A stretch of DNA of 46,189 nucleotides. It comes from a virus. The notes below the pieces were generated by a model. That model made no database searches, was not told the DNA's origin, and saw only the letters and a list, made by a program, of their open reading frames with translations. The translations under genes were made by a program, and so were the position numbers. The stretch lies in IMG/VR virus record IMGVR_UViG_3300025302_000001; one strand, written 5' to 3'. This document shows, piece after piece, positions 1 to 46,189 of the stretch (position 1 is its first letter; each line of letters begins with the position of its first letter).

Positions 1-127
1 GAAGCGCCAGTCTGATCTCGTCATTCGAGGCCATTGGCCCGACTTCAACCGACCTGTCGCCAATGGTAACGATCTGGTTGCCATTTGTGGCATAGCCAAC
101 GGTTAGCTGGTCGTTGCCCGCGATGTC
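1..127. repeat. Terminal direct repeat copy 1 (identical to 46063..46189); assembly overlap of a circular or terminally redundant genome
   Basis: Bases 1-127 (gaagcgccagtctgatctcg...gttgcccgcgatgtc) are the same string as the last 127 nt of the window. Confidence 0.9.
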
Positions 128-160
128 CTTCAGCGCTTCCTTCAGTTCGAGCGCTGACAT
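1..160 (-). CDS. 5' part of a hypothetical coiled-coil protein gene that crosses the junction (continues 46062..45812; 136 aa in total)
   Basis: The ATG at 160 gives MSALELKEALKDIAGNDQLTVGYATNGNQIVTIGDRSVEVGP. This reads in frame into MASNDEIRLAL..., the ORF listed at 45812..46096. Confidence 0.6.
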   Translation of the reverse strand, partial: MSALELKEALKDIAGNDQLTVGYATNGNQIVTIGDRSVEVGPMASNDEIRLAL

Positions 161-233
161 CTCAGGCGTCAATCTCTGGGTTTCGTAAACAGCGATCGAA
201 AGGCGAAGATCAAACCAGCCAAGATCATTGGCG

Positions 234-392
234 CTAAGCTGGGTCACTATCCGGAGCCGTGTAGGACGGCCACACAGGCGGCATTTCGGACGGCGCGGTG
301 TCGAGCCCCATCACCTGCTTCGCAAGCCTCACGTCGGCCGCCTCGCGTTCCTCGCGGCGCTTGAAGTCTCGGAGCTGGACGACATCACCCAC
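234..392 (-). CDS. Hypothetical small protein (52 aa, GTG start)
   Basis: GAGGAG lies 6 nt upstream of the GTG at 392. Third-position GC is high. This is a trimmed version of track ORF 234..425, whose own start is TTG. Confidence 0.35.
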   Translation of the reverse strand: MGDVVQLRDFKRREEREAADVRLAKQVMGLDTAPSEMPPVWPSYTAPDSDPA

Positions 393-498
393 GGCAGACT
401 CCTCGCGCAACCCATCCAGCGGCAAACACCCCCAGGTAAATCACGCCAGCCCAGACCTGATCTGCGTAGGCGAATGCGTGGGGAATACCGAAGTTCAT
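385..498 (-). CDS. Hypothetical 37-aa membrane peptide
   Basis: MNFGIPHAFAYADQVWAGVIYLGVFAAGWVARGVCRG. It has a TGATG junction with the upstream 33-aa ORF. Below the track size cutoff. Confidence 0.25.
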   Translation of the reverse strand: MNFGIPHAFAYADQVWAGVIYLGVFAAGWVARGVCRG

Positions 499-599
499 CA
501 GATCAGGCTGACCGGAACCAGCTTACCGTTCCGTTCGACAATCTTCGCCTGTCCGTCGCGGATCAGGCGGGCGAGCAGTTCAATCTGCGCCTTGGTCAT
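498..599 (-). CDS. Hypothetical 33-aa protein; first ORF after the early-left terminator, so probably the first late-operon ORF
   Basis: MTKAQIELLARLIRDGQAKIVERNGKLVPVSLI. GGAG lies 6 nt upstream of the ATG at 599. Confidence 0.35.
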   Translation of the reverse strand: MTKAQIELLARLIRDGQAKIVERNGKLVPVSLI

Positions 600-701
600 G
601 GTTTGCTCCAAAAGGTTTCGGGCACCACTCAGCATGTCGGAGCTCTAGGCACCTAAAGGGCCTATGGCAGGGGGAGTAGCTCAACGGTGCGCTTGAGGGT
701 G

Positions 702-768
702 CCCGAACTGAATTGGACCATTCGCGCCCCTGGTCGCGGTCATAGCGCGTGTACCGGACAATTCAGGG
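702..768. promoter_or_regulatory. Inverted repeat CTGAATTG (708..715) / CAATTCAG (759..766) in the gap between the early-left terminator and the first late ORF; candidate late-promoter control site
   Basis: Arms read directly. The location is the only untranslated stretch upstream of the late genes. Confidence 0.3.
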
Positions 769-775
769 ATGGCCC

Positions 776-813
776 AAACGAAAAACCCGCCAGCGGATTT
801 CTCCGGGCGGGTT
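776..813 (-). terminator. Rho-independent terminator ending the leftward early operon
   Basis: The minus strand reads AACCCGCC-(14 nt loop)-GGCGGGTT followed by TTTTCGTTT. Confidence 0.75.
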
Positions 814-879
814 ACAAATCTTGCGACGATGATTGATGTACCCTGATTTGCTGGACCGGTCCATCCGGCTGACTACGGA

Positions 880-1071
880 TCAGGGCTGGCATACCTTGTC
901 GAGGTCTTCGACTGCATAGCCCCAAGATGTGTGATACGAACCATCCCGGTATTTAAAGATATGGCTGCCATCGCGACAGATGCGTGCGACGGCAACGGCC
1001 CGGTCCGGCTCGGGTTCGCTCTGGCTGCACCCACAGAGAACTGCCGCGACAAGAATGACGCAAAATCTCAT
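880..1071 (-). CDS. Small lipoprotein (63 aa), moron-like last gene of the early-left operon
   Basis: MRFCVILVAAVLCGCSQ has a lipobox (LCGC). ATGA overlap with the upstream gene. A terminator follows. Confidence 0.6.
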   Translation of the reverse strand: MRFCVILVAAVLCGCSQSEPEPDRAVAVARICRDGSHIFKYRDGSYHTSWGYAVEDLDKVCQP

Positions 1072-1628
1072 TTCACGCTCCCGCCAGATGTCATCGCAAA
1101 ACCATAAACCAACGCCAGACAGTCCAAGCACTCACGAAAGCGCATTCCGAAGTATTTTTCCCAGCGCTCGCCCTCCATCCCACGCCGCGCAGTCAACTCC
1201 GTAATTGTCCTGCCGTGGATTAAAACGTCAGAGACGATCGCTGAGCCGTTTTGACCAAGCTCCGCATACACACGAGCCAGAGACCGCGCCGCGCGCTGCT
1301 GGGCCTCCGTAATCGGTTCTGGCATCACTCCACCGTCAACGGCCTCCTTCGATGGATCAATGGCACGAGGACCGCGCTCGGCAGCCTCGAAATCGCGCTG
1401 GAAAGCACGGCCACCCCAAAGCTGGGCGTCATCGATGAACTGCCGAGAATGCAAAGCAGCTAGGGGATCATTCCGAAGAGATCGCATGACGATCAACTTC
1501 GACCCAATCTCCATCGGGTCATCGACCTCGACGGGGGCGACCATCGCATTCCTCAACAGATCGGTAGCCCGCCGGTCATGTGCCGGCTTGCTCGGATCGT
1601 AGGGCTGCCGTCGTTTAGCTCGCGCCAT
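1068..1628 (-). CDS. Putative transcriptional regulator, DUF6456-like with a C-terminal sigma-region-4/HTH-like segment
   Basis: Start reset to MARAKRR (ATG 1628). The segment RNDPLAALHSRQFIDDAQLWGGRAFQRDFE resembles my recollection of DUF6456. HGRTITELTARRGM looks HTH-like. Confidence 0.45.
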   Translation of the reverse strand: MARAKRRQPYDPSKPAHDRRATDLLRNAMVAPVEVDDPMEIGSKLIVMRSLRNDPLAALHSRQFIDDAQLWGGRAFQRDFEAAERGPRAIDPSKEAVDGGVMPEPITEAQQRAARSLARVYAELGQNGSAIVSDVLIHGRTITELTARRGMEGERWEKYFGMRFRECLDCLALVYGFAMTSGGSVK

Positions 1629-1821
1629 TCGCGCCACCCATGATCCGATAAAGCAACCCAACCTTGTTGTTCACGCCGTAAACTTTGTAGGCGTGATAGA
1701 TGTGATCCTCGACCGTCCGGTAGCTGATATCCAGCTTTCGAGCGATCTCCTTGTGCGAAAGGCCCTGGATCGCAAGTTCGCAAACCTGCCGCTGGCGGAT
1801 TGTGAGTGATGCTGTGGTCAT
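1615..1821 (-). CDS. LuxR/GerE-family HTH regulator (68 aa, DNA-binding domain only)
   Basis: LTIRQRQVCELAIQGLSHKEIARKLDISYRTVEDHIYHAYKVYGV is a typical GerE-type HTH. Confidence 0.85.
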   Translation of the reverse strand: MTTASLTIRQRQVCELAIQGLSHKEIARKLDISYRTVEDHIYHAYKVYGVNNKVGLLYRIMGGANGAS

Positions 1822-1848
1822 GGTTGCCCCGTGTGATGCAGTTGGACG

Positions 1849-2748
1849 CTACATAGTCTTCAGAACCGGCACAGGAGGCGCTCCATGCGCCTGCGCCAGC
1901 GGAACGTAATCTGGCGGCCACTGCGCCGAATGCCACCACCCGCCCTTGCCATCGCGCGGATATGCCTTGCCCAGCTTGGCTTTGCCGAATGCGTCCCAAG
2001 CGTCCTGTTCTTCGCTGCCGAACTTGGCGTAGAAGCCGGCGGCGGGCTGCGGCGCCTCGAACGCCTCAACGGCGCTTTCGATGAAATCCTCCGAGTTCAG
2101 CCAGCTTGCGGGCATCGGAACAAACTCCGTGCCGATGCGCTTCAACTTCCGCATCTCCTCGGCATGCCGCCGGACAGCAATACTGATCGCCTGGGGAGAG
2201 ACGCCCGTTTTCACGAGCGCAAGGTACTTTCGCTCGGCGGACTTCCAACCATAGTTGCCGGCGCGCTTCGGATAGTCCTTTTTGAACTTTTCAAAATCCT
2301 CATTCGAAGGCGAAGCCGCACGAGAACGCGGAGCGTTCGGAGGTACTAGGTCCAAGGTACTAGGTACTAGGTCCGTAGTCGAAGCCTCGCGAACATTCGC
2401 GATAACTCGCGAGCCCTCCACGAATTCCGGAAGACGCGACTTCGACGGCTTATCAATCTTCTGATGTTCCAACCACTTAACGATTTCGAGGTACTGAGCA
2501 CCATCGACTTCGTAGCGGCGGATCTTCTCGCCCTGCTCCAACTCGTCCAACCAACCATCTATCAGGTCGCGGGCATCGTCATCATACGGATAGAGAAGGC
2601 TCGCGAGCATTCGCGAGGCCGCGCGAGCCCTCCCGGCATCGTCAACAATTGTCCAGAGTTGGACATAGAGCAGCCTTGCATCGCGCGAAAGTCGCCCGAC
2701 GCTCTCGGATTGCGGAAATTCGGGCTTTATCGTGCGAATGCGAGCCAT
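1849..2748 (-). CDS. Replication-initiator-like protein (N-terminal winged-helix type MARIRTIKPEF module, C-terminal phage replication-associated domain)
   Basis: Start reset to MARIRTIKPEF (ATG 2748, junction with the HNH stop). The C-terminal FEKFKKDYPKRAG...VPMPASWLN pattern is common in alphaproteobacterial prophage replication genes. Iteron-like repeats lie inside the linker. Confidence 0.5.
   Translation of the reverse strand: MARIRTIKPEFPQSESVGRLSRDARLLYVQLWTIVDDAGRARAASRMLASLLYPYDDDARDLIDGWLDELEQGEKIRRYEVDGAQYLEIVKWLEHQKIDKPSKSRLPEFVEGSRVIANVREASTTDLVPSTLDLVPPNAPRSRAASPSNEDFEKFKKDYPKRAGNYGWKSAERKYLALVKTGVSPQAISIAVRRHAEEMRKLKRIGTEFVPMPASWLNSEDFIESAVEAFEAPQPAAGFYAKFGSEEQDAWDAFGKAKLGKAYPRDGKGGWWHSAQWPPDYVPLAQAHGAPPVPVLKTM
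2342..2374. repeat. Iteron-like triple repeat GGTACTAGG (2342, 2356, 2363) inside the initiator-like gene; candidate origin
   Basis: ggtactaggtccaaggtactaggtactaggtcc read directly. An AT-rich inverted repeat TTTTGAA/TTCAAAA lies at 2280..2296. Confidence 0.45.
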
Positions 2749-3287
2749 CAGCGTCCCGCACTCCGGATCTTGTTCCAGCACACGCCGCAAAAATATTTCC
2801 AGACCGCGTATCCGCTATTCTTTCTAGCACAAGCGATGTTCATCGCCTCTCGCACCTCGAACACATCGAGCCTTTCGATGAACATGCGAATGCTGATAAT
2901 CCCATCCTTCGGCATCGCTGCCATGGCAAAATATTCAAGGAATATTCCAGCTACGGACCACGCATCTTCGTCTCTGCGCTCTTCGCGGAGTTCGAGGATC
3001 TGATAATAGGCGCGAAGCTGAGCCTCACGCTCGGCGACCTGGACGGCTTTTTCCTCAAGCGACTGGGGGGCACTCGACAGCAGGCCGGCACCCTTGCCGC
3101 GGTTGCAGTCCCAACAAGCCGTCAGTAGGTTGTCGATGTCGTTAGTCCCGCCCTCCGCTACCGGATGGATGTGGTCCACCTCAAGCAGGACGGTCTCCGA
3201 AGGGTGCGCGCCGCAATATGCGCACTGGAACCCATCCCGCTTGAATATGTCAAAGCGGGTCTTCTTAGAAAGTCCAACCCGCGCCAT
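2748..3287 (-). CDS. HNH endonuclease
   Basis: FKRDGFQCAYCG...LEVDHIHPVAEGGTNDIDNLLTACWDCNRGKG. ATG at 3287 is coupled to the GapR stop. Confidence 0.9.
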   Translation of the reverse strand: MARVGLSKKTRFDIFKRDGFQCAYCGAHPSETVLLEVDHIHPVAEGGTNDIDNLLTACWDCNRGKGAGLLSSAPQSLEEKAVQVAEREAQLRAYYQILELREERRDEDAWSVAGIFLEYFAMAAMPKDGIISIRMFIERLDVFEVREAMNIACARKNSGYAVWKYFCGVCWNKIRSAGR

Positions 3288-3538
3288 CACCCGATCCCCA
3301 GCTCGTTGCTATAGAGATCGATCATCGCCTCTCTGTTGCGGCGCTTATCGGCATCTTCGCGTAGAGAGCGAATGATAGCTCGCAGCGCCGGCAAATCGTA
3401 CCCGGCCGACTTCGCCTCAGCGAATACATCTCGAATATCGCTCGACACCTCGTCGCGATCGTCCATCAGGCGATTGATGCGCTCTACGAGCGCCTTGAGT
3501 TGCCCCTGGCTGTTATGGCCGGCTTCCATGTGATGCAT
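3287..3538 (-). CDS. gapR: GapR-like DNA-binding protein (DUF2312/UPF0335)
   Basis: GQLKALVERINRLMDDRDEVSSDIRDVFAEAKSAGYDLPALRAIIR...EAMIDLYSNELG aligns by eye along its length with Caulobacter GapR. Confidence 0.85.
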   Translation of the reverse strand: MHHMEAGHNSQGQLKALVERINRLMDDRDEVSSDIRDVFAEAKSAGYDLPALRAIIRSLREDADKRRNREAMIDLYSNELGIG

Positions 3539-3896
3539 TCCCCTGCTCTAGCGGTGTGATTGTGATACGCACGCCGATTACTGAGCGGTCCCATTCGACG
3601 GACCCTTTACGCAGGTACTTGTTGCTGTCGCCCTCGACGACGCCGTGCTTGACGAGGAGATCGGTGCAGCCCTTCTCCAGGTTGAAGGCGTCGCGCTCGC
3701 GCCTGTCTTGGCCTTCCTGGAAAGCGTAAGTGATATGATACTGCCCCTTGATCTGCGCTGGCTTCTGCAATTTGAGCGCATACCCAGCTTCCACAAGCCA
3801 ATCGCAGTATCGCTGCGACTTGTGACGGCGCGTTTTGCCGTCGGCGAACATCGCATTGACGCTCACCGGGAATGGAAGTGTGAGAACCACGTTCAT
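3513..3896 (-). CDS. rusA: RusA-like Holliday junction resolvase (divergent)
   Basis: LTLPFPVSVNAMF and DRRERDAFNLEKGCTDLLVKHGVVEGDS match RusA blocks, but the DxDN motif reads DAFN. Confidence 0.6.
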   Translation of the reverse strand: MNVVLTLPFPVSVNAMFADGKTRRHKSQRYCDWLVEAGYALKLQKPAQIKGQYHITYAFQEGQDRRERDAFNLEKGCTDLLVKHGVVEGDSNKYLRKGSVEWDRSVIGVRITITPLEQGNASHGSRP

Positions 3897-4072
3897 GCCG
3901 CGCGGTTCTCCTTGCGGAGTTGTTTCAGGATCGCGCCCTCCAGCAAGGACTGGAGTTCGTTGCGCCGGACCGAATGCGGCTTCTCGGCCGCGACCAACGC
4001 ACGCAGATGGGCAATGCGGTGATGCAGCGGAAGCCGCCTCATGCGTGAGACGATCTCATGGATCGGCGTCAT
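3893..4072 (-). CDS. Hypothetical protein (59 aa)
   Basis: MTPIHEIVSRMRRLPLHH... has ATGA overlaps at both ends (4069-4072 and 3893-3896). The longer track ORF 3893..4390 overlaps the DnaA-like gene. Confidence 0.45.
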   Translation of the reverse strand: MTPIHEIVSRMRRLPLHHRIAHLRALVAAEKPHSVRRNELQSLLEGAILKQLRKENRAA

Positions 4073-4560
4073 GCGAACCTCACCATCAGTGAATTGACCC
4101 TGTTGCGGAAGTCGAAATCCATCTCCATCATTGCCTCGACGCGCTTGAGGCCGTGCAGCACCGTCGTATGATCCTTGCCGCCGAAGTGTCTGCCGATCTG
4201 AGGCAGCGACCACTCCAGTAGTTGCTGGCAGAGGTACATCGCGACCCAGCGGGGGACCGTGACATTGTTCGTCCGGCGCGTAGACCGCATGTCGAGAACG
4301 GAGATGTTGAATTCCGCCGCGACGACGGACTGGATCGTCTTGCAGAAGGACGGGAGCCTCTGAGGCATCGTCACCAGGTCCCAGCACCAAAGCGACGGCC
4401 AGAAGGATTCCGCCGACGGCACATCAATGGCCGCGGGCTTGACCTTCAGCGGGATGATATCCGCCTCTGTCAGATGAGAAACGACGGCCTTGGTCGGCAC
4501 AGCGCCAAGGCGCACCAGCCGGGCCTTGCGCTCGGCATGCAATTGTTCTGCGAGTGTCAT
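4069..4560 (-). CDS. DnaA domain IV (DnaA-box binding HTH) protein without an AAA+ module
   Basis: RSTRRTNNVTVPRWVAMYLCQQLLEWSLPQIGRHFGGKDHTTVLHGLKRVE closely matches the DnaA C-terminal DNA-binding domain. Confidence 0.9.
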   Translation of the reverse strand: MTLAEQLHAERKARLVRLGAVPTKAVVSHLTEADIIPLKVKPAAIDVPSAESFWPSLWCWDLVTMPQRLPSFCKTIQSVVAAEFNISVLDMRSTRRTNNVTVPRWVAMYLCQQLLEWSLPQIGRHFGGKDHTTVLHGLKRVEAMMEMDFDFRNRVNSLMVRFA

Positions 4561-4614
4561 TCCCCTGCCTTCCTTCTATGCCCGATGCCGTGATGCGGCG
4601 GGCTACTTCACTTC

Positions 4615-5043
4615 CTACGGATCTTTGCCGAGAAATGGCCCGGCTAGTCCTTTGTCGGCATGATCTCCGGCGCGATCTCGGCCGCCAATCGCGCGCGCCG
4701 CAGCGACGAACTCATCAATGCGCTCCCGATCCAGATCCGGATTGCTGCTGGCAAGCGCTTGAGCGTGCCGACTAAAAAATTCCGCAACATTAAGCGCATC
4801 GCATTTCGCCCTTTGAATTCTAGCTTCCTGAGCCGCCGCCAGGAGCTTCGTTCCAACCGAATGGCGCGGGTCATCGTGCTCGCCGTAGTACAACGCCTTG
4901 ATCTGGCGATAAGTCACGCCAGCAACTCGAGCAGCACGCGCCAACCAGCTCTTGCGGTTCCCCCCGAAAGGACCGGCGATTATGCCGATCTCGTCCGGCC
5001 AATTGATCGCTTGTTCCATTTCTACGACCTTCTTTTCCGGCAT
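4615..5043 (-). CDS. Hypothetical protein (142 aa)
   Basis: GAGGAG lies 7 nt upstream of the ATG at 5043. No recognisable motif. Confidence 0.6.
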   Translation of the reverse strand: MPEKKVVEMEQAINWPDEIGIIAGPFGGNRKSWLARAARVAGVTYRQIKALYYGEHDDPRHSVGTKLLAAAQEARIQRAKCDALNVAEFFSRHAQALASSNPDLDRERIDEFVAAARAIGGRDRAGDHADKGLAGPFLGKDP

Positions 5044-5158
5044 TCCGGATACTCCTCATGGTTCATTCTGGGCCATGAGCAACGCGACATTCGACAACGA
5101 CAACGAAGAGTTCAGCTTCATTACGCTGGCAGCGGCAACCGCCAACGTAGTTCGATAC

Positions 5159-5479
5159 CTAGATAACTCCGAGGACCATCAGGAAGAGGCTCAGCGGCAA
5201 ACTGAGCGCAACCATGATGAGGAAAAGAAAAACAACGATCGACGCGAGTACATCGATCAACGTTTGCGCGAGCTTGCCGAATTTGAACGGCGCTACAGCG
5301 CTGGAATAAAAGGACGCCGTTAATGGCGCCAAGTTTGCCAGGCCAAGGGAGGAGATGGCCGGCGAAGAAGAGGTTTTAGCGTGCGGATTGTATTGCGTTC
5401 CCGCGCTGTGAGAGCCGCCCTGCGTGTTGATTCCCCCGTCGAGCGCAGGGCGGCGGCTCAATTCTAAATTTTTCGTCAT
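5159..5479 (-). CDS. Hypothetical C-terminally membrane-anchored protein (106 aa)
   Basis: Start reset to MTKNLELS (GGAG 7 nt upstream). C-terminal TM: LASIVVFLFLIMVALSLPLSLFLMVLGVI. It competes with plus ORF 4952..5323. Confidence 0.4.
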   Translation of the reverse strand: MTKNLELSRRPALDGGINTQGGSHSAGTQYNPHAKTSSSPAISSLGLANLAPLTASFYSSAVAPFKFGKLAQTLIDVLASIVVFLFLIMVALSLPLSLFLMVLGVI

Positions 5480-5712
5480 GCGAGCACTCCGAATTGAAGT
5501 GAAACGCCTGAAATGCAGGGAGCTAATCCATGCAATGTGCTGCACTCTGTTCCTACACAGGGAACAGCTACTAATTGCGTAGAATTGCGCTCAACTGACG
5601 CGCGAAAGCCTGTAGGTTTACGAGTTGACGACGATTTCACTTGCGTGTTCACAAGTGCGCATTGCAGATTCATCCCGCGCGCGATTTGCGCCAATAAGCG
5701 GGGGCTGCGATC

Positions 5713-5985
5713 ATGGGAATGCCGAACTTTCCGGAAGTTGCCATAGCTCCGGACACTTTTGGGCTGCCGGAGTACAAAGTAAGCGAGATGAGCGGCGAGA
5801 TCGAAGGCAACGGGCACGATGTTCGCCTCGTCTTCGGCGCCAAGCGATTCGGCCAACTCAATTGGCTCTACACGGTCGTGTGCTCGCCTGCGGACCTCAT
5901 CGAACTCTCGCAACAGTGCGAAGCGCTCGCTGTCGAGGCGATCAGGATGTCCGCAGTTACGGAGCGGCGCCGGACCGGTCATTGA
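5713..5985 (+). CDS. Hypothetical protein (90 aa) on the opposite strand inside the leftward operon
   Basis: Hand-counted codon-position GC pattern (pos3 > pos1 > pos2) favours this frame over the antisense 168-aa ORF 5476..5982. Composition looks protein-like. Confidence 0.5.
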   Translation: MGMPNFPEVAIAPDTFGLPEYKVSEMSGEIEGNGHDVRLVFGAKRFGQLNWLYTVVCSPADLIELSQQCEALAVEAIRMSAVTERRRTGH

Positions 5986-6182
5986 GTCGCCTCATCCATC
6001 TTCAGGAAGTCGGTCGGCGTTACAGCGCCTCCGGTTTCCTTGAGGACGGCCTTCGCCTGGTCATGCTTGATCCAGAAAGTTCCCTTGCACCAACCCGTGA
6101 TGGTTTGCGGTGAGACGCCAATCCGCGCCGCAAAATCCTTGCGCTTGATGCCGTGTTGAGAAAGCCAATCTGAAAGCTGCAT
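5979..6182 (-). CDS. Cro-like HTH regulator (67 aa), first gene of the leftward operon
   Basis: IKRKDFAARIGVSPQTITGWCKG is an HTH. It is divergent from the XRE repressor across an operator-bearing spacer. Confidence 0.75.
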   Translation of the reverse strand: MQLSDWLSQHGIKRKDFAARIGVSPQTITGWCKGTFWIKHDQAKAVLKETGGAVTPTDFLKMDEATQ

Positions 6183-6193
6183 AGTGAACCCAT

Positions 6194-6280
6194 AGCATTA
6201 CTGAAAAAGCGCCGCAAGCGTTTTCTTCAGTATTGCTTTATTCCGTCATTTCGCAGTGCAGCTAGACTTTCAGTATGGCT
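6194..6280. promoter_or_regulatory. Left operator cluster: three TTTCAGTAATGCT-like sites (6194..6206 reverse, 6225..6237, 6268..6280)
   Basis: agcattactgaaa, cttcagtattgct and tttcagtatggct read directly. The last one overlaps the repressor ATG. Confidence 0.6.
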
Positions 6281-6631
6281 AGAAGACCGATGAACCCCCA
6301 GCAGGTCCAGACCCGCTTCAAACAGCGGCGCCGGATTTTCCTGCGGCAGTGGCGTAAGTACCGGGGGATGACCCAGGAACAGGTCGCCGAGTACATGGGC
6401 TGGTCAGTGAGCAATGTGTCCCAGCTTGAGCGAGGGGAGCAGGGGTACAGCGACGAAGGGCTGGCGAAGCTCGCGGAGCTTTTACACTGCACTCCAGGCC
6501 AGATCTTGGAAGTGGACCCGACCGACGACAATGCGATCTGGTCACTGTGGGAGCGGGCCAAGCCGGGCCAGCGGACCGCCCTTCTGGAGGTCGCCAAGGG
6601 GATGGTAGGCAAGACAGGGACAGACGACTAA
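6275..6631 (+). CDS. XRE-family HTH repressor (CI-like, no S24 peptidase domain)
   Basis: GMTQEQVAEYMGWSVSNVSQLERGEQ is an HTH. Monocistronic, with its own terminator and operator repeats on both sides. Confidence 0.8.
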   Translation: MARRPMNPQQVQTRFKQRRRIFLRQWRKYRGMTQEQVAEYMGWSVSNVSQLERGEQGYSDEGLAKLAELLHCTPGQILEVDPTDDNAIWSLWERAKPGQRTALLEVAKGMVGKTGTDD

Positions 6632-6658
6632 GGGCCGGCCAAGCGCTCAAAGTAAGAC

Positions 6659-6689
6659 CAACCCGCTGATTCCGGCGGGTTTTTCTTTG
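6659..6689 (+). terminator. Rho-independent terminator of the repressor gene
   Basis: AACCCGC-tgattccg-GCGGGTT followed by TTTTCTTT. Confidence 0.75.
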
Positions 6690-6700
6690 CCCAAAATTAA

Positions 6701-6748
6701 TTTCAGTAATGCTCCGAATTTCAGTTGCACTGTAATTTCAGTAATGCT
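6701..6748. promoter_or_regulatory. Right operator cluster: three sites at 6701..6713, 6718..6730 and 6736..6748 (17-18 bp phasing) ahead of the rightward operon
   Basis: tttcagtaatgct occurs exactly twice, with atttcagttgcac between the two copies. Confidence 0.6.
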
Positions 6749-6783
6749 ATGACTTGGCCCATCAGATCAGGGGAGACCGAGCC

Positions 6784-7149
6784 ATGAACCAGCATCTGCC
6801 GCCTTCCAACCTTCGCGAAGTCAGCATCGTCCCACCGCTCAAGTCCGCCGAGCAGTTCATCGTGGTTCGCGGCACCCGCCGCGGGAACGTGTCCTACGTC
6901 GAGGACACCATGATGAACCGCGCTGACGTGACCGCCCATATCTCGGAAGACATCGAGCAGCTTCATCAAGTCATTGCCTTTGACCTCGCCAACGGCACGT
7001 CCCGCGACGCCACGCTCGAGCTTGTCTCGCTCATCTTCGAGCGCTGGGCGCAGGACGACAAGGAGCTGACCCGTTCCCAGCGTGACACCGTCGCCTCATT
7101 CAAGGGCGAGGCGTTCGCCAACTGCTTCAGGCTTGAGGAGGTGGCGTGA
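6784..7149 (+). CDS. Hypothetical protein (121 aa), first gene of the rightward operon
   Basis: GGGGAG lies upstream of the ATG at 6784 (MNQHLPPS...). Confidence 0.6.
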   Translation: MNQHLPPSNLREVSIVPPLKSAEQFIVVRGTRRGNVSYVEDTMMNRADVTAHISEDIEQLHQVIAFDLANGTSRDATLELVSLIFERWAQDDKELTRSQRDTVASFKGEAFANCFRLEEVA

Positions 7150-7226
7150 TGGAAAACCGCGCCGAACTCATCCTCTGCTGCATCGGCCTCTACGCCATCG
7201 GCTTTTTCATTGGAGTTTCGATATGA
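7149..7226 (+). CDS. Tiny hydrophobic ORF (25 aa)
   Basis: MENRAELILCCIGLYAIGFFIGVSI. TGATG junction upstream, ATGA junction downstream. Confidence 0.35.
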   Translation: MENRAELILCCIGLYAIGFFIGVSI

Positions 7227-7546
7227 GCTTCATGTCTGACTTTGACCTTCAGTTGCAGGCCATCGCCCATGAGATGGTTGAGCCCGGCACCCCCCAGCAG
7301 CTCGTCGAGGAACGCGTTCACCGCCTCGCCGAAGACATGACCGACCTTGCAATGCTCGCGCTCGATCCGGAGCAGAAGCCCCTCATCCAGAGGGAAGCGC
7401 GCGGGATCGCCCAAATCCTTCTCCGCGCCAAGCTAATGCTCTCGGTCTTCGAGGGCGAGGACATCGATCAGATCCGCCGGCTGATCGTCGCGCTGGAAGT
7501 CCCGAAGCGCCCGCTGGGCCAACTGAGTGTGGTGCGAAATGGCTAA
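7223..7546 (+). CDS. Hypothetical protein (107 aa)
   Basis: Start reset to MSFMSDF by ATGA coupling. Confidence 0.6.
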   Translation: MSFMSDFDLQLQAIAHEMVEPGTPQQLVEERVHRLAEDMTDLAMLALDPEQKPLIQREARGIAQILLRAKLMLSVFEGEDIDQIRRLIVALEVPKRPLGQLSVVRNG

Positions 7547-8252
7547 TCGTCTCCCCAAGGAAATCTCCGAGTTCATGGAGAAGTACGGCGTCGGCGCCGA
7601 CGAGGTTTGGCCTGTTCCTGGCGGGAAGGCTTACGCCGTCAAGCACAAGGCGCTGGAGCGGATCGCCGTCACCCAAAGGATCAGCTTCGAGCGGCCCGCC
7701 GTGATTGGCTGCGACCTCGCCGAAAGGAGTATGGTCGTCTGTGTGTTCGGCAAGATGGGCGACCGCGAGGAATGGACGTTCGGCGAGGCTAGCCCAGGCA
7801 ACAACAAGAACCAGTATTTTGCCGCGATGACGGAGAAGCGCGCCAAGGATCGCGTGATCCTGAAGCTTCTGTCTGCTCATGGAGACCTCTATTCCGAGGA
7901 CGAGGCCGAGGACTTCAAGCGGGCCAACCCGCACGTCACGCGCGCGTCGGACATTCTGCCGACGGCGGAATACGACGACCATGGCGAGATCGTTGACAAC
8001 ATCCCGCATGGCGAGCCTTCGCAAAAGCTTCGCGTTGCCGACCAGCGCCCGCTTTTCGCGGCGATCCAGAAAGAGGCACATGCCTTTGGTGACGCCAAGA
8101 AGTTTCTGGCCTGGATGAAGGACGAGAAGACCATCGCGAGGGTCGCGGACTTCAAGCCCGATTGGCAGGAAATGTTTCGCGGTGTTTGCAAGGAGCACCT
8201 TGCAGCACTGCGCACGCAAGAAGCTGGCGACGACATGCGCATGGCTGGATAG
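7539..8252 (+). CDS. Hypothetical protein (237 aa); possible recombination/annealing function by position only
   Basis: Sits immediately upstream of the SSB-like gene. FAAMTEKRAKDRVILKLL vaguely recalls annealing-protein motifs. Not a firm assignment. Confidence 0.55.
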   Translation: MANRLPKEISEFMEKYGVGADEVWPVPGGKAYAVKHKALERIAVTQRISFERPAVIGCDLAERSMVVCVFGKMGDREEWTFGEASPGNNKNQYFAAMTEKRAKDRVILKLLSAHGDLYSEDEAEDFKRANPHVTRASDILPTAEYDDHGEIVDNIPHGEPSQKLRVADQRPLFAAIQKEAHAFGDAKKFLAWMKDEKTIARVADFKPDWQEMFRGVCKEHLAALRTQEAGDDMRMAG

Positions 8253-8261
8253 GAGAGAAAC

Positions 8262-8570
8262 TTGGCCTTTGAACAACGAGACAATTCCGGCGTCCTCTTC
8301 AAGAACGACCGCAAGGAGAAGGACAACCATCCCGACTACACGGGCAACGGCATGATCGACGGGCGCGAGTATTGGATCTCGGCCTGGGTCAAGGACGGCC
8401 AGAAAGGCAAGTTCTTCTCCTTCGCCTTCAAGCCGAAGGAATTGGCGCCGAAGGACCAATTTGTCGGCGGCTCGGGCCGTTCATCGAAGCCTGATCCGAT
8501 CTCGACGGGGCGCCCTCGCAACAGCGACATGGACGACGACCAAATCCCGTTCGCTCCTGAGTTTCGCTGA
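8262..8570 (+). CDS. Putative ssDNA-binding (OB-fold type) protein with an SSB-like acidic DDDQIPF segment
   Basis: TTG start with AGGAGAG upstream. [23 protein letters not shown]... and C-terminal [14 protein letters not shown] resemble an SSB tip. Confidence 0.45.
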
Positions 8571-8590
8571 CTTCACGCTTCGGGGGAAGC

Positions 8591-8908
8591 ATGACCGACA
8601 ACCTACCATGGTCTGAGCAATTCCGCATCGTCGCCAAGCAATGGGTCGATGCAGATGCTGCCGCAACAATCCTTGAGGACACCAAGTCCGCCGTAATGGC
8701 TGAGCGCATGCTCGGCCTTGGGGAGATGGCCGTCAACAAGGCTGAGGCGCTGGTCAAGGCTTCTCCCGAGTGGAAGCGGCACGTCGAGTCCATCGTCAAC
8801 GCCAGGCGCGCCGCGAACCGCCTCAAGGTGCAGATGGAGTATCTGCGCATGAAGTTCTCCGAGTGGCAGTCGCACGAGGCGACAAAGCGGACGGAGGCGC
8901 GTCTATGA
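8591..8908 (+). CDS. Hypothetical protein (105 aa)
   Basis: SD-like GGGGGAAG upstream; helical composition. Confidence 0.65.
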   Translation: MTDNLPWSEQFRIVAKQWVDADAAATILEDTKSAVMAERMLGLGEMAVNKAEALVKASPEWKRHVESIVNARRAANRLKVQMEYLRMKFSEWQSHEATKRTEARL

Positions 8909-9246
8909 GACAGCGCATGCCCCGCGCCCACAACGACGCTCACCTCGAGTTCATCCGTCAATTGCCATGCGTATCTTGCGGTAACGATATCGAGACCCAG
9001 GCGGCACATCTCCGCTCGGACAATCGGATGTACGGCAAGACGACCTCGGGCATGCAGATGAAGCCGGACGACAGATGGACGCTGCCGCTATGCGGGCGCT
9101 GCCATGACGTCCAGCACCGGGGCAATGAGAAGAATTTTTGGACGAACCTCGGGATCAATCCATGGGTTCTGGCGCTCAGCCTGCACGCGGCGAGTGGCGA
9201 CCACGAGCTCGCTCATGAAGTGATCAGCTACCAGGTGCGCCGATGA
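8905..9246 (+). CDS. DUF968-type HNH-like zinc-binding protein
   Basis: HLEFIRQLPCVSCG...AAHLR...LPLCGRCHDVQHRGNEKNFW. ATGA start coupling. Confidence 0.55.
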   Translation: MRQRMPRAHNDAHLEFIRQLPCVSCGNDIETQAAHLRSDNRMYGKTTSGMQMKPDDRWTLPLCGRCHDVQHRGNEKNFWTNLGINPWVLALSLHAASGDHELAHEVISYQVRR

Positions 9247-9338
9247 CCGCCATCGCCGCCATCGTGTTCGGGATCGTCTTCCTGCTGCTTGTGTCTGGCG
9301 TCGCCTATCGCGCGCTGCTGCGGCTGTTCAGGTCGTGA
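9243..9338 (+). CDS. Tiny hydrophobic ORF (31 aa)
   Basis: MTAIAAIVFGIVFLLLVSGVAYRALLRLFRS. ATGA overlap with the upstream stop. Confidence 0.4.
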   Translation: MTAIAAIVFGIVFLLLVSGVAYRALLRLFRS

Positions 9339-9375
9339 GGACGTAATCACTGCCGCTACGACAATGGGGATGCCC

Positions 9376-9549
9376 ATGAGCTACGACGATTGGAAAACGC
9401 ACAACCCGGACGACGACCGCTGCGAATTCTGCGGTGCGGCTCCGTGGGAATGTCGCGGAGGCTGGCAGCCGAACAACTGCACTGGCGAGTGTGGCAAGGG
9501 CTGGCGCGATCCGGACCACGAATACGAAAAGATGCGAGATGAAGCATGA
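9376..9549 (+). CDS. Cys-rich 57-aa protein, paralog A (possible alternative start 9364)
   Basis: MSYDDWKTHNPDDDRCEFCGAAPWECRGGWQPNNCTGECGKGWRDPDHEYEKMRDEA. Near-identical protein at 12764..12937. Confidence 0.65.
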   Translation: MSYDDWKTHNPDDDRCEFCGAAPWECRGGWQPNNCTGECGKGWRDPDHEYEKMRDEA

Positions 9550-9696
9550 GCGAACCCATCAAGCATGTGGACTATCACCACCAGTTTAGTTGGCACGTCG
9601 TCCTATATCGCCTGCGACGGGCGATCGCTCGACACTCATCCCCACTCTCATCGCCTCACTGAGCATGAACCCCCTTCAAAAATAGGAGATTTTGAG

Positions 9697-9924
9697 ATGA
9701 CCATCGAAGAATTCGAACGGGAAGTTAACCGCCACGATCTGACCTATAGCTACAGCGACGATCACAGCGTCTGGCAGCGGGGCTCGGCCCACTATGACAA
9801 GATCCGGAAGGCCGCAGATGCCTTGCCGCGCGCGGACGTGGAGCGCGTCTGGAATGCAATGGTAGACAAGCGGCTGATTGAAGAGGTGCGCCCGCAGTTC
9901 TACTGGCGCTGGCCACAGCGCTGA
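9697..9924 (+). CDS. Hypothetical protein (75 aa)
   Basis: AGGAG upstream of the ATG at 9697 (MTIEEFEREV...). Confidence 0.6.
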   Translation: MTIEEFEREVNRHDLTYSYSDDHSVWQRGSAHYDKIRKAADALPRADVERVWNAMVDKRLIEEVRPQFYWRWPQR

Positions 9925-9963
9925 ACCCCGGCGTCACCCTCTCCTCTCCGAGGTGAGCACCCC

Positions 9964-10050
9964 ATGATCCGCGCCATCCCATACCTGATCACGATACTCA
10001 TCATCGGGGCCGCTTTGTACGGCCTGGGCGTGATGGCGGGGCCGCGATGA
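9964..10050 (+). CDS. Tiny hydrophobic ORF (28 aa)
   Basis: MIRAIPYLITILIIGAALYGLGVMAGPR. GAGGTGAG upstream. Confidence 0.4.
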   Translation: MIRAIPYLITILIIGAALYGLGVMAGPR

Positions 10051-10145
10051 CCTGTCCCGATACCTTCTCCGTCGTCTGCATCTGGTCCGCATGGCTATCA
10101 GCCTGGATCGTTCCTCCAACCGTTTTCGTGATGGTGTGGTCATGA
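10047..10145 (+). CDS. Tiny hydrophobic ORF (32 aa)
   Basis: MTCPDTFSVVCIWSAWLSAWIVPPTVFVMVWS. ATGA overlaps at both ends. Confidence 0.4.
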   Translation: MTCPDTFSVVCIWSAWLSAWIVPPTVFVMVWS

Positions 10146-10516
10146 CTGAAGAACTGACGCCGAAGTGCAGGCTGTGCGGGTTGGAAGATGGCGCCTGCAT
10201 CTGTGCGCACCTGCCGCCGCGATCCTCCGCTGCCACTGAGTATGCCGACAAAAGCGGCCTCGTTGAGGAGCTGGACCTCTACATCAAGAACGCAGAGCGA
10301 TACGAGCGCGGCGATACTGACATTCGAAGGCCCATCCCCGCCGTGACCCTGAAGGTGCTCAAGGCCGAGATAAACGCCCTAGCAAAACTTCGCGAGACCT
10401 ACAGCGAACTGTTTGTCGAAAACCTGAATGTTGTGGCCAGCCGCGACTCCTTGCGTGGCCGCGTCGAAGAATTGGAAGCCAAGCTGCACGGAGGCGACAA
10501 TGACGAGATGTTCTAA
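10142..10516 (+). CDS. Hypothetical protein (124 aa) with an N-terminal Cys cluster and a coiled coil
   Basis: MTEELTPKCRLCGLEDGACICAH... ATGA coupling. Confidence 0.6.
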   Translation: MTEELTPKCRLCGLEDGACICAHLPPRSSAATEYADKSGLVEELDLYIKNAERYERGDTDIRRPIPAVTLKVLKAEINALAKLRETYSELFVENLNVVASRDSLRGRVEELEAKLHGGDNDEMF

Positions 10517-11261
10517 ATGTGGAGGATCTATCGTTGCCTTATCTGATGGCGCAGCTTGCGATCAATGTGACTGGGAATCTGACCGCATTCCCGATGCTGC
10601 CCAAGGTGCAGCGGAGCCCCTGCGCACGGCCGTAGAAGCGCTTCTGCCCACCATCCGCTCCGTGGATCAGGAGACGACGGAGGCGATCGGGCGCGTGCGG
10701 GAAGCCCTCGCCGCCCAGCCGCCGGCCGCTCCGGTCGAGGAAGAAGGCGCACTCGGCTACGCTCAGCGGCTCGCGACTACCCTTTGGGACAAGCACTGGA
10801 AGGCGGGCGCTCCGGAATGGAAGCCGCTACCAGATCTGATCGGCGTTCTGACGCAGATCGACAACATGACGGCTGGGATCTCGCCCTCCTCTGCCGCGAC
10901 TGGCGAAGCGTGGTGCCAGCCGATGGACAACGGCAAGCACTCGGCCCGCAAGTTCCTGCTGTATTTCGAGGACGCCGATCGAGGCATCGCGGTTTTCGAC
11001 AATGAGGCGGAGGCGCGCGAGGCTTTCACGAAGGCCAACACGGCATGGAATTGCTACCTGTTCGGCGCGATGCCGCTCACCGCCACTGAACCGCAGACAC
11101 TCCCGAACCGGGAGGAAATTGCGCGCATTCTTTGGGAGCGGTTCGCCCCGGTTCATCACATCGGCTGGGCTGATGAGACGCATAAGGCCGAATATCTGGC
11201 TGCGGCCGATGCCGTCCTATCACCACTCTCGCGCCCAGTGTCGGGAGGTGGTCATGGCTGA
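10500..11261 (+). CDS. Hypothetical protein (253 aa) with an N-terminal zinc-ribbon-like CxxC...CxxC
   Basis: MTRCSKCGGSIVALSDGAACDQCDW... Confidence 0.6.
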   Translation: MTRCSKCGGSIVALSDGAACDQCDWESDRIPDAAQGAAEPLRTAVEALLPTIRSVDQETTEAIGRVREALAAQPPAAPVEEEGALGYAQRLATTLWDKHWKAGAPEWKPLPDLIGVLTQIDNMTAGISPSSAATGEAWCQPMDNGKHSARKFLLYFEDADRGIAVFDNEAEAREAFTKANTAWNCYLFGAMPLTATEPQTLPNREEIARILWERFAPVHHIGWADETHKAEYLAAADAVLSPLSRPVSGGGHG

Positions 11262-11436
11262 AACATCAGCTCGCCAGCTATTTAAAGCGCTTCCCGGATA
11301 TCCGTTCTTCCCATGCCCGTTGTGTGTGCGGGAAGGCTTCCGCGGGATGGGTGGCTGTGACCATACCGTTCTGGAGCGGGCTCAGTCCACGCATCCTGGA
11401 CTGGTTATGGTTGACCGGCAGGGCCCCTCATCATGA
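11254..11436 (+). CDS. Hypothetical Cys/His-rich protein (60 aa)
   Basis: MAETSARQLFKALPGYPFFPCPLCVREGFRGMGGCDH... Confidence 0.45.
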   Translation: MAETSARQLFKALPGYPFFPCPLCVREGFRGMGGCDHTVLERAQSTHPGLVMVDRQGPSS

Positions 11437-11507
11437 TCTGGCTTTGGCGCCTCGCAATCCTCTACTTCGTCATCGGAATTTTCATCCGTCTTTCAGGTGG
11501 GCACTAA
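11433..11507 (+). CDS. Tiny hydrophobic ORF (24 aa)
   Basis: MIWLWRLAILYFVIGIFIRLSGGH. ATGA upstream and TAATG downstream junctions. Confidence 0.35.
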   Translation: MIWLWRLAILYFVIGIFIRLSGGH

Positions 11508-12517
11508 TGCGCGTCCTTATCGGCTGCGAACAATTCGGTCATATGCGGGAAGCCTTCCGGCGCCGGGGATGGGATGCTTGGTCCTGCGATCTGGCTCCAG
11601 CTCGCGACAACAGCCTCTTCCATCTTCAATGCGACGTTCTGTCGGTTTTAGGTGACGGCTGGGATCTTGGCATCTTCCATCCCGACTGTACCTACCTGAC
11701 GTGCTCGGCGGAATGGGCCTACAACGATCCGGACTTCGAGCGCTATCCCGGCGTCGGCTATCACCAAAAGGTCAAGCCAGACACATTGGTTGGTGCAGCC
11801 AGGCGAGAAGCGCGAGAGCAGGCGATTGAGTTCGTCTTCAAGCTCCGCGACGCGCCGATCCCATATAAGGCCATCGAAAACCCTGTTGGCATTCTCTCGT
11901 CCCGCTGGCGCAAGGCGGATCAGACGGTACAGCCCTATATGTTCGGCGACGACGCCAGCAAGGGCACCTGCTGGTGGCTGGAGGGCGGCTTGCCGAAGCT
12001 GGTGCCAACCAAGCGGGTAGAACCGCGCTTGGTCAATGGCCGCCCGCGCTGGGGCAATCAGACAGATGGCGGGCAAAACAAACTGCCGCCGTCTGAGGAC
12101 CGCGCCATGCTGCGCGCGGAGACCTATCCCGGCCATGCTGAGGCGTGCGCTGATCAGTGGGGTTCCTTCGTCGCGACCCGCCTTGGCCCGCAATTCTCTG
12201 AAATAAGAATTGCCATGCCGTTCATGTCCAGGGCGGTCGAGAGCGACCCTGACCTGGTTTATGCTCCTGACGGCAAACCATGGCGCCAAGTGGCCTTTGA
12301 AGAAGCAGAAAAGCGAGAGCATCTGTTTCAAAAGTATCAGTCCGCACTCAAGAGCGGAGCGATTGAGAGGCCCTCCTCTGATGGAATCGCGGCGGCAATT
12401 CGCGAGACCGAGTACAAATACTTCGGCGACTACGAGTTGTCGGAAAGCCAGCGTGGCGCAGTTGATCTGCTGGTGAATGCAGCGCGCCATCTTTTAGCGG
12501 ATACTCAAAATGACTGA
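11507..12517 (+). CDS. Phage-type DNA cytosine-C5 methyltransferase-like protein with a ~115-aa C-terminal extension
   Basis: MRVLIGCEQFGHMREAF..., HPDCTYLT, IENPVG and ...ADQWG match the short phage family usually annotated as DNA cytosine methyltransferase. Confidence 0.55.
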   Translation: MRVLIGCEQFGHMREAFRRRGWDAWSCDLAPARDNSLFHLQCDVLSVLGDGWDLGIFHPDCTYLTCSAEWAYNDPDFERYPGVGYHQKVKPDTLVGAARREAREQAIEFVFKLRDAPIPYKAIENPVGILSSRWRKADQTVQPYMFGDDASKGTCWWLEGGLPKLVPTKRVEPRLVNGRPRWGNQTDGGQNKLPPSEDRAMLRAETYPGHAEACADQWGSFVATRLGPQFSEIRIAMPFMSRAVESDPDLVYAPDGKPWRQVAFEEAEKREHLFQKYQSALKSGAIERPSSDGIAAAIRETEYKYFGDYELSESQRGAVDLLVNAARHLLADTQND

Positions 12518-12767
12518 TCTTGTTATCATCTCGAAGCACCCGAAGGGCTTCTGGCAGGCCGATCTCTACCGCGATGCGTGGGATATTCCGCCACTCGAAT
12601 TCGAGCAAATGGGACTTTCGCCTGACGAGTTTTTCACATTGAAGCAGGGCGAGTCCCGGATAGCGGCGGTGCACCGGGCTCGGCAAAAGTGGCCTGGAGC
12701 AAAGATCGACGGGAAGCCTATTTTTGGTAGCGCCGCGCTGTCTTCGCAGAACGGAGCTGCCCCATGA
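12510..12767 (+). CDS. Hypothetical protein (85 aa)
   Basis: Track ORF, coupled at both ends. Confidence 0.6.
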   Translation: MTDLVIISKHPKGFWQADLYRDAWDIPPLEFEQMGLSPDEFFTLKQGESRIAAVHRARQKWPGAKIDGKPIFGSAALSSQNGAAP

Positions 12768-12937
12768 GCTACGACGATTGGAAAACGCATAATCCGGACG
12801 ATGACCGCTGCGAGTTTTGCGGTGCGGCTCCGTGGGAGTGTCGTGGTGGATGGCAGCCGAACAAGTGCAGCGGGGAGTGCGGTACTGGATGGCGCGATCC
12901 CGACCACGAATACGAAAAAATGAGGGATGAGGCATGA
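12764..12937 (+). CDS. Cys-rich 57-aa protein, paralog B
   Basis: MSYDDWKTHNPDDDRCEFCGAAPWECRGGWQPNKCSGECGTGWRDPDHEYEKMRDEA. ATGA overlaps at both ends. Below the track cutoff. Confidence 0.65.
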   Translation: MSYDDWKTHNPDDDRCEFCGAAPWECRGGWQPNKCSGECGTGWRDPDHEYEKMRDEA

Positions 12938-13167
12938 CTGATTGGCGCAAACTTACTGATCGTGAAGTGGTGGACGCAATGCAGGCCGACACGCCTGTCA
13001 ACCGAGTCCGGCGCATCTTCAGCGGCGAAGCTGCGAGACTTGAGCAGGCCGGCATGCAGCGATCCCCTCCGGGTCCAGTCGAATATAGGCGGATGGAATT
13101 TGAAGCGGCCGAGAAGTTGATTGAGGCCATGCATCCGCACACTCCCCAGGACACCATCCATGATTAG
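12934..13167 (+). CDS. Hypothetical protein (77 aa)
   Basis: Track ORF with ATGA coupling. Confidence 0.55.
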   Translation: MTDWRKLTDREVVDAMQADTPVNRVRRIFSGEAARLEQAGMQRSPPGPVEYRRMEFEAAEKLIEAMHPHTPQDTIHD

Positions 13168-13333
13168 GCCAACCCGCAAGCAGATCGAGGCCGCTGTCAA
13201 GGTGCTGAACGATGAAGGATTCAACATCTGCCTTCCTTGGGAAGGCGATTTGGATGATGTCGAGCGCGCCAGATATGAGGCGGTGAAAGGCGCGATTGCG
13301 GCGGCTATCAATGTTGCTGTGAAAGGAGCGTGA
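13160..13333 (+). CDS. Hypothetical protein (57 aa)
   Basis: Start reset to MIRPTRKQIEAAVKVLNDEGF... Confidence 0.5.
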   Translation: MIRPTRKQIEAAVKVLNDEGFNICLPWEGDLDDVERARYEAVKGAIAAAINVAVKGA

Positions 13334-13334
13334 G

Positions 13335-13583
13335 ATGGTGGCTTTTTCGACCATCAAGCCTGGTGACGTGCTTTGGGATTGCCATCGCGAGAAGATGGGC
13401 AACACCAAGATGACGCGCATGGGGACGTGGCGCGTCGTCGTGTACGAGGTCGATCAGGAGACGCGAAGCGCCATGGTCTCCTGGAACGGCAATCCGCGCA
13501 AGATTTGGGGCGAGCGCAAGCTGAAGGCGCTGCGGCGGTCGAAGCCCGGCAGTCGCCCTCCTGTGGGAGGAGCGCGTGAGTGA
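13335..13583 (+). CDS. Hypothetical protein (82 aa)
   Basis: AAAGGAG upstream of the ATG at 13335. Confidence 0.6.
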   Translation: MVAFSTIKPGDVLWDCHREKMGNTKMTRMGTWRVVVYEVDQETRSAMVSWNGNPRKIWGERKLKALRRSKPGSRPPVGGARE

Positions 13584-13779
13584 TCTTGTCAGCGAGACGA
13601 TGCGGCAAATCGCAACCGCGCCGATTTGTGAGCCTGTAGGCGACCAAAGAGTCGAGCGATGCCCGTGGGCGAGGACTGGCTGGGCTGTCGTCGAGAATGA
13701 CGGTTGTTGCACATGCCGCCCGGCGCCCCCTCCGGCTCACCACGAAGCACCTGAAACGAAAGGGGCAAGTCAGTCATGA
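13576..13779 (+). CDS. Hypothetical Cys-rich protein (67 aa, GTG start)
   Basis: Track ORF overlapping its neighbours by a few nt. Confidence 0.45.
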   Translation: MSDLVSETMRQIATAPICEPVGDQRVERCPWARTGWAVVENDGCCTCRPAPPPAHHEAPETKGASQS

Positions 13780-14153
13780 ATCGTCTGCTCACACTGGCTC
13801 AGGCGGCGGCCGAGCTGGGTGTGTCAAAGCGCTGGTTTCAGTATTGGCTTGCCCAAAACCCAGTGGATAGCGCAGGAATTCCGTTTTACGTTCCGATCGG
13901 TCGGAACAAGCGTTTCGACCAAGCCGATATCGGCCGGATCAAATCATCCATTCGTGAGGGGGAACGATGCCGCTTAAACTCTATCGGCGCAACGGGATCT
14001 ACCATTATCGCGGAACAGTTGGCCCAGCTGGCAAGCGCAAGCGTCTTCGGGGTTCGTGCCAAACCACGAACCAAGACATCGCAGCGCGTCAGATTGCGGA
14101 GCTTGAAGCCGGATACTGGAAAGGTCATTTCGATGGACCAGCAGCGATCCTGA
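13776..14153 (+). CDS. xis: Excisionase-like HTH protein; the functional 3' end is uncertain because the ORF runs 187 nt into int
   Basis: LLTLAQAAAELGVSKRWFQYWLA...IPFYVPIGRNKRFDQADIGRIKSSI is an excisionase-type HTH located directly upstream of int. Confidence 0.6.
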   Translation: MNRLLTLAQAAAELGVSKRWFQYWLAQNPVDSAGIPFYVPIGRNKRFDQADIGRIKSSIREGERCRLNSIGATGSTIIAEQLAQLASASVFGVRAKPRTKTSQRVRLRSLKPDTGKVISMDQQRS

Positions 14154-14980
14154 CATTCGCCCATGCCTGCGAGCTTTATCGCGCCGCCGGCAAGGCAGAC
14201 CGCTTCCTCGATCCGATTGCGAAGTTTCTCGGTAACACCCTGGTCAAGGACTTGTCCGAAGGCTCGATCCAGATGATGGCGAAGAAGCTGTATCCGGACT
14301 ACAGCGGAGCGAGCCTCAACCGCGCCGTGATCGTGCCGACGCAGGCTGTGATTAATCACGCAGCCAAGGCGAAACTCTGCTCGCCGATCAAGGTGACGTG
14401 GTACAAGGAAGAGACGAAAATCAAAGAGCCGGTCACACTCGAATGGATCGAGGAATTCCGGAAAGAGGCGTCCCCTCACCTCGGCGCCATGGCCCTGTTC
14501 ATGTACCTGACCGGCGCGCGACCTAGCGAGGCAATTGCTGTGCAGTGGTCCGACATCGACCTGACCGACCGAACGGTCCGGATTCGCCAGACCAAGACCA
14601 GTGCGGAGCGGGTCTCTCACCTTCCGATGCCGCTTGTCGTCGCGCTCGCCAATCTGCCGAAGGTCCCCAAGCGGGGCGTGTTTGTCTACCAGCGCAGGCC
14701 CGACGCCTGGAACGCTTGGCAGGGCGCCATCGGCCGCGCCGGCATCAAGCCGCTGACCATGCATTCCTGCCGCCACGGCTTCGCTACAGGGCTTCTCCGG
14801 CGCGGGGTGGACGTTGTGACCGTCGCTTGGTTGGGCGGCTGGGCGAGCCCCGCACAGGTTCTACAGACCTATGGGCACGCCACGAAGAACCCGCGGCTGA
14901 CAGAGTTGCTCATTGGCACTGAACTGACACACATCCTCAACGACGAGGCGAAAAACAAAGACGCTGCAAAGGCTTCCTGA
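13967..14980 (+). CDS. int: Tyrosine integrase
   Basis: MPLKLYRRNGIYHYRG N-terminus. Catalytic signature residues: TGARPSE, HSCRHGFAT, LQTYGH. Confidence 0.95.
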   Translation: MPLKLYRRNGIYHYRGTVGPAGKRKRLRGSCQTTNQDIAARQIAELEAGYWKGHFDGPAAILTFAHACELYRAAGKADRFLDPIAKFLGNTLVKDLSEGSIQMMAKKLYPDYSGASLNRAVIVPTQAVINHAAKAKLCSPIKVTWYKEETKIKEPVTLEWIEEFRKEASPHLGAMALFMYLTGARPSEAIAVQWSDIDLTDRTVRIRQTKTSAERVSHLPMPLVVALANLPKVPKRGVFVYQRRPDAWNAWQGAIGRAGIKPLTMHSCRHGFATGLLRRGVDVVTVAWLGGWASPAQVLQTYGHATKNPRLTELLIGTELTHILNDEAKNKDAAKAS

Positions 14981-15058
14981 GATAGGGCTTCTCCTGCTCC
15001 AGGAAGATACTCCGGAACTGACGACGCAAAATTCCTCTTCAAATCAAAGGACTAAGAC

Positions 15059-15346
15059 ATGACCGAAGTAACCGAAGGTGCACCGGAAGGCATGAACGAC
15101 TCGGGAACATGCACGCCGGTTGACCCAAAACTGACACAGCCACGTTCTTGGCCCGTTCTCCGCGCCTCGATGATCAAGCGGCGCGAGATCGAAGGAGCCG
15201 AGAGCCCCAAAGGCCGCGCCCTCTCCAACCTGATTGAGATGGGCGACAACGCCGAGACCTATGTTCGCCCGAGTTGGGCTACCGATCGCCGCCAAGCGCT
15301 GCCCTACTTCATGGAGCGCGAGGCCGCACGTCTTGGTGGGATGTGA
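15059..15346 (+). CDS. Hypothetical protein (95 aa)
   Basis: AAGGA upstream of the ATG. Confidence 0.55.
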   Translation: MTEVTEGAPEGMNDSGTCTPVDPKLTQPRSWPVLRASMIKRREIEGAESPKGRALSNLIEMGDNAETYVRPSWATDRRQALPYFMEREAARLGGM

Positions 15347-15360
15347 GGAGCGAGGATGCC

Positions 15361-15603
15361 ATGCAGGGCCTTAGATTTTTTCAGCGGACAAACGACAAGC
15401 ATTGGCGGAATCTGGCGTCGTACCACGACCCCAACTCCATCACCTGGTCGTGGATTTTGTCATTCGGCACGAGGAAGCCTGACGAGCCGTGGGTTTGGTA
15501 CTTCTTCCACTCTAGTAGGCGCCGCTGGGATCTGTGTCTGCTGAGCTTCCGGCTGTGCTGGCAGACGCAAAGCAAGATGCCGTATCGCCGTTCCACGCCC
15601 TGA
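15361..15603 (+). CDS. Hypothetical Trp-rich protein (80 aa)
   Basis: Start reset to MQGLRFFQ (GAGGAG upstream). Ends in the repeated 16-mer CTGACGAGGAGAGTGC. Confidence 0.45.
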   Translation: MQGLRFFQRTNDKHWRNLASYHDPNSITWSWILSFGTRKPDEPWVWYFFHSSRRRWDLCLLSFRLCWQTQSKMPYRRSTP

Positions 15604-15653
15604 CGAGGAGAGTGCGAGACCCCACCCTGTAACAATACGTGATTACGAAATAG

Positions 15654-15679
15654 TTGCGTATACGCAAATTATGCGTATA
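15654..15679. promoter_or_regulatory. Perfect 14-bp palindrome TTGCGTATACGCAA (15654..15667) plus half-site ATGCGTATA (15671..15679) in an AT-rich spacer
   Basis: Read directly. Lies upstream of the 54-aa / HTH gene pair. Confidence 0.45.
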
Positions 15680-15708
15680 GTAATCTCCATCAACCACGGA
15701 GAACGTAA

Positions 15709-15873
15709 ATGACCAAGCTGACCCTCGGAACCGCCCAGATGACCATCCGCTCGAACGGTTCGGTTTTCCTTCGCTATATGAACGTCGGCTCGTTCCTGGT
15801 TGGCGAGCGGGCTTGCTTCGATGAAGCCGAGGCTCGCGAGTTCTGCCGTAGCCGCGGCATCCGGGTTCTTTGA
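15709..15873 (+). CDS. Hypothetical protein (54 aa)
   Basis: GGAG 8 nt upstream. MTKLTLGTAQMTIRSNGSVFLRYMNVGSFLVGERACFDEAEAREFCRSRGIRVL. Below the track cutoff. Confidence 0.5.
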   Translation: MTKLTLGTAQMTIRSNGSVFLRYMNVGSFLVGERACFDEAEAREFCRSRGIRVL

Positions 15874-16058
15874 TGACCCCAGCCCAATACAAAGCTGCCA
15901 TCAAGGCGCTGGGGCTGTCTCAGGAGCGTGCCGGGAATTGGCTAGGTGTCTCTCTCCGCACCAGCCAGAACTACGCCGCTAAGGGGCCTCCAGAGCCCGT
16001 CGCCAAGCTTCTACGCCTTTGCATCAAGCTCAAGCTTAATCCTGAGGACGTAAAATGA
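15873..16058 (+). CDS. Small HTH protein (61 aa)
   Basis: MTPAQYKAAIKALGLSQERAGNWLGVSLRTSQNYAAKG. TGATG coupling. Confidence 0.65.
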   Translation: MTPAQYKAAIKALGLSQERAGNWLGVSLRTSQNYAAKGPPEPVAKLLRLCIKLKLNPEDVK

Positions 16059-16477
16059 ACGAGACCCGCATCATCCCCTGCGAAGCCTGTGGCGGCGACG
16101 GCGGCTTTACGGAGCCCGTCAGCATGAGCCCGTTCAGTGGCCGAATCCGTGAGCAGGTTTTCGAGTGCCACGCCTGCGGCGGGACCGGCGAAGTCGAGGT
16201 CGAACTTCAAGAGATCGAGATGGAGGATCTGACGATGCGTGAAGAGATCATCGAAGAATGCGCCAAGGTCGTGGAACCGAAGGGGCCTCGGCCTTGCGAT
16301 TGTGAGCGCTGCGACTGCGGCAATCACGGGGATATGGCGGCGGTTGCTGCTTGGGACGCAGATGCGGCTAACGCCAGGGCCATTAGGGCGCTGTGCGCCG
16401 AAGCCAAGGATTATGACGCCATGCTCACCACCGGCGTTATCCCGGAATCGCTCCGACATCGATTCAAGTCGGCATAG
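16055..16477 (+). CDS. Protein with two DnaJ-type CxxCxGxG zinc-finger motifs
   Basis: CEACGGDG and CHACGGTG, plus a CDCERCDCGNH cluster. Confidence 0.6.
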   Translation: MNETRIIPCEACGGDGGFTEPVSMSPFSGRIREQVFECHACGGTGEVEVELQEIEMEDLTMREEIIEECAKVVEPKGPRPCDCERCDCGNHGDMAAVAAWDADAANARAIRALCAEAKDYDAMLTTGVIPESLRHRFKSA

Positions 16478-16526
16478 GGTTCGGCGGTGAGGCGGGGTCA
16501 CTGCCTGACACAAATAGGAGAATGAA

Positions 16527-16883
16527 ATGAACGCATCTGCACCATGCCCCAAGGATTCCGCGATCATGCAGACCTGGGAGATGTACAAACTATCTGAGGA
16601 ATACAGGAACAGCCGTAGTTGGGCCACGCGATTTATTCCCGACGACGACCCGGCCGAGCTGGAGCGCATCCGAGCCAACGGCTCAAACCCGTGGACCAAA
16701 GAAATGAAGATACAAGCCGTCGAGGGATCGCTGTGGGCGGCATTCCTGCATGGGTGGCTGGAGGCCGGCGGTGCCGATCCTCACAAGCCGCTTCCGACCT
16801 TGGAGGAACTCGAACACCTGATCAATAGCGTGGACGATATCCCGATCGAGATCATGCCGAATGGCAGTATCCGCAGGATCTAG
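16527..16883 (+). CDS. Hypothetical protein (118 aa)
   Basis: AGGAG upstream. Confidence 0.6.
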   Translation: MNASAPCPKDSAIMQTWEMYKLSEEYRNSRSWATRFIPDDDPAELERIRANGSNPWTKEMKIQAVEGSLWAAFLHGWLEAGGADPHKPLPTLEELEHLINSVDDIPIEIMPNGSIRRI

Positions 16884-16910
16884 GGGTACGGCGCTCTGGC
16901 AAGGGGAACG

Positions 16911-17096
16911 ATGATGATGATCGACGGAAAGACTGAACTAGAGTTTAGCGATTGGCAGCGCACGCCTTGGTGGCTGTTTTGGCGGCCAACATGGCGCCGA
17001 TATCACTGGCGCTGGACGGTCGATTGGCGGGGCTGCGAATGCGTCTACGCTTGGCAGTACGCGCCGAGTGGCTTTCATCCGGCCGACCCGATCTGA
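16911..17096 (+). CDS. Hypothetical Trp-rich protein (61 aa)
   Basis: WQRTPWWLFWRPTWRRYHWRWTVDWRG. Ends in the repeated 16-mer CTGACGAGGAGAGTGC. Confidence 0.5.
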   Translation: MMMIDGKTELEFSDWQRTPWWLFWRPTWRRYHWRWTVDWRGCECVYAWQYAPSGFHPADPI

Positions 17097-17115
17097 CGAG
17101 GAGAGTGCTGAACCC

Positions 17116-17331
17116 ATGAGCGACATCGTTGAACGACTGCGGAACTTCCGTCGTGGAGAAGCCCCTCAGATCATGTTTGAGGCTGCCGACGAGATCGAGA
17201 GGCAGTTTGATAAAGTCACAAAATACGAAGCCGCACTGCGCAATATCGCCAACAAGTGCCCGGCCACATGCGACATGACCTTAGCCCATGAGATGGCGCA
17301 AGAGGCTGAAGGTGCACTTAGAGGAGAATGA
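17116..17331 (+). CDS. Hypothetical protein (71 aa)
   Basis: Start reset to MSDIVERL. The SD is supplied by the repeated 16-mer. Confidence 0.55.
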   Translation: MSDIVERLRNFRRGEAPQIMFEAADEIERQFDKVTKYEAALRNIANKCPATCDMTLAHEMAQEAEGALRGE

Positions 17332-17445
17332 GTATGCCTCCAGAACATTATCAACAACTGCCAAAAGGCGTTCGGTGCAGGTGCCTCAGACTATGGTGCG
17401 AGGCTGATGGAACTTACTGGTGCTGCAACATAAGGGCTCGGGAAA

Positions 17446-17637
17446 ATGAGCAACGAACAGATCTATTACGACCGCCTGAAACGCATCGCCAAGGGGTCCC
17501 AGAAGACGAGCCAGCTTCGTCGCAATAGCGAACGCGGCTTCGGACTGGATTATATCGAAGCGCTGGAGATGGCCTACGAGAACCTGCAAGAAGCGGCGGC
17601 AAGCGCTATCCGCGGCAAGCGCAGGCCGAAGCAATAG
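17446..17637 (+). CDS. Hypothetical basic protein (63 aa)
   Basis: Strong third-position GC by eye. Confidence 0.55.
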   Translation: MSNEQIYYDRLKRIAKGSQKTSQLRRNSERGFGLDYIEALEMAYENLQEAAASAIRGKRRPKQ

Positions 17638-17664
17638 GGGTTACTCGGTGAGGCGGGGGAAGTC

Positions 17665-17958
17665 ATGAAGCGGCAGTTTGACATTGCAGAACTGGTGAGA
17701 CCGGACGGTGTGGTTCCGGTCGATATCGAAACTACGGCCGGGTTGGTCAGGGAGGTGCTGAGGCTCCGCAAGGGCATCCAAGACTTTCTGGATGGCAACT
17801 ACCCCCACCCGCGCAGCTACCGGGCACAAGGCCCACAGACCAAATGCCCTCACGGCCATTACTACTACGAGGACTGCAATAGCTGCGATACGGAGCACTT
17901 CTCGCGCCTGCTCGGCGAGACGTACACACTTCGGCAAGGCAACCAAGGGAGCGCATAA
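17665..17958 (+). CDS. Hypothetical protein (97 aa) with a CPHGH...CNSC cluster
   Basis: The SD lies within the repeated CGGTGAGGCGGGG motif. Confidence 0.6.
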   Translation: MKRQFDIAELVRPDGVVPVDIETTAGLVREVLRLRKGIQDFLDGNYPHPRSYRAQGPQTKCPHGHYYYEDCNSCDTEHFSRLLGETYTLRQGNQGSA

Positions 17959-18242
17959 TGGACGATCTATTTCAGCTCGACCGAGCGCTGACGCCAGCGG
18001 AGCGCCGCCGGCTGAATACGAAGCCGAAGGTGAAGAAGACCGGCCACGCTTGGCGCCCTGGTACGGGGCCGCAGGGCGAGACCTGCAAAACCTGCAAGCA
18101 TCTGGTCCGCAAGCAAATGTCCAAGGTCTACTTGAAGTGCGGTCTAATGCGAGCGCACTGGACTGGCGGCGGTGGGACCGATGTTCGCGCGGGCGATCCA
18201 GCTTGCCGCGAGTGGGCTTCAGAGCATTCGAATGGCAAGTGA
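17958..18242 (+). CDS. Hypothetical Cys-rich protein (94 aa)
   Basis: ETCKTCKHL...KCGL...DPACREW. TAATG coupling. Confidence 0.6.
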   Translation: MDDLFQLDRALTPAERRRLNTKPKVKKTGHAWRPGTGPQGETCKTCKHLVRKQMSKVYLKCGLMRAHWTGGGGTDVRAGDPACREWASEHSNGK

Positions 18243-18249
18243 GGACGAC

Positions 18250-18342
18250 ATGACGGGGATAGAGCGAGAGATTGCGGCCGGGATCACATGGTTCTTGTTC
18301 TTTGTGCTGCCGGTCCTGATCTTCTTTTGGCGTGGCGCGTAA
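18250..18342 (+). CDS. Tiny hydrophobic ORF (30 aa)
   Basis: MTGIEREIAAGITWFLFFVLPVLIFFWRGA. GAGGA upstream. Confidence 0.4.
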   Translation: MTGIEREIAAGITWFLFFVLPVLIFFWRGA

Positions 18343-18373
18343 TAACTTCTGACCGAACATTGAGGATAGGAAA

Positions 18374-18697
18374 ATGATCTATTTCGCTCGCGGCTTTGGT
18401 AGCCCGCTTGACGACCTCGCTCCTGAAGTTGCGTCCTGCTTTGGTCTGGTCCTGAATCCGATGCGTGGAAGAATGGAGGAGCAGCGCCTGGTTGCCGTCT
18501 CCGAAATTAAGCCCGAGCTAGAAAACCTGCTCACCGGCGAGCGCGTTGATGGCTATCAGGACGACAACTGGAGCAAATGCTTCCGTTCCGGCGGACCACT
18601 AGAGTGGTTCAACCCACCCACGTTTCCAGATCGCGCGGACGATTGGGGGCACGGTATCATTGAGTTGCGGCGCGACGGATGGCGCCGGGTGGCATAA
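18374..18697 (+). CDS. Hypothetical protein (107 aa)
   Basis: GAGGATAGGA upstream. Confidence 0.6.
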   Translation: MIYFARGFGSPLDDLAPEVASCFGLVLNPMRGRMEEQRLVAVSEIKPELENLLTGERVDGYQDDNWSKCFRSGGPLEWFNPPTFPDRADDWGHGIIELRRDGWRRVA

Positions 18698-18726
18698 TTG
18701 GTGCTGAGCAGTCACGGAGCCGGTCC

Positions 18727-18852
18727 ATGAGCGAACACGACATAATGGTCCTGAAGATGATGTGCGGAACGATCATCTCCGGAATCAGCATGGTATTCTT
18801 TGCCTACGGCGCCGGCCTCATTTATCGAAGCTGGGGCTGGTGGCACTTATAA
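18727..18852 (+). CDS. Small hydrophobic ORF (41 aa)
   Basis: MSEHDIMVLKMMCGTIISGISMVFFAYGAGLIYRSWGWWHL. GGAG upstream. Confidence 0.4.
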   Translation: MSEHDIMVLKMMCGTIISGISMVFFAYGAGLIYRSWGWWHL

Positions 18853-18871
18853 GCGAACACGGAGAACTCCC

Positions 18872-19051
18872 ATGGCTATGATCGCCTACAAGGACGATGA
18901 CGGCGCAGACGTGATCATAAAGAACCCGTCAGACGAAGACATGGAAAAGATGTGGGGATGCATCGCAAGGCGCATCGCGCCGGAAGTTGCCAGTTCCTTG
19001 GCAAAAGACCCTGAGTTCTTGAAGGGGTTCCGGCCGTTCATAACGGCCTAG
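18872..19051 (+). CDS. Hypothetical protein (59 aa), tandem paralog 1
   Basis: MAMIAYKDDDGADVIIKNPSDEDMEKMWGCIARRI... GGAG upstream. Confidence 0.55.
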   Translation: MAMIAYKDDDGADVIIKNPSDEDMEKMWGCIARRIAPEVASSLAKDPEFLKGFRPFITA

Positions 19052-19075
19052 CGATGCTGGGCAAGGAGCATTGAA

Positions 19076-19273
19076 GTGAGCATTCTTCTTTACCGGGACC
19101 GGGATGGCCGCGACGTCGTGATCAAGAACCCGACTATGGCGGATTGGTCCGAATGTTTCCGGATCATCAGCGAACGCTTGAAAGGCGATATCGATCGTGA
19201 GTTTGCGCGAGATATGCGTGGGAGCCTCCTCTTGGAGGCCATCGCTGGGCAAGGAGGGAAAGGCCATGGTTGA
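19076..19273 (+). CDS. Hypothetical protein (65 aa, GTG start), tandem paralog 2
   Basis: SILLYRDRDGRDVVIKNPTMADWSECFRIISERL parallels the preceding gene. AAGGAG upstream. Confidence 0.55.
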   Translation: MSILLYRDRDGRDVVIKNPTMADWSECFRIISERLKGDIDREFARDMRGSLLLEAIAGQGGKGHG

Positions 19274-19457
19274 GCGCCGTATATCTTCGGAGCAATTTGC
19301 CATCTTGCGACGCGAGATGGTTGAGATGGAAGCCGAGGGCCATGGCCCCGAGGCTTGCGTCATCGGCGCGTGTAATGCGGCTGGAATCACGCCACCTCGC
19401 CCGTTCGAACCTGTCGAGATCGTGGTCGTTACTGGCCCACCTCCCCGTTCCCCCTGA
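19266..19457 (+). CDS. Hypothetical protein (63 aa)
   Basis: GGAGGG upstream of the ATG at 19266. Confidence 0.5.
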   Translation: MVERRISSEQFAILRREMVEMEAEGHGPEACVIGACNAAGITPPRPFEPVEIVVVTGPPPRSP

Positions 19458-19478
19458 GGAATTGAAAGAGACGGACGA

Positions 19479-20159
19479 ATGAGTATCATTGGAACTGTGG
19501 GCACGTGCCTCTTTTGTGGTGGTCCTTTCAAATTCCGGATCACAAAGCAACGGACGTGCTCAAAGCGTTGCTCGACTGAGCTGACGCGGAAAGAAAAGCG
19601 CGAACTTCTGCCACCGCGCCTAAAGAATGGATATCCATCGCCGATCAGAATCGACGGCGATGTTGCATACGTTTATCTAAGGGAGGGGGTTGAGGCTGCC
19701 ATCGATATCGCTGACATACCCTTGGTAGAGGGGCGTAGGTGGCGCTTGCTGGCCGGCAAGCACGGCCACTCCTATGCGATCGCCGGGTATACAATCAACG
19801 GCGATTTCACGACGATGCATCGTTGTTTGCTCGGAACACCTGATGATAAATTCGTGGATCATAAAGATGGAAACGGACTGAACAACCGACGAAGCAACAT
19901 CCGCAACTGCACGCCAGCCCAGAATAACGCCAATAGAATGGCGGCTCGCCTTGGCGTGATGGGCGCCTCTTTGGATAAAAGAAATGGTCGGTACAGATCG
20001 GCGATTGGCCACAATGGACGCACCATCAGGCTAGGCTCATATGCTACCAAAGAAGAGGCGGCAGCCGCATACCAAGGGGCCTCGCGCGCCCTTAAGGGCG
20101 AGTTTAGTCCATGGGGCATAGATGATGGGCAAGATCAGGATAATCAGACACACACCTGA
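19479..20159 (+). CDS. HNH endonuclease with a C-terminal AP2 DNA-binding domain (homing-endonuclease type)
   Basis: VDHKDGNGLNNRRSNIRNCTPAQN (HNH) and RYRSAIGHNGRTIRLGSYATKEEAAAAYQ (AP2). Visibly lower GC. Confidence 0.85.
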   Translation: MSIIGTVGTCLFCGGPFKFRITKQRTCSKRCSTELTRKEKRELLPPRLKNGYPSPIRIDGDVAYVYLREGVEAAIDIADIPLVEGRRWRLLAGKHGHSYAIAGYTINGDFTTMHRCLLGTPDDKFVDHKDGNGLNNRRSNIRNCTPAQNNANRMAARLGVMGASLDKRNGRYRSAIGHNGRTIRLGSYATKEEAAAAYQGASRALKGEFSPWGIDDGQDQDNQTHT

Positions 20160-20325
20160 GGGAATTCCTGACACTGGTAGCTTTGAAGTCCGATTCCCGA
20201 ACGGCGAGCCGAGCGTCTGGTTCTACTGGGACGATATCCCATCCCGCCGTCTACGCCCCGAGCAGGTCGACCAGGAGACCGCCAAGAAGCAGGCGCAGGA
20301 GTTCGCGAGGACGCAGGCTCAATAG
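20122..20325 (+). CDS. Hypothetical protein (67 aa), last gene of the rightward operon
   Basis: Track ORF. Its 3' end overlaps the convergent minus gene by 7 nt. Confidence 0.5.
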   Translation: MMGKIRIIRHTPEGIPDTGSFEVRFPNGEPSVWFYWDDIPSRRLRPEQVDQETAKKQAQEFARTQAQ

Positions 20326-21758
20326 CTCCCGATCGTCCCGCTCCCGCCATGCGTTCCTGAGTTCGCATGCGGGTTGCGCAGGTTGATCGTGGTCCCTGCC
20401 GAGGCGTTATAGTCGAGATAGGCCGGGTTGCCAGAAGCGAAGTTCGGCTTGCAGCGGTCGCACCACATGGTTGCCGTGTTGTCCGTCTGGAAGGCTGTAG
20501 TTCCGACGCCGTCGCCAAGGTCACTGGAGTACGTGCCTGCGAACAGCGATTTCGAGGTGTTGACGTGGCGAACCGAGCCGCCCCGATTGTTCGGATAGTA
20601 GCCTGCCAGGTCGATCCCGATGCAGCCCTCGTGGCCCGTGTGGCCGTTGTTCGAGGTCGAGGCCAGCCGGCCGTTGTCCGTACCCGAGCAGTTCACAGTC
20701 AGCCACTGAAGCCCGTTCGCTTGGGCATCGTGGAAATTGATCCCATCGCTCGCATTGGCCGATCCCTCGCAGCCATAGAGATAGGCCAGCCCCTTCATGC
20801 TCTCGATGCCGAAGCCGCGAGAGCCAGTATTGACCACGCCGCCGGCATATTTGGCAGAGCAGTTCTTGGCGACGAAGACGCGCTTAAGGGCCGACGATGC
20901 AGTCAGACGATAGTCGAACGTCGCAGCCGAATTGCCGCCTTCCGCGTCTATGTTCTCCAGGTAGACGTTCACAGCGGTCGTGAACGAGAACAGTGTCACG
21001 CCGGAACGATAGAGCCTGGTGTTGGTCGGTGTCGGAACAGCCCCATCAACCCGGCGGATGTAGATCTTGCTCGCGTCAGTTGCCCACAGGTCCGCCGTCG
21101 TCGGCGTCGTCGCGTTCAGCGTCGTCGGATCGGCGAGTTTCGTGAAGTCCTTGTTGGTCTGGACGCCATAGGTGGAGAATCCGGTCTGGACGAGACGATT
21201 GCAAAGCCGGTCGATGCTGGTCAGCGCGAGCGAATAGCAGTTGGTGAAGGTGCCATCGAGCGTGAAGGTGCCGAAGCTGTCGAAGGTGCCAGTCGTCACC
21301 CGGCCACCGGTCGCGACGAAGGCGATGTCAATGGTTGGAACCGTTCCAACAGGGCCGATCGCGCGGACGTATTCGCCGGATGCGATGTTGACCTTGGCCG
21401 TGCTCTGGCCGGACGCATTGGCGAGCTGAATAGCTTTTGTGATCGATGCGAGAGGAGCCCCCGTGGACAGCCCGTTATTGCTGTCGCTAGGCGTCGGAGA
21501 ACTCCCTGGAGCTCCAACGAAGTACGTGACACCCGGATTTGCTCGAGCTGCGGACTGCCCATCGAACAGCGCTTCGGGCGTAATGCCGGCGTCGCCCGTT
21601 GCCAAGGATAGGCCGCCAGGGTCTGAGATGCGCGGACTGATCGGCCATGATGCGGTATCGAAGCCAAGAGCCGGAGGGATGTAGACGGAGCCATTTCTTC
21701 CAATGGAGCCGAGGTGCCCCGTGCCCCTACCCATGCTCCCCAACCGTCCAAAGCTCAT
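20319..21758 (-). CDS. Right-handed beta-helix (pectate-lyase-fold-like) protein; putative polysaccharide depolymerase/tailspike
   Basis: TYFVGAPGSSPTPSDSNNGLSTGAPLASITKAI motif, then Gly/Asn/Thr-rich repetitive strands. Last gene of the late operon. Confidence 0.5.
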   Translation of the reverse strand: MSFGRLGSMGRGTGHLGSIGRNGSVYIPPALGFDTASWPISPRISDPGGLSLATGDAGITPEALFDGQSAARANPGVTYFVGAPGSSPTPSDSNNGLSTGAPLASITKAIQLANASGQSTAKVNIASGEYVRAIGPVGTVPTIDIAFVATGGRVTTGTFDSFGTFTLDGTFTNCYSLALTSIDRLCNRLVQTGFSTYGVQTNKDFTKLADPTTLNATTPTTADLWATDASKIYIRRVDGAVPTPTNTRLYRSGVTLFSFTTAVNVYLENIDAEGGNSAATFDYRLTASSALKRVFVAKNCSAKYAGGVVNTGSRGFGIESMKGLAYLYGCEGSANASDGINFHDAQANGLQWLTVNCSGTDNGRLASTSNNGHTGHEGCIGIDLAGYYPNNRGGSVRHVNTSKSLFAGTYSSDLGDGVGTTAFQTDNTATMWCDRCKPNFASGNPAYLDYNASAGTTINLRNPHANSGTHGGSGTIGSY

Positions 21759-21771
21759 GGTATCTCCAAAT

Positions 21772-21805
21772 GCAAAAAGCTCCCGCGCGCCGCAGCGCCG
21801 AGAGC
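21772..21805 (-). terminator. Intrinsic terminator between the DUF4406 gene and the beta-helix gene
   Basis: The minus strand reads GCTCTCGGCGC-TGCG-GCGCGCGGGAGC (one bulge) followed by TTTTTGC. Confidence 0.55.
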
Positions 21806-21824
21806 GTGATAGGTGGTTGTGGGT

Positions 21825-22106
21825 TTAGAGTTTGATGATCTTCAGGCCGATATAGCGGGCAAGAAGGTATTCAATGCGAGCGCCGCCGCTGCGCCACCAG
21901 CCGGGCAGGAGCGCGATGGCCTCCGCCTCAAGGCACAGATACGGCAGCAGGTAGGCCATGATCTTGTTGAGCGGCGTTCCTTCGAGGTTCGCGGCTGCCG
22001 GGTTGAAGACGTGGTGACCCTGCTTGCGCAAGTCGTCAGCAGCGCGCGCGAACACCTCGAAGTAGTTCGGGCGGCCACTGATCTTGCCAGCGAGATAGAC
22101 CCTCAT
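21825..22106 (-). CDS. DUF4406 protein (nucleoside 2-deoxyribosyltransferase/Rcl-like fold)
   Basis: MRVYLAGKISG...GHHVFNPA...AIALLPGWWRSGGARIEYLLA matches the DUF4406 pattern. Confidence 0.8.
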   Translation of the reverse strand: MRVYLAGKISGRPNYFEVFARAADDLRKQGHHVFNPAAANLEGTPLNKIMAYLLPYLCLEAEAIALLPGWWRSGGARIEYLLARYIGLKIIKL

Positions 22107-22246
22107 CGTGAAGCTGCCCACAAGCCCAAATTCGAGAAGCTATAGCCCATGAAAACCGCTGCCATTGCAGCATTTCCGGTGCGCCACAAATCAATTGCGA
22201 TCATGGCGTAAATTACCATGACGACGAGAATCAACCAAGGCGCCAT
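22103..22246 (-). CDS. Small two-TM membrane protein (47 aa)
   Basis: MAPWLILVVMVIYAMIAIDLWRTGNAAMAAVFMGYSFSNLGLWAASR. ATGA overlaps at both ends. Confidence 0.45.
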   Translation of the reverse strand: MAPWLILVVMVIYAMIAIDLWRTGNAAMAAVFMGYSFSNLGLWAASR

Positions 22247-22449
22247 CACTCTTCTCTAAACCTCGTTCTTGCGCCGCCCGTCGCGCGCGGGTCGCGAAAT
22301 GTCTGGATGAAGATGCGGCCTTTGTCGTCTACCTTGAAGTTCATGCGATGAACTAAGGAGCAGTCGCAGCATTGCTCTTTGTAGCCGCGCTTGGGGACTC
22401 TGATCCATTCTCCGTCCGTCACGTGGTAGTATTCTGATTTGTTGCTCAC
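22246..22449 (-). CDS. Hypothetical protein (67 aa, GTG start)
   Basis: GTGA overlap with the exonuclease stop. Contains a CCDC motif. Confidence 0.45.
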   Translation of the reverse strand: MSNKSEYYHVTDGEWIRVPKRGYKEQCCDCSLVHRMNFKVDDKGRIFIQTFRDPRATGGARTRFREE

Positions 22450-23189
22450 ACCTTCATCCCCGAGAACCAGCCGCCGCAGTCCTGGCACTGGAAGCGATAA
22501 TATTTGCTGCTCTGCTTAACGTGCACGCCTCGGCGCTGGATGTGCTCGCTGCCGCAGGTAGGGCAGCCAGCGCGATCCTGGTACGCCTTGTAGAGATTGA
22601 GATTTGGGTGGTTCGGTGCCCACGACCTCAGCCGTTCATAGGCGTTCGCCAGAAGGGCTGTGTCCTGCTTGCCATAGCGGCGCATCGTCCGCCATGACAC
22701 CTCGTCGCCCTCGACACAGCCGCGCCAGAGCGCTGCTCCCGTATTGGGAATTTTGCGCCCTTCCCCGAGGTATCGACCGATATTGTCGAGCTTGTTGCTG
22801 TCGAACTTGAAGACACGCCGAGCGATCTTCAGCGTGTCGATCGTCTTGTATGGGCTTGGCGGTCTGAAGCCGTTGACGATGAGCCGGCTGTTGATCTTCT
22901 TGACGTCGAACGCGTCGCCGTTGTGGGCGCACACAATGTCCGCCTCATCCAGGAGAGAATGAAGAGAGCGGCAAAGATCCTTATCGTCGTATTTATGGCG
23001 CTTGTAGCGAGGAAAATCAGGAAGACACACCGTCTTGACCTGCCTTTCGTGCGACCACCGGTATGAGAACATGAGGATGAACGTGTCACGTTCAACCCAA
23101 ACCGCGGAGGCTTCTGGACTCCTCATCGACCAAGACGTCATGAGGATGGGTGCGGTTTCGATATCCAGAAATAGGAGTTTGGCTCCCAA
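22446..23189 (-). CDS. DEDDh 3'-5' exonuclease (RNase H-like fold, PolB-exo type) with a C-terminal zinc ribbon
   Basis: LFLDIETAP (ExoI), CAHNGDAFDVKKI (ExoII), YGKQDTALL (ExoIII), CPTCGS...CQDCGG. TTG start with GAAGGGGG upstream. Confidence 0.85.
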   Translation of the reverse strand: MGAKLLFLDIETAPILMTSWSMRSPEASAVWVERDTFILMFSYRWSHERQVKTVCLPDFPRYKRHKYDDKDLCRSLHSLLDEADIVCAHNGDAFDVKKINSRLIVNGFRPPSPYKTIDTLKIARRVFKFDSNKLDNIGRYLGEGRKIPNTGAALWRGCVEGDEVSWRTMRRYGKQDTALLANAYERLRSWAPNHPNLNLYKAYQDRAGCPTCGSEHIQRRGVHVKQSSKYYRFQCQDCGGWFSGMKV

Positions 23190-23396
23190 TCAAGCCCCCT
23201 TCGCTGGCGTACCGAGTACGCATTTCCATCGCGCGAGCCTCTGGTTTGGATGATCCTTCATCCACTCCGCAAGCTGCGGAGCGCCCATCAGGCAGGATGT
23301 TAGGGAGATGTCGGCAAAGTCCGACGTGGTGACGGTTTGCTCTTGGCAGTCGGCCGGAACGGACAGGCTGCACAGCACGGCGATGATCTGGATCAA
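23190..23396 (-). CDS. Hypothetical small secreted protein (68 aa, TTG start)
   Basis: Hydrophobic N-terminus IQIIAVLCSLSVPA. TTGA overlap with the upstream stop. Confidence 0.35.
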   Translation of the reverse strand: MIQIIAVLCSLSVPADCQEQTVTTSDFADISLTSCLMGAPQLAEWMKDHPNQRLARWKCVLGTPAKGA

Positions 23397-23635
23397 TGTT
23401 TCACCCAGTGATCAAAGGCGAACTTGATGCCCTCCCAGAGGAAGAAGAGAACGCCCGAGGCGATCGAGCCGCCGAGCCAGATGTAAGCGGCAACCCTCCC
23501 CTTAAATTGCTTCAAATCCTCAACGTCCTCGTCCATCGTCTTATGGCCGTCGTTGAGGTTCTTAAGTTGGTTCTCAATCGCGCCAAGGCGCTCGTAAACA
23601 TCGAGAAGAATCGTCGTATCGGTCTTGTCTGCCAC
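23393..23635 (-). CDS. Hypothetical coiled-coil protein with a C-terminal TM anchor (80 aa)
   Basis: ...RVAAYIWLGGSIASGVLFFLWEGI... Confidence 0.55.
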   Translation of the reverse strand: MADKTDTTILLDVYERLGAIENQLKNLNDGHKTMDEDVEDLKQFKGRVAAYIWLGGSIASGVLFFLWEGIKFAFDHWVKH

Positions 23636-23692
23636 CAGCCAGTCCCTAGAGTTTCCATTAAGAAGTTCCTGCTAGGTGGAATCCCAGCCGGT

Positions 23693-23745
23693 GTGCGGTT
23701 AGCGCCGCACGTCGGTCAGGCTCAGCCTGTCGTTAGCGCGACAGG
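23693..23745 (-). other. Two stem-loops sharing the same hexaloop (TTAGCG on plus, CGCUAA in late-transcript sense)
   Basis: GTGCGG-ttagcg-CCGCAC (23693..23710) and CCTGTCG-ttagcg-CGACAGG (23726..23745). No U-tract follows either one. Confidence 0.5.
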
Positions 23746-23764
23746 TTGGGCCGCCTCTCTTTGA

Positions 23765-23956
23765 TCAGTGAAGAAGTTTGATCTTCCAGCCACTGAACCA
23801 GCGCTTCTTCACGACCTGATTTGCGGTCGGGCTGCACGGACATGGCTCAGAGTGCTTGACGACCTTTGCAGCCTTAGGAGCAACTGACTTCGGTTGCTGC
23901 ATCGTGGCGCAGCCTCCGAGCAACAGAACGACCGCCGCCGCGGCAAGCAATTTCAT
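23765..23956 (-). CDS. Outer-membrane lipoprotein, o-spanin-like (63 aa)
   Basis: Start reset to MKLLAAAAVVLLLGGCATMQ (lipobox). ATGA overlap with the holin-like gene. Confidence 0.6.
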   Translation of the reverse strand: MKLLAAAAVVLLLGGCATMQQPKSVAPKAAKVVKHSEPCPCSPTANQVVKKRWFSGWKIKLLH

Positions 23957-24345
23957 CTCGATCTCCAAATTCTTGCAATTTTTTCGAGGGAACGCGAACC
24001 AAACCAGAAACATAGGATGGTGCTGAAGGCGTCAGACATCACGCCCTTAAGCGGATAGGTGACCCCGAGGTGAAGAACGGTGTCCCAAACGACAACCTTC
24101 CCCACGTAGATCGCCATCGCCCAGCAAACGATTGCGCGAGGCGCCGCTGTCCACCAACGACCCTCCTCTGCCTGTGTCTGCTTGGCGTTGATCTCGCGTT
24201 CTTTTGCCTGGAGCTCTAGATCCTTGGCGGCGAGGTCGGCCGCGACCTTATCGCTGGCGTTGTCGGCATCGAGCTTCGCCTTGTAGGCATCCACGAGCTT
24301 GGAGAGCAGAGGCCCGCTCAGGAACGAGGCCAGCCAGGACCACAT
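23953..24345 (-). CDS. Holin-like membrane protein (resembles the GTA-type 3-TM holin family)
   Basis: N-terminal amphipathic/coiled region, then RWWTAAPRAIVCWAMAIYVGKVV and further TM segments. Located in the lysis cassette. Confidence 0.55.
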   Translation of the reverse strand: MWSWLASFLSGPLLSKLVDAYKAKLDADNASDKVAADLAAKDLELQAKEREINAKQTQAEEGRWWTAAPRAIVCWAMAIYVGKVVVWDTVLHLGVTYPLKGVMSDAFSTILCFWFGSRSLEKIARIWRSR

Positions 24346-24500
24346 TACTTTTTGACCGCTTTCAGGATGGCCTCGGCCTTGTCCTTCAGCGCGCCGGCAT
24401 AATCTTCCGCGCCTTTATACCAGCGGGTGATGGGTTCACGGCCAAACCAGACGGCAGCGCCGCCCGCAACGAACCAAACGATATCGATCATCGCGAACAT
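24345..24500 (-). CDS. Small N-terminal-TM protein (51 aa); pinholin, antiholin or i-spanin candidate
   Basis: MFAMIDIVWFVAGGAAVWFGREPITRWYKGAEDYAGALKDKAEAILKAVKK. ATGA and TAATG junctions. Confidence 0.5.
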   Translation of the reverse strand: MFAMIDIVWFVAGGAAVWFGREPITRWYKGAEDYAGALKDKAEAILKAVKK

Positions 24501-25075
24501 CAGAAAATTCCTTTCCAGATTGACGTGAAGAACAGCTTCAGCTTGTCGAGGAGGCTCGGCTTCGGCAGACCTTCGGCAACACCTTCAAGACAGAGTTGCT
24601 TTTCACCCTTGCGGCCATCGCCACCGCGGCGCGCGACGAGCCCCCGCCTCACTTGACCGTCAGAGCGGACGTACCAGCCCGCGAAGGCGTTGCAGGCCCC
24701 GGTGAGGTCGCCAGCATTGAACTTCTTGACCATGGGAGAGGCACAGACGGCGCCCGAACCGGCGTTGTAGGCAGCGTCCAGAAGCGCGGCCATCGACTTG
24801 ACCGGAATCTCGCGCTTGACGCACTTCTGAAGCGGCGCGAGGTATTTCGGCAGGCTCTGGGCCAGCAGCTCGTTGCACTGAGCAGGCGTGAACTTCTGGC
24901 CGACCTTGACCTTGCCGAACTCGTCAGTTTGGCCAATGCAGTACGTGATTGGGTGTCCGGTCCCGATCATGTCCCGCTTGGCGGTCAGGTCCATGCCTTC
25001 CCAGCCGGGGGTAAAGGCGATCGCTGCGGCAATGACGGCAGCGCTGCCGCCCGCTACTTTGTGGGAGGTTTTCAT
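24500..25075 (-). CDS. SAR-type endolysin (GH24 lysozyme with an N-terminal signal-arrest-release segment)
   Basis: GGSAAVIAAAIAFTPGWEG...D...T catalytic spacing, AAYNAGSGA, GLVARR. Confidence 0.85.
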   Translation of the reverse strand: MKTSHKVAGGSAAVIAAAIAFTPGWEGMDLTAKRDMIGTGHPITYCIGQTDEFGKVKVGQKFTPAQCNELLAQSLPKYLAPLQKCVKREIPVKSMAALLDAAYNAGSGAVCASPMVKKFNAGDLTGACNAFAGWYVRSDGQVRRGLVARRGGDGRKGEKQLCLEGVAEGLPKPSLLDKLKLFFTSIWKGIF

Positions 25076-25356
25076 CTCTGGGTGCTCGGTTGCGGGTTAC
25101 AGGTTGCGCACCCGTCAGGGGCTTGCGCGGGTCAATTGTGACAGCGTAGGGTGAGCCGGTCCGCCGGTGGCTTGAAATCCGCTGGTGGGCTCAAAGGCGG
25201 CAGAGGTAACCGGCATATGCCGGGTGGCTCCGGAAATAACCGTTAGTAGCAACGCTGGGTCGCTCCCGGCGTGGCGGGAATACTGGGGGTCAGCACCTCT
25301 GCTGCTGAATTTCAACCACCCGGCACCCCAAGCCGTCATGCAGAGAATGACGCCAA

Positions 25357-25485
25357 ATGGACGAACGGCACGTTAGAATCGAGTTCGACGCGAACGGCGT
25401 CGTGACCAGCATCAAGCCCGCGCAGCCCGAAAAGCCTGAACCTTCGGAGCAGAAGCGCCCGGAGGCCCCGAAGTCCGACGACTAA
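25357..25485 (+). CDS. Hypothetical 42-aa protein (plus strand, speculative)
   Basis: MDERHVRIEFDANGVVTSIKPAQPEKPEPSEQKRPEAPKSDD. High third-position GC but no clear SD. Confidence 0.3.
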   Translation: MDERHVRIEFDANGVVTSIKPAQPEKPEPSEQKRPEAPKSDD

Positions 25486-25548
25486 CACCCTTGGGTTGCC
25501 CGGTTGGGGTGCGGGTGGTAACAATCCGGCCCATGCACGGGAGAGTCT

Positions 25549-25812
25549 GTGGTGCGGATACTGGGGAACGAACGCCTTCTATGGTTCGCAGCAATGGCGG
25601 CGGTGCTCGCCTGCATTGTCATGCTCGCAAGACAACCGGGCCATCACATCGGATCTGCACTCGAAGTTTTCCGGGGGCAGTGTAAGGGCGATGAAGAATG
25701 CGCTCAGAAGCTAGAAGCACAGCGCAAGGACAGCTTGGACAAATCTATTGAGTACATGGCCAAGCAAGCTATCGCCCGGCAGGATGCGTTGCGCGGTCAA
25801 CAGCCCAAATAA
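25549..25812 (+). CDS. Hypothetical N-terminally anchored membrane protein (87 aa, GTG start), antisense-oriented moron
   Basis: LLWFAAMAAVLACIVMLA is a TM segment. GGGAGAG upstream. Abuts the convergent fibre gene. Confidence 0.5.
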   Translation: MVRILGNERLLWFAAMAAVLACIVMLARQPGHHIGSALEVFRGQCKGDEECAQKLEAQRKDSLDKSIEYMAKQAIARQDALRGQQPK

Positions 25813-27030
25813 TCAATAATGCTCAACCACGACAATGATGCCCGCCGCGCCACCGCCGCCGGCAACGCCATCTGAGCTGGCGATATCGACACCAGCAGCA
25901 CCCGCGCCCCCCGTACCCACCGTGTAAGTGTAGGTCGCGGATGGAGAGGAGATGATGCCCTTCACCATGCCGCCGCTCGACCCGCCAAAGCCGCCGCTGC
26001 CAGCAATGGTGCCGTTGGATGAGCCGCCGCCACCGCCGCCAGCGCCGCTATTTGCTGTAGCCGAGCCGCCCGTGCTGGTTGAGCCTGCACCACCGCCACC
26101 GACCAAGCTTCCGCCCGTGCCTCCTGCGCCATTCGATGCCGAACTAGAGGCGAAAGGTGCGCCGCCCGGCTGCCCGGCCATGTTCCAATAGCCACCGCTC
26201 GCTGTACCCCCTGCGCCGGGTGCAATTTGGCTGCTTCCGGAGCCGCCGCCGGCATTGAACGAGCCAAAAGCGGAGGCATTCCCCGCGGTGCTGGCTGAGT
26301 TGTTATTACCACCACCACCACCACTGCCGCCGCCAATAACCGTAACTTCCAACCATTTCACCCCTGCGGGCGTCGTGTAGGTCTGGCTGGTGCCGCTGGT
26401 GAATACCTGCGTCGTCGGCGGGATGGCCGACGAGTTGAGAGCGGTCCCGGAGAATGCGAGCCCCGTTCCAAGTGAGATTTCAGACGGAGCAGCCGCGCCG
26501 CCGGTCGGGTTGCCGAGCAAGCGCGCAGCCGTAACGTTTTGGATCTTGGCATAGGTGACAGCGCTGGACGGGATCGAGGCCGAGACGATCGGATAGAAGC
26601 CCTTGAGCCGGAACGTGCTGCCGCTGTTGTAATAGACAGCAGTGTGAACGGCGCCAGTAATCATGGTCGCCGCCGGAACTGGCGTCGTGCCGCTCGACGT
26701 ATCGATGATGAGAGGAACGGCGCCGAGGCCATCGACGTTCAGCGTAGCACTTGCACCATTGGTCGTGTGAACCGTGAAGGACAGCTCTTTGCCATCCATG
26801 TGCGCGAGTGTATCGAATACCTCGTTGGTCGTCAGCGTGTAGGCGGTTGAAGTGCCGGCAGTGAGGAGAATGCCCGACGTATCGTCCCGATACGCCGCCG
26901 TCGATGCCATCATGGCTCGTGCGGAGTCGTTGACGCTGGACGGGCTTTGGCCTTCCGCCCAATTGACCGTGGGATCAGCGGTAGCATTCGACGCGGCAGT
27001 TTTCGACCAAAGATAGAACGGCAGAGCCAT
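25813..27030 (-). CDS. Tail fibre protein with a glycine-rich C-terminal domain
   Basis: N-terminus MALPFYLWSKTAASNATADPTVNWAEGQSPSSVNDSARAMMA is typical of alphaproteobacterial phage fibres. The C-terminal ~200 aa are Gly/Ser/Ala-rich. Confidence 0.75.
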   Translation of the reverse strand: MALPFYLWSKTAASNATADPTVNWAEGQSPSSVNDSARAMMASTAAYRDDTSGILLTAGTSTAYTLTTNEVFDTLAHMDGKELSFTVHTTNGASATLNVDGLGAVPLIIDTSSGTTPVPAATMITGAVHTAVYYNSGSTFRLKGFYPIVSASIPSSAVTYAKIQNVTAARLLGNPTGGAAAPSEISLGTGLAFSGTALNSSAIPPTTQVFTSGTSQTYTTPAGVKWLEVTVIGGGSGGGGGNNNSASTAGNASAFGSFNAGGGSGSSQIAPGAGGTASGGYWNMAGQPGGAPFASSSASNGAGGTGGSLVGGGGAGSTSTGGSATANSGAGGGGGGSSNGTIAGSGGFGGSSGGMVKGIISSPSATYTYTVGTGGAGAAGVDIASSDGVAGGGGAAGIIVVVEHY

Positions 27031-27033
27031 AGA

Positions 27034-27792
27034 TCAGCCTTTCGCAAAGAAGGGAGCCCGCTGCTGCAAGCTATTGCGCAGTGCGGTCAGGTTGACGGGA
27101 CGCCTTTGGGCGAACTGGATGGGAGGGGCCTGCATGGCCTGCTCGGCGGGGATCTGAGCGAAATAGGGCGGGTCGGCCGGGGCTGCCTGTTGGGGCGCCT
27201 GCTGCGGGAAGATCGGAGCCATGAGGCCGCCAGAGGTGCCGGGAAGTAGCCCCCCCGAGGTGGGGGTACTCGTTCCGCCAGTACCCTGCGCCAGAAGGCC
27301 GTTTGCCGGGGCTGCGGGACTCGCTGGTGCGGGTTGGGGTTGTCCATGTGGTTGTGCGGCCTGAGGCTGGCCACCGAACCAGGCCGCCTCCTTCTGCCGC
27401 CGAGCCACCAGCCCATCGTTAACCTCTCCCCCGGCCTTGTTGTACTGGAGAAAGATGTTCTTGGCGGCGTCGTAGTCCCCCGACTTGACCGCCTGACCGA
27501 GGCCGGATTGCTGCCAGCCAGGTCCTGCGTTATATGTCAGAGATGTTAGAGCGGCCCGAACACCGGGAGGAAGGTTCGGGGCGAAGGCATCGACACTAGA
27601 GGCGGCCTTGCCTACTTCATCCTGAAACCGCTGTTCGTAAACGCCCTTCAGTTGGTCGGCCGGGATATTCTCGTCGCCGGCCTGCGCCTTGGTGCCGTAG
27701 CCGGAACTGTATTGCTTGTAATCCCAGCTTGCGTTCGGGGTGTATCCCTCGAAGTTTTTTATGGCATCAAGATAGGATTGGTCTAAGGCCAT
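27034..27792 (-). CDS. Virion-associated lysozyme (GH24-like N-terminal domain, Pro/Gln/Ala-rich C-terminal half)
   Basis: IKNFEGY...D...GYGT, ALTSLTYNAGPG, GLVARRQKEAAWF. Located among the ejection-protein genes. Confidence 0.75.
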   Translation of the reverse strand: MALDQSYLDAIKNFEGYTPNASWDYKQYSSGYGTKAQAGDENIPADQLKGVYEQRFQDEVGKAASSVDAFAPNLPPGVRAALTSLTYNAGPGWQQSGLGQAVKSGDYDAAKNIFLQYNKAGGEVNDGLVARRQKEAAWFGGQPQAAQPHGQPQPAPASPAAPANGLLAQGTGGTSTPTSGGLLPGTSGGLMAPIFPQQAPQQAAPADPPYFAQIPAEQAMQAPPIQFAQRRPVNLTALRNSLQQRAPFFAKG

Positions 27793-27883
27793 GTGGTGGT
27801 ATTGCCTTCAAGGTCTGATCATGTTCGCGGTGATGGCGACCAATATTCACTATCATTGGACGCCGAACGGGCTGATACCCGCC

Positions 27884-29395
27884 CTATTGGGCTACGGGCT
27901 GGCCTACGGGCTGACTTATCTGCTGACGCAGTGGCGGCGCAGCGATGGCTAAGGATTGCAACAGGCGCTGTGTCTTGGTCGGCAACTGAGCAACAACATG
28001 AGGCGGCAATTGCGCCGCAACCTGCTGGGCCAGCGGAGACCGCGACCTCACCAGAGAGTCCAGCGTCTTGATCGCGCTCTTGGTGGACATATCGCCGATT
28101 TTCTTGGCGAGATAACCGGCCGCCGGAAGAGCAATGGCGCCCACGGGGCCGGCCGCGCCATAGCCAGCGCCAGCGCTGAGCGCGCCGGATACACTGCCGG
28201 TCGGGGCAAGCTTACCCACATAGCGGGCTGCATTGCCAACCGGCGTTCCGCGCGCAACCTGGTTCATGGCGTCGATTTCAGGCTGATTGAAACCGAGCCG
28301 CTGCGCCTTCGGGACGATGTCGTTGTTGACGGGGCGGACAAGCTGCTTGATGGCCTGACGAAGCGCGTTGTCTTCGTTCGCGCCTGATCCTGCGGTCGCG
28401 GCATTGAGATCGCCCAACGCTGCCTTGCCCATGACCGTGTTGGAGCGCTTGCCGGCGGCATAGTTTCCGACCGCGTCCTGCATCGTCTTGCTGTAGGACG
28501 CCGCGTCGCCTGCGATCACGTCCGCTGCTGTCAAGCCCTTCTGGCTGTTGACCAGCGTTTCGAGGGCCTTCCGTGCTGCTTCACGAATGGGCGCATCCGG
28601 GCTCATCTTCAGATTCGTGAGCTGCTTGCGGATCAGCTCGACGTCGTTCATGGGAACGGCAGTCGGGGGCAGGCCGGGAGCCGACTGGCCCAACGCCTCC
28701 AGCCGATCGACGGCCTTGAACACCGGAGCCTGTCCTTCGGGATCGAAGCCCCTCAGGGAGGACCGGATATCCGCCGCCGTGTTGCTGGTGAAGTCCGGCT
28801 TAACGACCAGGTTCATGTCCTCGGCGGACTTGAATTGGCCCTTTGCCGTCGAGAGCAAATCCTGTGCGCTGGGGACGGCGCTCGCGGCCTTCCGTGCGGC
28901 CACCAGTTCATCGAACTTTCGAGCCGCAGAGCTCGCACCGCCAGCGCCAACAAGCGCGCCAGCAACCTCACCATAAGGACCGGCAACCTCCCTGCCGATC
29001 TCGCTTCCGATGACCGGCGCCGCAACCCGAGTAGCCAGTTTCAGCGCGAGACCTTCAGGACCGCCGATCAGACCGGGAGCAAAGTCAGCGGCTTTCTGCA
29101 AAAATTGGCCGGGCAGACGCTGAGACTGATAATCTGAGCCAAGCGATTGACGAATGGCCTCTGAACCATATTCGGAGCGTGGCGTCAGGTTGTCGCCCAA
29201 GGCCCGCAAGCCGAGATGATAGAGATCGCCCGGCAAGCCGAGAGCGCTCGCCACCATACGGCCTGGAACGGTTGTTGCCGCCTTCGCAAGATCCTCGCCG
29301 ATGCCAACACTCGGCGAGGTTTCCTTGGCTGGCGCCTTGTAGTTATCCCACGGCCCCGCTTCGGCTGCGGAATACATCTCCCAAGGGCCTTCCAT
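27884..29395 (-). CDS. Putative internal virion/ejection protein (503 aa)
   Basis: Position between tail and lysozyme genes. Ala/Gly-rich with no enzymatic motif. Call is by synteny only. Confidence 0.4.
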   Translation of the reverse strand: MEGPWEMYSAAEAGPWDNYKAPAKETSPSVGIGEDLAKAATTVPGRMVASALGLPGDLYHLGLRALGDNLTPRSEYGSEAIRQSLGSDYQSQRLPGQFLQKAADFAPGLIGGPEGLALKLATRVAAPVIGSEIGREVAGPYGEVAGALVGAGGASSAARKFDELVAARKAASAVPSAQDLLSTAKGQFKSAEDMNLVVKPDFTSNTAADIRSSLRGFDPEGQAPVFKAVDRLEALGQSAPGLPPTAVPMNDVELIRKQLTNLKMSPDAPIREAARKALETLVNSQKGLTAADVIAGDAASYSKTMQDAVGNYAAGKRSNTVMGKAALGDLNAATAGSGANEDNALRQAIKQLVRPVNNDIVPKAQRLGFNQPEIDAMNQVARGTPVGNAARYVGKLAPTGSVSGALSAGAGYGAAGPVGAIALPAAGYLAKKIGDMSTKSAIKTLDSLVRSRSPLAQQVAAQLPPHVVAQLPTKTQRLLQSLAIAAPPLRQQISQPVGQPVAQ

Positions 29396-30723
29396 TACTG
29401 CACGCGCTCCCAGCTATTGCGATCAGCGGGATTGCCGCCCTTGAAGCGGTAACCCTGCTGGACGGCGCCCACTTGCGGGCCAGCACCTTCAGGCGCCTTG
29501 TAGCCGGGCCCAGCGCTCTTCTTCATCGCCTCGATGGCGGTTTTGCGCGCCTCAGCCTTTTGCGCGATCACCTGAGGACCGTCGCCCGGCTGCGGGAACA
29601 GCTCGCGCTCATAACGCTTGAATTCCGCCGTGCCGATGGCAGCGCCGGATTCATCGCGCAGCAGCGCCGTGATGAAGTTGTCCTGAGCCTGCCGGTACTT
29701 CTGATATTTATCCGACTGGAGGAAGTTGCCACCGGGTACCATGTCGAGGCCGCGGCCCGTCACGCTCGTTCCTTCATTGACGATGTCAGAGAGGTTCTTT
29801 TCGGCGGTCTCCATCTTGTTGGCGAACTTCTCGGACTTCGCCTGAACCTCCGTCTTCTCACCCGCCTGCGCCTTAGCATTGGCACGGCTGATCTCATTCA
29901 CGAAGGTCTTGCGATCGACGCCGGGAGGAATGGCGATCTGCTTGCCGTCGGGGCCGGTCACGGTATTCGAGGTCTCAGAGCCCGGCGCAGCGTAGGGTGA
30001 AACAGTCTGGTCGCGGTCATTGACGAAGCCGTATTGCTTGGTACCGTCAGCATTAACACCAATCTCTGTGAACTTCTGCTTGCTGCTCAGAGCCTGATCA
30101 AGAATGGTCTTGCCGGCCTCCGGGTTCATGACCGCAAGCATGGCCTTCTGGCGCCCAACGATAGGAACCAGAGCCTCGTACTGAGCCCTAAGGTTCTGCT
30201 GCGCCATCGAGCGCGTGTCGTTGCCCGTGAGCTTGGCGATCAGTCCGTTTGGATTGAACAGGCGGCCGAGTGCTGAGGGGCCTTCGAGGGCGGGCGGGAG
30301 AGCGCCCTGCTGCGGCATTGCCGTGGGCATTTGCCCTTGCGTCGGCGTCGCGTTCGGTGGCGTCATGGCCTGCTGCGGCAAATACTCGTCGGGGTTGCCG
30401 ATACGCGGCATCTGGTAGCCACCAACCGAGATTGGGTTCTCCATCTGAGGCTGTGGCGCGGCCTGAGGAGCGGCAGGCTGGGCAGCCGGCAATGACGGAG
30501 ACGGCATAAACGCAGGGGCGCCTGTATTGAAGACAGAAGGCGGCGCGGCGGTTGCCTGCGGCTGCACATTGATGCCCGTGAACGAGCCCATGGGATCGTA
30601 TTGCGCGCCGCTATTGTCCACCTGAGGCTGCGGCATGTTGCGATAGTAATCCGCAAGATTGCCGAGCAGCCCCGCGCCGACAGTACCGATCGGGTTCGTG
30701 AGATAGTCGAGAAGACCAGCCAT
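29395..30723 (-). CDS. Putative internal virion/ejection protein (442 aa, Pro/Gln-rich N-terminal half)
   Basis: TAATG coupling to the downstream gene. Call is by synteny only. Confidence 0.4.
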   Translation of the reverse strand: MAGLLDYLTNPIGTVGAGLLGNLADYYRNMPQPQVDNSGAQYDPMGSFTGINVQPQATAAPPSVFNTGAPAFMPSPSLPAAQPAAPQAAPQPQMENPISVGGYQMPRIGNPDEYLPQQAMTPPNATPTQGQMPTAMPQQGALPPALEGPSALGRLFNPNGLIAKLTGNDTRSMAQQNLRAQYEALVPIVGRQKAMLAVMNPEAGKTILDQALSSKQKFTEIGVNADGTKQYGFVNDRDQTVSPYAAPGSETSNTVTGPDGKQIAIPPGVDRKTFVNEISRANAKAQAGEKTEVQAKSEKFANKMETAEKNLSDIVNEGTSVTGRGLDMVPGGNFLQSDKYQKYRQAQDNFITALLRDESGAAIGTAEFKRYERELFPQPGDGPQVIAQKAEARKTAIEAMKKSAGPGYKAPEGAGPQVGAVQQGYRFKGGNPADRNSWERVQ

Positions 30724-30730
30724 CGATATC

Positions 30731-31630
30731 CTACAGGAAGTTCAAGAGACCCATGATGCCGCTGCCGGAGCTTGCGCCGCCCGCTCCGTTCGAGAAGCTG
30801 CCAAGCCCGCTCATGGCCTGCTGGAATTGCTGCCAGCCGGAAGCCTGGTTCGTGGTGTTGCTCGTGCCGCTTGATGTGCCGCCAAGTCCCGCGATGGGAA
30901 CGCCGATGTTAGCGAGCATTCCAAGGTTCTGTAGCGGAATGCCGAGCCTCTGCGCCTCAGCCGCAAGCGTGGACTTCGCGCCCTCGTTCATCGCATCGAG
31001 GCCGGTCCCGACCGAACTGACGCCAGTGCCGCGATTGGTGTTATAGAGCTGCTGCAAGCCGCTGTTCAGGCCCGCAGTGGTATTGCCGGCGCTGTAGAGA
31101 TTGCCGGCTGCGCCCTGCTGGTTCTGGATGTTCTGGTTGTATTGGGAGGCGATCGTTGGGGCGACGCCCTGTGCGATGCCACGTCCCAGCGCCTGAGAGT
31201 TGGCACCCGAGAAGTCGCGGCCAGCGGCGGCAAACGTTCCGTTCGTGCTGTTCGTGATGTCGGACACCATCGTATTGAGGGCATCCTTGAATCCGGGCGT
31301 ATCGTAGGGGTTGTAGTTCGTGTTCGACGCCAGCGGATTGGTCTGGTTGTAGTACTGCTGGTAGGCGTTGTTGATCGCTCCCTGCTGGTTCAGCGCCCCG
31401 CCGCCGTTGAGCATATCCGAGGTGTAGCTCTGGATGGCAGGATTGTAGGCGTTCGCCGTTGCGTTGTTCTGCTCGATCGTGTTGAGCGCGTTGTTCTGCG
31501 CCCCCGTCAGGCCGGTTTGCGGCAGGTAACTATTGAGCTGGCTGAGGATGCCAGTCATGGTGCCCTGCGCGGGCGCCCAAGGATTGGTCTCGCTCTGCTG
31601 CGTGGTGGTGCTAGTGCTCTTGCCGCCCAT
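30731..31630 (-). CDS. Putative internal virion/ejection protein (299 aa, Gln/Asn/Gly-rich)
   Basis: Composition and position only. Confidence 0.4.
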   Translation of the reverse strand: MGGKSTSTTTQQSETNPWAPAQGTMTGILSQLNSYLPQTGLTGAQNNALNTIEQNNATANAYNPAIQSYTSDMLNGGGALNQQGAINNAYQQYYNQTNPLASNTNYNPYDTPGFKDALNTMVSDITNSTNGTFAAAGRDFSGANSQALGRGIAQGVAPTIASQYNQNIQNQQGAAGNLYSAGNTTAGLNSGLQQLYNTNRGTGVSSVGTGLDAMNEGAKSTLAAEAQRLGIPLQNLGMLANIGVPIAGLGGTSSGTSNTTNQASGWQQFQQAMSGLGSFSNGAGGASSGSGIMGLLNFL

Positions 31631-31655
31631 CAGGCTTGGCCTTTCGTGTAGCTCA

Positions 31656-31684
31656 TAAAAAATCCCGCCAGAGGGCGGGAGTTT
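31656..31684 (-). terminator. Intrinsic terminator inside the late operon, downstream of the inserted 118-aa gene
   Basis: The minus strand reads TCCCGCC-CTCT-GGCGGGA followed by TTTTTT. Confidence 0.8.
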
Positions 31685-31693
31685 GGTCGTTCA

Positions 31694-31721
31694 TTAGCGA
31701 TTATTAGCGATCTTTAGCGAT
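31694..31721. repeat. Three exact TTAGCGAT octamers with exact 10-bp phasing (31694, 31704, 31714)
   Basis: attagcgatt attagcgatc tttagcgatc read directly. Confidence 0.85.
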
Positions 31722-31723
31722 CT

Positions 31724-32080
31724 TTACCCAGCCATAAGCCGGTTTCCGATTATCCGCGCGTTCCGAATGTTTTCGTTGATCTCTTCAATCATGAGAGCCG
31801 CGGCGCCACTCAATTTCCAGTCAATACCCACTTCTTGGGCTAGTTCAGCATCTAGATGGACAGTGGCGATGGGTGCAGACGAGCGGGTCGCTCGCTCGTA
31901 TATAGCCTTGTCCGAAACAGGAAGAGTGGCTTTGTTCCTGATCGCGTCAGCTTGCTTTTTTTGGCCAATAGCCTCCAAAAGCTCCATCTCGCCAGCATGG
32001 AAACCGCAATGATCGCAATCTCCGCTCTCTTGGCGCTTGCAGCCTTCGAAATCACATGGCAACCATATTAGTTCTGACAT
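31724..32080 (-). CDS. Hypothetical 118-aa protein with an N-terminal Cys cluster (moron; antirepressor or defence candidate)
   Basis: Start reset to MSELIWLPCDFEGCKRQESGDCDHCGFH (GAGGGA upstream). Lower GC than the flanks. A GTG at 32143 is an alternative start. Confidence 0.55.
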   Translation of the reverse strand: MSELIWLPCDFEGCKRQESGDCDHCGFHAGEMELLEAIGQKKQADAIRNKATLPVSDKAIYERATRSSAPIATVHLDAELAQEVGIDWKLSGAAALMIEEINENIRNARIIGNRLMAG

Positions 32081-32101
32081 CGTCCCTCGATGGAGTTCTA
32101 A

Positions 32102-32305
32102 ATGACCAAAGCCCGCATCTATCTCAAAGAATGGCGCAACCACAAAGGCATCACTCTAGAAGACCTTGCATCGCGCATCGGCATAGAGGCGCCGAGCGTT
32201 GCTCGGCTTGAACACACACCACTGGTATTCAGTTCACAGACACTCAGCGATGTGGCCGAGGCTCTCGGAGTAGAGCCTCACGAGTTGCTAAAGCCGCCGT
32301 CATAG
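32102..32305 (+). CDS. XRE-family HTH protein (67 aa), antisense to the late operon
   Basis: LKEWRNHKGITLEDLASRIGIEAPSVARLE is an HTH. GGAG 6 nt upstream. Confidence 0.8.
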   Translation: MTKARIYLKEWRNHKGITLEDLASRIGIEAPSVARLEHTPLVFSSQTLSDVAEALGVEPHELLKPPS

Positions 32306-32322
32306 CCCGGCCAGTTCCAGGC

Positions 32323-32347
32323 AACCTGCAAGCTTTTCTTGCAGGTT
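32323..32347. other. Perfect 10-bp-stem hairpin between convergent genes
   Basis: AACCTGCAAG-ctttt-CTTGCAGGTT. No strong U-tract on either strand. Confidence 0.6.
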
Positions 32348-32372
32348 CAATTTACCATTACCCGAATCAACC

Positions 32373-32774
32373 TCAAAGCACTTTTTCTAAGACAACATGC
32401 TCGACGCGGTATCCGTCAAGCACTCGTTCCCAGCCCTTTCGGCCGTAAATTCTCATCGTTGTGCAGCCTTCCGCTTTCGCGTACCTTTCAATCTCGGCGA
32501 ACAGTGGAAGCCAGCGGTCTCGGTCGTAACCAGCGCACGCCGTCAGGACGCAAACTTTATCGTGCGGCTTCACAAGCTGCGTGGTCGCCGCCGCCATGAT
32601 CTCGCGACCATTCCAAGCGATCCACACCAGTTGCATGCCCGTCAGAACATCGCTTTCGATGTCCGCGAAACTGCTCAGCCCGGTACGCTCAACTGCCGCC
32701 CTGATCTTGTCGCGAACATGCGGCCACATCTCATCGATGCGCGCCGGATCGACGCAGATTAGTTCAGCCGACAA
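32373..32774 (-). CDS. Hypothetical protein, tentatively GNAT-fold-like (start uncertain: TTG 32774 or ATG 32729)
   Basis: The C-terminal AEIERYAKAEGCTTMRIYGRKGWERVL resembles acetyltransferase-fold C-termini. Weak call. Confidence 0.3.
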   Translation of the reverse strand: MSAELICVDPARIDEMWPHVRDKIRAAVERTGLSSFADIESDVLTGMQLVWIAWNGREIMAAATTQLVKPHDKVCVLTACAGYDRDRWLPLFAEIERYAKAEGCTTMRIYGRKGWERVLDGYRVEHVVLEKVL

Positions 32775-33078
32775 TCGCGTACAGGAACGTCCTGCCCGTC
32801 GTGGCGCTGTTGGCGTGGGTAATCGTGAACGACTTGTTCGCGACCGCGCTGATGTACATCGTGCCATTGCCGACTTCGGCGGCCGCATTTGCCGTTGTCG
32901 GCACCAGGATAGGAACCGAGCCTACTGCAACGTTGTTGTCCGTGACCGTCGTCGTCGCTACGCTCACCGTCAGCGTCACAGTCCCCACCGCATTCGAGCG
33001 GCCGGCGCCCAGCTGCTGAATCGAGAGGTTGATCTTCTTTTGATCGGTCTCAGTGATCGCCGGGAGAAGGACTGTCAA
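32764..33078 (-). CDS. Hypothetical beta-rich virion protein (104 aa, TTG start)
   Basis: TTGA overlap with the upstream stop. Thr/Val/Ala-rich. Confidence 0.4.
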   Translation of the reverse strand: MTVLLPAITETDQKKINLSIQQLGAGRSNAVGTVTLTVSVATTTVTDNNVAVGSVPILVPTTANAAAEVGNGTMYISAVANKSFTITHANSATTGRTFLYAIVG

Positions 33079-34541
33079 AGCGAACCGTTCGTCGTTACGT
33101 CCGGAACGACGCCTGCACAGAAGGTCCAAGTCGTTGCCGCCGGAATGCGCACCTTGAAGCGAGAATAGCGGGTATCACGCATGAGATCACACCGGCCCGT
33201 CCGCGAGTTCACCAGAACTTCAGAACCAGCCGTTGCCGCTGCCGACGGATTGTCGCGATATGACACCGAGCCGTAGAGCGTCGAGGCGTCCGTGATCGGG
33301 CGGAAGCCCTTAATCGTGATCCTCTGCTCGTCTGTTCCCTGCTCTGCGCTCTCCAGCGTCGCCTCCAGGTTCGTTCCCGCAAAGAAGCCCAGCGTATGCG
33401 TGTTGTTGAACTGGGCAATCTGCGGCTGAACCGCGGTAGCGTAGGAGTCGAGCGAGAGCGTCAAGGCATCCAAAGACGATGAGATGCTGTCGAGATTTTC
33501 CAGCGTCAGGCCGGTTTGCGAAATGCCGACCAGAAACTCCCCAGTCACCGAGAGCGGGAAGAACCTATCCAGCAAATAGTCATACCCAAGGATCTTGTCA
33601 TAGTTCGCAGGGTTTACGCCGTTCGCGGAGCGGTAGGCCCAATAGACCTTCGTAGACCGCGGATCAGCCGCGCCCATGAATAGCTCGAGATGCCCCTTGT
33701 CGAGGTCGGCAAGAAAGGTCCGGTCAACCTTCTCGCGGCCGATCTGCTCAGGCACCCCGCCCGGCTCGATCTTGTGGAAGCCCTGCCCCGCGAAGAAGAA
33801 GATTTTCTCGCCCGCCCGAATGATCGAATACGGCGCAAACAGACCCTTGTCTTGGGTTATACGGTCGATCTGGAAGATCAGCGGCGAGCCCGGAACGTAG
33901 GACATGCGCCTGATTGACTGATCCTGGAAGATGATCCCATACTCACCACCAGCGACACCGCGAACGATGCCGCCATCAGGGAAATCCTGGAAGTCAGAGC
34001 TATTTGTGCCGCTCGTCCATGTCGTCGTAGCGTTCAATCCAGACCACTGGATGCGGTACGGATTGGAGAGCAATCCAGAGAGCACCAGAAAGCGCCCGAC
34101 AACACTGATATAGGCGGCCTGAGGCGGAGACCCGGCGCAGTTGGCGAACGCGCTGGACGAGCTCAGATCGAAGACCTGCAACACAGCATTCGCTTGCGTT
34201 GCGAACACCAGATTGCCGAATTGCGCCCACTGCCATTGTGCATTGGCCGACAGCGCAGAATAGGTGCTGGCGCCGAGCGAAACGTCGGTCCAGGTAAAGT
34301 CGGTATTGTTCAGCATGTAAAGCTTGGTCGAGGTGCCCGCGAAGGTCACGACCGAGCCGTCAGATTTCAACGCGTAGAACGCCCCGCGGCATGTAGCACC
34401 CAGCGCCGAAGTATAGGCCGAGAACGAGGGGAACGGCCCGTAGCCGTCACCACGCGGGATGACGTTCAGGATGTTCTTTGTGGTCGAACCCTCATAATCA
34501 CTGATGTCGGGCCGATACTCGCCCCATTGCAGAAGCGGCAT
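33075..34541 (-). CDS. Putative tail (nozzle/tubular-type) protein (488 aa)
   Basis: The conserved-looking N-terminus MPLLQWGEYRPDISDYEGSTTKNILNVIPRGDGYGPF recalls podovirus tail proteins. Call is by synteny. Confidence 0.4.
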   Translation of the reverse strand: MPLLQWGEYRPDISDYEGSTTKNILNVIPRGDGYGPFPSFSAYTSALGATCRGAFYALKSDGSVVTFAGTSTKLYMLNNTDFTWTDVSLGASTYSALSANAQWQWAQFGNLVFATQANAVLQVFDLSSSSAFANCAGSPPQAAYISVVGRFLVLSGLLSNPYRIQWSGLNATTTWTSGTNSSDFQDFPDGGIVRGVAGGEYGIIFQDQSIRRMSYVPGSPLIFQIDRITQDKGLFAPYSIIRAGEKIFFFAGQGFHKIEPGGVPEQIGREKVDRTFLADLDKGHLELFMGAADPRSTKVYWAYRSANGVNPANYDKILGYDYLLDRFFPLSVTGEFLVGISQTGLTLENLDSISSSLDALTLSLDSYATAVQPQIAQFNNTHTLGFFAGTNLEATLESAEQGTDEQRITIKGFRPITDASTLYGSVSYRDNPSAAATAGSEVLVNSRTGRCDLMRDTRYSRFKVRIPAATTWTFCAGVVPDVTTNGSL

Positions 34542-35386
34542 CAGTAAGGCGCTCCGCTTGCGTGCATGGCGTTGTAGATGATCGTTGCCATCGTCGCTGA
34601 TCCCGCATCGGAGGGGTGCACGCCATCCACCGTCGCGATGGTATTGCTGTCGATGTCGCCGCCGTCAAACACCGTCGTTCCGTTCCTCACGGCAGCTTGA
34701 GCGGATCGGATTGAATTCGAGGTCTGCCCGGATGCGCTCTCGCTGCACACGAAGATCCGACCATTGAAGCCGGTCGCATTCAGCGTCGAAATGAAGCTGT
34801 TGCAAGACGCCGTCCATGCAGACTGCGAGGTGCCGTCCGCGAAGTCCCTGTGACCGTCTGCCAGCACGCAGGCGAAGGTTACACCCGTCATCCCCGGCGT
34901 GATGCCCCTCGCCGCCAGCCGACGCATCGCAACAGTCGTCCTGTTGGCGTGGATGCCCCCGCTATCACCCCATTGCGAAATGTTCGTGTTGCCGATCGAA
35001 AGCGGGACCAGAATAACCCGATCGAACTTGGCGTTCGTCACCAGGGTGTCAGCCACCCGCAGCATCACATTGCCGGGGCCGAGACCTCCCGAATTTGCGT
35101 ATGCACAGCCGAGAAGCGGCCCAGCGGGATCATAGAGGTTGCCATCGTAGACATTGAAGTTGTCAATGACGCTGGCATTCGTCGCCGTGTAAATCGTCGG
35201 GCCGACGTTCGTCAGAAGCGATTGGCCCGTGACGAGACAAACCAGCGTCTTCAGAGCTGGATTGATGGTGAACGACCGCGCCGCGCGACCCGAGGTCACA
35301 CGATGGGTCAGTGTCACCGCGTAGTTTAGAATCCCCGTATCGTAGAGCAGAAACGGATCTGGAGGAGCAATGCCGCCCTGCGCCAT
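34541..35386 (-). CDS. SGNH/GDSL-type hydrolase (sialate-O-acetylesterase-like), tail-associated
   Basis: Block I VTGQSLL and block V DGVHPSD (DxxH). Embedded between the fibre and tail genes. Confidence 0.6.
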   Translation of the reverse strand: MAQGGIAPPDPFLLYDTGILNYAVTLTHRVTSGRAARSFTINPALKTLVCLVTGQSLLTNVGPTIYTATNASVIDNFNVYDGNLYDPAGPLLGCAYANSGGLGPGNVMLRVADTLVTNAKFDRVILVPLSIGNTNISQWGDSGGIHANRTTVAMRRLAARGITPGMTGVTFACVLADGHRDFADGTSQSAWTASCNSFISTLNATGFNGRIFVCSESASGQTSNSIRSAQAAVRNGTTVFDGGDIDSNTIATVDGVHPSDAGSATMATIIYNAMHASGAPY

Positions 35387-36876
35387 TACATCCTCAGCAT
35401 GACTTCAAAGCCGGATGTCGAGACGGCGCCCCCCAGATTGAAGGTGCCACCGTTGGTTCCGTCTGCGTTCTCCATGGCCGAAAGATAGTGCGTTCCAACC
35501 GCCGGATTCGGCACGAGATACGGAGTATTCGGGCTGACGATCAGCGCCACCGCCGCATTGTTGCCGATCGCGTTGTTGTTGGCCGGGGTCGTGATACTGT
35601 CGTAACCAATGCCGAGGCGGATCACCGCACTGGCGCTTGCCGCCATTTGGACCACGTTCTGGTTGTTCGCGATCACGGCGTCTTCGGATGCGCCGACGAC
35701 GAACGAAACCTGCATGCCCGTGCTGCCGCGAGCCTGGCGCCAAGTCGAGGACGTATAGGAATATGACGCGCCAGTATCGACAACGGTCGTTCCGACGGTC
35801 ACCCGGTTATAAGCGTTCCAAACGTTAAAGGCTGCCGCGACGCCACCAGAACCAGGCGCACCAAAGATATAGTCAATGGTGCTGGACGCATTAGACGCGA
35901 TCGTGCCAACCCATGTTCCACGGAGAGCCGCGGGGCCATTGGTGATCGACGACGTGTTCAGCAGAATGCCGTTTGTCATCGTCAGCGTATAGCCCCGCGA
36001 TGAGGACGACGACCAAGCCGGACCGCGAGTGCAGCGGATGGTCCCGCTGTCGTTCCAGACAAACAGGTCATAGACCTTTGAGGCAGCAACCGCCGCCGGG
36101 CTCTTGGTTGCATCCGTCGTCGCCTGAGACAACTCGGAGAACGCAGTCGGCGTCATGTTCGTGCCGTCATAGATCGGGCACAGATTGCCGGCGTATGGCG
36201 TGTAGTAGACTGTGGTGCAGCCCGCGTTGCTCGTGGCCATGACGGGAACGCCGCTTGCGAGCGTGATGCGGCCGCCCGGCGCAATTGCGAAGTTAGAGAC
36301 ACCACTCGGCGTCGCCCACGTTCCATCCCCGCGCCAGAATGTCGAAGACGAGGCAGAGGTGCCGCTGTTCAGGTTGTTGACTGAGAGATTCCCGGTAACA
36401 CCCGTCGAAAGCGGAAGGCCCGTCAGGTTCGTAGCTGTACCCGAGGCTGGCGTTCCCAGCGCGCCACCCACGAAATAGGCCGCGCCCGTGCCCACCTCAT
36501 CCGTCAGCGCAGCCCTCAGATTGGCGCTCGACGGCGTGGCAAGAAACGTTGCGACGTTCGTTCCAAGCCCCGTCACGCTCCCGATCGCGGGCGTAATCGT
36601 GACGTTGGCCGCCGCCGTCATCAGCCCCTTGGCGTTGACGGTAAACTGAACCGACTGCGTCGCGCTGCCGAACGTCCCAACGTTGGAATTGACGGTCGCA
36701 AGCGTCGTAGCAACTGCGCCCGCAGAGGTCGTGACGTCCCCGGTCAGCGCCGGCATCTGGGTCGCATCAACCGATCCTGTGACCGTGTGCTCCGCATCCC
36801 ACTTCGGGCCATCCACGAGCACATTGGGATTTGCCGCCGCGCCGGTCAGCGAGGCGTGCTTGACGGTCAGTGTCAT
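35386..36876 (-). CDS. Tail fibre protein (496 aa)
   Basis: ...[16 protein letters not shown]...[36 protein letters not shown]...[11 protein letters not shown] is typical fibre repeat language. Confidence 0.7.
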
Positions 36877-37046
36877 TCAGGCGTCCACGTCTCGGCTTGA
36901 ATGGTCTTCGCGTCCCAAAGTCCGGCGGAGAAGCCGGTATCGAAGATGGGATTGCGATCGAACACGGCGGGATCGAACACGCGCACAGGCTGGGTGAAAT
37001 CAGTCCACGTCTCGGCCTGCTGCGTCTTCGGCGTCCAGGTCGTCAT
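36873..37046 (-). CDS. Hypothetical 57-aa protein with an internal AETWT repeat
   Basis: [17 protein letters not shown]...[17 protein letters not shown] overlaps at both ends. Below the track cutoff. Confidence 0.5.
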
Positions 37047-37696
37047 GGAGTCACGCCCGGAAGGGTGATGTCAGACGGGCCGGAGTCGAACGACTGCTTG
37101 TGGCCGAGGTCGTTGAGGCCGTCCAACGCGGTCTTGAAGCCAAGCCCCCACGTCGCGATGCGCTCGTCTTCCTTGATGTACGGGGCCGATTCCAGAAGGG
37201 TGCCGTAGAGGTACAGATCGGGCGCGAGTGTCAGAAGCCAGTTCGTCGTATTGCTCGCGGTCAGCGCCGGGATGTTCGCTCGATAAGTCATTTCGAGCGT
37301 GTAGTCCTCGTTCGGCGTCGGGAATAGCTCGAGCTCAGTCCCGATGATCGCGTAGGATGTGGGCTGATCGGTCACGTTATCCTTGGAGTACCGCAACTCA
37401 TCAATCTGCGTCCCGCTCACAAATCGCAGCGGCGGCTTGCCGGTCACGCTCGAAAGCCTGATCCGTCGCATGGTCTGGAAATCGGTCGGGAGGGAAATGA
37501 ACTCGGGCTCAGTCGAGGCCGTATCAACGATTGTGGTGGACCTGACTTCCATCTGGGGCACGAACAAAAAACGATTAAACTTGGCCTCCGTGAGCGTGAT
37601 GAAGTCCGGAATACGGGCGACGAGCGTCGCGTCCTGGTCACGGGCAAGCCATTCAGTGGCCGCGCTTACAAGCGTTGCGTAGGTGTTGATCGCCAT
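37043..37696 (-). CDS. Putative head-tail adaptor protein (217 aa)
   Basis: MAINTYATLVSAATEWLARDQDATLVARIPDFITLTEAKFNR is an N-terminal pattern seen in phage adaptor/neck proteins. Confidence 0.45.
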   Translation of the reverse strand: MAINTYATLVSAATEWLARDQDATLVARIPDFITLTEAKFNRFLFVPQMEVRSTTIVDTASTEPEFISLPTDFQTMRRIRLSSVTGKPPLRFVSGTQIDELRYSKDNVTDQPTSYAIIGTELELFPTPNEDYTLEMTYRANIPALTASNTTNWLLTLAPDLYLYGTLLESAPYIKEDERIATWGLGFKTALDGLNDLGHKQSFDSGPSDITLPGVTP

Positions 37697-37900
37697 TTAG
37701 GCGCTCGCTTTGGCTAGATTTCGCACCCGCCGGTAATCCTTCTTGGACAGCCGCTCTCGTTTGGAGCGCCCCATCATCGATGCGAAGATATCGTCCTCGA
37801 TCCAACGATCAGAGTAGATTCGGATTGGGGCGGCCTCATCCTTGCGCGCGGAATACTGGCCGCCCTCTACCGCGACAGTCACCATGAGAATGCGCGCCAT
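37697..37900 (-). CDS. Hypothetical protein (67 aa)
   Basis: Track ORF, tightly packed. Confidence 0.5.
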   Translation of the reverse strand: MARILMVTVAVEGGQYSARKDEAAPIRIYSDRWIEDDIFASMMGRSKRERLSKKDYRRVRNLAKASA

Positions 37901-37901
37901 C

Positions 37902-38264
37902 CTAAACTTTGCCCCGGAATGTGCGATACGGGCGGTTCTTTTCGTGGTTCAGCCACCACTTCATGAAGTCCGCATCTCCATCTTTCAGGCGCGGAGCGAT
38001 GTCCCGATAGAAGACGTTGAGGGGCGTGCTGGCGATGCGTGTACCAACAGCATCGTCCCGAAACCGCTTGCCGTAAGAGTCGTTCAGGCTCTCGCGGTTG
38101 CGGGCCAAAAGCTCCTCTTCGACAAGGTTCTCAGTCTTTCGGAAGCCGAGGCCATTGGCCTTGTCGATCCAATAGACGTAGTGGCGCCTAAGGCCGTCTT
38201 CCGAGAACTTCTCGAACTCCCAAGCGTCGTCGGGAATTCTGGAGGGATCAGGCAGAGATTGCAT
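37902..38264 (-). CDS. Hypothetical protein (120 aa)
   Basis: Start reset to MQSLPDPS to avoid a long overlap. Confidence 0.5.
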   Translation of the reverse strand: MQSLPDPSRIPDDAWEFEKFSEDGLRRHYVYWIDKANGLGFRKTENLVEEELLARNRESLNDSYGKRFRDDAVGTRIASTPLNVFYRDIAPRLKDGDADFMKWWLNHEKNRPYRTFRGKV

Positions 38265-38607
38265 CGGCCCGTTCGGCGATCTTCTTCGCCACGAGATGCT
38301 TGGCCTCCTCAATGGGAAGCTTGATATGGGTGCCGGCCCAGATCTTGCCGTCATAGCCGACGCCGGGCGTCTGGTGGGGCTTCATCACACCCTCGACGAA
38401 CTCTTCCGGCTCAACGATGCGCCAGGTGCCGGCCGCGTCCTTGCGCTTCACGGCCTCCTTGATATAGCCGACGATTTCGTAGTCCCCTCGCGGCACATAG
38501 TTCTTGCTCAAGAGCACGGGGAACATCTTAGTTTCAGTCACTCTGGCCTCAGGAGGGCTCATGTCCGATTCCTTGGGTTTGCGCTCATAGACGCCCTTCG
38601 GCATCAT
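38248..38607 (-). CDS. Hypothetical protein (119 aa)
   Basis: First gene after the capsid-module terminator. Confidence 0.55.
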   Translation of the reverse strand: MMPKGVYERKPKESDMSPPEARVTETKMFPVLLSKNYVPRGDYEIVGYIKEAVKRKDAAGTWRIVEPEEFVEGVMKPHQTPGVGYDGKIWAGTHIKLPIEEAKHLVAKKIAERADAISA

Positions 38608-38612
38608 TCACT

Positions 38613-38644
38613 CCAAAAAAGAAAGGCGGGGCCGAAGCCCCGCC
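38613..38644 (-). terminator. Strong intrinsic terminator after the capsid/decoration genes
   Basis: The minus strand reads GGCGGGGC-TTCG-GCCCCGCC followed by TTTCTTTTTT. Confidence 0.85.
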
Positions 38645-38652
38645 ATGTTGTC

Positions 38653-39087
38653 TTAAACCGCAGCCGAGAACGGCGTGGCTTCCGTGCCCGTGGCCGACGT
38701 CATGCCGTGGACGCGCCAGAAACCGGAGACGGCGTCTTCGAGCTCGATGTAATCGCCCTTAAGGCCGCCGGTCGTGGTGCCGTTCAGGGTGATGGTGTCC
38801 GACGTGGACGCCGTTTCCCAGCCAGCAATCGTGTCGCCCGAGTCCTGGTTGGTCATGATCGATCCTTCCATCACATCGGTCGAATTGGCGACCTGGATCT
38901 TGTCGCTGTTCGAGGTGACGGTCGTGTGGACCAGGAAGCGGTAACGATCGCCAGTGCCGGCCGAAGCCGGAAGGGTCACAGTTGCGCCAGCCGCATTGGT
39001 GAAGATCAGCAACGGGCCGTTAGCATGGACATCTCGATCAAGCGTAACCGCAGCCGAGATGCTGATGGGTGCGAAGGGATATCCCAT
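38653..39087 (-). CDS. Putative head decoration/cement-type protein (144 aa)
   Basis: Beta-rich and immediately downstream of the capsid gene. Call is by position only. Confidence 0.35.
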   Translation of the reverse strand: MGYPFAPISISAAVTLDRDVHANGPLLIFTNAAGATVTLPASAGTGDRYRFLVHTTVTSNSDKIQVANSTDVMEGSIMTNQDSGDTIAGWETASTSDTITLNGTTTGGLKGDYIELEDAVSGFWRVHGMTSATGTEATPFSAAV

Positions 39088-39100
39088 TGTTCCGTTCTCC

Positions 39101-40120
39101 TTAGGACGCCGAGGTCAGGCCGAAGATGTCGGCAGCGACACCGTGGGCAGCCTCGTTGTTGACCACCAGCGTGTACTCGGTCACGAGCACGCGCTTTTCC
39201 GCGTCGCCAGTCTTGGCCGGCTTCACGAGCTGGATGTCATCGAACACGCCGAGCGACACCATGCGCGGGTCGATCAGGTAGGCGTTGCGCGCAACAGCCG
39301 CACCGGCGCGGGCCATCTGGCGGTTCGGGACAACCGAGATCGAGCCGAAGTCCGACAGATACATGTCGGCCGCCGCAACGATCGTGGTCTGGCCTTTGCT
39401 CGGGGTCTCGTAACGCTGCGGCGCAACGTTCGAATCCGACATGAAGGTCGAGAACACGGTCTTCGCGTAGGGCGACAGCATCAGGGTCTTCGGCGAGCCG
39501 CCCGCGTTGTAGGTGGACAGAATCACCGAATCCAGGATCGCCTTCGAGAAGGCGCGCTGGGTGCCGTTGGTGGCCGCGTCAACAACGCTCGTGCCGGTGT
39601 TGAAGCCGCCCGAGGAGCCGCCAGCGCCCATGCTGTCGTTGCTCGCGAGCCAGGCACGGAAACCGCCCAGCTTGCGATTGGTCGCGCCATTGCCCGAACC
39701 AGCAGTCGAAGCCTGGTTGGAGAGACAGATTGCCTCCATGTCGATGCGCAGCTCGACGCCCTTCTTGGCCACGTTGTAAGCCAGTTCAGACTTGCGGCCG
39801 GCCTTTGAGGTCTTGTCCTGGGTGCGCGAGACCAGAATCTTCTTGTCGGAGATCTGGGTGTAGTTGCCGACGCGGGTGGGCGGCGTGATCGCGTCATAGT
39901 TCCAGTCGTTGCCTTCCGGCTGGTTGTTCGCCGTGTCGGGCGACGCCAGGGTATCGTTCAGCCATTCCGGGTGAACAGAGGCAACCGGCTTGCGGCCGAT
40001 CAGGGAGATGTAGGGAGTTTCTTCCGGGGTGATCTGGTAGATCTTGTCCGCGAGCTCTTCGCGGTTGCCGCCGGCCGCGCCGACGTCGTAGGTCTCGTAA
40101 GTATTGCTAACCTGAGCCAT
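39101..40120 (-). CDS. Major capsid protein (SU10/DUF5309-type, HK97 fold)
   Basis: GNREELADKIYQITPEETPYISLIGRKPVASVHPEWLNDTLA matches the DUF5309 N-terminal signature. Confidence 0.85.
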   Translation of the reverse strand: MAQVSNTYETYDVGAAGGNREELADKIYQITPEETPYISLIGRKPVASVHPEWLNDTLASPDTANNQPEGNDWNYDAITPPTRVGNYTQISDKKILVSRTQDKTSKAGRKSELAYNVAKKGVELRIDMEAICLSNQASTAGSGNGATNRKLGGFRAWLASNDSMGAGGSSGGFNTGTSVVDAATNGTQRAFSKAILDSVILSTYNAGGSPKTLMLSPYAKTVFSTFMSDSNVAPQRYETPSKGQTTIVAAADMYLSDFGSISVVPNRQMARAGAAVARNAYLIDPRMVSLGVFDDIQLVKPAKTGDAEKRVLVTEYTLVVNNEAAHGVAADIFGLTSAS

Positions 40121-40138
40121 CTTGGCTCCTCCTATGCG

Positions 40139-41155
40139 TTAAAGATCAAGGTCCATGAGGGCGCTCACACCGGCATCGAATGATCCGGTCTTGCGCAGTT
40201 GCTCGCTCCTGACCTGGGTCTCGCGGGAGGCTTTGGCCTTCGGGTCCATGCGCTTCTTGCCCGTCAAAACGGGCTTCGACTGCACGGCTTGCTTGACGGA
40301 AGGAATGCTCTTGCGCGCCCTGCGATAGGCTGCAAGATCGCGGTACACGCGGTACAGCCGATGATCGATGGCGTCGTTCATCTCCTCCGCAGAGAAGCCG
40401 TATTCGCCCATCGTATCGACCGCATCGGCCCAGAACTTGTTGTAGACCTCCGGCTTTTTCAGCTCCGGCATGGCCTCGACAAGAAGCTTGGCCTCTCGCT
40501 CGTGCAATTCCTTCTTCTGGCGCTGCTGCTCTTGCGTCAGGCGGGTTTGGTCCGCCTGCGACGCCTGCTGCAACTGCGTCAGTTGTCCGACACGCTTATC
40601 GTAGTCAGCCTTGAGCGCCATGTACCGAAGCGGGTCGTAACCGGGCGAGTTTCCGTCCAGCAATGATTCGTCGGGTGGCTGCGGCAAGAACTGCTGCGAT
40701 ACCTGAAGGATAAAGTCCCGCTGCGCCTGTAGGGTGCGAGCGTTTTGCTCAAACTCGGCTTTCTGGGAGGCCAGCGCTTCGCGCTCTCTGGCGTTCTCCT
40801 GTGAGCCTCGCGTGAACGAAGATTGTGAGAGATATCCGCGCTTGAGGTCCTGAACGGAGATCACGGTGCCGTCTTTCAGGCGCACGTTCGCGGTATCGGC
40901 CGCAAACTTGCCTGACTCGTAACCGGGTCCGTCGCCCTCTTCGGCGGCTTCCTCTTCGGACGCTTCCTCAGTGCCTTCAGCTTCCGGCTGCTCGCCTTCC
41001 GCTTCGGGTTCTTCGGCTTCGTCCTGTTGGCCCTGATCTTCCTGCTGGAGGTCCGTTTCCGGGTCCGCGAGGACATCAGTCAGTGCATCAACGCCGTCGT
41101 CAAAAGACAACGGCTCGTCGTTACCAGCGGCCGGAGCCGGGTTGGTATCAGACAT
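40139..41155 (-). CDS. Scaffolding protein (acidic N-terminus, coiled coil)
   Basis: Glu/Asp-rich EEPEAEGEQPEAEGTEEASEEEAAEE, then Gln-rich helices. Sits between portal and capsid. Confidence 0.55.
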   Translation of the reverse strand: MSDTNPAPAAGNDEPLSFDDGVDALTDVLADPETDLQQEDQGQQDEAEEPEAEGEQPEAEGTEEASEEEAAEEGDGPGYESGKFAADTANVRLKDGTVISVQDLKRGYLSQSSFTRGSQENAREREALASQKAEFEQNARTLQAQRDFILQVSQQFLPQPPDESLLDGNSPGYDPLRYMALKADYDKRVGQLTQLQQASQADQTRLTQEQQRQKKELHEREAKLLVEAMPELKKPEVYNKFWADAVDTMGEYGFSAEEMNDAIDHRLYRVYRDLAAYRRARKSIPSVKQAVQSKPVLTGKKRMDPKAKASRETQVRSEQLRKTGSFDAGVSALMDLDL

Positions 41156-41185
41156 TCAGTCTTCCTTTGGGTTTTCCGGGAGTCG

Positions 41186-41422
41186 TTACGCGAACGAGCC
41201 GGCGTTTTCCTGCACGTCTGCCGCCATGATGTAGCGGTCCAGCACGTTGCGGATTTCGTCTGCCACCTGCGCGACCTGCTGCAAGCGGATGATGTTGGAC
41301 TTGTCGTCGGCGTTGGCCTTGACGAGCTCTTTGAGAGCGTCGGCGCGGATGTCGTCCAGCGCCTTGTTGAAGATCGGGTCTGCCTTGAGCCTTGCGGCTT
41401 CCTTGGCTAGGTGCTCGCTCAT
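41186..41422 (-). CDS. Hypothetical helical protein (78 aa)
   Basis: Track ORF coupled to its neighbour. Confidence 0.55.
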   Translation of the reverse strand: MSEHLAKEAARLKADPIFNKALDDIRADALKELVKANADDKSNIIRLQQVAQVADEIRNVLDRYIMAADVQENAGSFA

Positions 41423-41733
41423 CAGGTCGTCGTAATGCCCGCGATCTTGTAGGGTGCAACACCCGGCGCGGGCTCAACACCAACGGTCAGGACATCCCCG
41501 GCCTGCACGCGCCAGTTGGTCGCCGCCGCGGTCGGGTTGGCAGCAACGAGGTAGCAAAACGCGCTGTCCGACGTGATCGAGATAAACTTGGTCTGAGCGT
41601 TGAATGCCGCCGACTGCGCCGACGTGCCGCTGATCGTCACGGCCTGCTCAACCAGCGTGGGCTCGGCCCAAATATCCGGGCCGCCCGCCATCTGTGGCTT
41701 CTTGGCGTGTTCCTTGATCCAAAGCGTCGCCAT
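41422..41733 (-). CDS. Hypothetical beta-rich protein (103 aa)
   Basis: Track ORF directly after the portal gene. Confidence 0.55.
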   Translation of the reverse strand: MATLWIKEHAKKPQMAGGPDIWAEPTLVEQAVTISGTSAQSAAFNAQTKFISITSDSAFCYLVAANPTAAATNWRVQAGDVLTVGVEPAPGVAPYKIAGITTT

Positions 41734-41736
41734 CCA

Positions 41737-43983
41737 TCAATCTCCGCTCGGCGCGGCCCTCGCCGCTTCCATTTTCTGTTCATGGGCCTGCTGGCCCTGC
41801 GCAACCTTGAACGCGCCGGCTTCCATCATCTGCCGGTGCTGCTCGGCCTGCTGCGCCATCTGCTGCTGAGCAAGCTCGCGCTTCATCTCGAGTTCGGCCA
41901 TCTTGAGTTCGCGCTCGAGCTGGAACTCAAGCAGCGCCATTTCCTTGTCGAACGCGAACTTCTGCTGAGCCTGGATCATCTCAGCCTGCGTTTTCTTGTT
42001 CTGCGCTTCGATGTCGGCCTGCATCTGCACAGCCTCGATCTGGGCCTTGCGCTGGTCGGCCTGCGCGTCAAGCTGTGCCTGCTGCTGACCAAGCTGGAGC
42101 TGCGTCTGGGCCTTGACCTGCTCCTTCTGCATCTCAGGATCAGGGCGACTCGCCGCTTCCTTCTTCATCTCTTCAAGCCGTTCAGGCTTGATGTCGAGAT
42201 AGAACTGATCAGGATTGCGAATACCGGCGCTTTCGGCCAGCTTGATCGCCGTGCTGTTGATCTTTGGCACCATCTCCAGCGCTTCGGCCGAGAAGCCAGC
42301 GGCGCCGAGGCGATCAGTCATGGCCATCTGAACGTTCAGGATCTGGTTCAGCATCGCCATGTCGCGGTCACGCGAACCGGTCCCAAGCCCGATATTGATG
42401 GTCGCGTCCATGTTGGCGTTCCACGAACGCGGGTCCATCTCAACCCACGTATCGCGAAGCCTGATCGTCCGCGGCCGGTCCTGATGCTTGACGATCAGCT
42501 TGAGGATCTGCCGGAAAACCCGCCGCCAGCCCAATTCAGCCTGGTTGCGCGCGATCAGCTCGATCTGCGAATACGCCGCGTCTTTCTGGTTCTGGTTTGC
42601 GGTCGCGGTCTGGTTTTGCAGCGCCTCCGGGTCCAAAGCCATGGTGGACCTGGACACACCCGTGCGCATTTCCCGCACGTTGTCGAAGTGCTGGAGGCCG
42701 AGGAGCGCCTTGTCACCGATGAAGGGGACAGCAAGGGGCGTGGGCGGCACAGTGGCCTTGTTGTTCACCCAAACCGTTGCGCCAAACCGGGGGCTGCGCA
42801 GCGTCTCGGGGTTGGTCACAGTGCCCTCTTGGGCAACCGTCATCGGGTTGTTCACCCAATACAGATTGTCCAGCATCTGACGGGTCAGAACCGTCTTGAC
42901 GCGCTGGATGTCCTGCGTGTCGTCTGCTACCGACCGGGCATCCCAACGATGCGGAACCGGCTCGCAGGGGATGTCCGAGAACGGCACATCGTCGTCCCAG
43001 ACTTCCCAGTCCAGGAGCTCGCCCGTCGCTCCAGCGCCCGCGTAATAGGCCCTGACGGTCTCGGCAATGCCGTCTCCGTCCACGTCCGCTTTGACGTAGC
43101 ACTCGAACAACTCGACCATGAGCATGGACTCATCGCCGACGTTGTTGAAGAACACAGTGGCGGCATCGTCCCGTGAGACTTTCTCCTGTTGCAGGTTGGA
43201 GAAGCTATCGACCGGCAGGTTTTCAACAAGCTCCCGGTCAAAGCCCATCTCGATCAGCTCTGAGCGAGTAACATCCCGGCGGTGCGAGCAGAACCGCGCA
43301 TTTTCAATGCGGGTCGCCTCGCGATCAAGCAGGAAATCCTCCGGCTCAATGCACTCGACACGAAGCCGGCCGCAGCGCACAACACGCTTGACCTTCACGT
43401 CAAAGGTCTGGATCGGGACTTCCATCATCTGCCCGGTCGGACCAGGCACCATGATGATCTGCGGCTCGCCCTCCTTCTGAGCGAGGATCTCGACATACTG
43501 ATCCTGTTGCAGGATCGCAATCTGCTCTTCCGTCAGGCCGGAATGCTCGGAGGTCTCGATCTCCTCTTGGGTGTCCCACCAGTGCTTGACGATGCCGTTG
43601 CCGAGCAACAGCGAGTCGTGGGTGGCATCCCACATGATCCGGTATCCCGGATTGTCCTTGGTGAACACGTAGTTGATGTAGTCGGTCGCCTGCTTGGCGA
43701 ACTCTTCGTCGTTCGGCTTCTCAGGCTCATAGATCGCCATGCGGTCCGAGGCCGTGAACACGCGAATAATGCCCGGCAGCATCCAGCCGATCGTGTCGGC
43801 CACGTCCATTGACACAACCGAAGACCGGCCCGTCATGGCCGGCGTGTCGCTCATCGTGCCGCGATAGTATTCAAGCGCCCTCGCGCGCTTCTGGGATAGC
43901 TCCGTGTCGTCGTAGGTCAGCGCCGAGTTGATCTCTTGCGACAACAGGGCCTTTAGCCTGTCGTCGTCCATCTTCTCAGCCAT
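41737..43983 (-). CDS. Portal protein with a long C-terminal Gln/Ala/Glu-rich helical extension
   Basis: ELSQKRARALEYYRG N-terminal motif, 748 aa, position after terminase. Confidence 0.8.
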   Translation of the reverse strand: MAEKMDDDRLKALLSQEINSALTYDDTELSQKRARALEYYRGTMSDTPAMTGRSSVVSMDVADTIGWMLPGIIRVFTASDRMAIYEPEKPNDEEFAKQATDYINYVFTKDNPGYRIMWDATHDSLLLGNGIVKHWWDTQEEIETSEHSGLTEEQIAILQQDQYVEILAQKEGEPQIIMVPGPTGQMMEVPIQTFDVKVKRVVRCGRLRVECIEPEDFLLDREATRIENARFCSHRRDVTRSELIEMGFDRELVENLPVDSFSNLQQEKVSRDDAATVFFNNVGDESMLMVELFECYVKADVDGDGIAETVRAYYAGAGATGELLDWEVWDDDVPFSDIPCEPVPHRWDARSVADDTQDIQRVKTVLTRQMLDNLYWVNNPMTVAQEGTVTNPETLRSPRFGATVWVNNKATVPPTPLAVPFIGDKALLGLQHFDNVREMRTGVSRSTMALDPEALQNQTATANQNQKDAAYSQIELIARNQAELGWRRVFRQILKLIVKHQDRPRTIRLRDTWVEMDPRSWNANMDATINIGLGTGSRDRDMAMLNQILNVQMAMTDRLGAAGFSAEALEMVPKINSTAIKLAESAGIRNPDQFYLDIKPERLEEMKKEAASRPDPEMQKEQVKAQTQLQLGQQQAQLDAQADQRKAQIEAVQMQADIEAQNKKTQAEMIQAQQKFAFDKEMALLEFQLERELKMAELEMKRELAQQQMAQQAEQHRQMMEAGAFKVAQGQQAHEQKMEAARAAPSGD

Positions 43984-45287
43984 TAGACGATCCAGTCCTC
44001 GTCGGGGTCAACGACGGGCGCGGTAGACCGCGGCGGCTCATAGCAAATCGCCATTAGGCCCAGCGAGTCCGCCGCATGGGAGCTCCAATCATGCTCAGGT
44101 CCAAGGCCAACATTGCGATTTTCGTCTTTCCGTTCGTGATAGAAGCCAAGTGCCTGCCGGCCCGGCTCTGTGGTTTTCTCATTGAACCAAAGCTGCGGAC
44201 CAAGCCGCCGAAGGGCCTCAATCCGCATTGCTGCGGCGCCCTTGCCCTGGTTCTTGACTGGGGGCTCGACCGTAAAGCCGGCGTCCCTCAAATGTTCTTC
44301 GTAGCGCTTTCCGGTGACGTTGTTCTCGTTGACGCCATCATGCGGCAGGTACAGGATTGCGTCCTGATAGCCATTCTTACGCAGCCAAGCGACGTGCGCC
44401 GCGAGCACCTGCCCTTGCGCCTCGTAATAGTCGAGCACGCGAATTTCCTGCCCCACCCACTGGACAATCCAGATAGTGAAGGCATCAGCGTTGGCACCGG
44501 AGCCGCCGATGTCGATGAACGCCCGCAGCGGTAACAATGGGTCGGCCGCGACAACGCCGATCCTGCCCTTGCGCTTGGCCTCTGAGAGCAGAGCCGCGTA
44601 GTAAGCACCCTCGAAGGCCGCCGCGTATCCGCCCTCGTAGGTGTGGTCGTAACGCTCTGGATAGCGCTCCAATTCGATCTGCCGCTCGGCCTCGAGCTCG
44701 GCTGTCCAGAACGGATTGTCCCGCCAATTGGCCTGGACAACGACAGCGCCCTTCGGCAGCCCCTGAGAGCCGCGGAAGAAATCATCGACCGCATCACTCT
44801 TGCGCGTCGGGTTCCAGCTTGCCCAGATCTCCGACCCGGGCGAGCGGATCGTAGGTCGAAGCAAGGACAGTGAGCGCGCCGAGATTGACTGCGCCTCTTC
44901 CATCCATGCGCGATGAAAGCCCTCCAAAGACTTTACGGAATCGGCCGAGTAGTCCTTCATGCCCTTGAAGATCACTACCCCATCTTTGGGGAGTTCGATC
45001 CGATCGTTCCATGGCCTGAACCCGTCCGCCTCAGTCAGGCCAAGCCGCCTGATCTTGTCTTCGATCAGAAGCTTTGACGACTGCGTTAGATCCTTCTGGA
45101 CCTCGCGGATGCATACCATCCGCAGCCCCTCGCCCAGATCACCCGGCGCCCTTAGCGCGTCCTCAACAGCGAGCTCGCCGAAGAAGTGCGACTTCCCAGA
45201 ACCGCGCCCTCCATGCGCCCCCTTATACCGGGCAGGATGCAGTAACGGCCGAAATACCTTAGCCGTCTGTATCTGGAGGGCTGACAA
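43983..45287 (-). CDS. terL: Terminase large subunit
   Basis: Walker A GAHGGRGSGKSH and the overall PBSX/P22-type pattern. The start appears to be TTG at 45287. Confidence 0.9.
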   Translation of the reverse strand: MSALQIQTAKVFRPLLHPARYKGAHGGRGSGKSHFFGELAVEDALRAPGDLGEGLRMVCIREVQKDLTQSSKLLIEDKIRRLGLTEADGFRPWNDRIELPKDGVVIFKGMKDYSADSVKSLEGFHRAWMEEAQSISARSLSLLRPTIRSPGSEIWASWNPTRKSDAVDDFFRGSQGLPKGAVVVQANWRDNPFWTAELEAERQIELERYPERYDHTYEGGYAAAFEGAYYAALLSEAKRKGRIGVVAADPLLPLRAFIDIGGSGANADAFTIWIVQWVGQEIRVLDYYEAQGQVLAAHVAWLRKNGYQDAILYLPHDGVNENNVTGKRYEEHLRDAGFTVEPPVKNQGKGAAAMRIEALRRLGPQLWFNEKTTEPGRQALGFYHERKDENRNVGLGPEHDWSSHAADSLGLMAICYEPPRSTAPVVDPDEDWIV

Positions 45288-45561
45288 TCACGCGCTCGAT
45301 CTTGTGGACCATCTTGACCGCCGGATCGTCATCCTCGCCGCCGATGATCGCCTGCGCCGGCTTGCCATCGAGACGGTCGCCGATCTCTCGCGCAGCCGCG
45401 GTCTCAGTCGACGCCCTGATCAGGAGCTGGCGAGCAATGAATCTAAGCGAACCAGGATTTGCCGGCGTATCTTCGCCCTGTTCCGCGAGTGCCGCTTCCA
45501 TCCTAATCGCATCGCGAAACGGCTTGTCCTTGTTGACAGAGCCGGGAGGTCTTCCGGCCAT
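45259..45561 (-). CDS. Putative terminase small subunit (100 aa)
   Basis: MAGRPPGSVNKDKPF basic N-terminus is typical of small phage DNA-recognition subunits. Sits directly upstream of terL. Confidence 0.5.
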   Translation of the reverse strand: MAGRPPGSVNKDKPFRDAIRMEAALAEQGEDTPANPGSLRFIARQLLIRASTETAAAREIGDRLDGKPAQAIIGGEDDDPAVKMVHKIERVIVSPPDTDG

Positions 45562-45575
45562 ATTAAATTCCTCAA

Positions 45576-45815
45576 CTATTTGTTGTAGTTACCAAAGAGA
45601 TTCGATGCGGCCTGAATCTGGTACTGGTTCTGAGGCAGCCCGCTATCCGGCGCCAGCCACCCGCGAGCCGGCCCATAGGGCACAGCCACCCCACACAGCG
45701 GCCAGCCGTACATCGCAGTCTCAGCCGGCGGATTCTTCTCCTCGAACTCGGCCTTCTGCTCTTGCCGGTCCAGCTTGCGCCTGATCGACTTGAAGTCGTG
45801 AATGGCCGCGGTCAT
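45576..45815 (-). CDS. Hypothetical protein (79 aa)
   Basis: Track ORF with ATGA-type coupling to the upstream gene. Confidence 0.5.
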   Translation of the reverse strand: MTAAIHDFKSIRRKLDRQEQKAEFEEKNPPAETAMYGWPLCGVAVPYGPARGWLAPDSGLPQNQYQIQAASNLFGNYNK

Positions 45816-46189
45816 TCCGGCGCCCCGTTCGAGTTCAGCCCAAGCGCCGCCTTCAGGTCGGCAGTCTCAGCCTTGATGTCCTTGACCTGCTGCGTCGCCG
45901 CGTTCGCCGTATCCTGCAACTCCGCCATAACATCGGTCATCTCCTGACCAGCCTGGTTGAGCTGCGCCTTGGCCGCTGCAAGCTGGTTGCGGATTTGCTC
46001 AGCCAGGAACTTGGCGCCAGTGACGCTCATCTTCGTGTTTTCCGTGCGAATGAAGGGGTTCTGAAGCGCCAGTCTGATCTCGTCATTCGAGGCCATTGGC
46101 CCGACTTCAACCGACCTGTCGCCAATGGTAACGATCTGGTTGCCATTTGTGGCATAGCCAACGGTTAGCTGGTCGTTGCCCGCGATGTC
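45812..46189 (-). CDS. 3' part of the junction-spanning hypothetical coiled-coil gene (true start at position 160 of the circular map)
   Basis: The reading frame stays open to the window end and continues in 128..160 of the left end. Confidence 0.6.
   Translation of the reverse strand, partial: DIAGNDQLTVGYATNGNQIVTIGDRSVEVGPMASNDEIRLALQNPFIRTENTKMSVTGAKFLAEQIRNQLAAAKAQLNQAGQEMTDVMAELQDTANAATQQVKDIKAETADLKAALGLNSNGAPE
46063..46189. repeat. Terminal direct repeat copy 2
   Basis: Identical to 1..127. Confidence 0.9.

What the first reader, a model, noticed from the sequence alone, without database searches (positions are those of the whole stretch)
7149..18852. Seven tiny (24-41 aa) hydrophobic ORFs threaded through the rightward early operon, most of them translationally coupled to neighbours
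These are missed by the 60-aa ORF track.
- 7149..7226: MENRAELILCCIGLYAIGFFIGVSI
- 9243..9338: MTAIAAIVFGIVFLLLVSGVAYRALLRLFRS
- 9964..10050: MIRAIPYLITILIIGAALYGLGVMAGPR
- 10047..10145: MTCPDTFSVVCIWSAWLSAWIVPPTVFVMVWS
- 11433..11507: MIWLWRLAILYFVIGIFIRLSGGH
- 18250..18342: MTGIEREIAAGITWFLFFVLPVLIFFWRGA
- 18727..18852: MSEHDIMVLKMMCGTIISGISMVFFAYGAGLIYRSWGWWHL

Each is a single predicted TM helix. Five use ATGA, TGATG or TAATG junctions and the others have good SD motifs. They exactly fill gaps that would otherwise be untranslated. Two more small TM ORFs sit in the late operon (22103..22246 and 24345..24500). A family-like set of single-pass micropeptides in an early operon suggests modulators of host membrane proteins (transport, division, signalling, exclusion) rather than noise.
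Basis: seen in the sequence. Interest (0 to 1): 0.58.

Follow-up and report, generated by a model that had tools for sequence, protein, structure and literature searches.

The report
Tiny membrane-protein genes in phage operon
The seven tiny hydrophobic reading frames are real: at least four are selectively maintained genes for one-helix membrane peptides in a Bradyrhizobium-type soil phage. Small membrane peptide genes of this kind are already known from phages, and what these ones do is untested.

Summary
All seven ORFs exist exactly as described, with the stated overlapping junctions or Shine-Dalgarno motifs.

They are far beyond chance:
- Only 8 of 257 small ATG-ORFs in all six frames of the window are strongly TM-like.
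- Shuffling each gap gives P <= 0.003.
- Their pooled third-position GC (0.76) equals that of trusted genes.

Four have homologues under strong purifying selection (7149, 9243, 18250, 18727). For 18250 and 18727, DNA similarity to relatives starts and stops at the ORF itself (within about 6 nt for 18727), with unrelated flanks. These two are therefore gene-sized mobile cassettes. One homologue is already a RefSeq hypothetical protein of Bradyrhizobium ottawaense.

Three (9964, 10047, 11433) have no relatives in anything I searched. They rest on intrinsic evidence only, and 10047 is the weakest.

The seven are not paralogues, so they form a class rather than a family. None matches Pfam or PHROGs.

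The function is inferred, not shown: insertion into the inner membrane and action through helix-helix contacts. The late ORF 24345 is a lysis-cassette gene.

This scan has already found conserved membrane micropeptide genes in other phages' early operons. I therefore rate this as new members of a known kind.

The parts
7149..7226 (+). 25-aa single-TM micro-gene (family 1). It is overlap-coupled to 6784-7149 (TGATG) and to 7223-7546 (ATGA), and has a strong SD, GAGGAGG.
   Evidence: KD17 2.56. Syntenic homologues lie directly upstream of the 7223-like gene in six viral contigs: L043 9728-9808, L044 9088-9174, L049 9644-9730, L045 9622-9711, L047 9474-9563 and L046 9584-9679. dN/dS is 0.09/0.56 for L044 vs L049 and 0.175/1.24 for L045 vs L047.
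9243..9338 (+). 31-aa single-TM micro-gene (family 2) with a basic C-tail (RALLRLFRS). It is ATGA-coupled to the DUF968/HNH gene 8905-9246.
   Evidence: KD17 2.90; GC3 0.88. L049 11723-11815 is 68% identical in protein, with dN 0.24 and dS 0.60. A minor 1308-nt contig in the source sample covers 9049-9339. Its ORF keeps the frame, and I read its differences as 3 synonymous changes plus hydrophobic swaps (inference). A coupled small TM gene follows DUF968 in 5 of 7 loci.
9964..10050 (+). 28-aa single-TM micro-ORF with no known relatives. SD GAGGTG lies 8 nt upstream, and it is ATGA-coupled to 10047.
   Evidence: KD17 2.34; GC3 0.83; shuffle P about 0.002. No homologue was found.
10047..10145 (+). 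32-aa Trp-rich hydrophobic micro-ORF with no known relatives, ATGA-coupled at both ends. It is the weakest of the seven.
   Evidence: KD17 1.68 and codon score -0.09. The public gene call for the downstream gene starts at 10091 and overlaps this ORF by 55 nt. The overlap region does not discriminate between the frames.
11433..11507 (+). 24-aa single-TM micro-ORF with no known relatives. It fills the 70-nt gap exactly: ATGA with 11254-11436 and TAATG with the DNA methyltransferase gene 11507-12517.
   Evidence: KD17 2.21; shuffle P 0.0003. No homologue was found. Homologues of the upstream gene (L142, L143) lack it. L013 has an unrelated 28-aa TM ORF directly upstream of its methyltransferase.
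18250..18342 (+). 30-aa single-TM micro-gene with SD GAGGA. It behaves as a mobile cassette.
   Evidence: KD17 2.45. The homologue P0012 in L134 3030-3122 is 90% identical in protein and 73% in DNA. Differences by codon position are 4/1/19, giving 20 synonymous against 4 non-synonymous changes. DNA similarity runs only from the ATG to the last codon, and the flanks are unrelated.
18727..18852 (+). 41-aa single-TM micro-gene with SD GGAG, a Gly/Ser-rich helix face and the C-terminal motif SWGWWHL. It behaves as a mobile cassette.
   Evidence: It has homologues of 80-88% identity and the same length in three unrelated contexts: L129, L130 and L137. L137 is Bradyrhizobium ottawaense, where the protein is WP_283808293.1. 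dN is 0.06-0.12 and dS is at least 0.95. Similarity is confined to the ORF plus or minus about 6 nt. AlphaFold2 predicts one helix over residues 3-40 with pLDDT 86.6.
22103..22246 (-). 47-aa two-TM protein in the late (minus-strand) operon.
   Evidence: KD17 2.57. It belongs to a 4-member 90% cluster that includes a Bradyrhizobium diazoefficiens protein.
24345..24500 (-). 51-aa protein with an N-terminal TM segment, lying inside the lysis cassette.
   Evidence: It lies between the endolysin gene 24500-25075 (phrog_7, E 6e-33) and the holin-like gene 23953-24345 (phrog_3427). It belongs to a 62-member cluster with Bradyrhizobium genome members.
7223..7546 (+). 107-aa gene always found immediately downstream of the family-1 micro-gene, whatever lies upstream.
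8905..9246 (+). DUF968/HNH-type gene whose stop is overlapped by the start of the family-2 micro-gene.
   Evidence: Pfam PF06147, E 6.5e-10; PHROG HNH endonuclease.

Best explanation
The seven ORFs are genuine small genes, of 24-41 codons, for single-pass inner-membrane peptides. They are carried as accessory cassettes in the + strand early/accessory gene run of a temperate Bradyrhizobium-type soil phage.

How they are translated (inferred from the sequence signals): either from their own Shine-Dalgarno sites (7149, 9964, 18250, 18727) or by termination-reinitiation at ATGA/TGATG/TAATG overlaps (7149, 9243, 10047, 11433).

What selection sees (shown): the peptide itself. Homologues keep the frame, the length and the hydrophobic helix while silent sites are saturated. 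Each micro-gene moves between phages on its own, as a unit of about 100 bp.

How they act (inferred, not shown): the peptides insert into the cytoplasmic membrane. For most, the acidic N-end would face out and the basic C-end in. They would act without catalysis, by helix-helix contact through small-residue (G/A/S) faces with larger host or phage membrane proteins during early infection or induction.

Strength of support: four of the seven (7149, 9243, 18250, 18727) have comparative evidence. The other three (9964, 10047, 11433) rest on intrinsic signals only.
For: - The ORFs and their junctions are as stated.
- TM-like small ORFs are almost confined to these gaps: 6 of the 8 in the whole window.
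- Gap shuffles give P <= 0.003.
- Pooled GC3 is 0.76, the same as trusted genes, and 46% of codons have T at position 2.
- Family 1 is present at the same junction in six relatives whose neighbouring proteins are only 26-81% identical. dN/dS is about 0.15.
- Family 2 is found in L049, and in a minor strain contig that keeps the frame.
- 18250: 20 synonymous against 4 non-synonymous differences, and similarity ends at the ORF borders.
- 18727: dN about 0.06-0.12 with dS of at least 0.95, in three unrelated contexts. One is a Bradyrhizobium ottawaense chromosome.
- AlphaFold2 predicts a single helix for 18727.
- Relatives' early regions are similarly rich in such ORFs.
Against: - There is no expression or localisation data. 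No RNA run is available.
- 9964, 10047 and 11433 have no homologue anywhere I searched, and gene callers did not call them.
- 10047 has marginal hydropathy (1.68), two central prolines and a negative codon score. It also competes with an alternative start (10091) of the next gene.
- The dN/dS values come from 25-41 codons each.
- Membrane insertion, topology and any binding partner are inference only. No known family matches.
Confidence: 0.7

Rival explanations
1. These are ribosome-relay ORFs. They are translated only to carry ribosomes across gaps so that the next gene is reinitiated, and the peptide itself is irrelevant and quickly degraded.
For: Five of the seven have overlapping stop/start junctions, and several fill their gap exactly. 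The three with no relatives cannot be tested for selection on the peptide.
Against: A relay needs only an open frame. Yet four of the peptides show amino-acid-level purifying selection with saturated silent sites. Hydrophobicity is far above what the gap composition gives. 18250 and 18727 have their own SD and spacers on both sides, and they occur with unrelated neighbours.
Confidence: 0.08
2. Some or all are membrane-damaging or exclusion factors, rather than regulators of specific partners. They might be type-I-toxin-like or holin-like depolarising peptides, or superinfection-exclusion proteins.
For: They are the same size and hydropathy class as Hok/TisB/DinQ-type toxins and small exclusion proteins (background knowledge; PMC12648545). 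The phage is temperate: it has an integrase, and the 18727 homologue sits in a Bradyrhizobium chromosome.
Against: The genes are embedded in long co-directional gene runs, with overlap coupling rather than standalone promoter/antisense-RNA loci. They are not next to the lysis genes, which lie at 23953-25075. I made no test of toxicity.
Confidence: 0.15
3. The three ORFs with no relatives (9964, 10047, 11433) are recent de novo or chance ORFs in junction DNA between mosaic modules. They would be translated weakly or not at all and would not be under selection.
For: No homologue appeared in viral, genome or metagenome searches. All three lie in a 3.2-kb block bracketed by a 177-nt direct repeat, which suggests recent mosaic assembly. 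10047 has weak intrinsic scores.
Against: Shuffles of the same gaps rarely give such ORFs, with P of 0.0003-0.002. Two of the three have overlap junctions at both ends. GC3 of 9964 is 0.83.
Confidence: 0.25
4. All seven are chance ORFs, that is, annotation noise.
For: At 59% GC, short ORFs are very common: 215 ORFs of at least 20 aa lie in this 12 kb.
Against: See (statistics; selection).
Confidence: 0.02

Closest known systems
Bacterial small single-pass inner-membrane proteins that bind larger membrane proteins (MgrB, AcrZ, KdpF, MgtS and others; review PMC12648545)
   Same: They are under 50 aa, consist of one TM helix with no catalytic domain, are often missed by annotation, and carry small-residue helix faces.
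   Different: There is no sequence relationship. These ORFs are phage-borne, sit in long co-directional gene runs with overlap coupling, and have no known partner.
Phage PhiNM1 Gp11, a small membrane early protein that binds MurG and DivIC (PMC11237401)
   Same: It is a small membrane protein encoded among phage early genes that acts on host membrane-associated machinery.
   Different: The host is Gram-positive and the sequence is unrelated. Its function was shown experimentally, whereas nothing comparable has been tested here.
Phage small-gene families in general (Fremin, Bhatt and Kyrpides 2022, as cited in the review PMC11323111)
   Same: They are small phage genes, largely unannotated and of unknown function.
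   Different: I could not read that paper, so I cannot say whether these particular families are in its catalogue. No PHROG or Pfam model matches them.
The 27-residue membrane micropeptide gene of lambdoid prophages found earlier in this scan (e1-412880, e1-408170 and others)
   Same: It is a conserved, overlap-coupled, roughly 100-bp one-helix gene in a phage early/accessory operon that travels as a cassette. One instance is chained to a DNA methylase, as 11433 is here.
   Different: It comes from a different host clade (E. coli), and no sequence comparison was made. Here there are seven unrelated ones in a single gene run. Those notes are unchecked by me.
Type I toxins (Hok, TisB, DinQ, Ibs and others)
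   Same: Their size and hydrophobic single helix are the same.
   Different: There is no standalone locus and no sign of an antisense RNA arrangement. The genes are co-translated with their neighbours.

Membership tests
Small single-pass membrane protein (class, not homology family) | Length under about 50 aa | tested here: met
   The seven are 24-41 aa.
Small single-pass membrane protein (class, not homology family) | One hydrophobic segment long enough to span a membrane | tested here: met
   The best 17-residue KD window is 1.68-2.90 in all seven. 10047 is marginal and is interrupted by two adjacent prolines (PP).
Small single-pass membrane protein (class, not homology family) | Helical conformation | tested here: met
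   Tested for 18727 only. AlphaFold2 gives a helix over residues 3-40 with pLDDT 86.6.
Small single-pass membrane protein (class, not homology family) | Actual synthesis and membrane localisation | not testable with these tools
   No RNA or proteomic data are available.
Protein-coding gene under purifying selection | Homologues keep the frame and length, with differences mostly synonymous | tested here: met
   Met for 7149, 9243, 18250 and 18727. It could not be assessed for 9964, 10047 and 11433, which have no homologues.
   In 21 pairwise local alignments against shuffles, the lowest P is 0.023. This is not significant after multiple testing.
Any Pfam or PHROG family | A profile match at a significant E-value | tested here: not met
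   The best E-values are 0.015-0.6.
Type I toxin-antitoxin | A standalone toxin ORF with an overlapping or adjacent antisense RNA gene | tested here: not met
   The ORFs are overlap-coupled inside co-directional gene runs. The promoter scan found no excess of sites. I made no search for an antisense RNA.
Holin / lysis-cassette membrane protein | Position next to the endolysin gene | tested here: not met
   The endolysin gene is at 24500-25075 on the other strand. Only the late ORF 24345..24500 meets this feature.

The most novel reading that the evidence does not exclude
The micro-genes may not be free-standing host modulators. They may instead be position-specific partners of the DNA-metabolism genes they are coupled to.

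Two observations point this way. First, a small TM gene, often unrelated in sequence, sits ATGA-coupled directly after the DUF968/HNH gene in 5 of 7 loci. Second, family 1 always sits directly before the 7223-like gene, whatever lies upstream.

This pattern would fit membrane anchors that tether the early recombination/replication proteins, or the translating polycistronic mRNA, to the inner membrane. It would also fit operon junctions acting as nurseries where TM micro-genes arise de novo and are then exchanged as roughly 100-bp cassettes.
Probability: 0.1. Interest if true: 0.7.

Novelty: new member of a known kind. Interest (0 to 1): 0.38.

Why it matters
Genes of 24-41 codons fall at or below the size that standard gene callers report. 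The protein collection held four of the seven, and the gene call for 10091-10516 runs over another.

This window shows that a single phage gene run can hide seven such genes. It also shows that the unit of phage mosaicism can be as small as one 90-126-bp micro-gene, because similarity ends at the ORF borders for 18250 and 18727.

For Bradyrhizobium, a crop symbiont, the micro-genes are candidate phage factors acting at the host membrane. Three previously undescribed micro-protein families are defined here (7149, 9243 and 18727), and a single homologue was found for 18250. Bradyrhizobium prophages carrying relatives of this region (B. ottawaense for 18727, B. tropiciagri for the recombination module) offer places to test such genes.

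The finding does not change how we think phages work.

Tried and rejected
- No whole genome is held for the window.
- Megablast and blastn against the phage collection gave nothing syntenic.
- A genome-contig scan with the single protein found nothing. The alignment query gave 4 loci.
- Both metagenome scans (10142-10516 and 10500-11261) found no relative.
- Viral scans with 10500-11261 and 10142-10516 found none.
- 10142-10516 has no homologue in 5.8 billion proteins, only its own call from 10091.
- A degenerate DNA pattern for the N-terminus of 11433 hit only chance sites in AT-rich contigs.
- An exhaustive HMMER search with 18250 found only itself at the 50% representative level. Its relative P0012 came from the 90% cluster list instead.
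- Homologues of neighbouring genes lack micro-TM ORFs at the matching junctions: L127 for 18374-18697, L142 and L143 for 11254-11436, and L138-L141 for 9697-9924.
- Pfam and PHROGs gave no hit for any micro-ORF.
- The PDB profile search for the 7539 protein gave nothing.
- The homodimer prediction for the 18727 family gave no support (score 0.03). This is not evidence either way.
- No RNA holder is listed for this DNA, so expression could not be examined.
- A crude 'gap versus overlapping ORF' Fisher test using all start codons and an incomplete gene map was uninformative. I replaced it with the ATG-ORF census and the gap shuffles.
- L135 and L136 are the same phage as the window (100% identity), so I did not count them as independent.
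- Fremin et al. 2022 could not be read.

Full report
**What the window is**

The window is about 59% GC. A co-directional run of small genes lies on the + strand from about 6290 to 20325. It converges on a minus-strand structural and lysis module at 20319-46189.

No whole genome is held for it. The DNA comes from a rhizosphere metagenome.

The nearest relatives of its recombination-module protein (7539-8252) are seven soil viral contigs, L043-L049, at 62-79% protein identity. There are also prophages in Bradyrhizobium tropiciagri (71%) and Afipia (49%). Homologues of two of the micro-proteins lie in Bradyrhizobium genomes. The host is therefore very probably a Bradyrhizobium or a close relative.

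Recognisable neighbours on the + strand are:
- an SSB-like gene at 8262-8570;
- a DUF968/HNH gene at 8905-9246;
- a DNA methyltransferase at 11507-12517;
- an integrase at 13967-14980;
- an HNH endonuclease at 19479-20159.

Because the integrase lies in the middle, 'rightward early operon' is only an approximation.

**The observation**

All seven ORFs are present exactly as listed. I read the junctions directly from the sequence:

| ORF | Upstream junction or SD | Downstream junction |
|---|---|---|
| 7149 | Shares one base with the stop of 6784-7149 (TGATG); SD GAGGAGG | Stop lies inside the ATGA that starts 7223-7546 |
| 9243 | ATGA on the stop of the DUF968 gene | none |
| 9964 | GAGGTG 8 nt upstream | Ends in the ATGA that starts 10047 |
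| 10047 | ATGA with 9964 | Ends in the ATGA that starts 10142-10516 |
| 11433 | ATGA on the stop of 11254-11436 | Ends in TAATG, which starts the methyltransferase |
| 18250 | SD GAGGA, with short spacers | short spacer |
| 18727 | SD GGAG, with short spacers | short spacer |

**More than chance**

At this GC content short ORFs are everywhere: 215 ORFs of at least 20 aa lie in these 12 kb. Hydrophobic ones are not.

- Of 257 ATG-initiated ORFs of 20-60 aa in all six frames of the 46-kb window, only eight have a 17-residue Kyte-Doolittle window of 2.0 or more. The other two lie antisense to structural genes. The remaining two of the seven score 1.94 and 1.68.
- Shuffling each gap, with mono- or dinucleotide composition preserved, reproduces an equally hydrophobic ORF with P <= 0.003 in every case.
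- Pooled over 204 codons, GC at codon positions 1/2/3 is 0.50/0.45/0.76. Trusted long genes give 0.58/0.48/0.76. The two alternative frames of the same DNA give 'third-position' values of 0.52 and 0.45. T occupies codon position 2 in 46% of codons.
- The strict density of such ORFs is about ten times higher in 6700-19100 than in the rest of the window. It is also above the 90th percentile of 38 other high-GC loci. The relatives L050 and L043 are similarly rich.

**Conservation: four of the seven**

*Family 1 (7149).* A 26-31-aa ORF with the same layout occupies the same place in six relatives: a short polar N-end with E/R, then a Cys- and Gly/Ala-containing helix. In each it lies directly before the 7223-like gene, with ATGA, TAATG, TGATG or GTGA overlaps. 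This holds although the upstream gene differs among the loci. It is absent from L048, L050, L123, L124 and L125, so it is accessory. Pairwise differences concentrate at third codon positions: dN/dS is 0.09/0.56 and 0.175/1.24.

*Family 2 (9243).* L049 carries a 30-aa homologue, 68% identical, with the shared motif LLLVSGxAYRALLR. It is ATGA-coupled to its DUF968 gene, with dN 0.24 and dS 0.60. In the source sample, a low-depth second strain contig aligns over 9049-9339. By my reading of the listed differences, its ORF has three synonymous changes, six hydrophobic swaps, and a one-base deletion compensated three bases later. The alignment stops at the ORF's stop codon.

*18250.* The 90% cluster holds a second sequence, P0012. 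It lies in an unrelated 7.3-kb phage contig, L134, between genes that have no counterpart in the window. The two ORFs differ at 24 of 90 bases, 19 of them at third positions. That is 20 synonymous changes against 4 non-synonymous. DNA similarity begins at the ATG and ends at the last sense codon.

*18727.* Eight cluster members plus P0002 are all 41 aa, apart from one longer gene call. In L129, L130 and L137 the similarity is confined to the ORF plus or minus about 6 nt. The contexts are unrelated. L137 is a Bradyrhizobium ottawaense chromosome, where RefSeq already lists the protein as hypothetical (WP_283808293.1). dN is 0.06-0.12 and dS is at least 0.95. AlphaFold2 on the three-sequence alignment predicts one uninterrupted helix over residues 3-40, with mean pLDDT 86.6.

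**The three without relatives**

9964, 10047 and 11433 are not in the protein collection. They have no tblastn match in the 1.4 Mb of related loci. Homologues of their neighbouring genes do not carry them.

They lie in a 3.2-kb block bracketed by a 177-nt direct repeat of 87% identity. The repeat is a duplicated 57-aa Cys-rich gene. This points to recent mosaic assembly.

9964 and 11433 have good intrinsic evidence. 10047 is the weakest:
- its hydropathy is 1.68;
- it has two adjacent prolines (PP) in mid-segment;
- its codon score is negative;
- the public gene call for the next gene starts at 10091 and overlaps it;
- the 51-nt overlap does not favour either frame.

My estimate that each is a real gene is about 0.75 for 9964, 0.7 for 11433 and 0.55 for 10047.

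**A class, not a family**

None of the 21 pairwise comparisons exceeds its shuffles after correction for multiple testing. None of the seven matches Pfam or PHROGs.

**A positional pattern**

The DUF968/HNH gene is followed by one or two ATGA-coupled small TM genes in 5 of 7 loci.
- With small TM genes: the window, L049, L043, L045 and L134. Several of these TM genes are unrelated to one another.
- Without: L048 and L124.

I cannot tell whether this is a functional pairing or simply an insertion hot spot.

**How they most likely work**

Shown:
- the frames are maintained by selection on the peptide;
- the peptides are hydrophobic helices;
- the genes are independent cassettes.

Inferred from the sequence signals: they are translated by reinitiation or from their own SD.

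Inferred from flank charges: several have a topology with the N-end out and the C-end in. Examples are 9243 with C-tail RALLRLFRS, and 18250 and 18727 with an acidic N-end and a basic C-end.

Inferred by analogy only: they act by helix packing through G/A/S faces, such as GAALYGLG in 9964 and SGISxxxxxYGAG in 18727. The partners would be larger membrane proteins. The precedents are PhiNM1 Gp11 (PMC11237401) and the bacterial small membrane proteins reviewed in PMC12648545. A relay-only role is contradicted for four of the seven. A toxin or exclusion role is not excluded.

**The two 'late' ORFs**

Both are on the minus strand.
- 24345..24500 lies between an endolysin gene and a holin-like gene, so it is a lysis-cassette component. 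It belongs to a 62-member cluster in Bradyrhizobium.
- 22103..22246 is a conserved 47-aa two-TM protein.

**Comparison with what is known, and verdict**

Small phage proteins, including membrane ones, are a recognised and largely unexplored class (PMC11323111 and the Fremin et al. 2022 paper it cites). This scan has already reported conserved overlap-coupled membrane micropeptide genes in lambdoid and other coliphage early operons. I did not check those notes.

What is new here:
- three undescribed micro-protein families;
- an unusual density, with seven in about 12 kb;
- clean evidence that single micro-genes are exchanged as units.

I rate this as a new member of a known kind, of moderate interest.

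Noticed in passing
window 9373-9549 and 12761-12937: A 177-nt direct repeat of 87% identity, made of two copies of a 57-aa Cys-rich gene (both begin MSYDDWKTHNPDDDRCEFCG). The copies bracket a 3.2-kb block that holds the methyltransferase gene and three of the micro-ORFs. It looks like a recombination-built mosaic insert.
   Followed up: partly
window 8905-9246 and loci L049, L043, L045, L134: The DUF968/HNH gene is followed by one or two ATGA-coupled small TM genes in 5 of 7 loci, often with unrelated sequences. Examples are L045 (47 aa, two TM), L134 1219-1407 and 1407-1496, and a second micro-TM ORF in L049 at 11819-11929. This could be a hot spot or a functional pairing.
   Followed up: partly
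window 18872-19051 and 19076-19273: Two adjacent small genes are paralogues: 35% identity over 46 aa, E 1e-10, with a shared D-V-[IV]-I-K-N-P motif (written in pattern notation).
   Followed up: yes
window 13776-14153 and 13967-14980: An excisionase-like HTH gene overlaps the integrase gene by about 187 nt. A similar overlap of about 175 nt is seen in the Bradyrhizobium tropiciagri prophage (L123 16709-17074 and 16900-17940). The integrase sits in the middle of the + strand gene run, so that run is not one simple early operon.
   Followed up: no
window 9546-9662: A 38-aa ATGA-coupled ORF that is not hydrophobic and has a poor codon score (-0.25). It lies in a 147-nt gap before a strong SD at 9697. 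It is probably non-coding spacer or a regulatory stretch.
   Followed up: no
window 10091-10516: The public gene call (141 aa) starts at ATG 10091, which has no SD, and overlaps micro-ORF 10047 by 55 nt. ATG 10142 (ATGA-coupled) is the alternative start. The protein has no homologue in 5.8 billion sequences.
   Followed up: partly
window 6660-6681: A strong terminator-like hairpin with a T-run lies right after the Cro/XRE-like gene 6290-6631 and before the first gene of the + strand run. Read-through or antitermination would be needed.
   Followed up: no
L084 1453-1533 and L103 5253-5330: Two distant AT-rich relatives of the 7539 module share a conserved 25-26-aa TM micro-ORF (starting MLDV[VL]AHLC) upstream of the module. 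This is another candidate micro-gene family.
   Followed up: no
window 385-498 (minus strand): A 37-aa moderately hydrophobic ORF (KD17 1.81) abuts the ORF at 498-611 near the window's left end. It may be a further small membrane gene of the late operon.
   Followed up: no

What the first reader, a model, noticed from the sequence alone, without database searches (positions are those of the whole stretch)
31656..32347. Hairpin-bracketed two-gene insertion (XRE HTH facing a Cys-rich 118-aa protein) inside the tail/ejection module: second immunity region or defence cassette?
All flanking genes are late, minus-strand virion genes. This ~0.65-kb segment looks clearly less GC-rich than they do.
- It carries a plus-strand 67-aa XRE HTH gene (32102..32305), antisense to the whole late operon.
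- Only 21 bp away from that start codon (ATG 32080 vs ATG 32102), a divergent 118-aa gene begins. Its product has an N-terminal CX4CX7CX2C cluster (CDFEGCKRQESGDCDHC) and no motif I recognise.
- The segment is bracketed by a perfect 10-bp-stem hairpin (32323..32347) and an intrinsic terminator (31656..31684).

A repressor-type gene facing a small effector gene, embedded among late genes, is the architecture of P22 immI (mnt versus arc-ant). The main repressor candidate here (6275..6631) has no S24 autocleavage domain, so an antirepressor route to induction would fit. The alternative is a prophage-expressed exclusion or defence moron. With start codons this close, both promoters must lie inside the partner gene, which implies mutual transcriptional interference.
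Basis: partly seen in the sequence, partly recalled or inferred. Interest (0 to 1): 0.72.

Follow-up and report, generated by a model that had tools for sequence, protein, structure and literature searches.

The report
Portable repressor-plus-zinc-protein moron in phage
A 742-bp foreign two-gene cassette (a small repressor facing a rare zinc-binding protein of unknown function) sits in a hypervariable insertion hot spot of a temperate soil podophage's late operon; it is a real accessory "moron", but probably not an antirepressor-based second immunity region.

Summary

The segment (31631-32372) is a true insertion. In 55 related phages that keep both flanking genes, none carries it. In 22 of them the flanking genes abut or overlap; the other 33 have gaps of 35 nt to 4.7 kb, and the larger gaps hold diverse orphan cargo. 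The junction is therefore a moron hot spot, like the P22 'ant moron'.

The same pair (XRE HTH divergent from a Cys-module gene, start codons 21-28 bp apart) occurs in one other phage from the same sample. There it lies more than 10 kb from that junction, so the pair is a portable module.

The Cys module is extremely rare: three other proteins in 1.8 billion cluster representatives. One of them is fused to a ribbon-helix-helix DNA-binding domain. No family or fold match was found.

The antirepressor (immI-like) reading is weakened. The two carrier phages have unrelated primary repressors, one with an S24 domain. A phage whose primary repressor is 94% identical to the window's lacks the module.

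Best reading: a self-insulated, repressor-controlled accessory cassette whose zinc-protein cargo has an unknown target. Interest is moderate.

The parts
31631..32372 (.). Inserted segment (742 bp) between the start codon of the ejection-protein-like gene p299 and the stop codon of the conserved p171 gene.
   Evidence: In the closest relatives (L074, L075, L012, L080) the two genes overlap, reading ...GAGAAGCGCCTTGGGCGGTAAG... (alignment A3). In ppBeUSDA76-2 they are 3 nt apart. GC is 0.51-0.53 against 0.58-0.65 in the flanks. GC3 is 0.52 and 0.58 against 0.70-0.85.
31657..31680 (-). Intrinsic terminator ending the Cys-gene transcript: TCCCGCC-CTCT-GGCGGGA followed by TTTTTT.
   Evidence: It is one of only two strong minus-strand terminators between 20 and 40 kb. 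It is absent from relatives that lack the insert.
31688..31727 (-). Array of 10-bp phased direct repeats (G[CG]TAAnnAnC, 3.6-4 copies) directly after the Cys-gene stop codon. It places TAA in all three frames.
   Evidence: TRF: period 10, 3.6 copies, 88% matches. A homologous 3-copy array lies at the 3' end of the P0003 gene in L005 and L008. It is absent from the homologues that lack an HTH partner. Function unknown.
31724..32080 (-). Gene for a 118-aa protein. Residues 1-57 form a 4-Cys zinc-type module: W6, C9, G13, C14, R16, G20, C22, C25, G26, F27, H28, G30 and E31 are invariant. Residues 58-118 form a C-terminal extension with no homologues, predicted helical.
   Evidence: dN/dS is about 0.1 over codons 1-37 compared with L005. 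No family or fold match.
32027..32068 (.). A 42-nt stretch (codons 5-18 of the Cys gene) that is 100% identical to the homologous module in the other phage. It lies 34-75 nt upstream of the HTH start codon.
   Evidence: 0 synonymous changes in 13 degenerate codons, against 13 of 23 further downstream. Third-position identity is 23/30 against 20/49 in the HTH gene (Fisher p = 0.0025); the homologues without an HTH partner vary normally here. No RNA structure signal. Either an overlapping cis-element (a candidate HTH promoter or operator) or a short conversion tract.
32081..32101 (.). 21-bp spacer between the divergent start codons. It holds both ribosome-binding sites (GGAG 6 nt before ATG 32102; GAGGGA before ATG 32080 on the minus strand) and a 5-5-5 palindrome, CATCG-TCCCT-CGATG.
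   Evidence: Read directly from the sequence. The spacer is not conserved in L005, where the HTH is also divergent.
32102..32305 (+). Gene for a 67-aa XRE/Cro-C1 helix-turn-helix protein, antisense to the late operon.
   Evidence: Pfam HTH_3 E 7.7e-9. PHROG transcriptional regulators. 41% identical to the HTH partner in L005/L008. The best annotated relatives occupy the CI position of CI/Cro switches in rhizobiophages.
32323..32347 (.). Perfect palindrome AACCTGCAAG-N5-CTTGCAGGTT, 17 nt after the HTH stop codon. It could be a weak plus-strand terminator or an operator-like site. It is not a terminator on the late strand.
   Evidence: It is not present in L005.
30731..31630 (-). Downstream flank: p299, an ejection-protein-like virion gene. 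In the window it has its own ATG and RBS; in relatives without the insert it starts at a TTG that overlaps p171.
   Evidence: PHROG 4287 'DNA ejection protein', E 1.4e-6..
32373..32729 (-). Upstream flank: the conserved 118-aa core of ORF p171 (function unknown; PHROG 25629).
   Evidence: It is conserved in relatives over residues 1-118 of this core.

Best explanation
The segment is an autonomous, horizontally acquired two-gene moron. It has landed in a hypervariable insertion hot spot of a temperate SU10-like podophage, between a conserved gene of unknown function and the ejection-protein genes.

The 67-aa XRE protein is a CI-type repressor. I infer that it binds in or near the 21-bp divergent region and holds transcription of the facing gene, and probably its own, in check. 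The facing gene encodes the cargo: a small zinc-binding protein whose 4-Cys core is conserved between carriers.

The strong terminator after the cargo gene and the hairpin after the HTH gene insulate the cassette from the late operon. The cassette can therefore be expressed on its own schedule, in the prophage or early after entry. Late transcription must read through it to reach the ejection genes.

The same core occurs in phages with unrelated primary repressors. Elsewhere it is fused to an RHH DNA-binding domain, or sits among early genes beside a DNA methyltransferase. The cargo therefore most likely acts on a target outside the phage's own lysis-lysogeny switch: a host factor, another phage, or nucleic acid. 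That makes it an accessory competition or host-takeover function under dedicated repressor control.

Shown: the insertion, its foreign composition, the terminator, the portability of the module, purifying selection on the cargo, and the family identity of the HTH. Inferred: repression by the HTH, independent expression, zinc binding, and the class of target.
For: - Indel: none of 80 fetched relatives has either gene nearby. Of the 55 that keep both flanking genes, 22 have a gap of -2 to +10 nt, 1 has 35 nt, 8 have 85-166 nt, 5 have 473-669 nt and 19 have 1.1-4.7 kb; the larger gaps hold diverse orphan cargo, some of it antisense. The closest relatives have overlapping flanking genes, and ppBeUSDA76-2 has a 3-nt gap.
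- Foreign composition.
- Own terminator, one of only two strong ones in the late operon.
- Portability: a homologous pair (HTH 41% identical; Cys protein 69% identical over 58 aa; divergent starts 28 bp apart) occurs in L005-L008, L011 and L094. It sits at the end of the integrase-side operon, while that phage's p171/p299 junction (L090, same contig) holds only a 166-nt gap.
- In both contexts the Cys gene runs with the surrounding operon (late in one phage, early in the other) and the HTH gene runs antisense. This argues for module-internal promoters.
- Selection: dN/dS is about 0.1 on the Cys core.
- HTH class: its best annotated relatives are CI-position repressors.
- Link to DNA-binding partners: P0004 is an RHH_1-Cys fusion (24.1 bits against a 20.5 cutoff).
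- The module is accessory in both carriers. The window has its own XRE pair and integrase. The L097 phage has an HTH+S24 repressor facing a YdaS/Cro-like gene.
- P22 precedent for a hypervariable, independently expressed moron in the late operon: PMC2629481.
Against: - No promoter could be identified on either strand, so independent expression is not demonstrated.
- No operator is defined. The spacer palindrome has only 5-bp arms.
- Zinc binding is inferred from the Cys pattern alone. The structure models are weak (pLDDT 42 and 61) and give no fold match.
- The family has only four members, so the comparative evidence is thin.
- The C-terminal 60 aa have no homologues and could be a fortuitous read-through extension.
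- The terminator would also attenuate the essential ejection genes unless late transcription resists termination, and that was not shown.
Confidence: 0.55

Rival explanations
1. A second immunity region like P22 immI. The Cys protein is an antirepressor that inactivates the phage's S24-less primary repressor (6275-6631). The XRE protein plays the Mnt role and keeps it silent in the lysogen.
For: - The position inside the late operon next to the ejection genes mirrors the P22 ant moron (PMC2629481).
- The layout is a divergent repressor facing a small effector.
- The window's primary repressor has no S24 domain.
- One homologue is fused to an Arc/CopG-type RHH domain.
Against: - No similarity to Ant, Arc, Mnt or any antirepressor family.
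- The other carrier of the module has an unrelated primary repressor with an S24 domain. Its Cys core is nevertheless about 90% identical to the window's over residues 4-34.
- A phage whose primary repressor is 94% identical to the window's (L092) lacks the module.
- No significant or conserved SOS box.
- No sar-like RNA family.
Confidence: 0.12
2. A miniature CI/Cro-type switch captured from another element. The XRE protein gives the lysogen immunity against heteroimmune phages that carry matching operators. The Cys protein is a zinc-finger DNA or RNA binder in the Cro position, and it recognises the conserved 10-bp phased repeats and/or the 42-nt island.
For: - The closest annotated HTH relatives are CI-position repressors with back-to-back divergent partners.
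- The two DNA stretches conserved between carriers (the 42-nt island and the 10-bp repeats) both lie in or next to the conserved Cys gene. The HTH gene and the spacer have diverged.
- The RHH fusion links the module to DNA binding.
Against: - The module has never been seen at a primary switch position.
- The repeat motif does not recur elsewhere in the genome above chance.
- No known DNA-binding zinc-finger family or fold matches.
- The repeats could be slippage products, and the 42-nt island could be a conversion tract. A Rad52-family recombinase is present in the other carrier.
Confidence: 0.15
3. A toxin-antitoxin or abortive-infection pair: the XRE protein is an antitoxin or repressor and the Cys protein is a small toxin.
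For: - The XRE HTH gives weak matches to HipB, HigA and Y4mF antitoxin models (E 1e-3 to 0.1, far below their cutoffs).
- Another relative (L089) carries a 160-aa gene beside an XRE gene at the same hot spot.
Against: - The orientation is divergent rather than operonic.
- No toxin or defence family matches.
- Homologues occur without any HTH partner in early operons (L010), or fused to an RHH domain.
Confidence: 0.08
4. Decaying selfish or junk DNA with no current function, merely tolerated at a permissive junction.
For: - The junction tolerates many unrelated inserts.
- The family is tiny.
- The C-terminal extension has no homologues.
Against: - Both ORFs are intact, each with a ribosome-binding site.
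- dN/dS is about 0.1 on the Cys core.
- The pairing and orientation are preserved in a second phage even though the HTH genes are saturated at synonymous sites.
- An intact canonical terminator is present.
Confidence: 0.1

Closest known systems
P22-like 'ant moron' / immI region (mnt, arc, ant, sar, sieA) within the late operon
   Same: - It is an independently organised insert inside the late operon of a temperate podophage, next to the ejection-protein genes.
- The site is hypervariable among relatives: ten types in sixteen P22-like genomes (PMC2629481), and many types among the 55 relatives here.
- It contains a small repressor gene transcribed against the late operon, facing a small gene.
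   Different: - The repressor is an XRE HTH, not an RHH like Mnt or Arc.
- There is no Ant homologue and no sar-like RNA.
- The effector is a 4-Cys protein from an undescribed family.
- The carriers do not share a primary repressor, so antirepression of the phage's own repressor is unlikely.
Lambdoid morons in the sense of Hendrix and Juhala: promoter, gene and terminator units of deviant composition (own knowledge, and as summarised in PMC2629481)
   Same: It is present in one genome and absent at the same junction in relatives. It has lower GC and GC3 than its neighbours and carries its own intrinsic terminator.
   Different: It has two divergent genes with its own regulator rather than a single cargo gene. 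No promoter was demonstrated.
CI/Cro divergent switches of rhizobiophages (RHph_I1_23 genes 051/052; PBC5 gp40/gp39)
   Same: The cassette HTH is about 41% identical to the CI-position proteins of these switches. The divergent starts are very close or overlapping there too.
   Different: The partner in the Cro position is a Cys-module protein rather than an HTH protein. The pair is accessory, and each carrier has a separate primary switch.
Anti-defence loci with a dedicated HTH autorepressor (acr-aca type; own knowledge)
   Same: - A small, rare, fast-evolving orphan protein sits next to a small HTH regulator at a variable site among structural genes.
- One homologue is fused to a DNA-binding domain. 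From my own knowledge, this recalls Acr-repressor fusions.
- Another homologue lies beside a DNA methyltransferase in an early region.
   Different: - The genes are divergent, whereas an aca gene normally lies downstream of acr in the same operon.
- No library of Aca or Acr families was available to test membership.
- No activity data exist.

Membership tests
XRE / Cro-C1 HTH family (67-aa protein) | Pfam HTH_3, HTH_26 or HTH_31 domain scoring above the curated threshold | tested here: met
   HTH_3 scores 35.9 bits against a cutoff of 23 (E 7.7e-9). HTH_26 scores 35.9 against 22. HTH_31 scores 32.2 against 27.
Moron | Present in one phage and absent at the same junction in otherwise syntenic relatives | tested here: met
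   None of 80 fetched relatives has either cassette gene. In 22 of the 55 with both flanking genes, those genes abut or overlap. In ppBeUSDA76-2 the gap is 3 nt.
Moron | Nucleotide composition differs from the surrounding operon | tested here: met
   GC is 0.51-0.53 against 0.58-0.65. GC3 is 0.52 and 0.58 against 0.70-0.85.
Moron | Own transcription terminator | tested here: met
   A canonical stem plus T6 at 31680-31657 on the minus strand.
Moron | Own promoter (independent expression) | tested here: inconclusive
   No sigma-70-like site was found at standard or relaxed stringency. Indirect support: the module keeps the same internal orientation in a late and in an early operon context.
P22 immI (mnt / arc-ant) | Antirepressor of the Ant family | tested here: not met
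   The 118-aa protein has no Pfam, PHROG or NCBIfam hit, and no tblastn hit in 50,697 phage records.
P22 immI (mnt / arc-ant) | Ribbon-helix-helix repressors (Mnt, Arc) | tested here: not met
   The cassette regulator is an XRE HTH. An RHH domain appears only as a fusion in the distant homologue P0004.
P22 immI (mnt / arc-ant) | Embedded in the late operon at a variable site, with the repressor gene transcribed against that operon | tested here: met
   PMC2629481 for the P22-like arrangement.
P22 immI (mnt / arc-ant) | The effector binds and inactivates the primary repressor | not testable with these tools
   The indirect evidence points against it. The two carriers have unrelated primary repressors, and a phage with a 94%-identical repressor lacks the module.
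Type II toxin-antitoxin (XRE antitoxin) | Co-directional two-gene operon with a recognisable toxin family | tested here: not met
   The genes are divergent. No toxin or PADLOC family matches.
Restriction-modification controller (C protein) | A small HTH gene next to endonuclease and methyltransferase genes | tested here: not met
   There are only weak PADLOC Control_protein hits (E 5.5e-4). No R or M gene is adjacent, and the flanks are virion genes.
acr-aca anti-defence locus | A small effector upstream of, and co-transcribed with, an Aca HTH autorepressor | tested here: not met
   An HTH gene is adjacent, but the two genes are divergent. Membership of the Aca and Acr families could not be tested because no library was available.
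Ogr/Delta-type zinc-finger late activators | C-x2-C-x22-C-x4-C spacing (own knowledge) and conservation among relatives as an essential late regulator | tested here: not met
   The spacing here is C-x4-C-x7-C-x2-C. The gene is absent from all relatives.

The most novel reading that the evidence does not exclude
The 4-Cys module defines a previously undescribed family of small zinc-binding phage regulators. It always works with a dedicated DNA-binding partner, either an XRE repressor encoded divergently or an RHH domain fused in cis. The XRE-Cys pair, together with its two conserved DNA stretches (the 42-nt island and the 10-bp phased repeats), would then be a new kind of portable genetic switch that can plug into either early or late operons of temperate phages.
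Probability: 0.2. Interest if true: 0.6.

Novelty: new variant of a known kind. Interest (0 to 1): 0.42.

Why it matters
If the reading is right, temperate Bradyrhizobium-type podophages have an accessory-gene hot spot equivalent to the P22 'ant moron'. One of its cargoes is a self-regulated module built around an uncharacterised zinc protein.

Such hot spots are productive places to look for new superinfection-exclusion, anti-defence or induction-control functions. Nearly all the cargo seen here in relatives is unannotated.

The practical value is modest. The protein family is very rare, so any function would be of narrow distribution. Its association with two different classes of DNA-binding partner does make it a tractable small system for studying how accessory phage genes are kept under control.

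Tried and rejected
- Family searches on the 118-aa protein (Pfam, PHROGs, PADLOC, NCBIfam) found nothing.
- tblastn against 50,697 phage records found nothing.
- The k-mer/HMMER search of 5.8 billion clusters found only the protein itself. The exhaustive HMMER search found three relatives, all limited to the N-terminal module. The profile search added none.
- DNA-level scans for the module found one other phage in viral contigs, none in 185,579 species genomes, and the same phage again in JGI metagenomes.
- PDB sequence searches gave only chance-level hits.
- AlphaFold: the single-sequence model had pLDDT 42, which is unusable. With four sequences pLDDT was 61, and 70-83 for residues 1-60. Foldseek against PDB and BFVD gave a best E-value above 3.
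- HNH or homing endonuclease for the Cys protein: rejected, with no HNH match at E <= 0.1.
- SOS (LexA) control: one 1-mismatch GTTC-N7-GTTC site lies at 32071-32085. There are 49 such sites in the window against 36 expected, and the site is not conserved in L005. Rejected as evidence.
- Rfam scan of the cassette found nothing.
- RNA structure in the 42-nt island: z-scores from +0.9 to -0.9, so rejected.
- Target-site duplication at the insert ends: the left and right junctions share only a weak resemblance to the ...AAGCGCCTT... target. Inconclusive, so not claimed.
- Recurrence of the repeat and palindrome motifs at the primary switch: not above chance.
- The cargo at the same junction in relatives has no Pfam or PADLOC identity.
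- The 139-aa GTG start: rejected, because homologues start at the ATG-equivalent position and the upstream region is not conserved.
Full report
OBSERVATION.
- A 67-aa plus-strand ORF lies at 32102-32305 and a 118-aa minus-strand ORF at 31724-32080. Their ATG codons are 21 bp apart.
- The 118-aa product starts MSELIWLPCDFEGCKRQESGDCDHCGFH..., a C-x4-C-x7-C-x2-C cluster.
- The 67-aa product is a standard XRE/Cro-C1 HTH (Pfam HTH_3, E 7.7e-9, above threshold).
- The 32323-32347 element is a perfect 10-bp inverted repeat with a 5-nt loop (z about -3.8).
- The 31663-31680 element is a canonical intrinsic terminator on the minus strand, with a GC-rich 7-bp stem and T6.
- GC drops to 0.51-0.53 against 0.58-0.65 in the flanks. 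GC3 of the two genes is 0.52 and 0.58 against 0.70-0.85 in neighbouring virion genes.
- The public gene call for this locus truncated the Cys gene to 84 aa. Homologues start at the ATG-equivalent codon and the N-terminus is under purifying selection, so 118 aa is the right reading.

GENOME CONTEXT.
- The window is essentially a whole temperate phage genome. It has SU10-type portal, capsid and adaptor proteins and an integrase at 13967-14980.
- It has a conventional divergent XRE pair at 5979-6182(-) and 6275-6631(+). The latter is 118 aa with no S24 domain.
- A minus-strand late operon runs from about 46 kb down to about 20 kb.
- The only isolate relative is Bradyrhizobium phage ppBeUSDA76-2 (OP596614; 70% nt identity over part of the tail region). 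It is a spontaneously produced temperate podophage of B. elkanii (PMC10127595, Table 1).
- The cassette lies between p171 (conserved, function unknown) and p299 (PHROG 'DNA ejection protein').

IT IS AN INSERTION AT A HOT SPOT.
- In ppBeUSDA76-2 the homologues of p299 and p171 are 3 nt apart.
- A search with the neighbouring p488 protein found 236 relatives in IMG/VR, and 80 were fetched. None of the 80 encodes either cassette gene near this junction.
- Among the 55 loci with both flanking genes, the gap is -2 to +10 nt in 22, 35 nt in 1, 85-166 nt in 8, 473-669 nt in 5 and 1.1-4.7 kb in 19.
- The larger gaps carry many unrelated gene sets, some of them on the antisense strand. One (L089) includes another XRE gene. 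None of the cargo has a significant Pfam family or a PADLOC defence match.
- In the closest relatives the end of p171 overlaps a TTG start of p299. In the window, 742 bp (31631-32372) are interposed and p299 has its own ATG and RBS.
- The cassette's terminator is one of only two strong minus-strand terminators in 20 kb of late operon. The other follows the capsid genes.

THE PAIR IS A PORTABLE MODULE.
- Exhaustive HMMER against 1.8 billion representatives found only three relatives of the 118-aa protein, and all match only residues 1-58: P0003 (58 aa, 69% identity), P0004 (122 aa) and P0005 (61 aa).
- Invariant positions are W6, C9, G13, C14, R16, G20, C22, C25, G26, F27, H28, G30 and E31.
- P0003 lies divergent from a 68-aa XRE gene with 28 bp between the start codons. 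That HTH is 41% identical to the window's.
- This second carrier phage (L005-L008, L011, L094, L097) was recovered, among other places, from the same JGI sample as the window.
- Its module sits at the distal end of the integrase-side operon, next to the convergent end of the late genes. Its own p171/p299 junction (L090, the same contig as L011) holds only a 166-nt gap.
- In both phages the Cys gene runs with the surrounding operon (late in one, early in the other) and the HTH gene runs against it.
- P0004 is a fusion of a CopG-type RHH domain (Pfam RHH_1, above threshold) to the Cys module.
- P0005 sits without an HTH partner in a run of small early genes next to an N6/N4 DNA methyltransferase.
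- DNA-level scans, which do not depend on gene calling, found no further copies in viral, genome or metagenome collections.

WHAT THE PROTEINS ARE.
- The HTH's best annotated relatives are CI-position repressors of divergent CI/Cro switches in rhizobiophages RHph_I1_23 and PBC5. In PBC5 the divergent starts even overlap. The same back-to-back geometry occurs at the primary switch of the second carrier.
- The Cys protein matches no Pfam, PHROG, PADLOC, NCBIfam or PDB sequence.
- A four-sequence AlphaFold model is moderately confident for residues 1-60 only. It finds no structural neighbour.
- Residues 59-118 have no homologues at all.
- Against the L005 copy, dN/dS is about 0.1 over codons 1-37, and the HTH genes are close to synonymous saturation (dS about 1.7).

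TESTING THE ANTIREPRESSOR IDEA.
- The second carrier has a primary repressor of a different kind: 229 aa, HTH_3 plus Peptidase_S24, facing a YdaS/Cro-like gene. It has no detectable similarity to the window's primary repressor.
- A phage whose primary repressor is 94% identical to the window's (L092) is not among the carriers of the Cys module.
- A conserved Cys core (only two substitutions in residues 4-34) is hard to reconcile with a target that is not shared.
- The argument that an S24-less repressor needs an antirepressor does not apply to the second carrier.
- No significant or conserved SOS box is present, and no known RNA family.
- The immI-like position and layout are real. The antirepressor mechanism is not supported, although the divergent C-terminal extension could in principle confer a new specificity.

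UNEXPLAINED DNA FEATURES.
- (i) Codons 5-18 of the Cys gene (32027-32068) are 100% identical between the two carriers. None of 13 degenerate codons changed, whereas 13 of the 23 conserved residues further downstream carry synonymous changes. Third-position identity is 23/30 against 20/49 in the HTH gene (Fisher p = 0.0025). The homologues without an HTH partner vary normally here.
- This island lies 34-75 nt upstream of the HTH start, where its promoter or operator should be. No sigma-70-like promoter and no RNA structure could be detected. A short recombination tract between co-resident phages is an alternative.
- (ii) Directly after the Cys-gene stop codon there are 3.6-4 direct repeats with an exact 10-bp period. 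A homologous 3-copy array lies at the same place in the second carrier, although the adjacent coding sequence is unalignable. The array puts TAA in all three frames. Its function is unknown.

CONCLUSION.
- The finding is real and is best described as a self-insulated, repressor-controlled accessory cassette (a moron) at a hypervariable site of the late operon. It carries a rare, portable XRE-plus-zinc-module pair.
- I put 0.55 on this reading: the HTH represses the divergent unit, and the zinc protein acts on a target outside the phage's own switch.
- I put 0.12 on an immI-like antirepressor, 0.15 on a captured mini-switch with a DNA-binding zinc protein, 0.08 on a toxin-antitoxin or abortive-infection pair, and 0.10 on non-functional DNA.
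- In kind it is a new variant of a known phenomenon. The protein family is new but very small.

Noticed in passing
L012-L091 (the p171/p299 junction in relatives); window 31631-32372: The junction between p171 and the ejection-protein gene is a hypervariable hot spot. Among 55 relatives the gap ranges from -2 nt to 4.7 kb, and the larger gaps hold many unrelated gene sets. These include apparent signal-peptide or membrane proteins (judged by eye from the sequences, not tested) and antisense genes, all without a significant Pfam family or a PADLOC match.
   Followed up: partly
L089:9606-10997: At the same hot spot another relative carries a 160-aa ORF, a 142-aa XRE HTH protein (Pfam HTH_3, E 2e-6) and a protein with a sub-threshold DUF6941 match (25 bits against a 27 cutoff), all co-directional. 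It may be a TA-like or regulatory cargo.
   Followed up: partly
window 32027-32068: A 42-nt stretch within the Cys gene is 100% identical to the copy in the other carrier phage, although neighbouring codons show frequent synonymous change. It is either an overlapping cis-element or a short conversion tract.
   Followed up: partly
window 31688-31727; L008 426-455: Direct repeats phased at 10 bp (G[CG]TAAnnAnC) lie at the 3' end of the Cys gene in both carriers and put TAA in all three reading frames. They are absent from the homologues that lack an HTH partner.
   Followed up: partly
window 17582-17590 and 18081-18098: The 9-mer ACCTGCAAG, which forms the arm of the 32323-32347 palindrome, also occurs exactly at 17582 and at 18090. 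The latter is part of a tandem ACCTGCAAA-ACCTGCAAG. About 0.35 exact copies are expected by chance in the window (my own estimate). It may be a regulator site or coincidence.
   Followed up: no
window 38625-38644: A strong GC-rich hairpin (8 G-C pairs) with T-tracts on both strands lies just downstream of the capsid-gene block. It is the only other strong terminator in the late operon, and it suggests that late transcription must tolerate terminators.
   Followed up: no
window 5979-6631: The primary switch region is a 67-aa HTH gene (-) facing a 118-aa HTH gene (+). The 92-bp spacer between them contains an imperfect palindrome (ACTGAAAAAGCG..CGTTTTCTTCAGT).
   Followed up: partly
L097:1505-2496; L096 (PBC5 gp39/gp40): The primary CI/Cro-type pairs of related rhizobiophages have divergent start codons that touch or overlap. 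The very short spacer in the cassette is therefore not unusual for this phage group.
   Followed up: partly
window 2748-3290 and 4069-4560: The leftward early operon encodes an HNH endonuclease (Pfam HNH, E 5.8e-15) and a protein with a DnaA C-terminal HTH domain (E 9.5e-27).
   Followed up: no
window 31724-32080 (public call = P0001, 84 aa): Automated gene calling started this gene at an internal TTG, so the Cys module is missing from protein databases. Small Cys-module genes may be under-counted for the same reason.
   Followed up: yes
window 32071-32085: A GTTC-N7-GTCC site, one mismatch from the alphaproteobacterial SOS-box pattern, overlaps the Cys-gene start codon. It is not significant (49 such sites against 36 expected) and is not conserved in L005.
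   Followed up: yes
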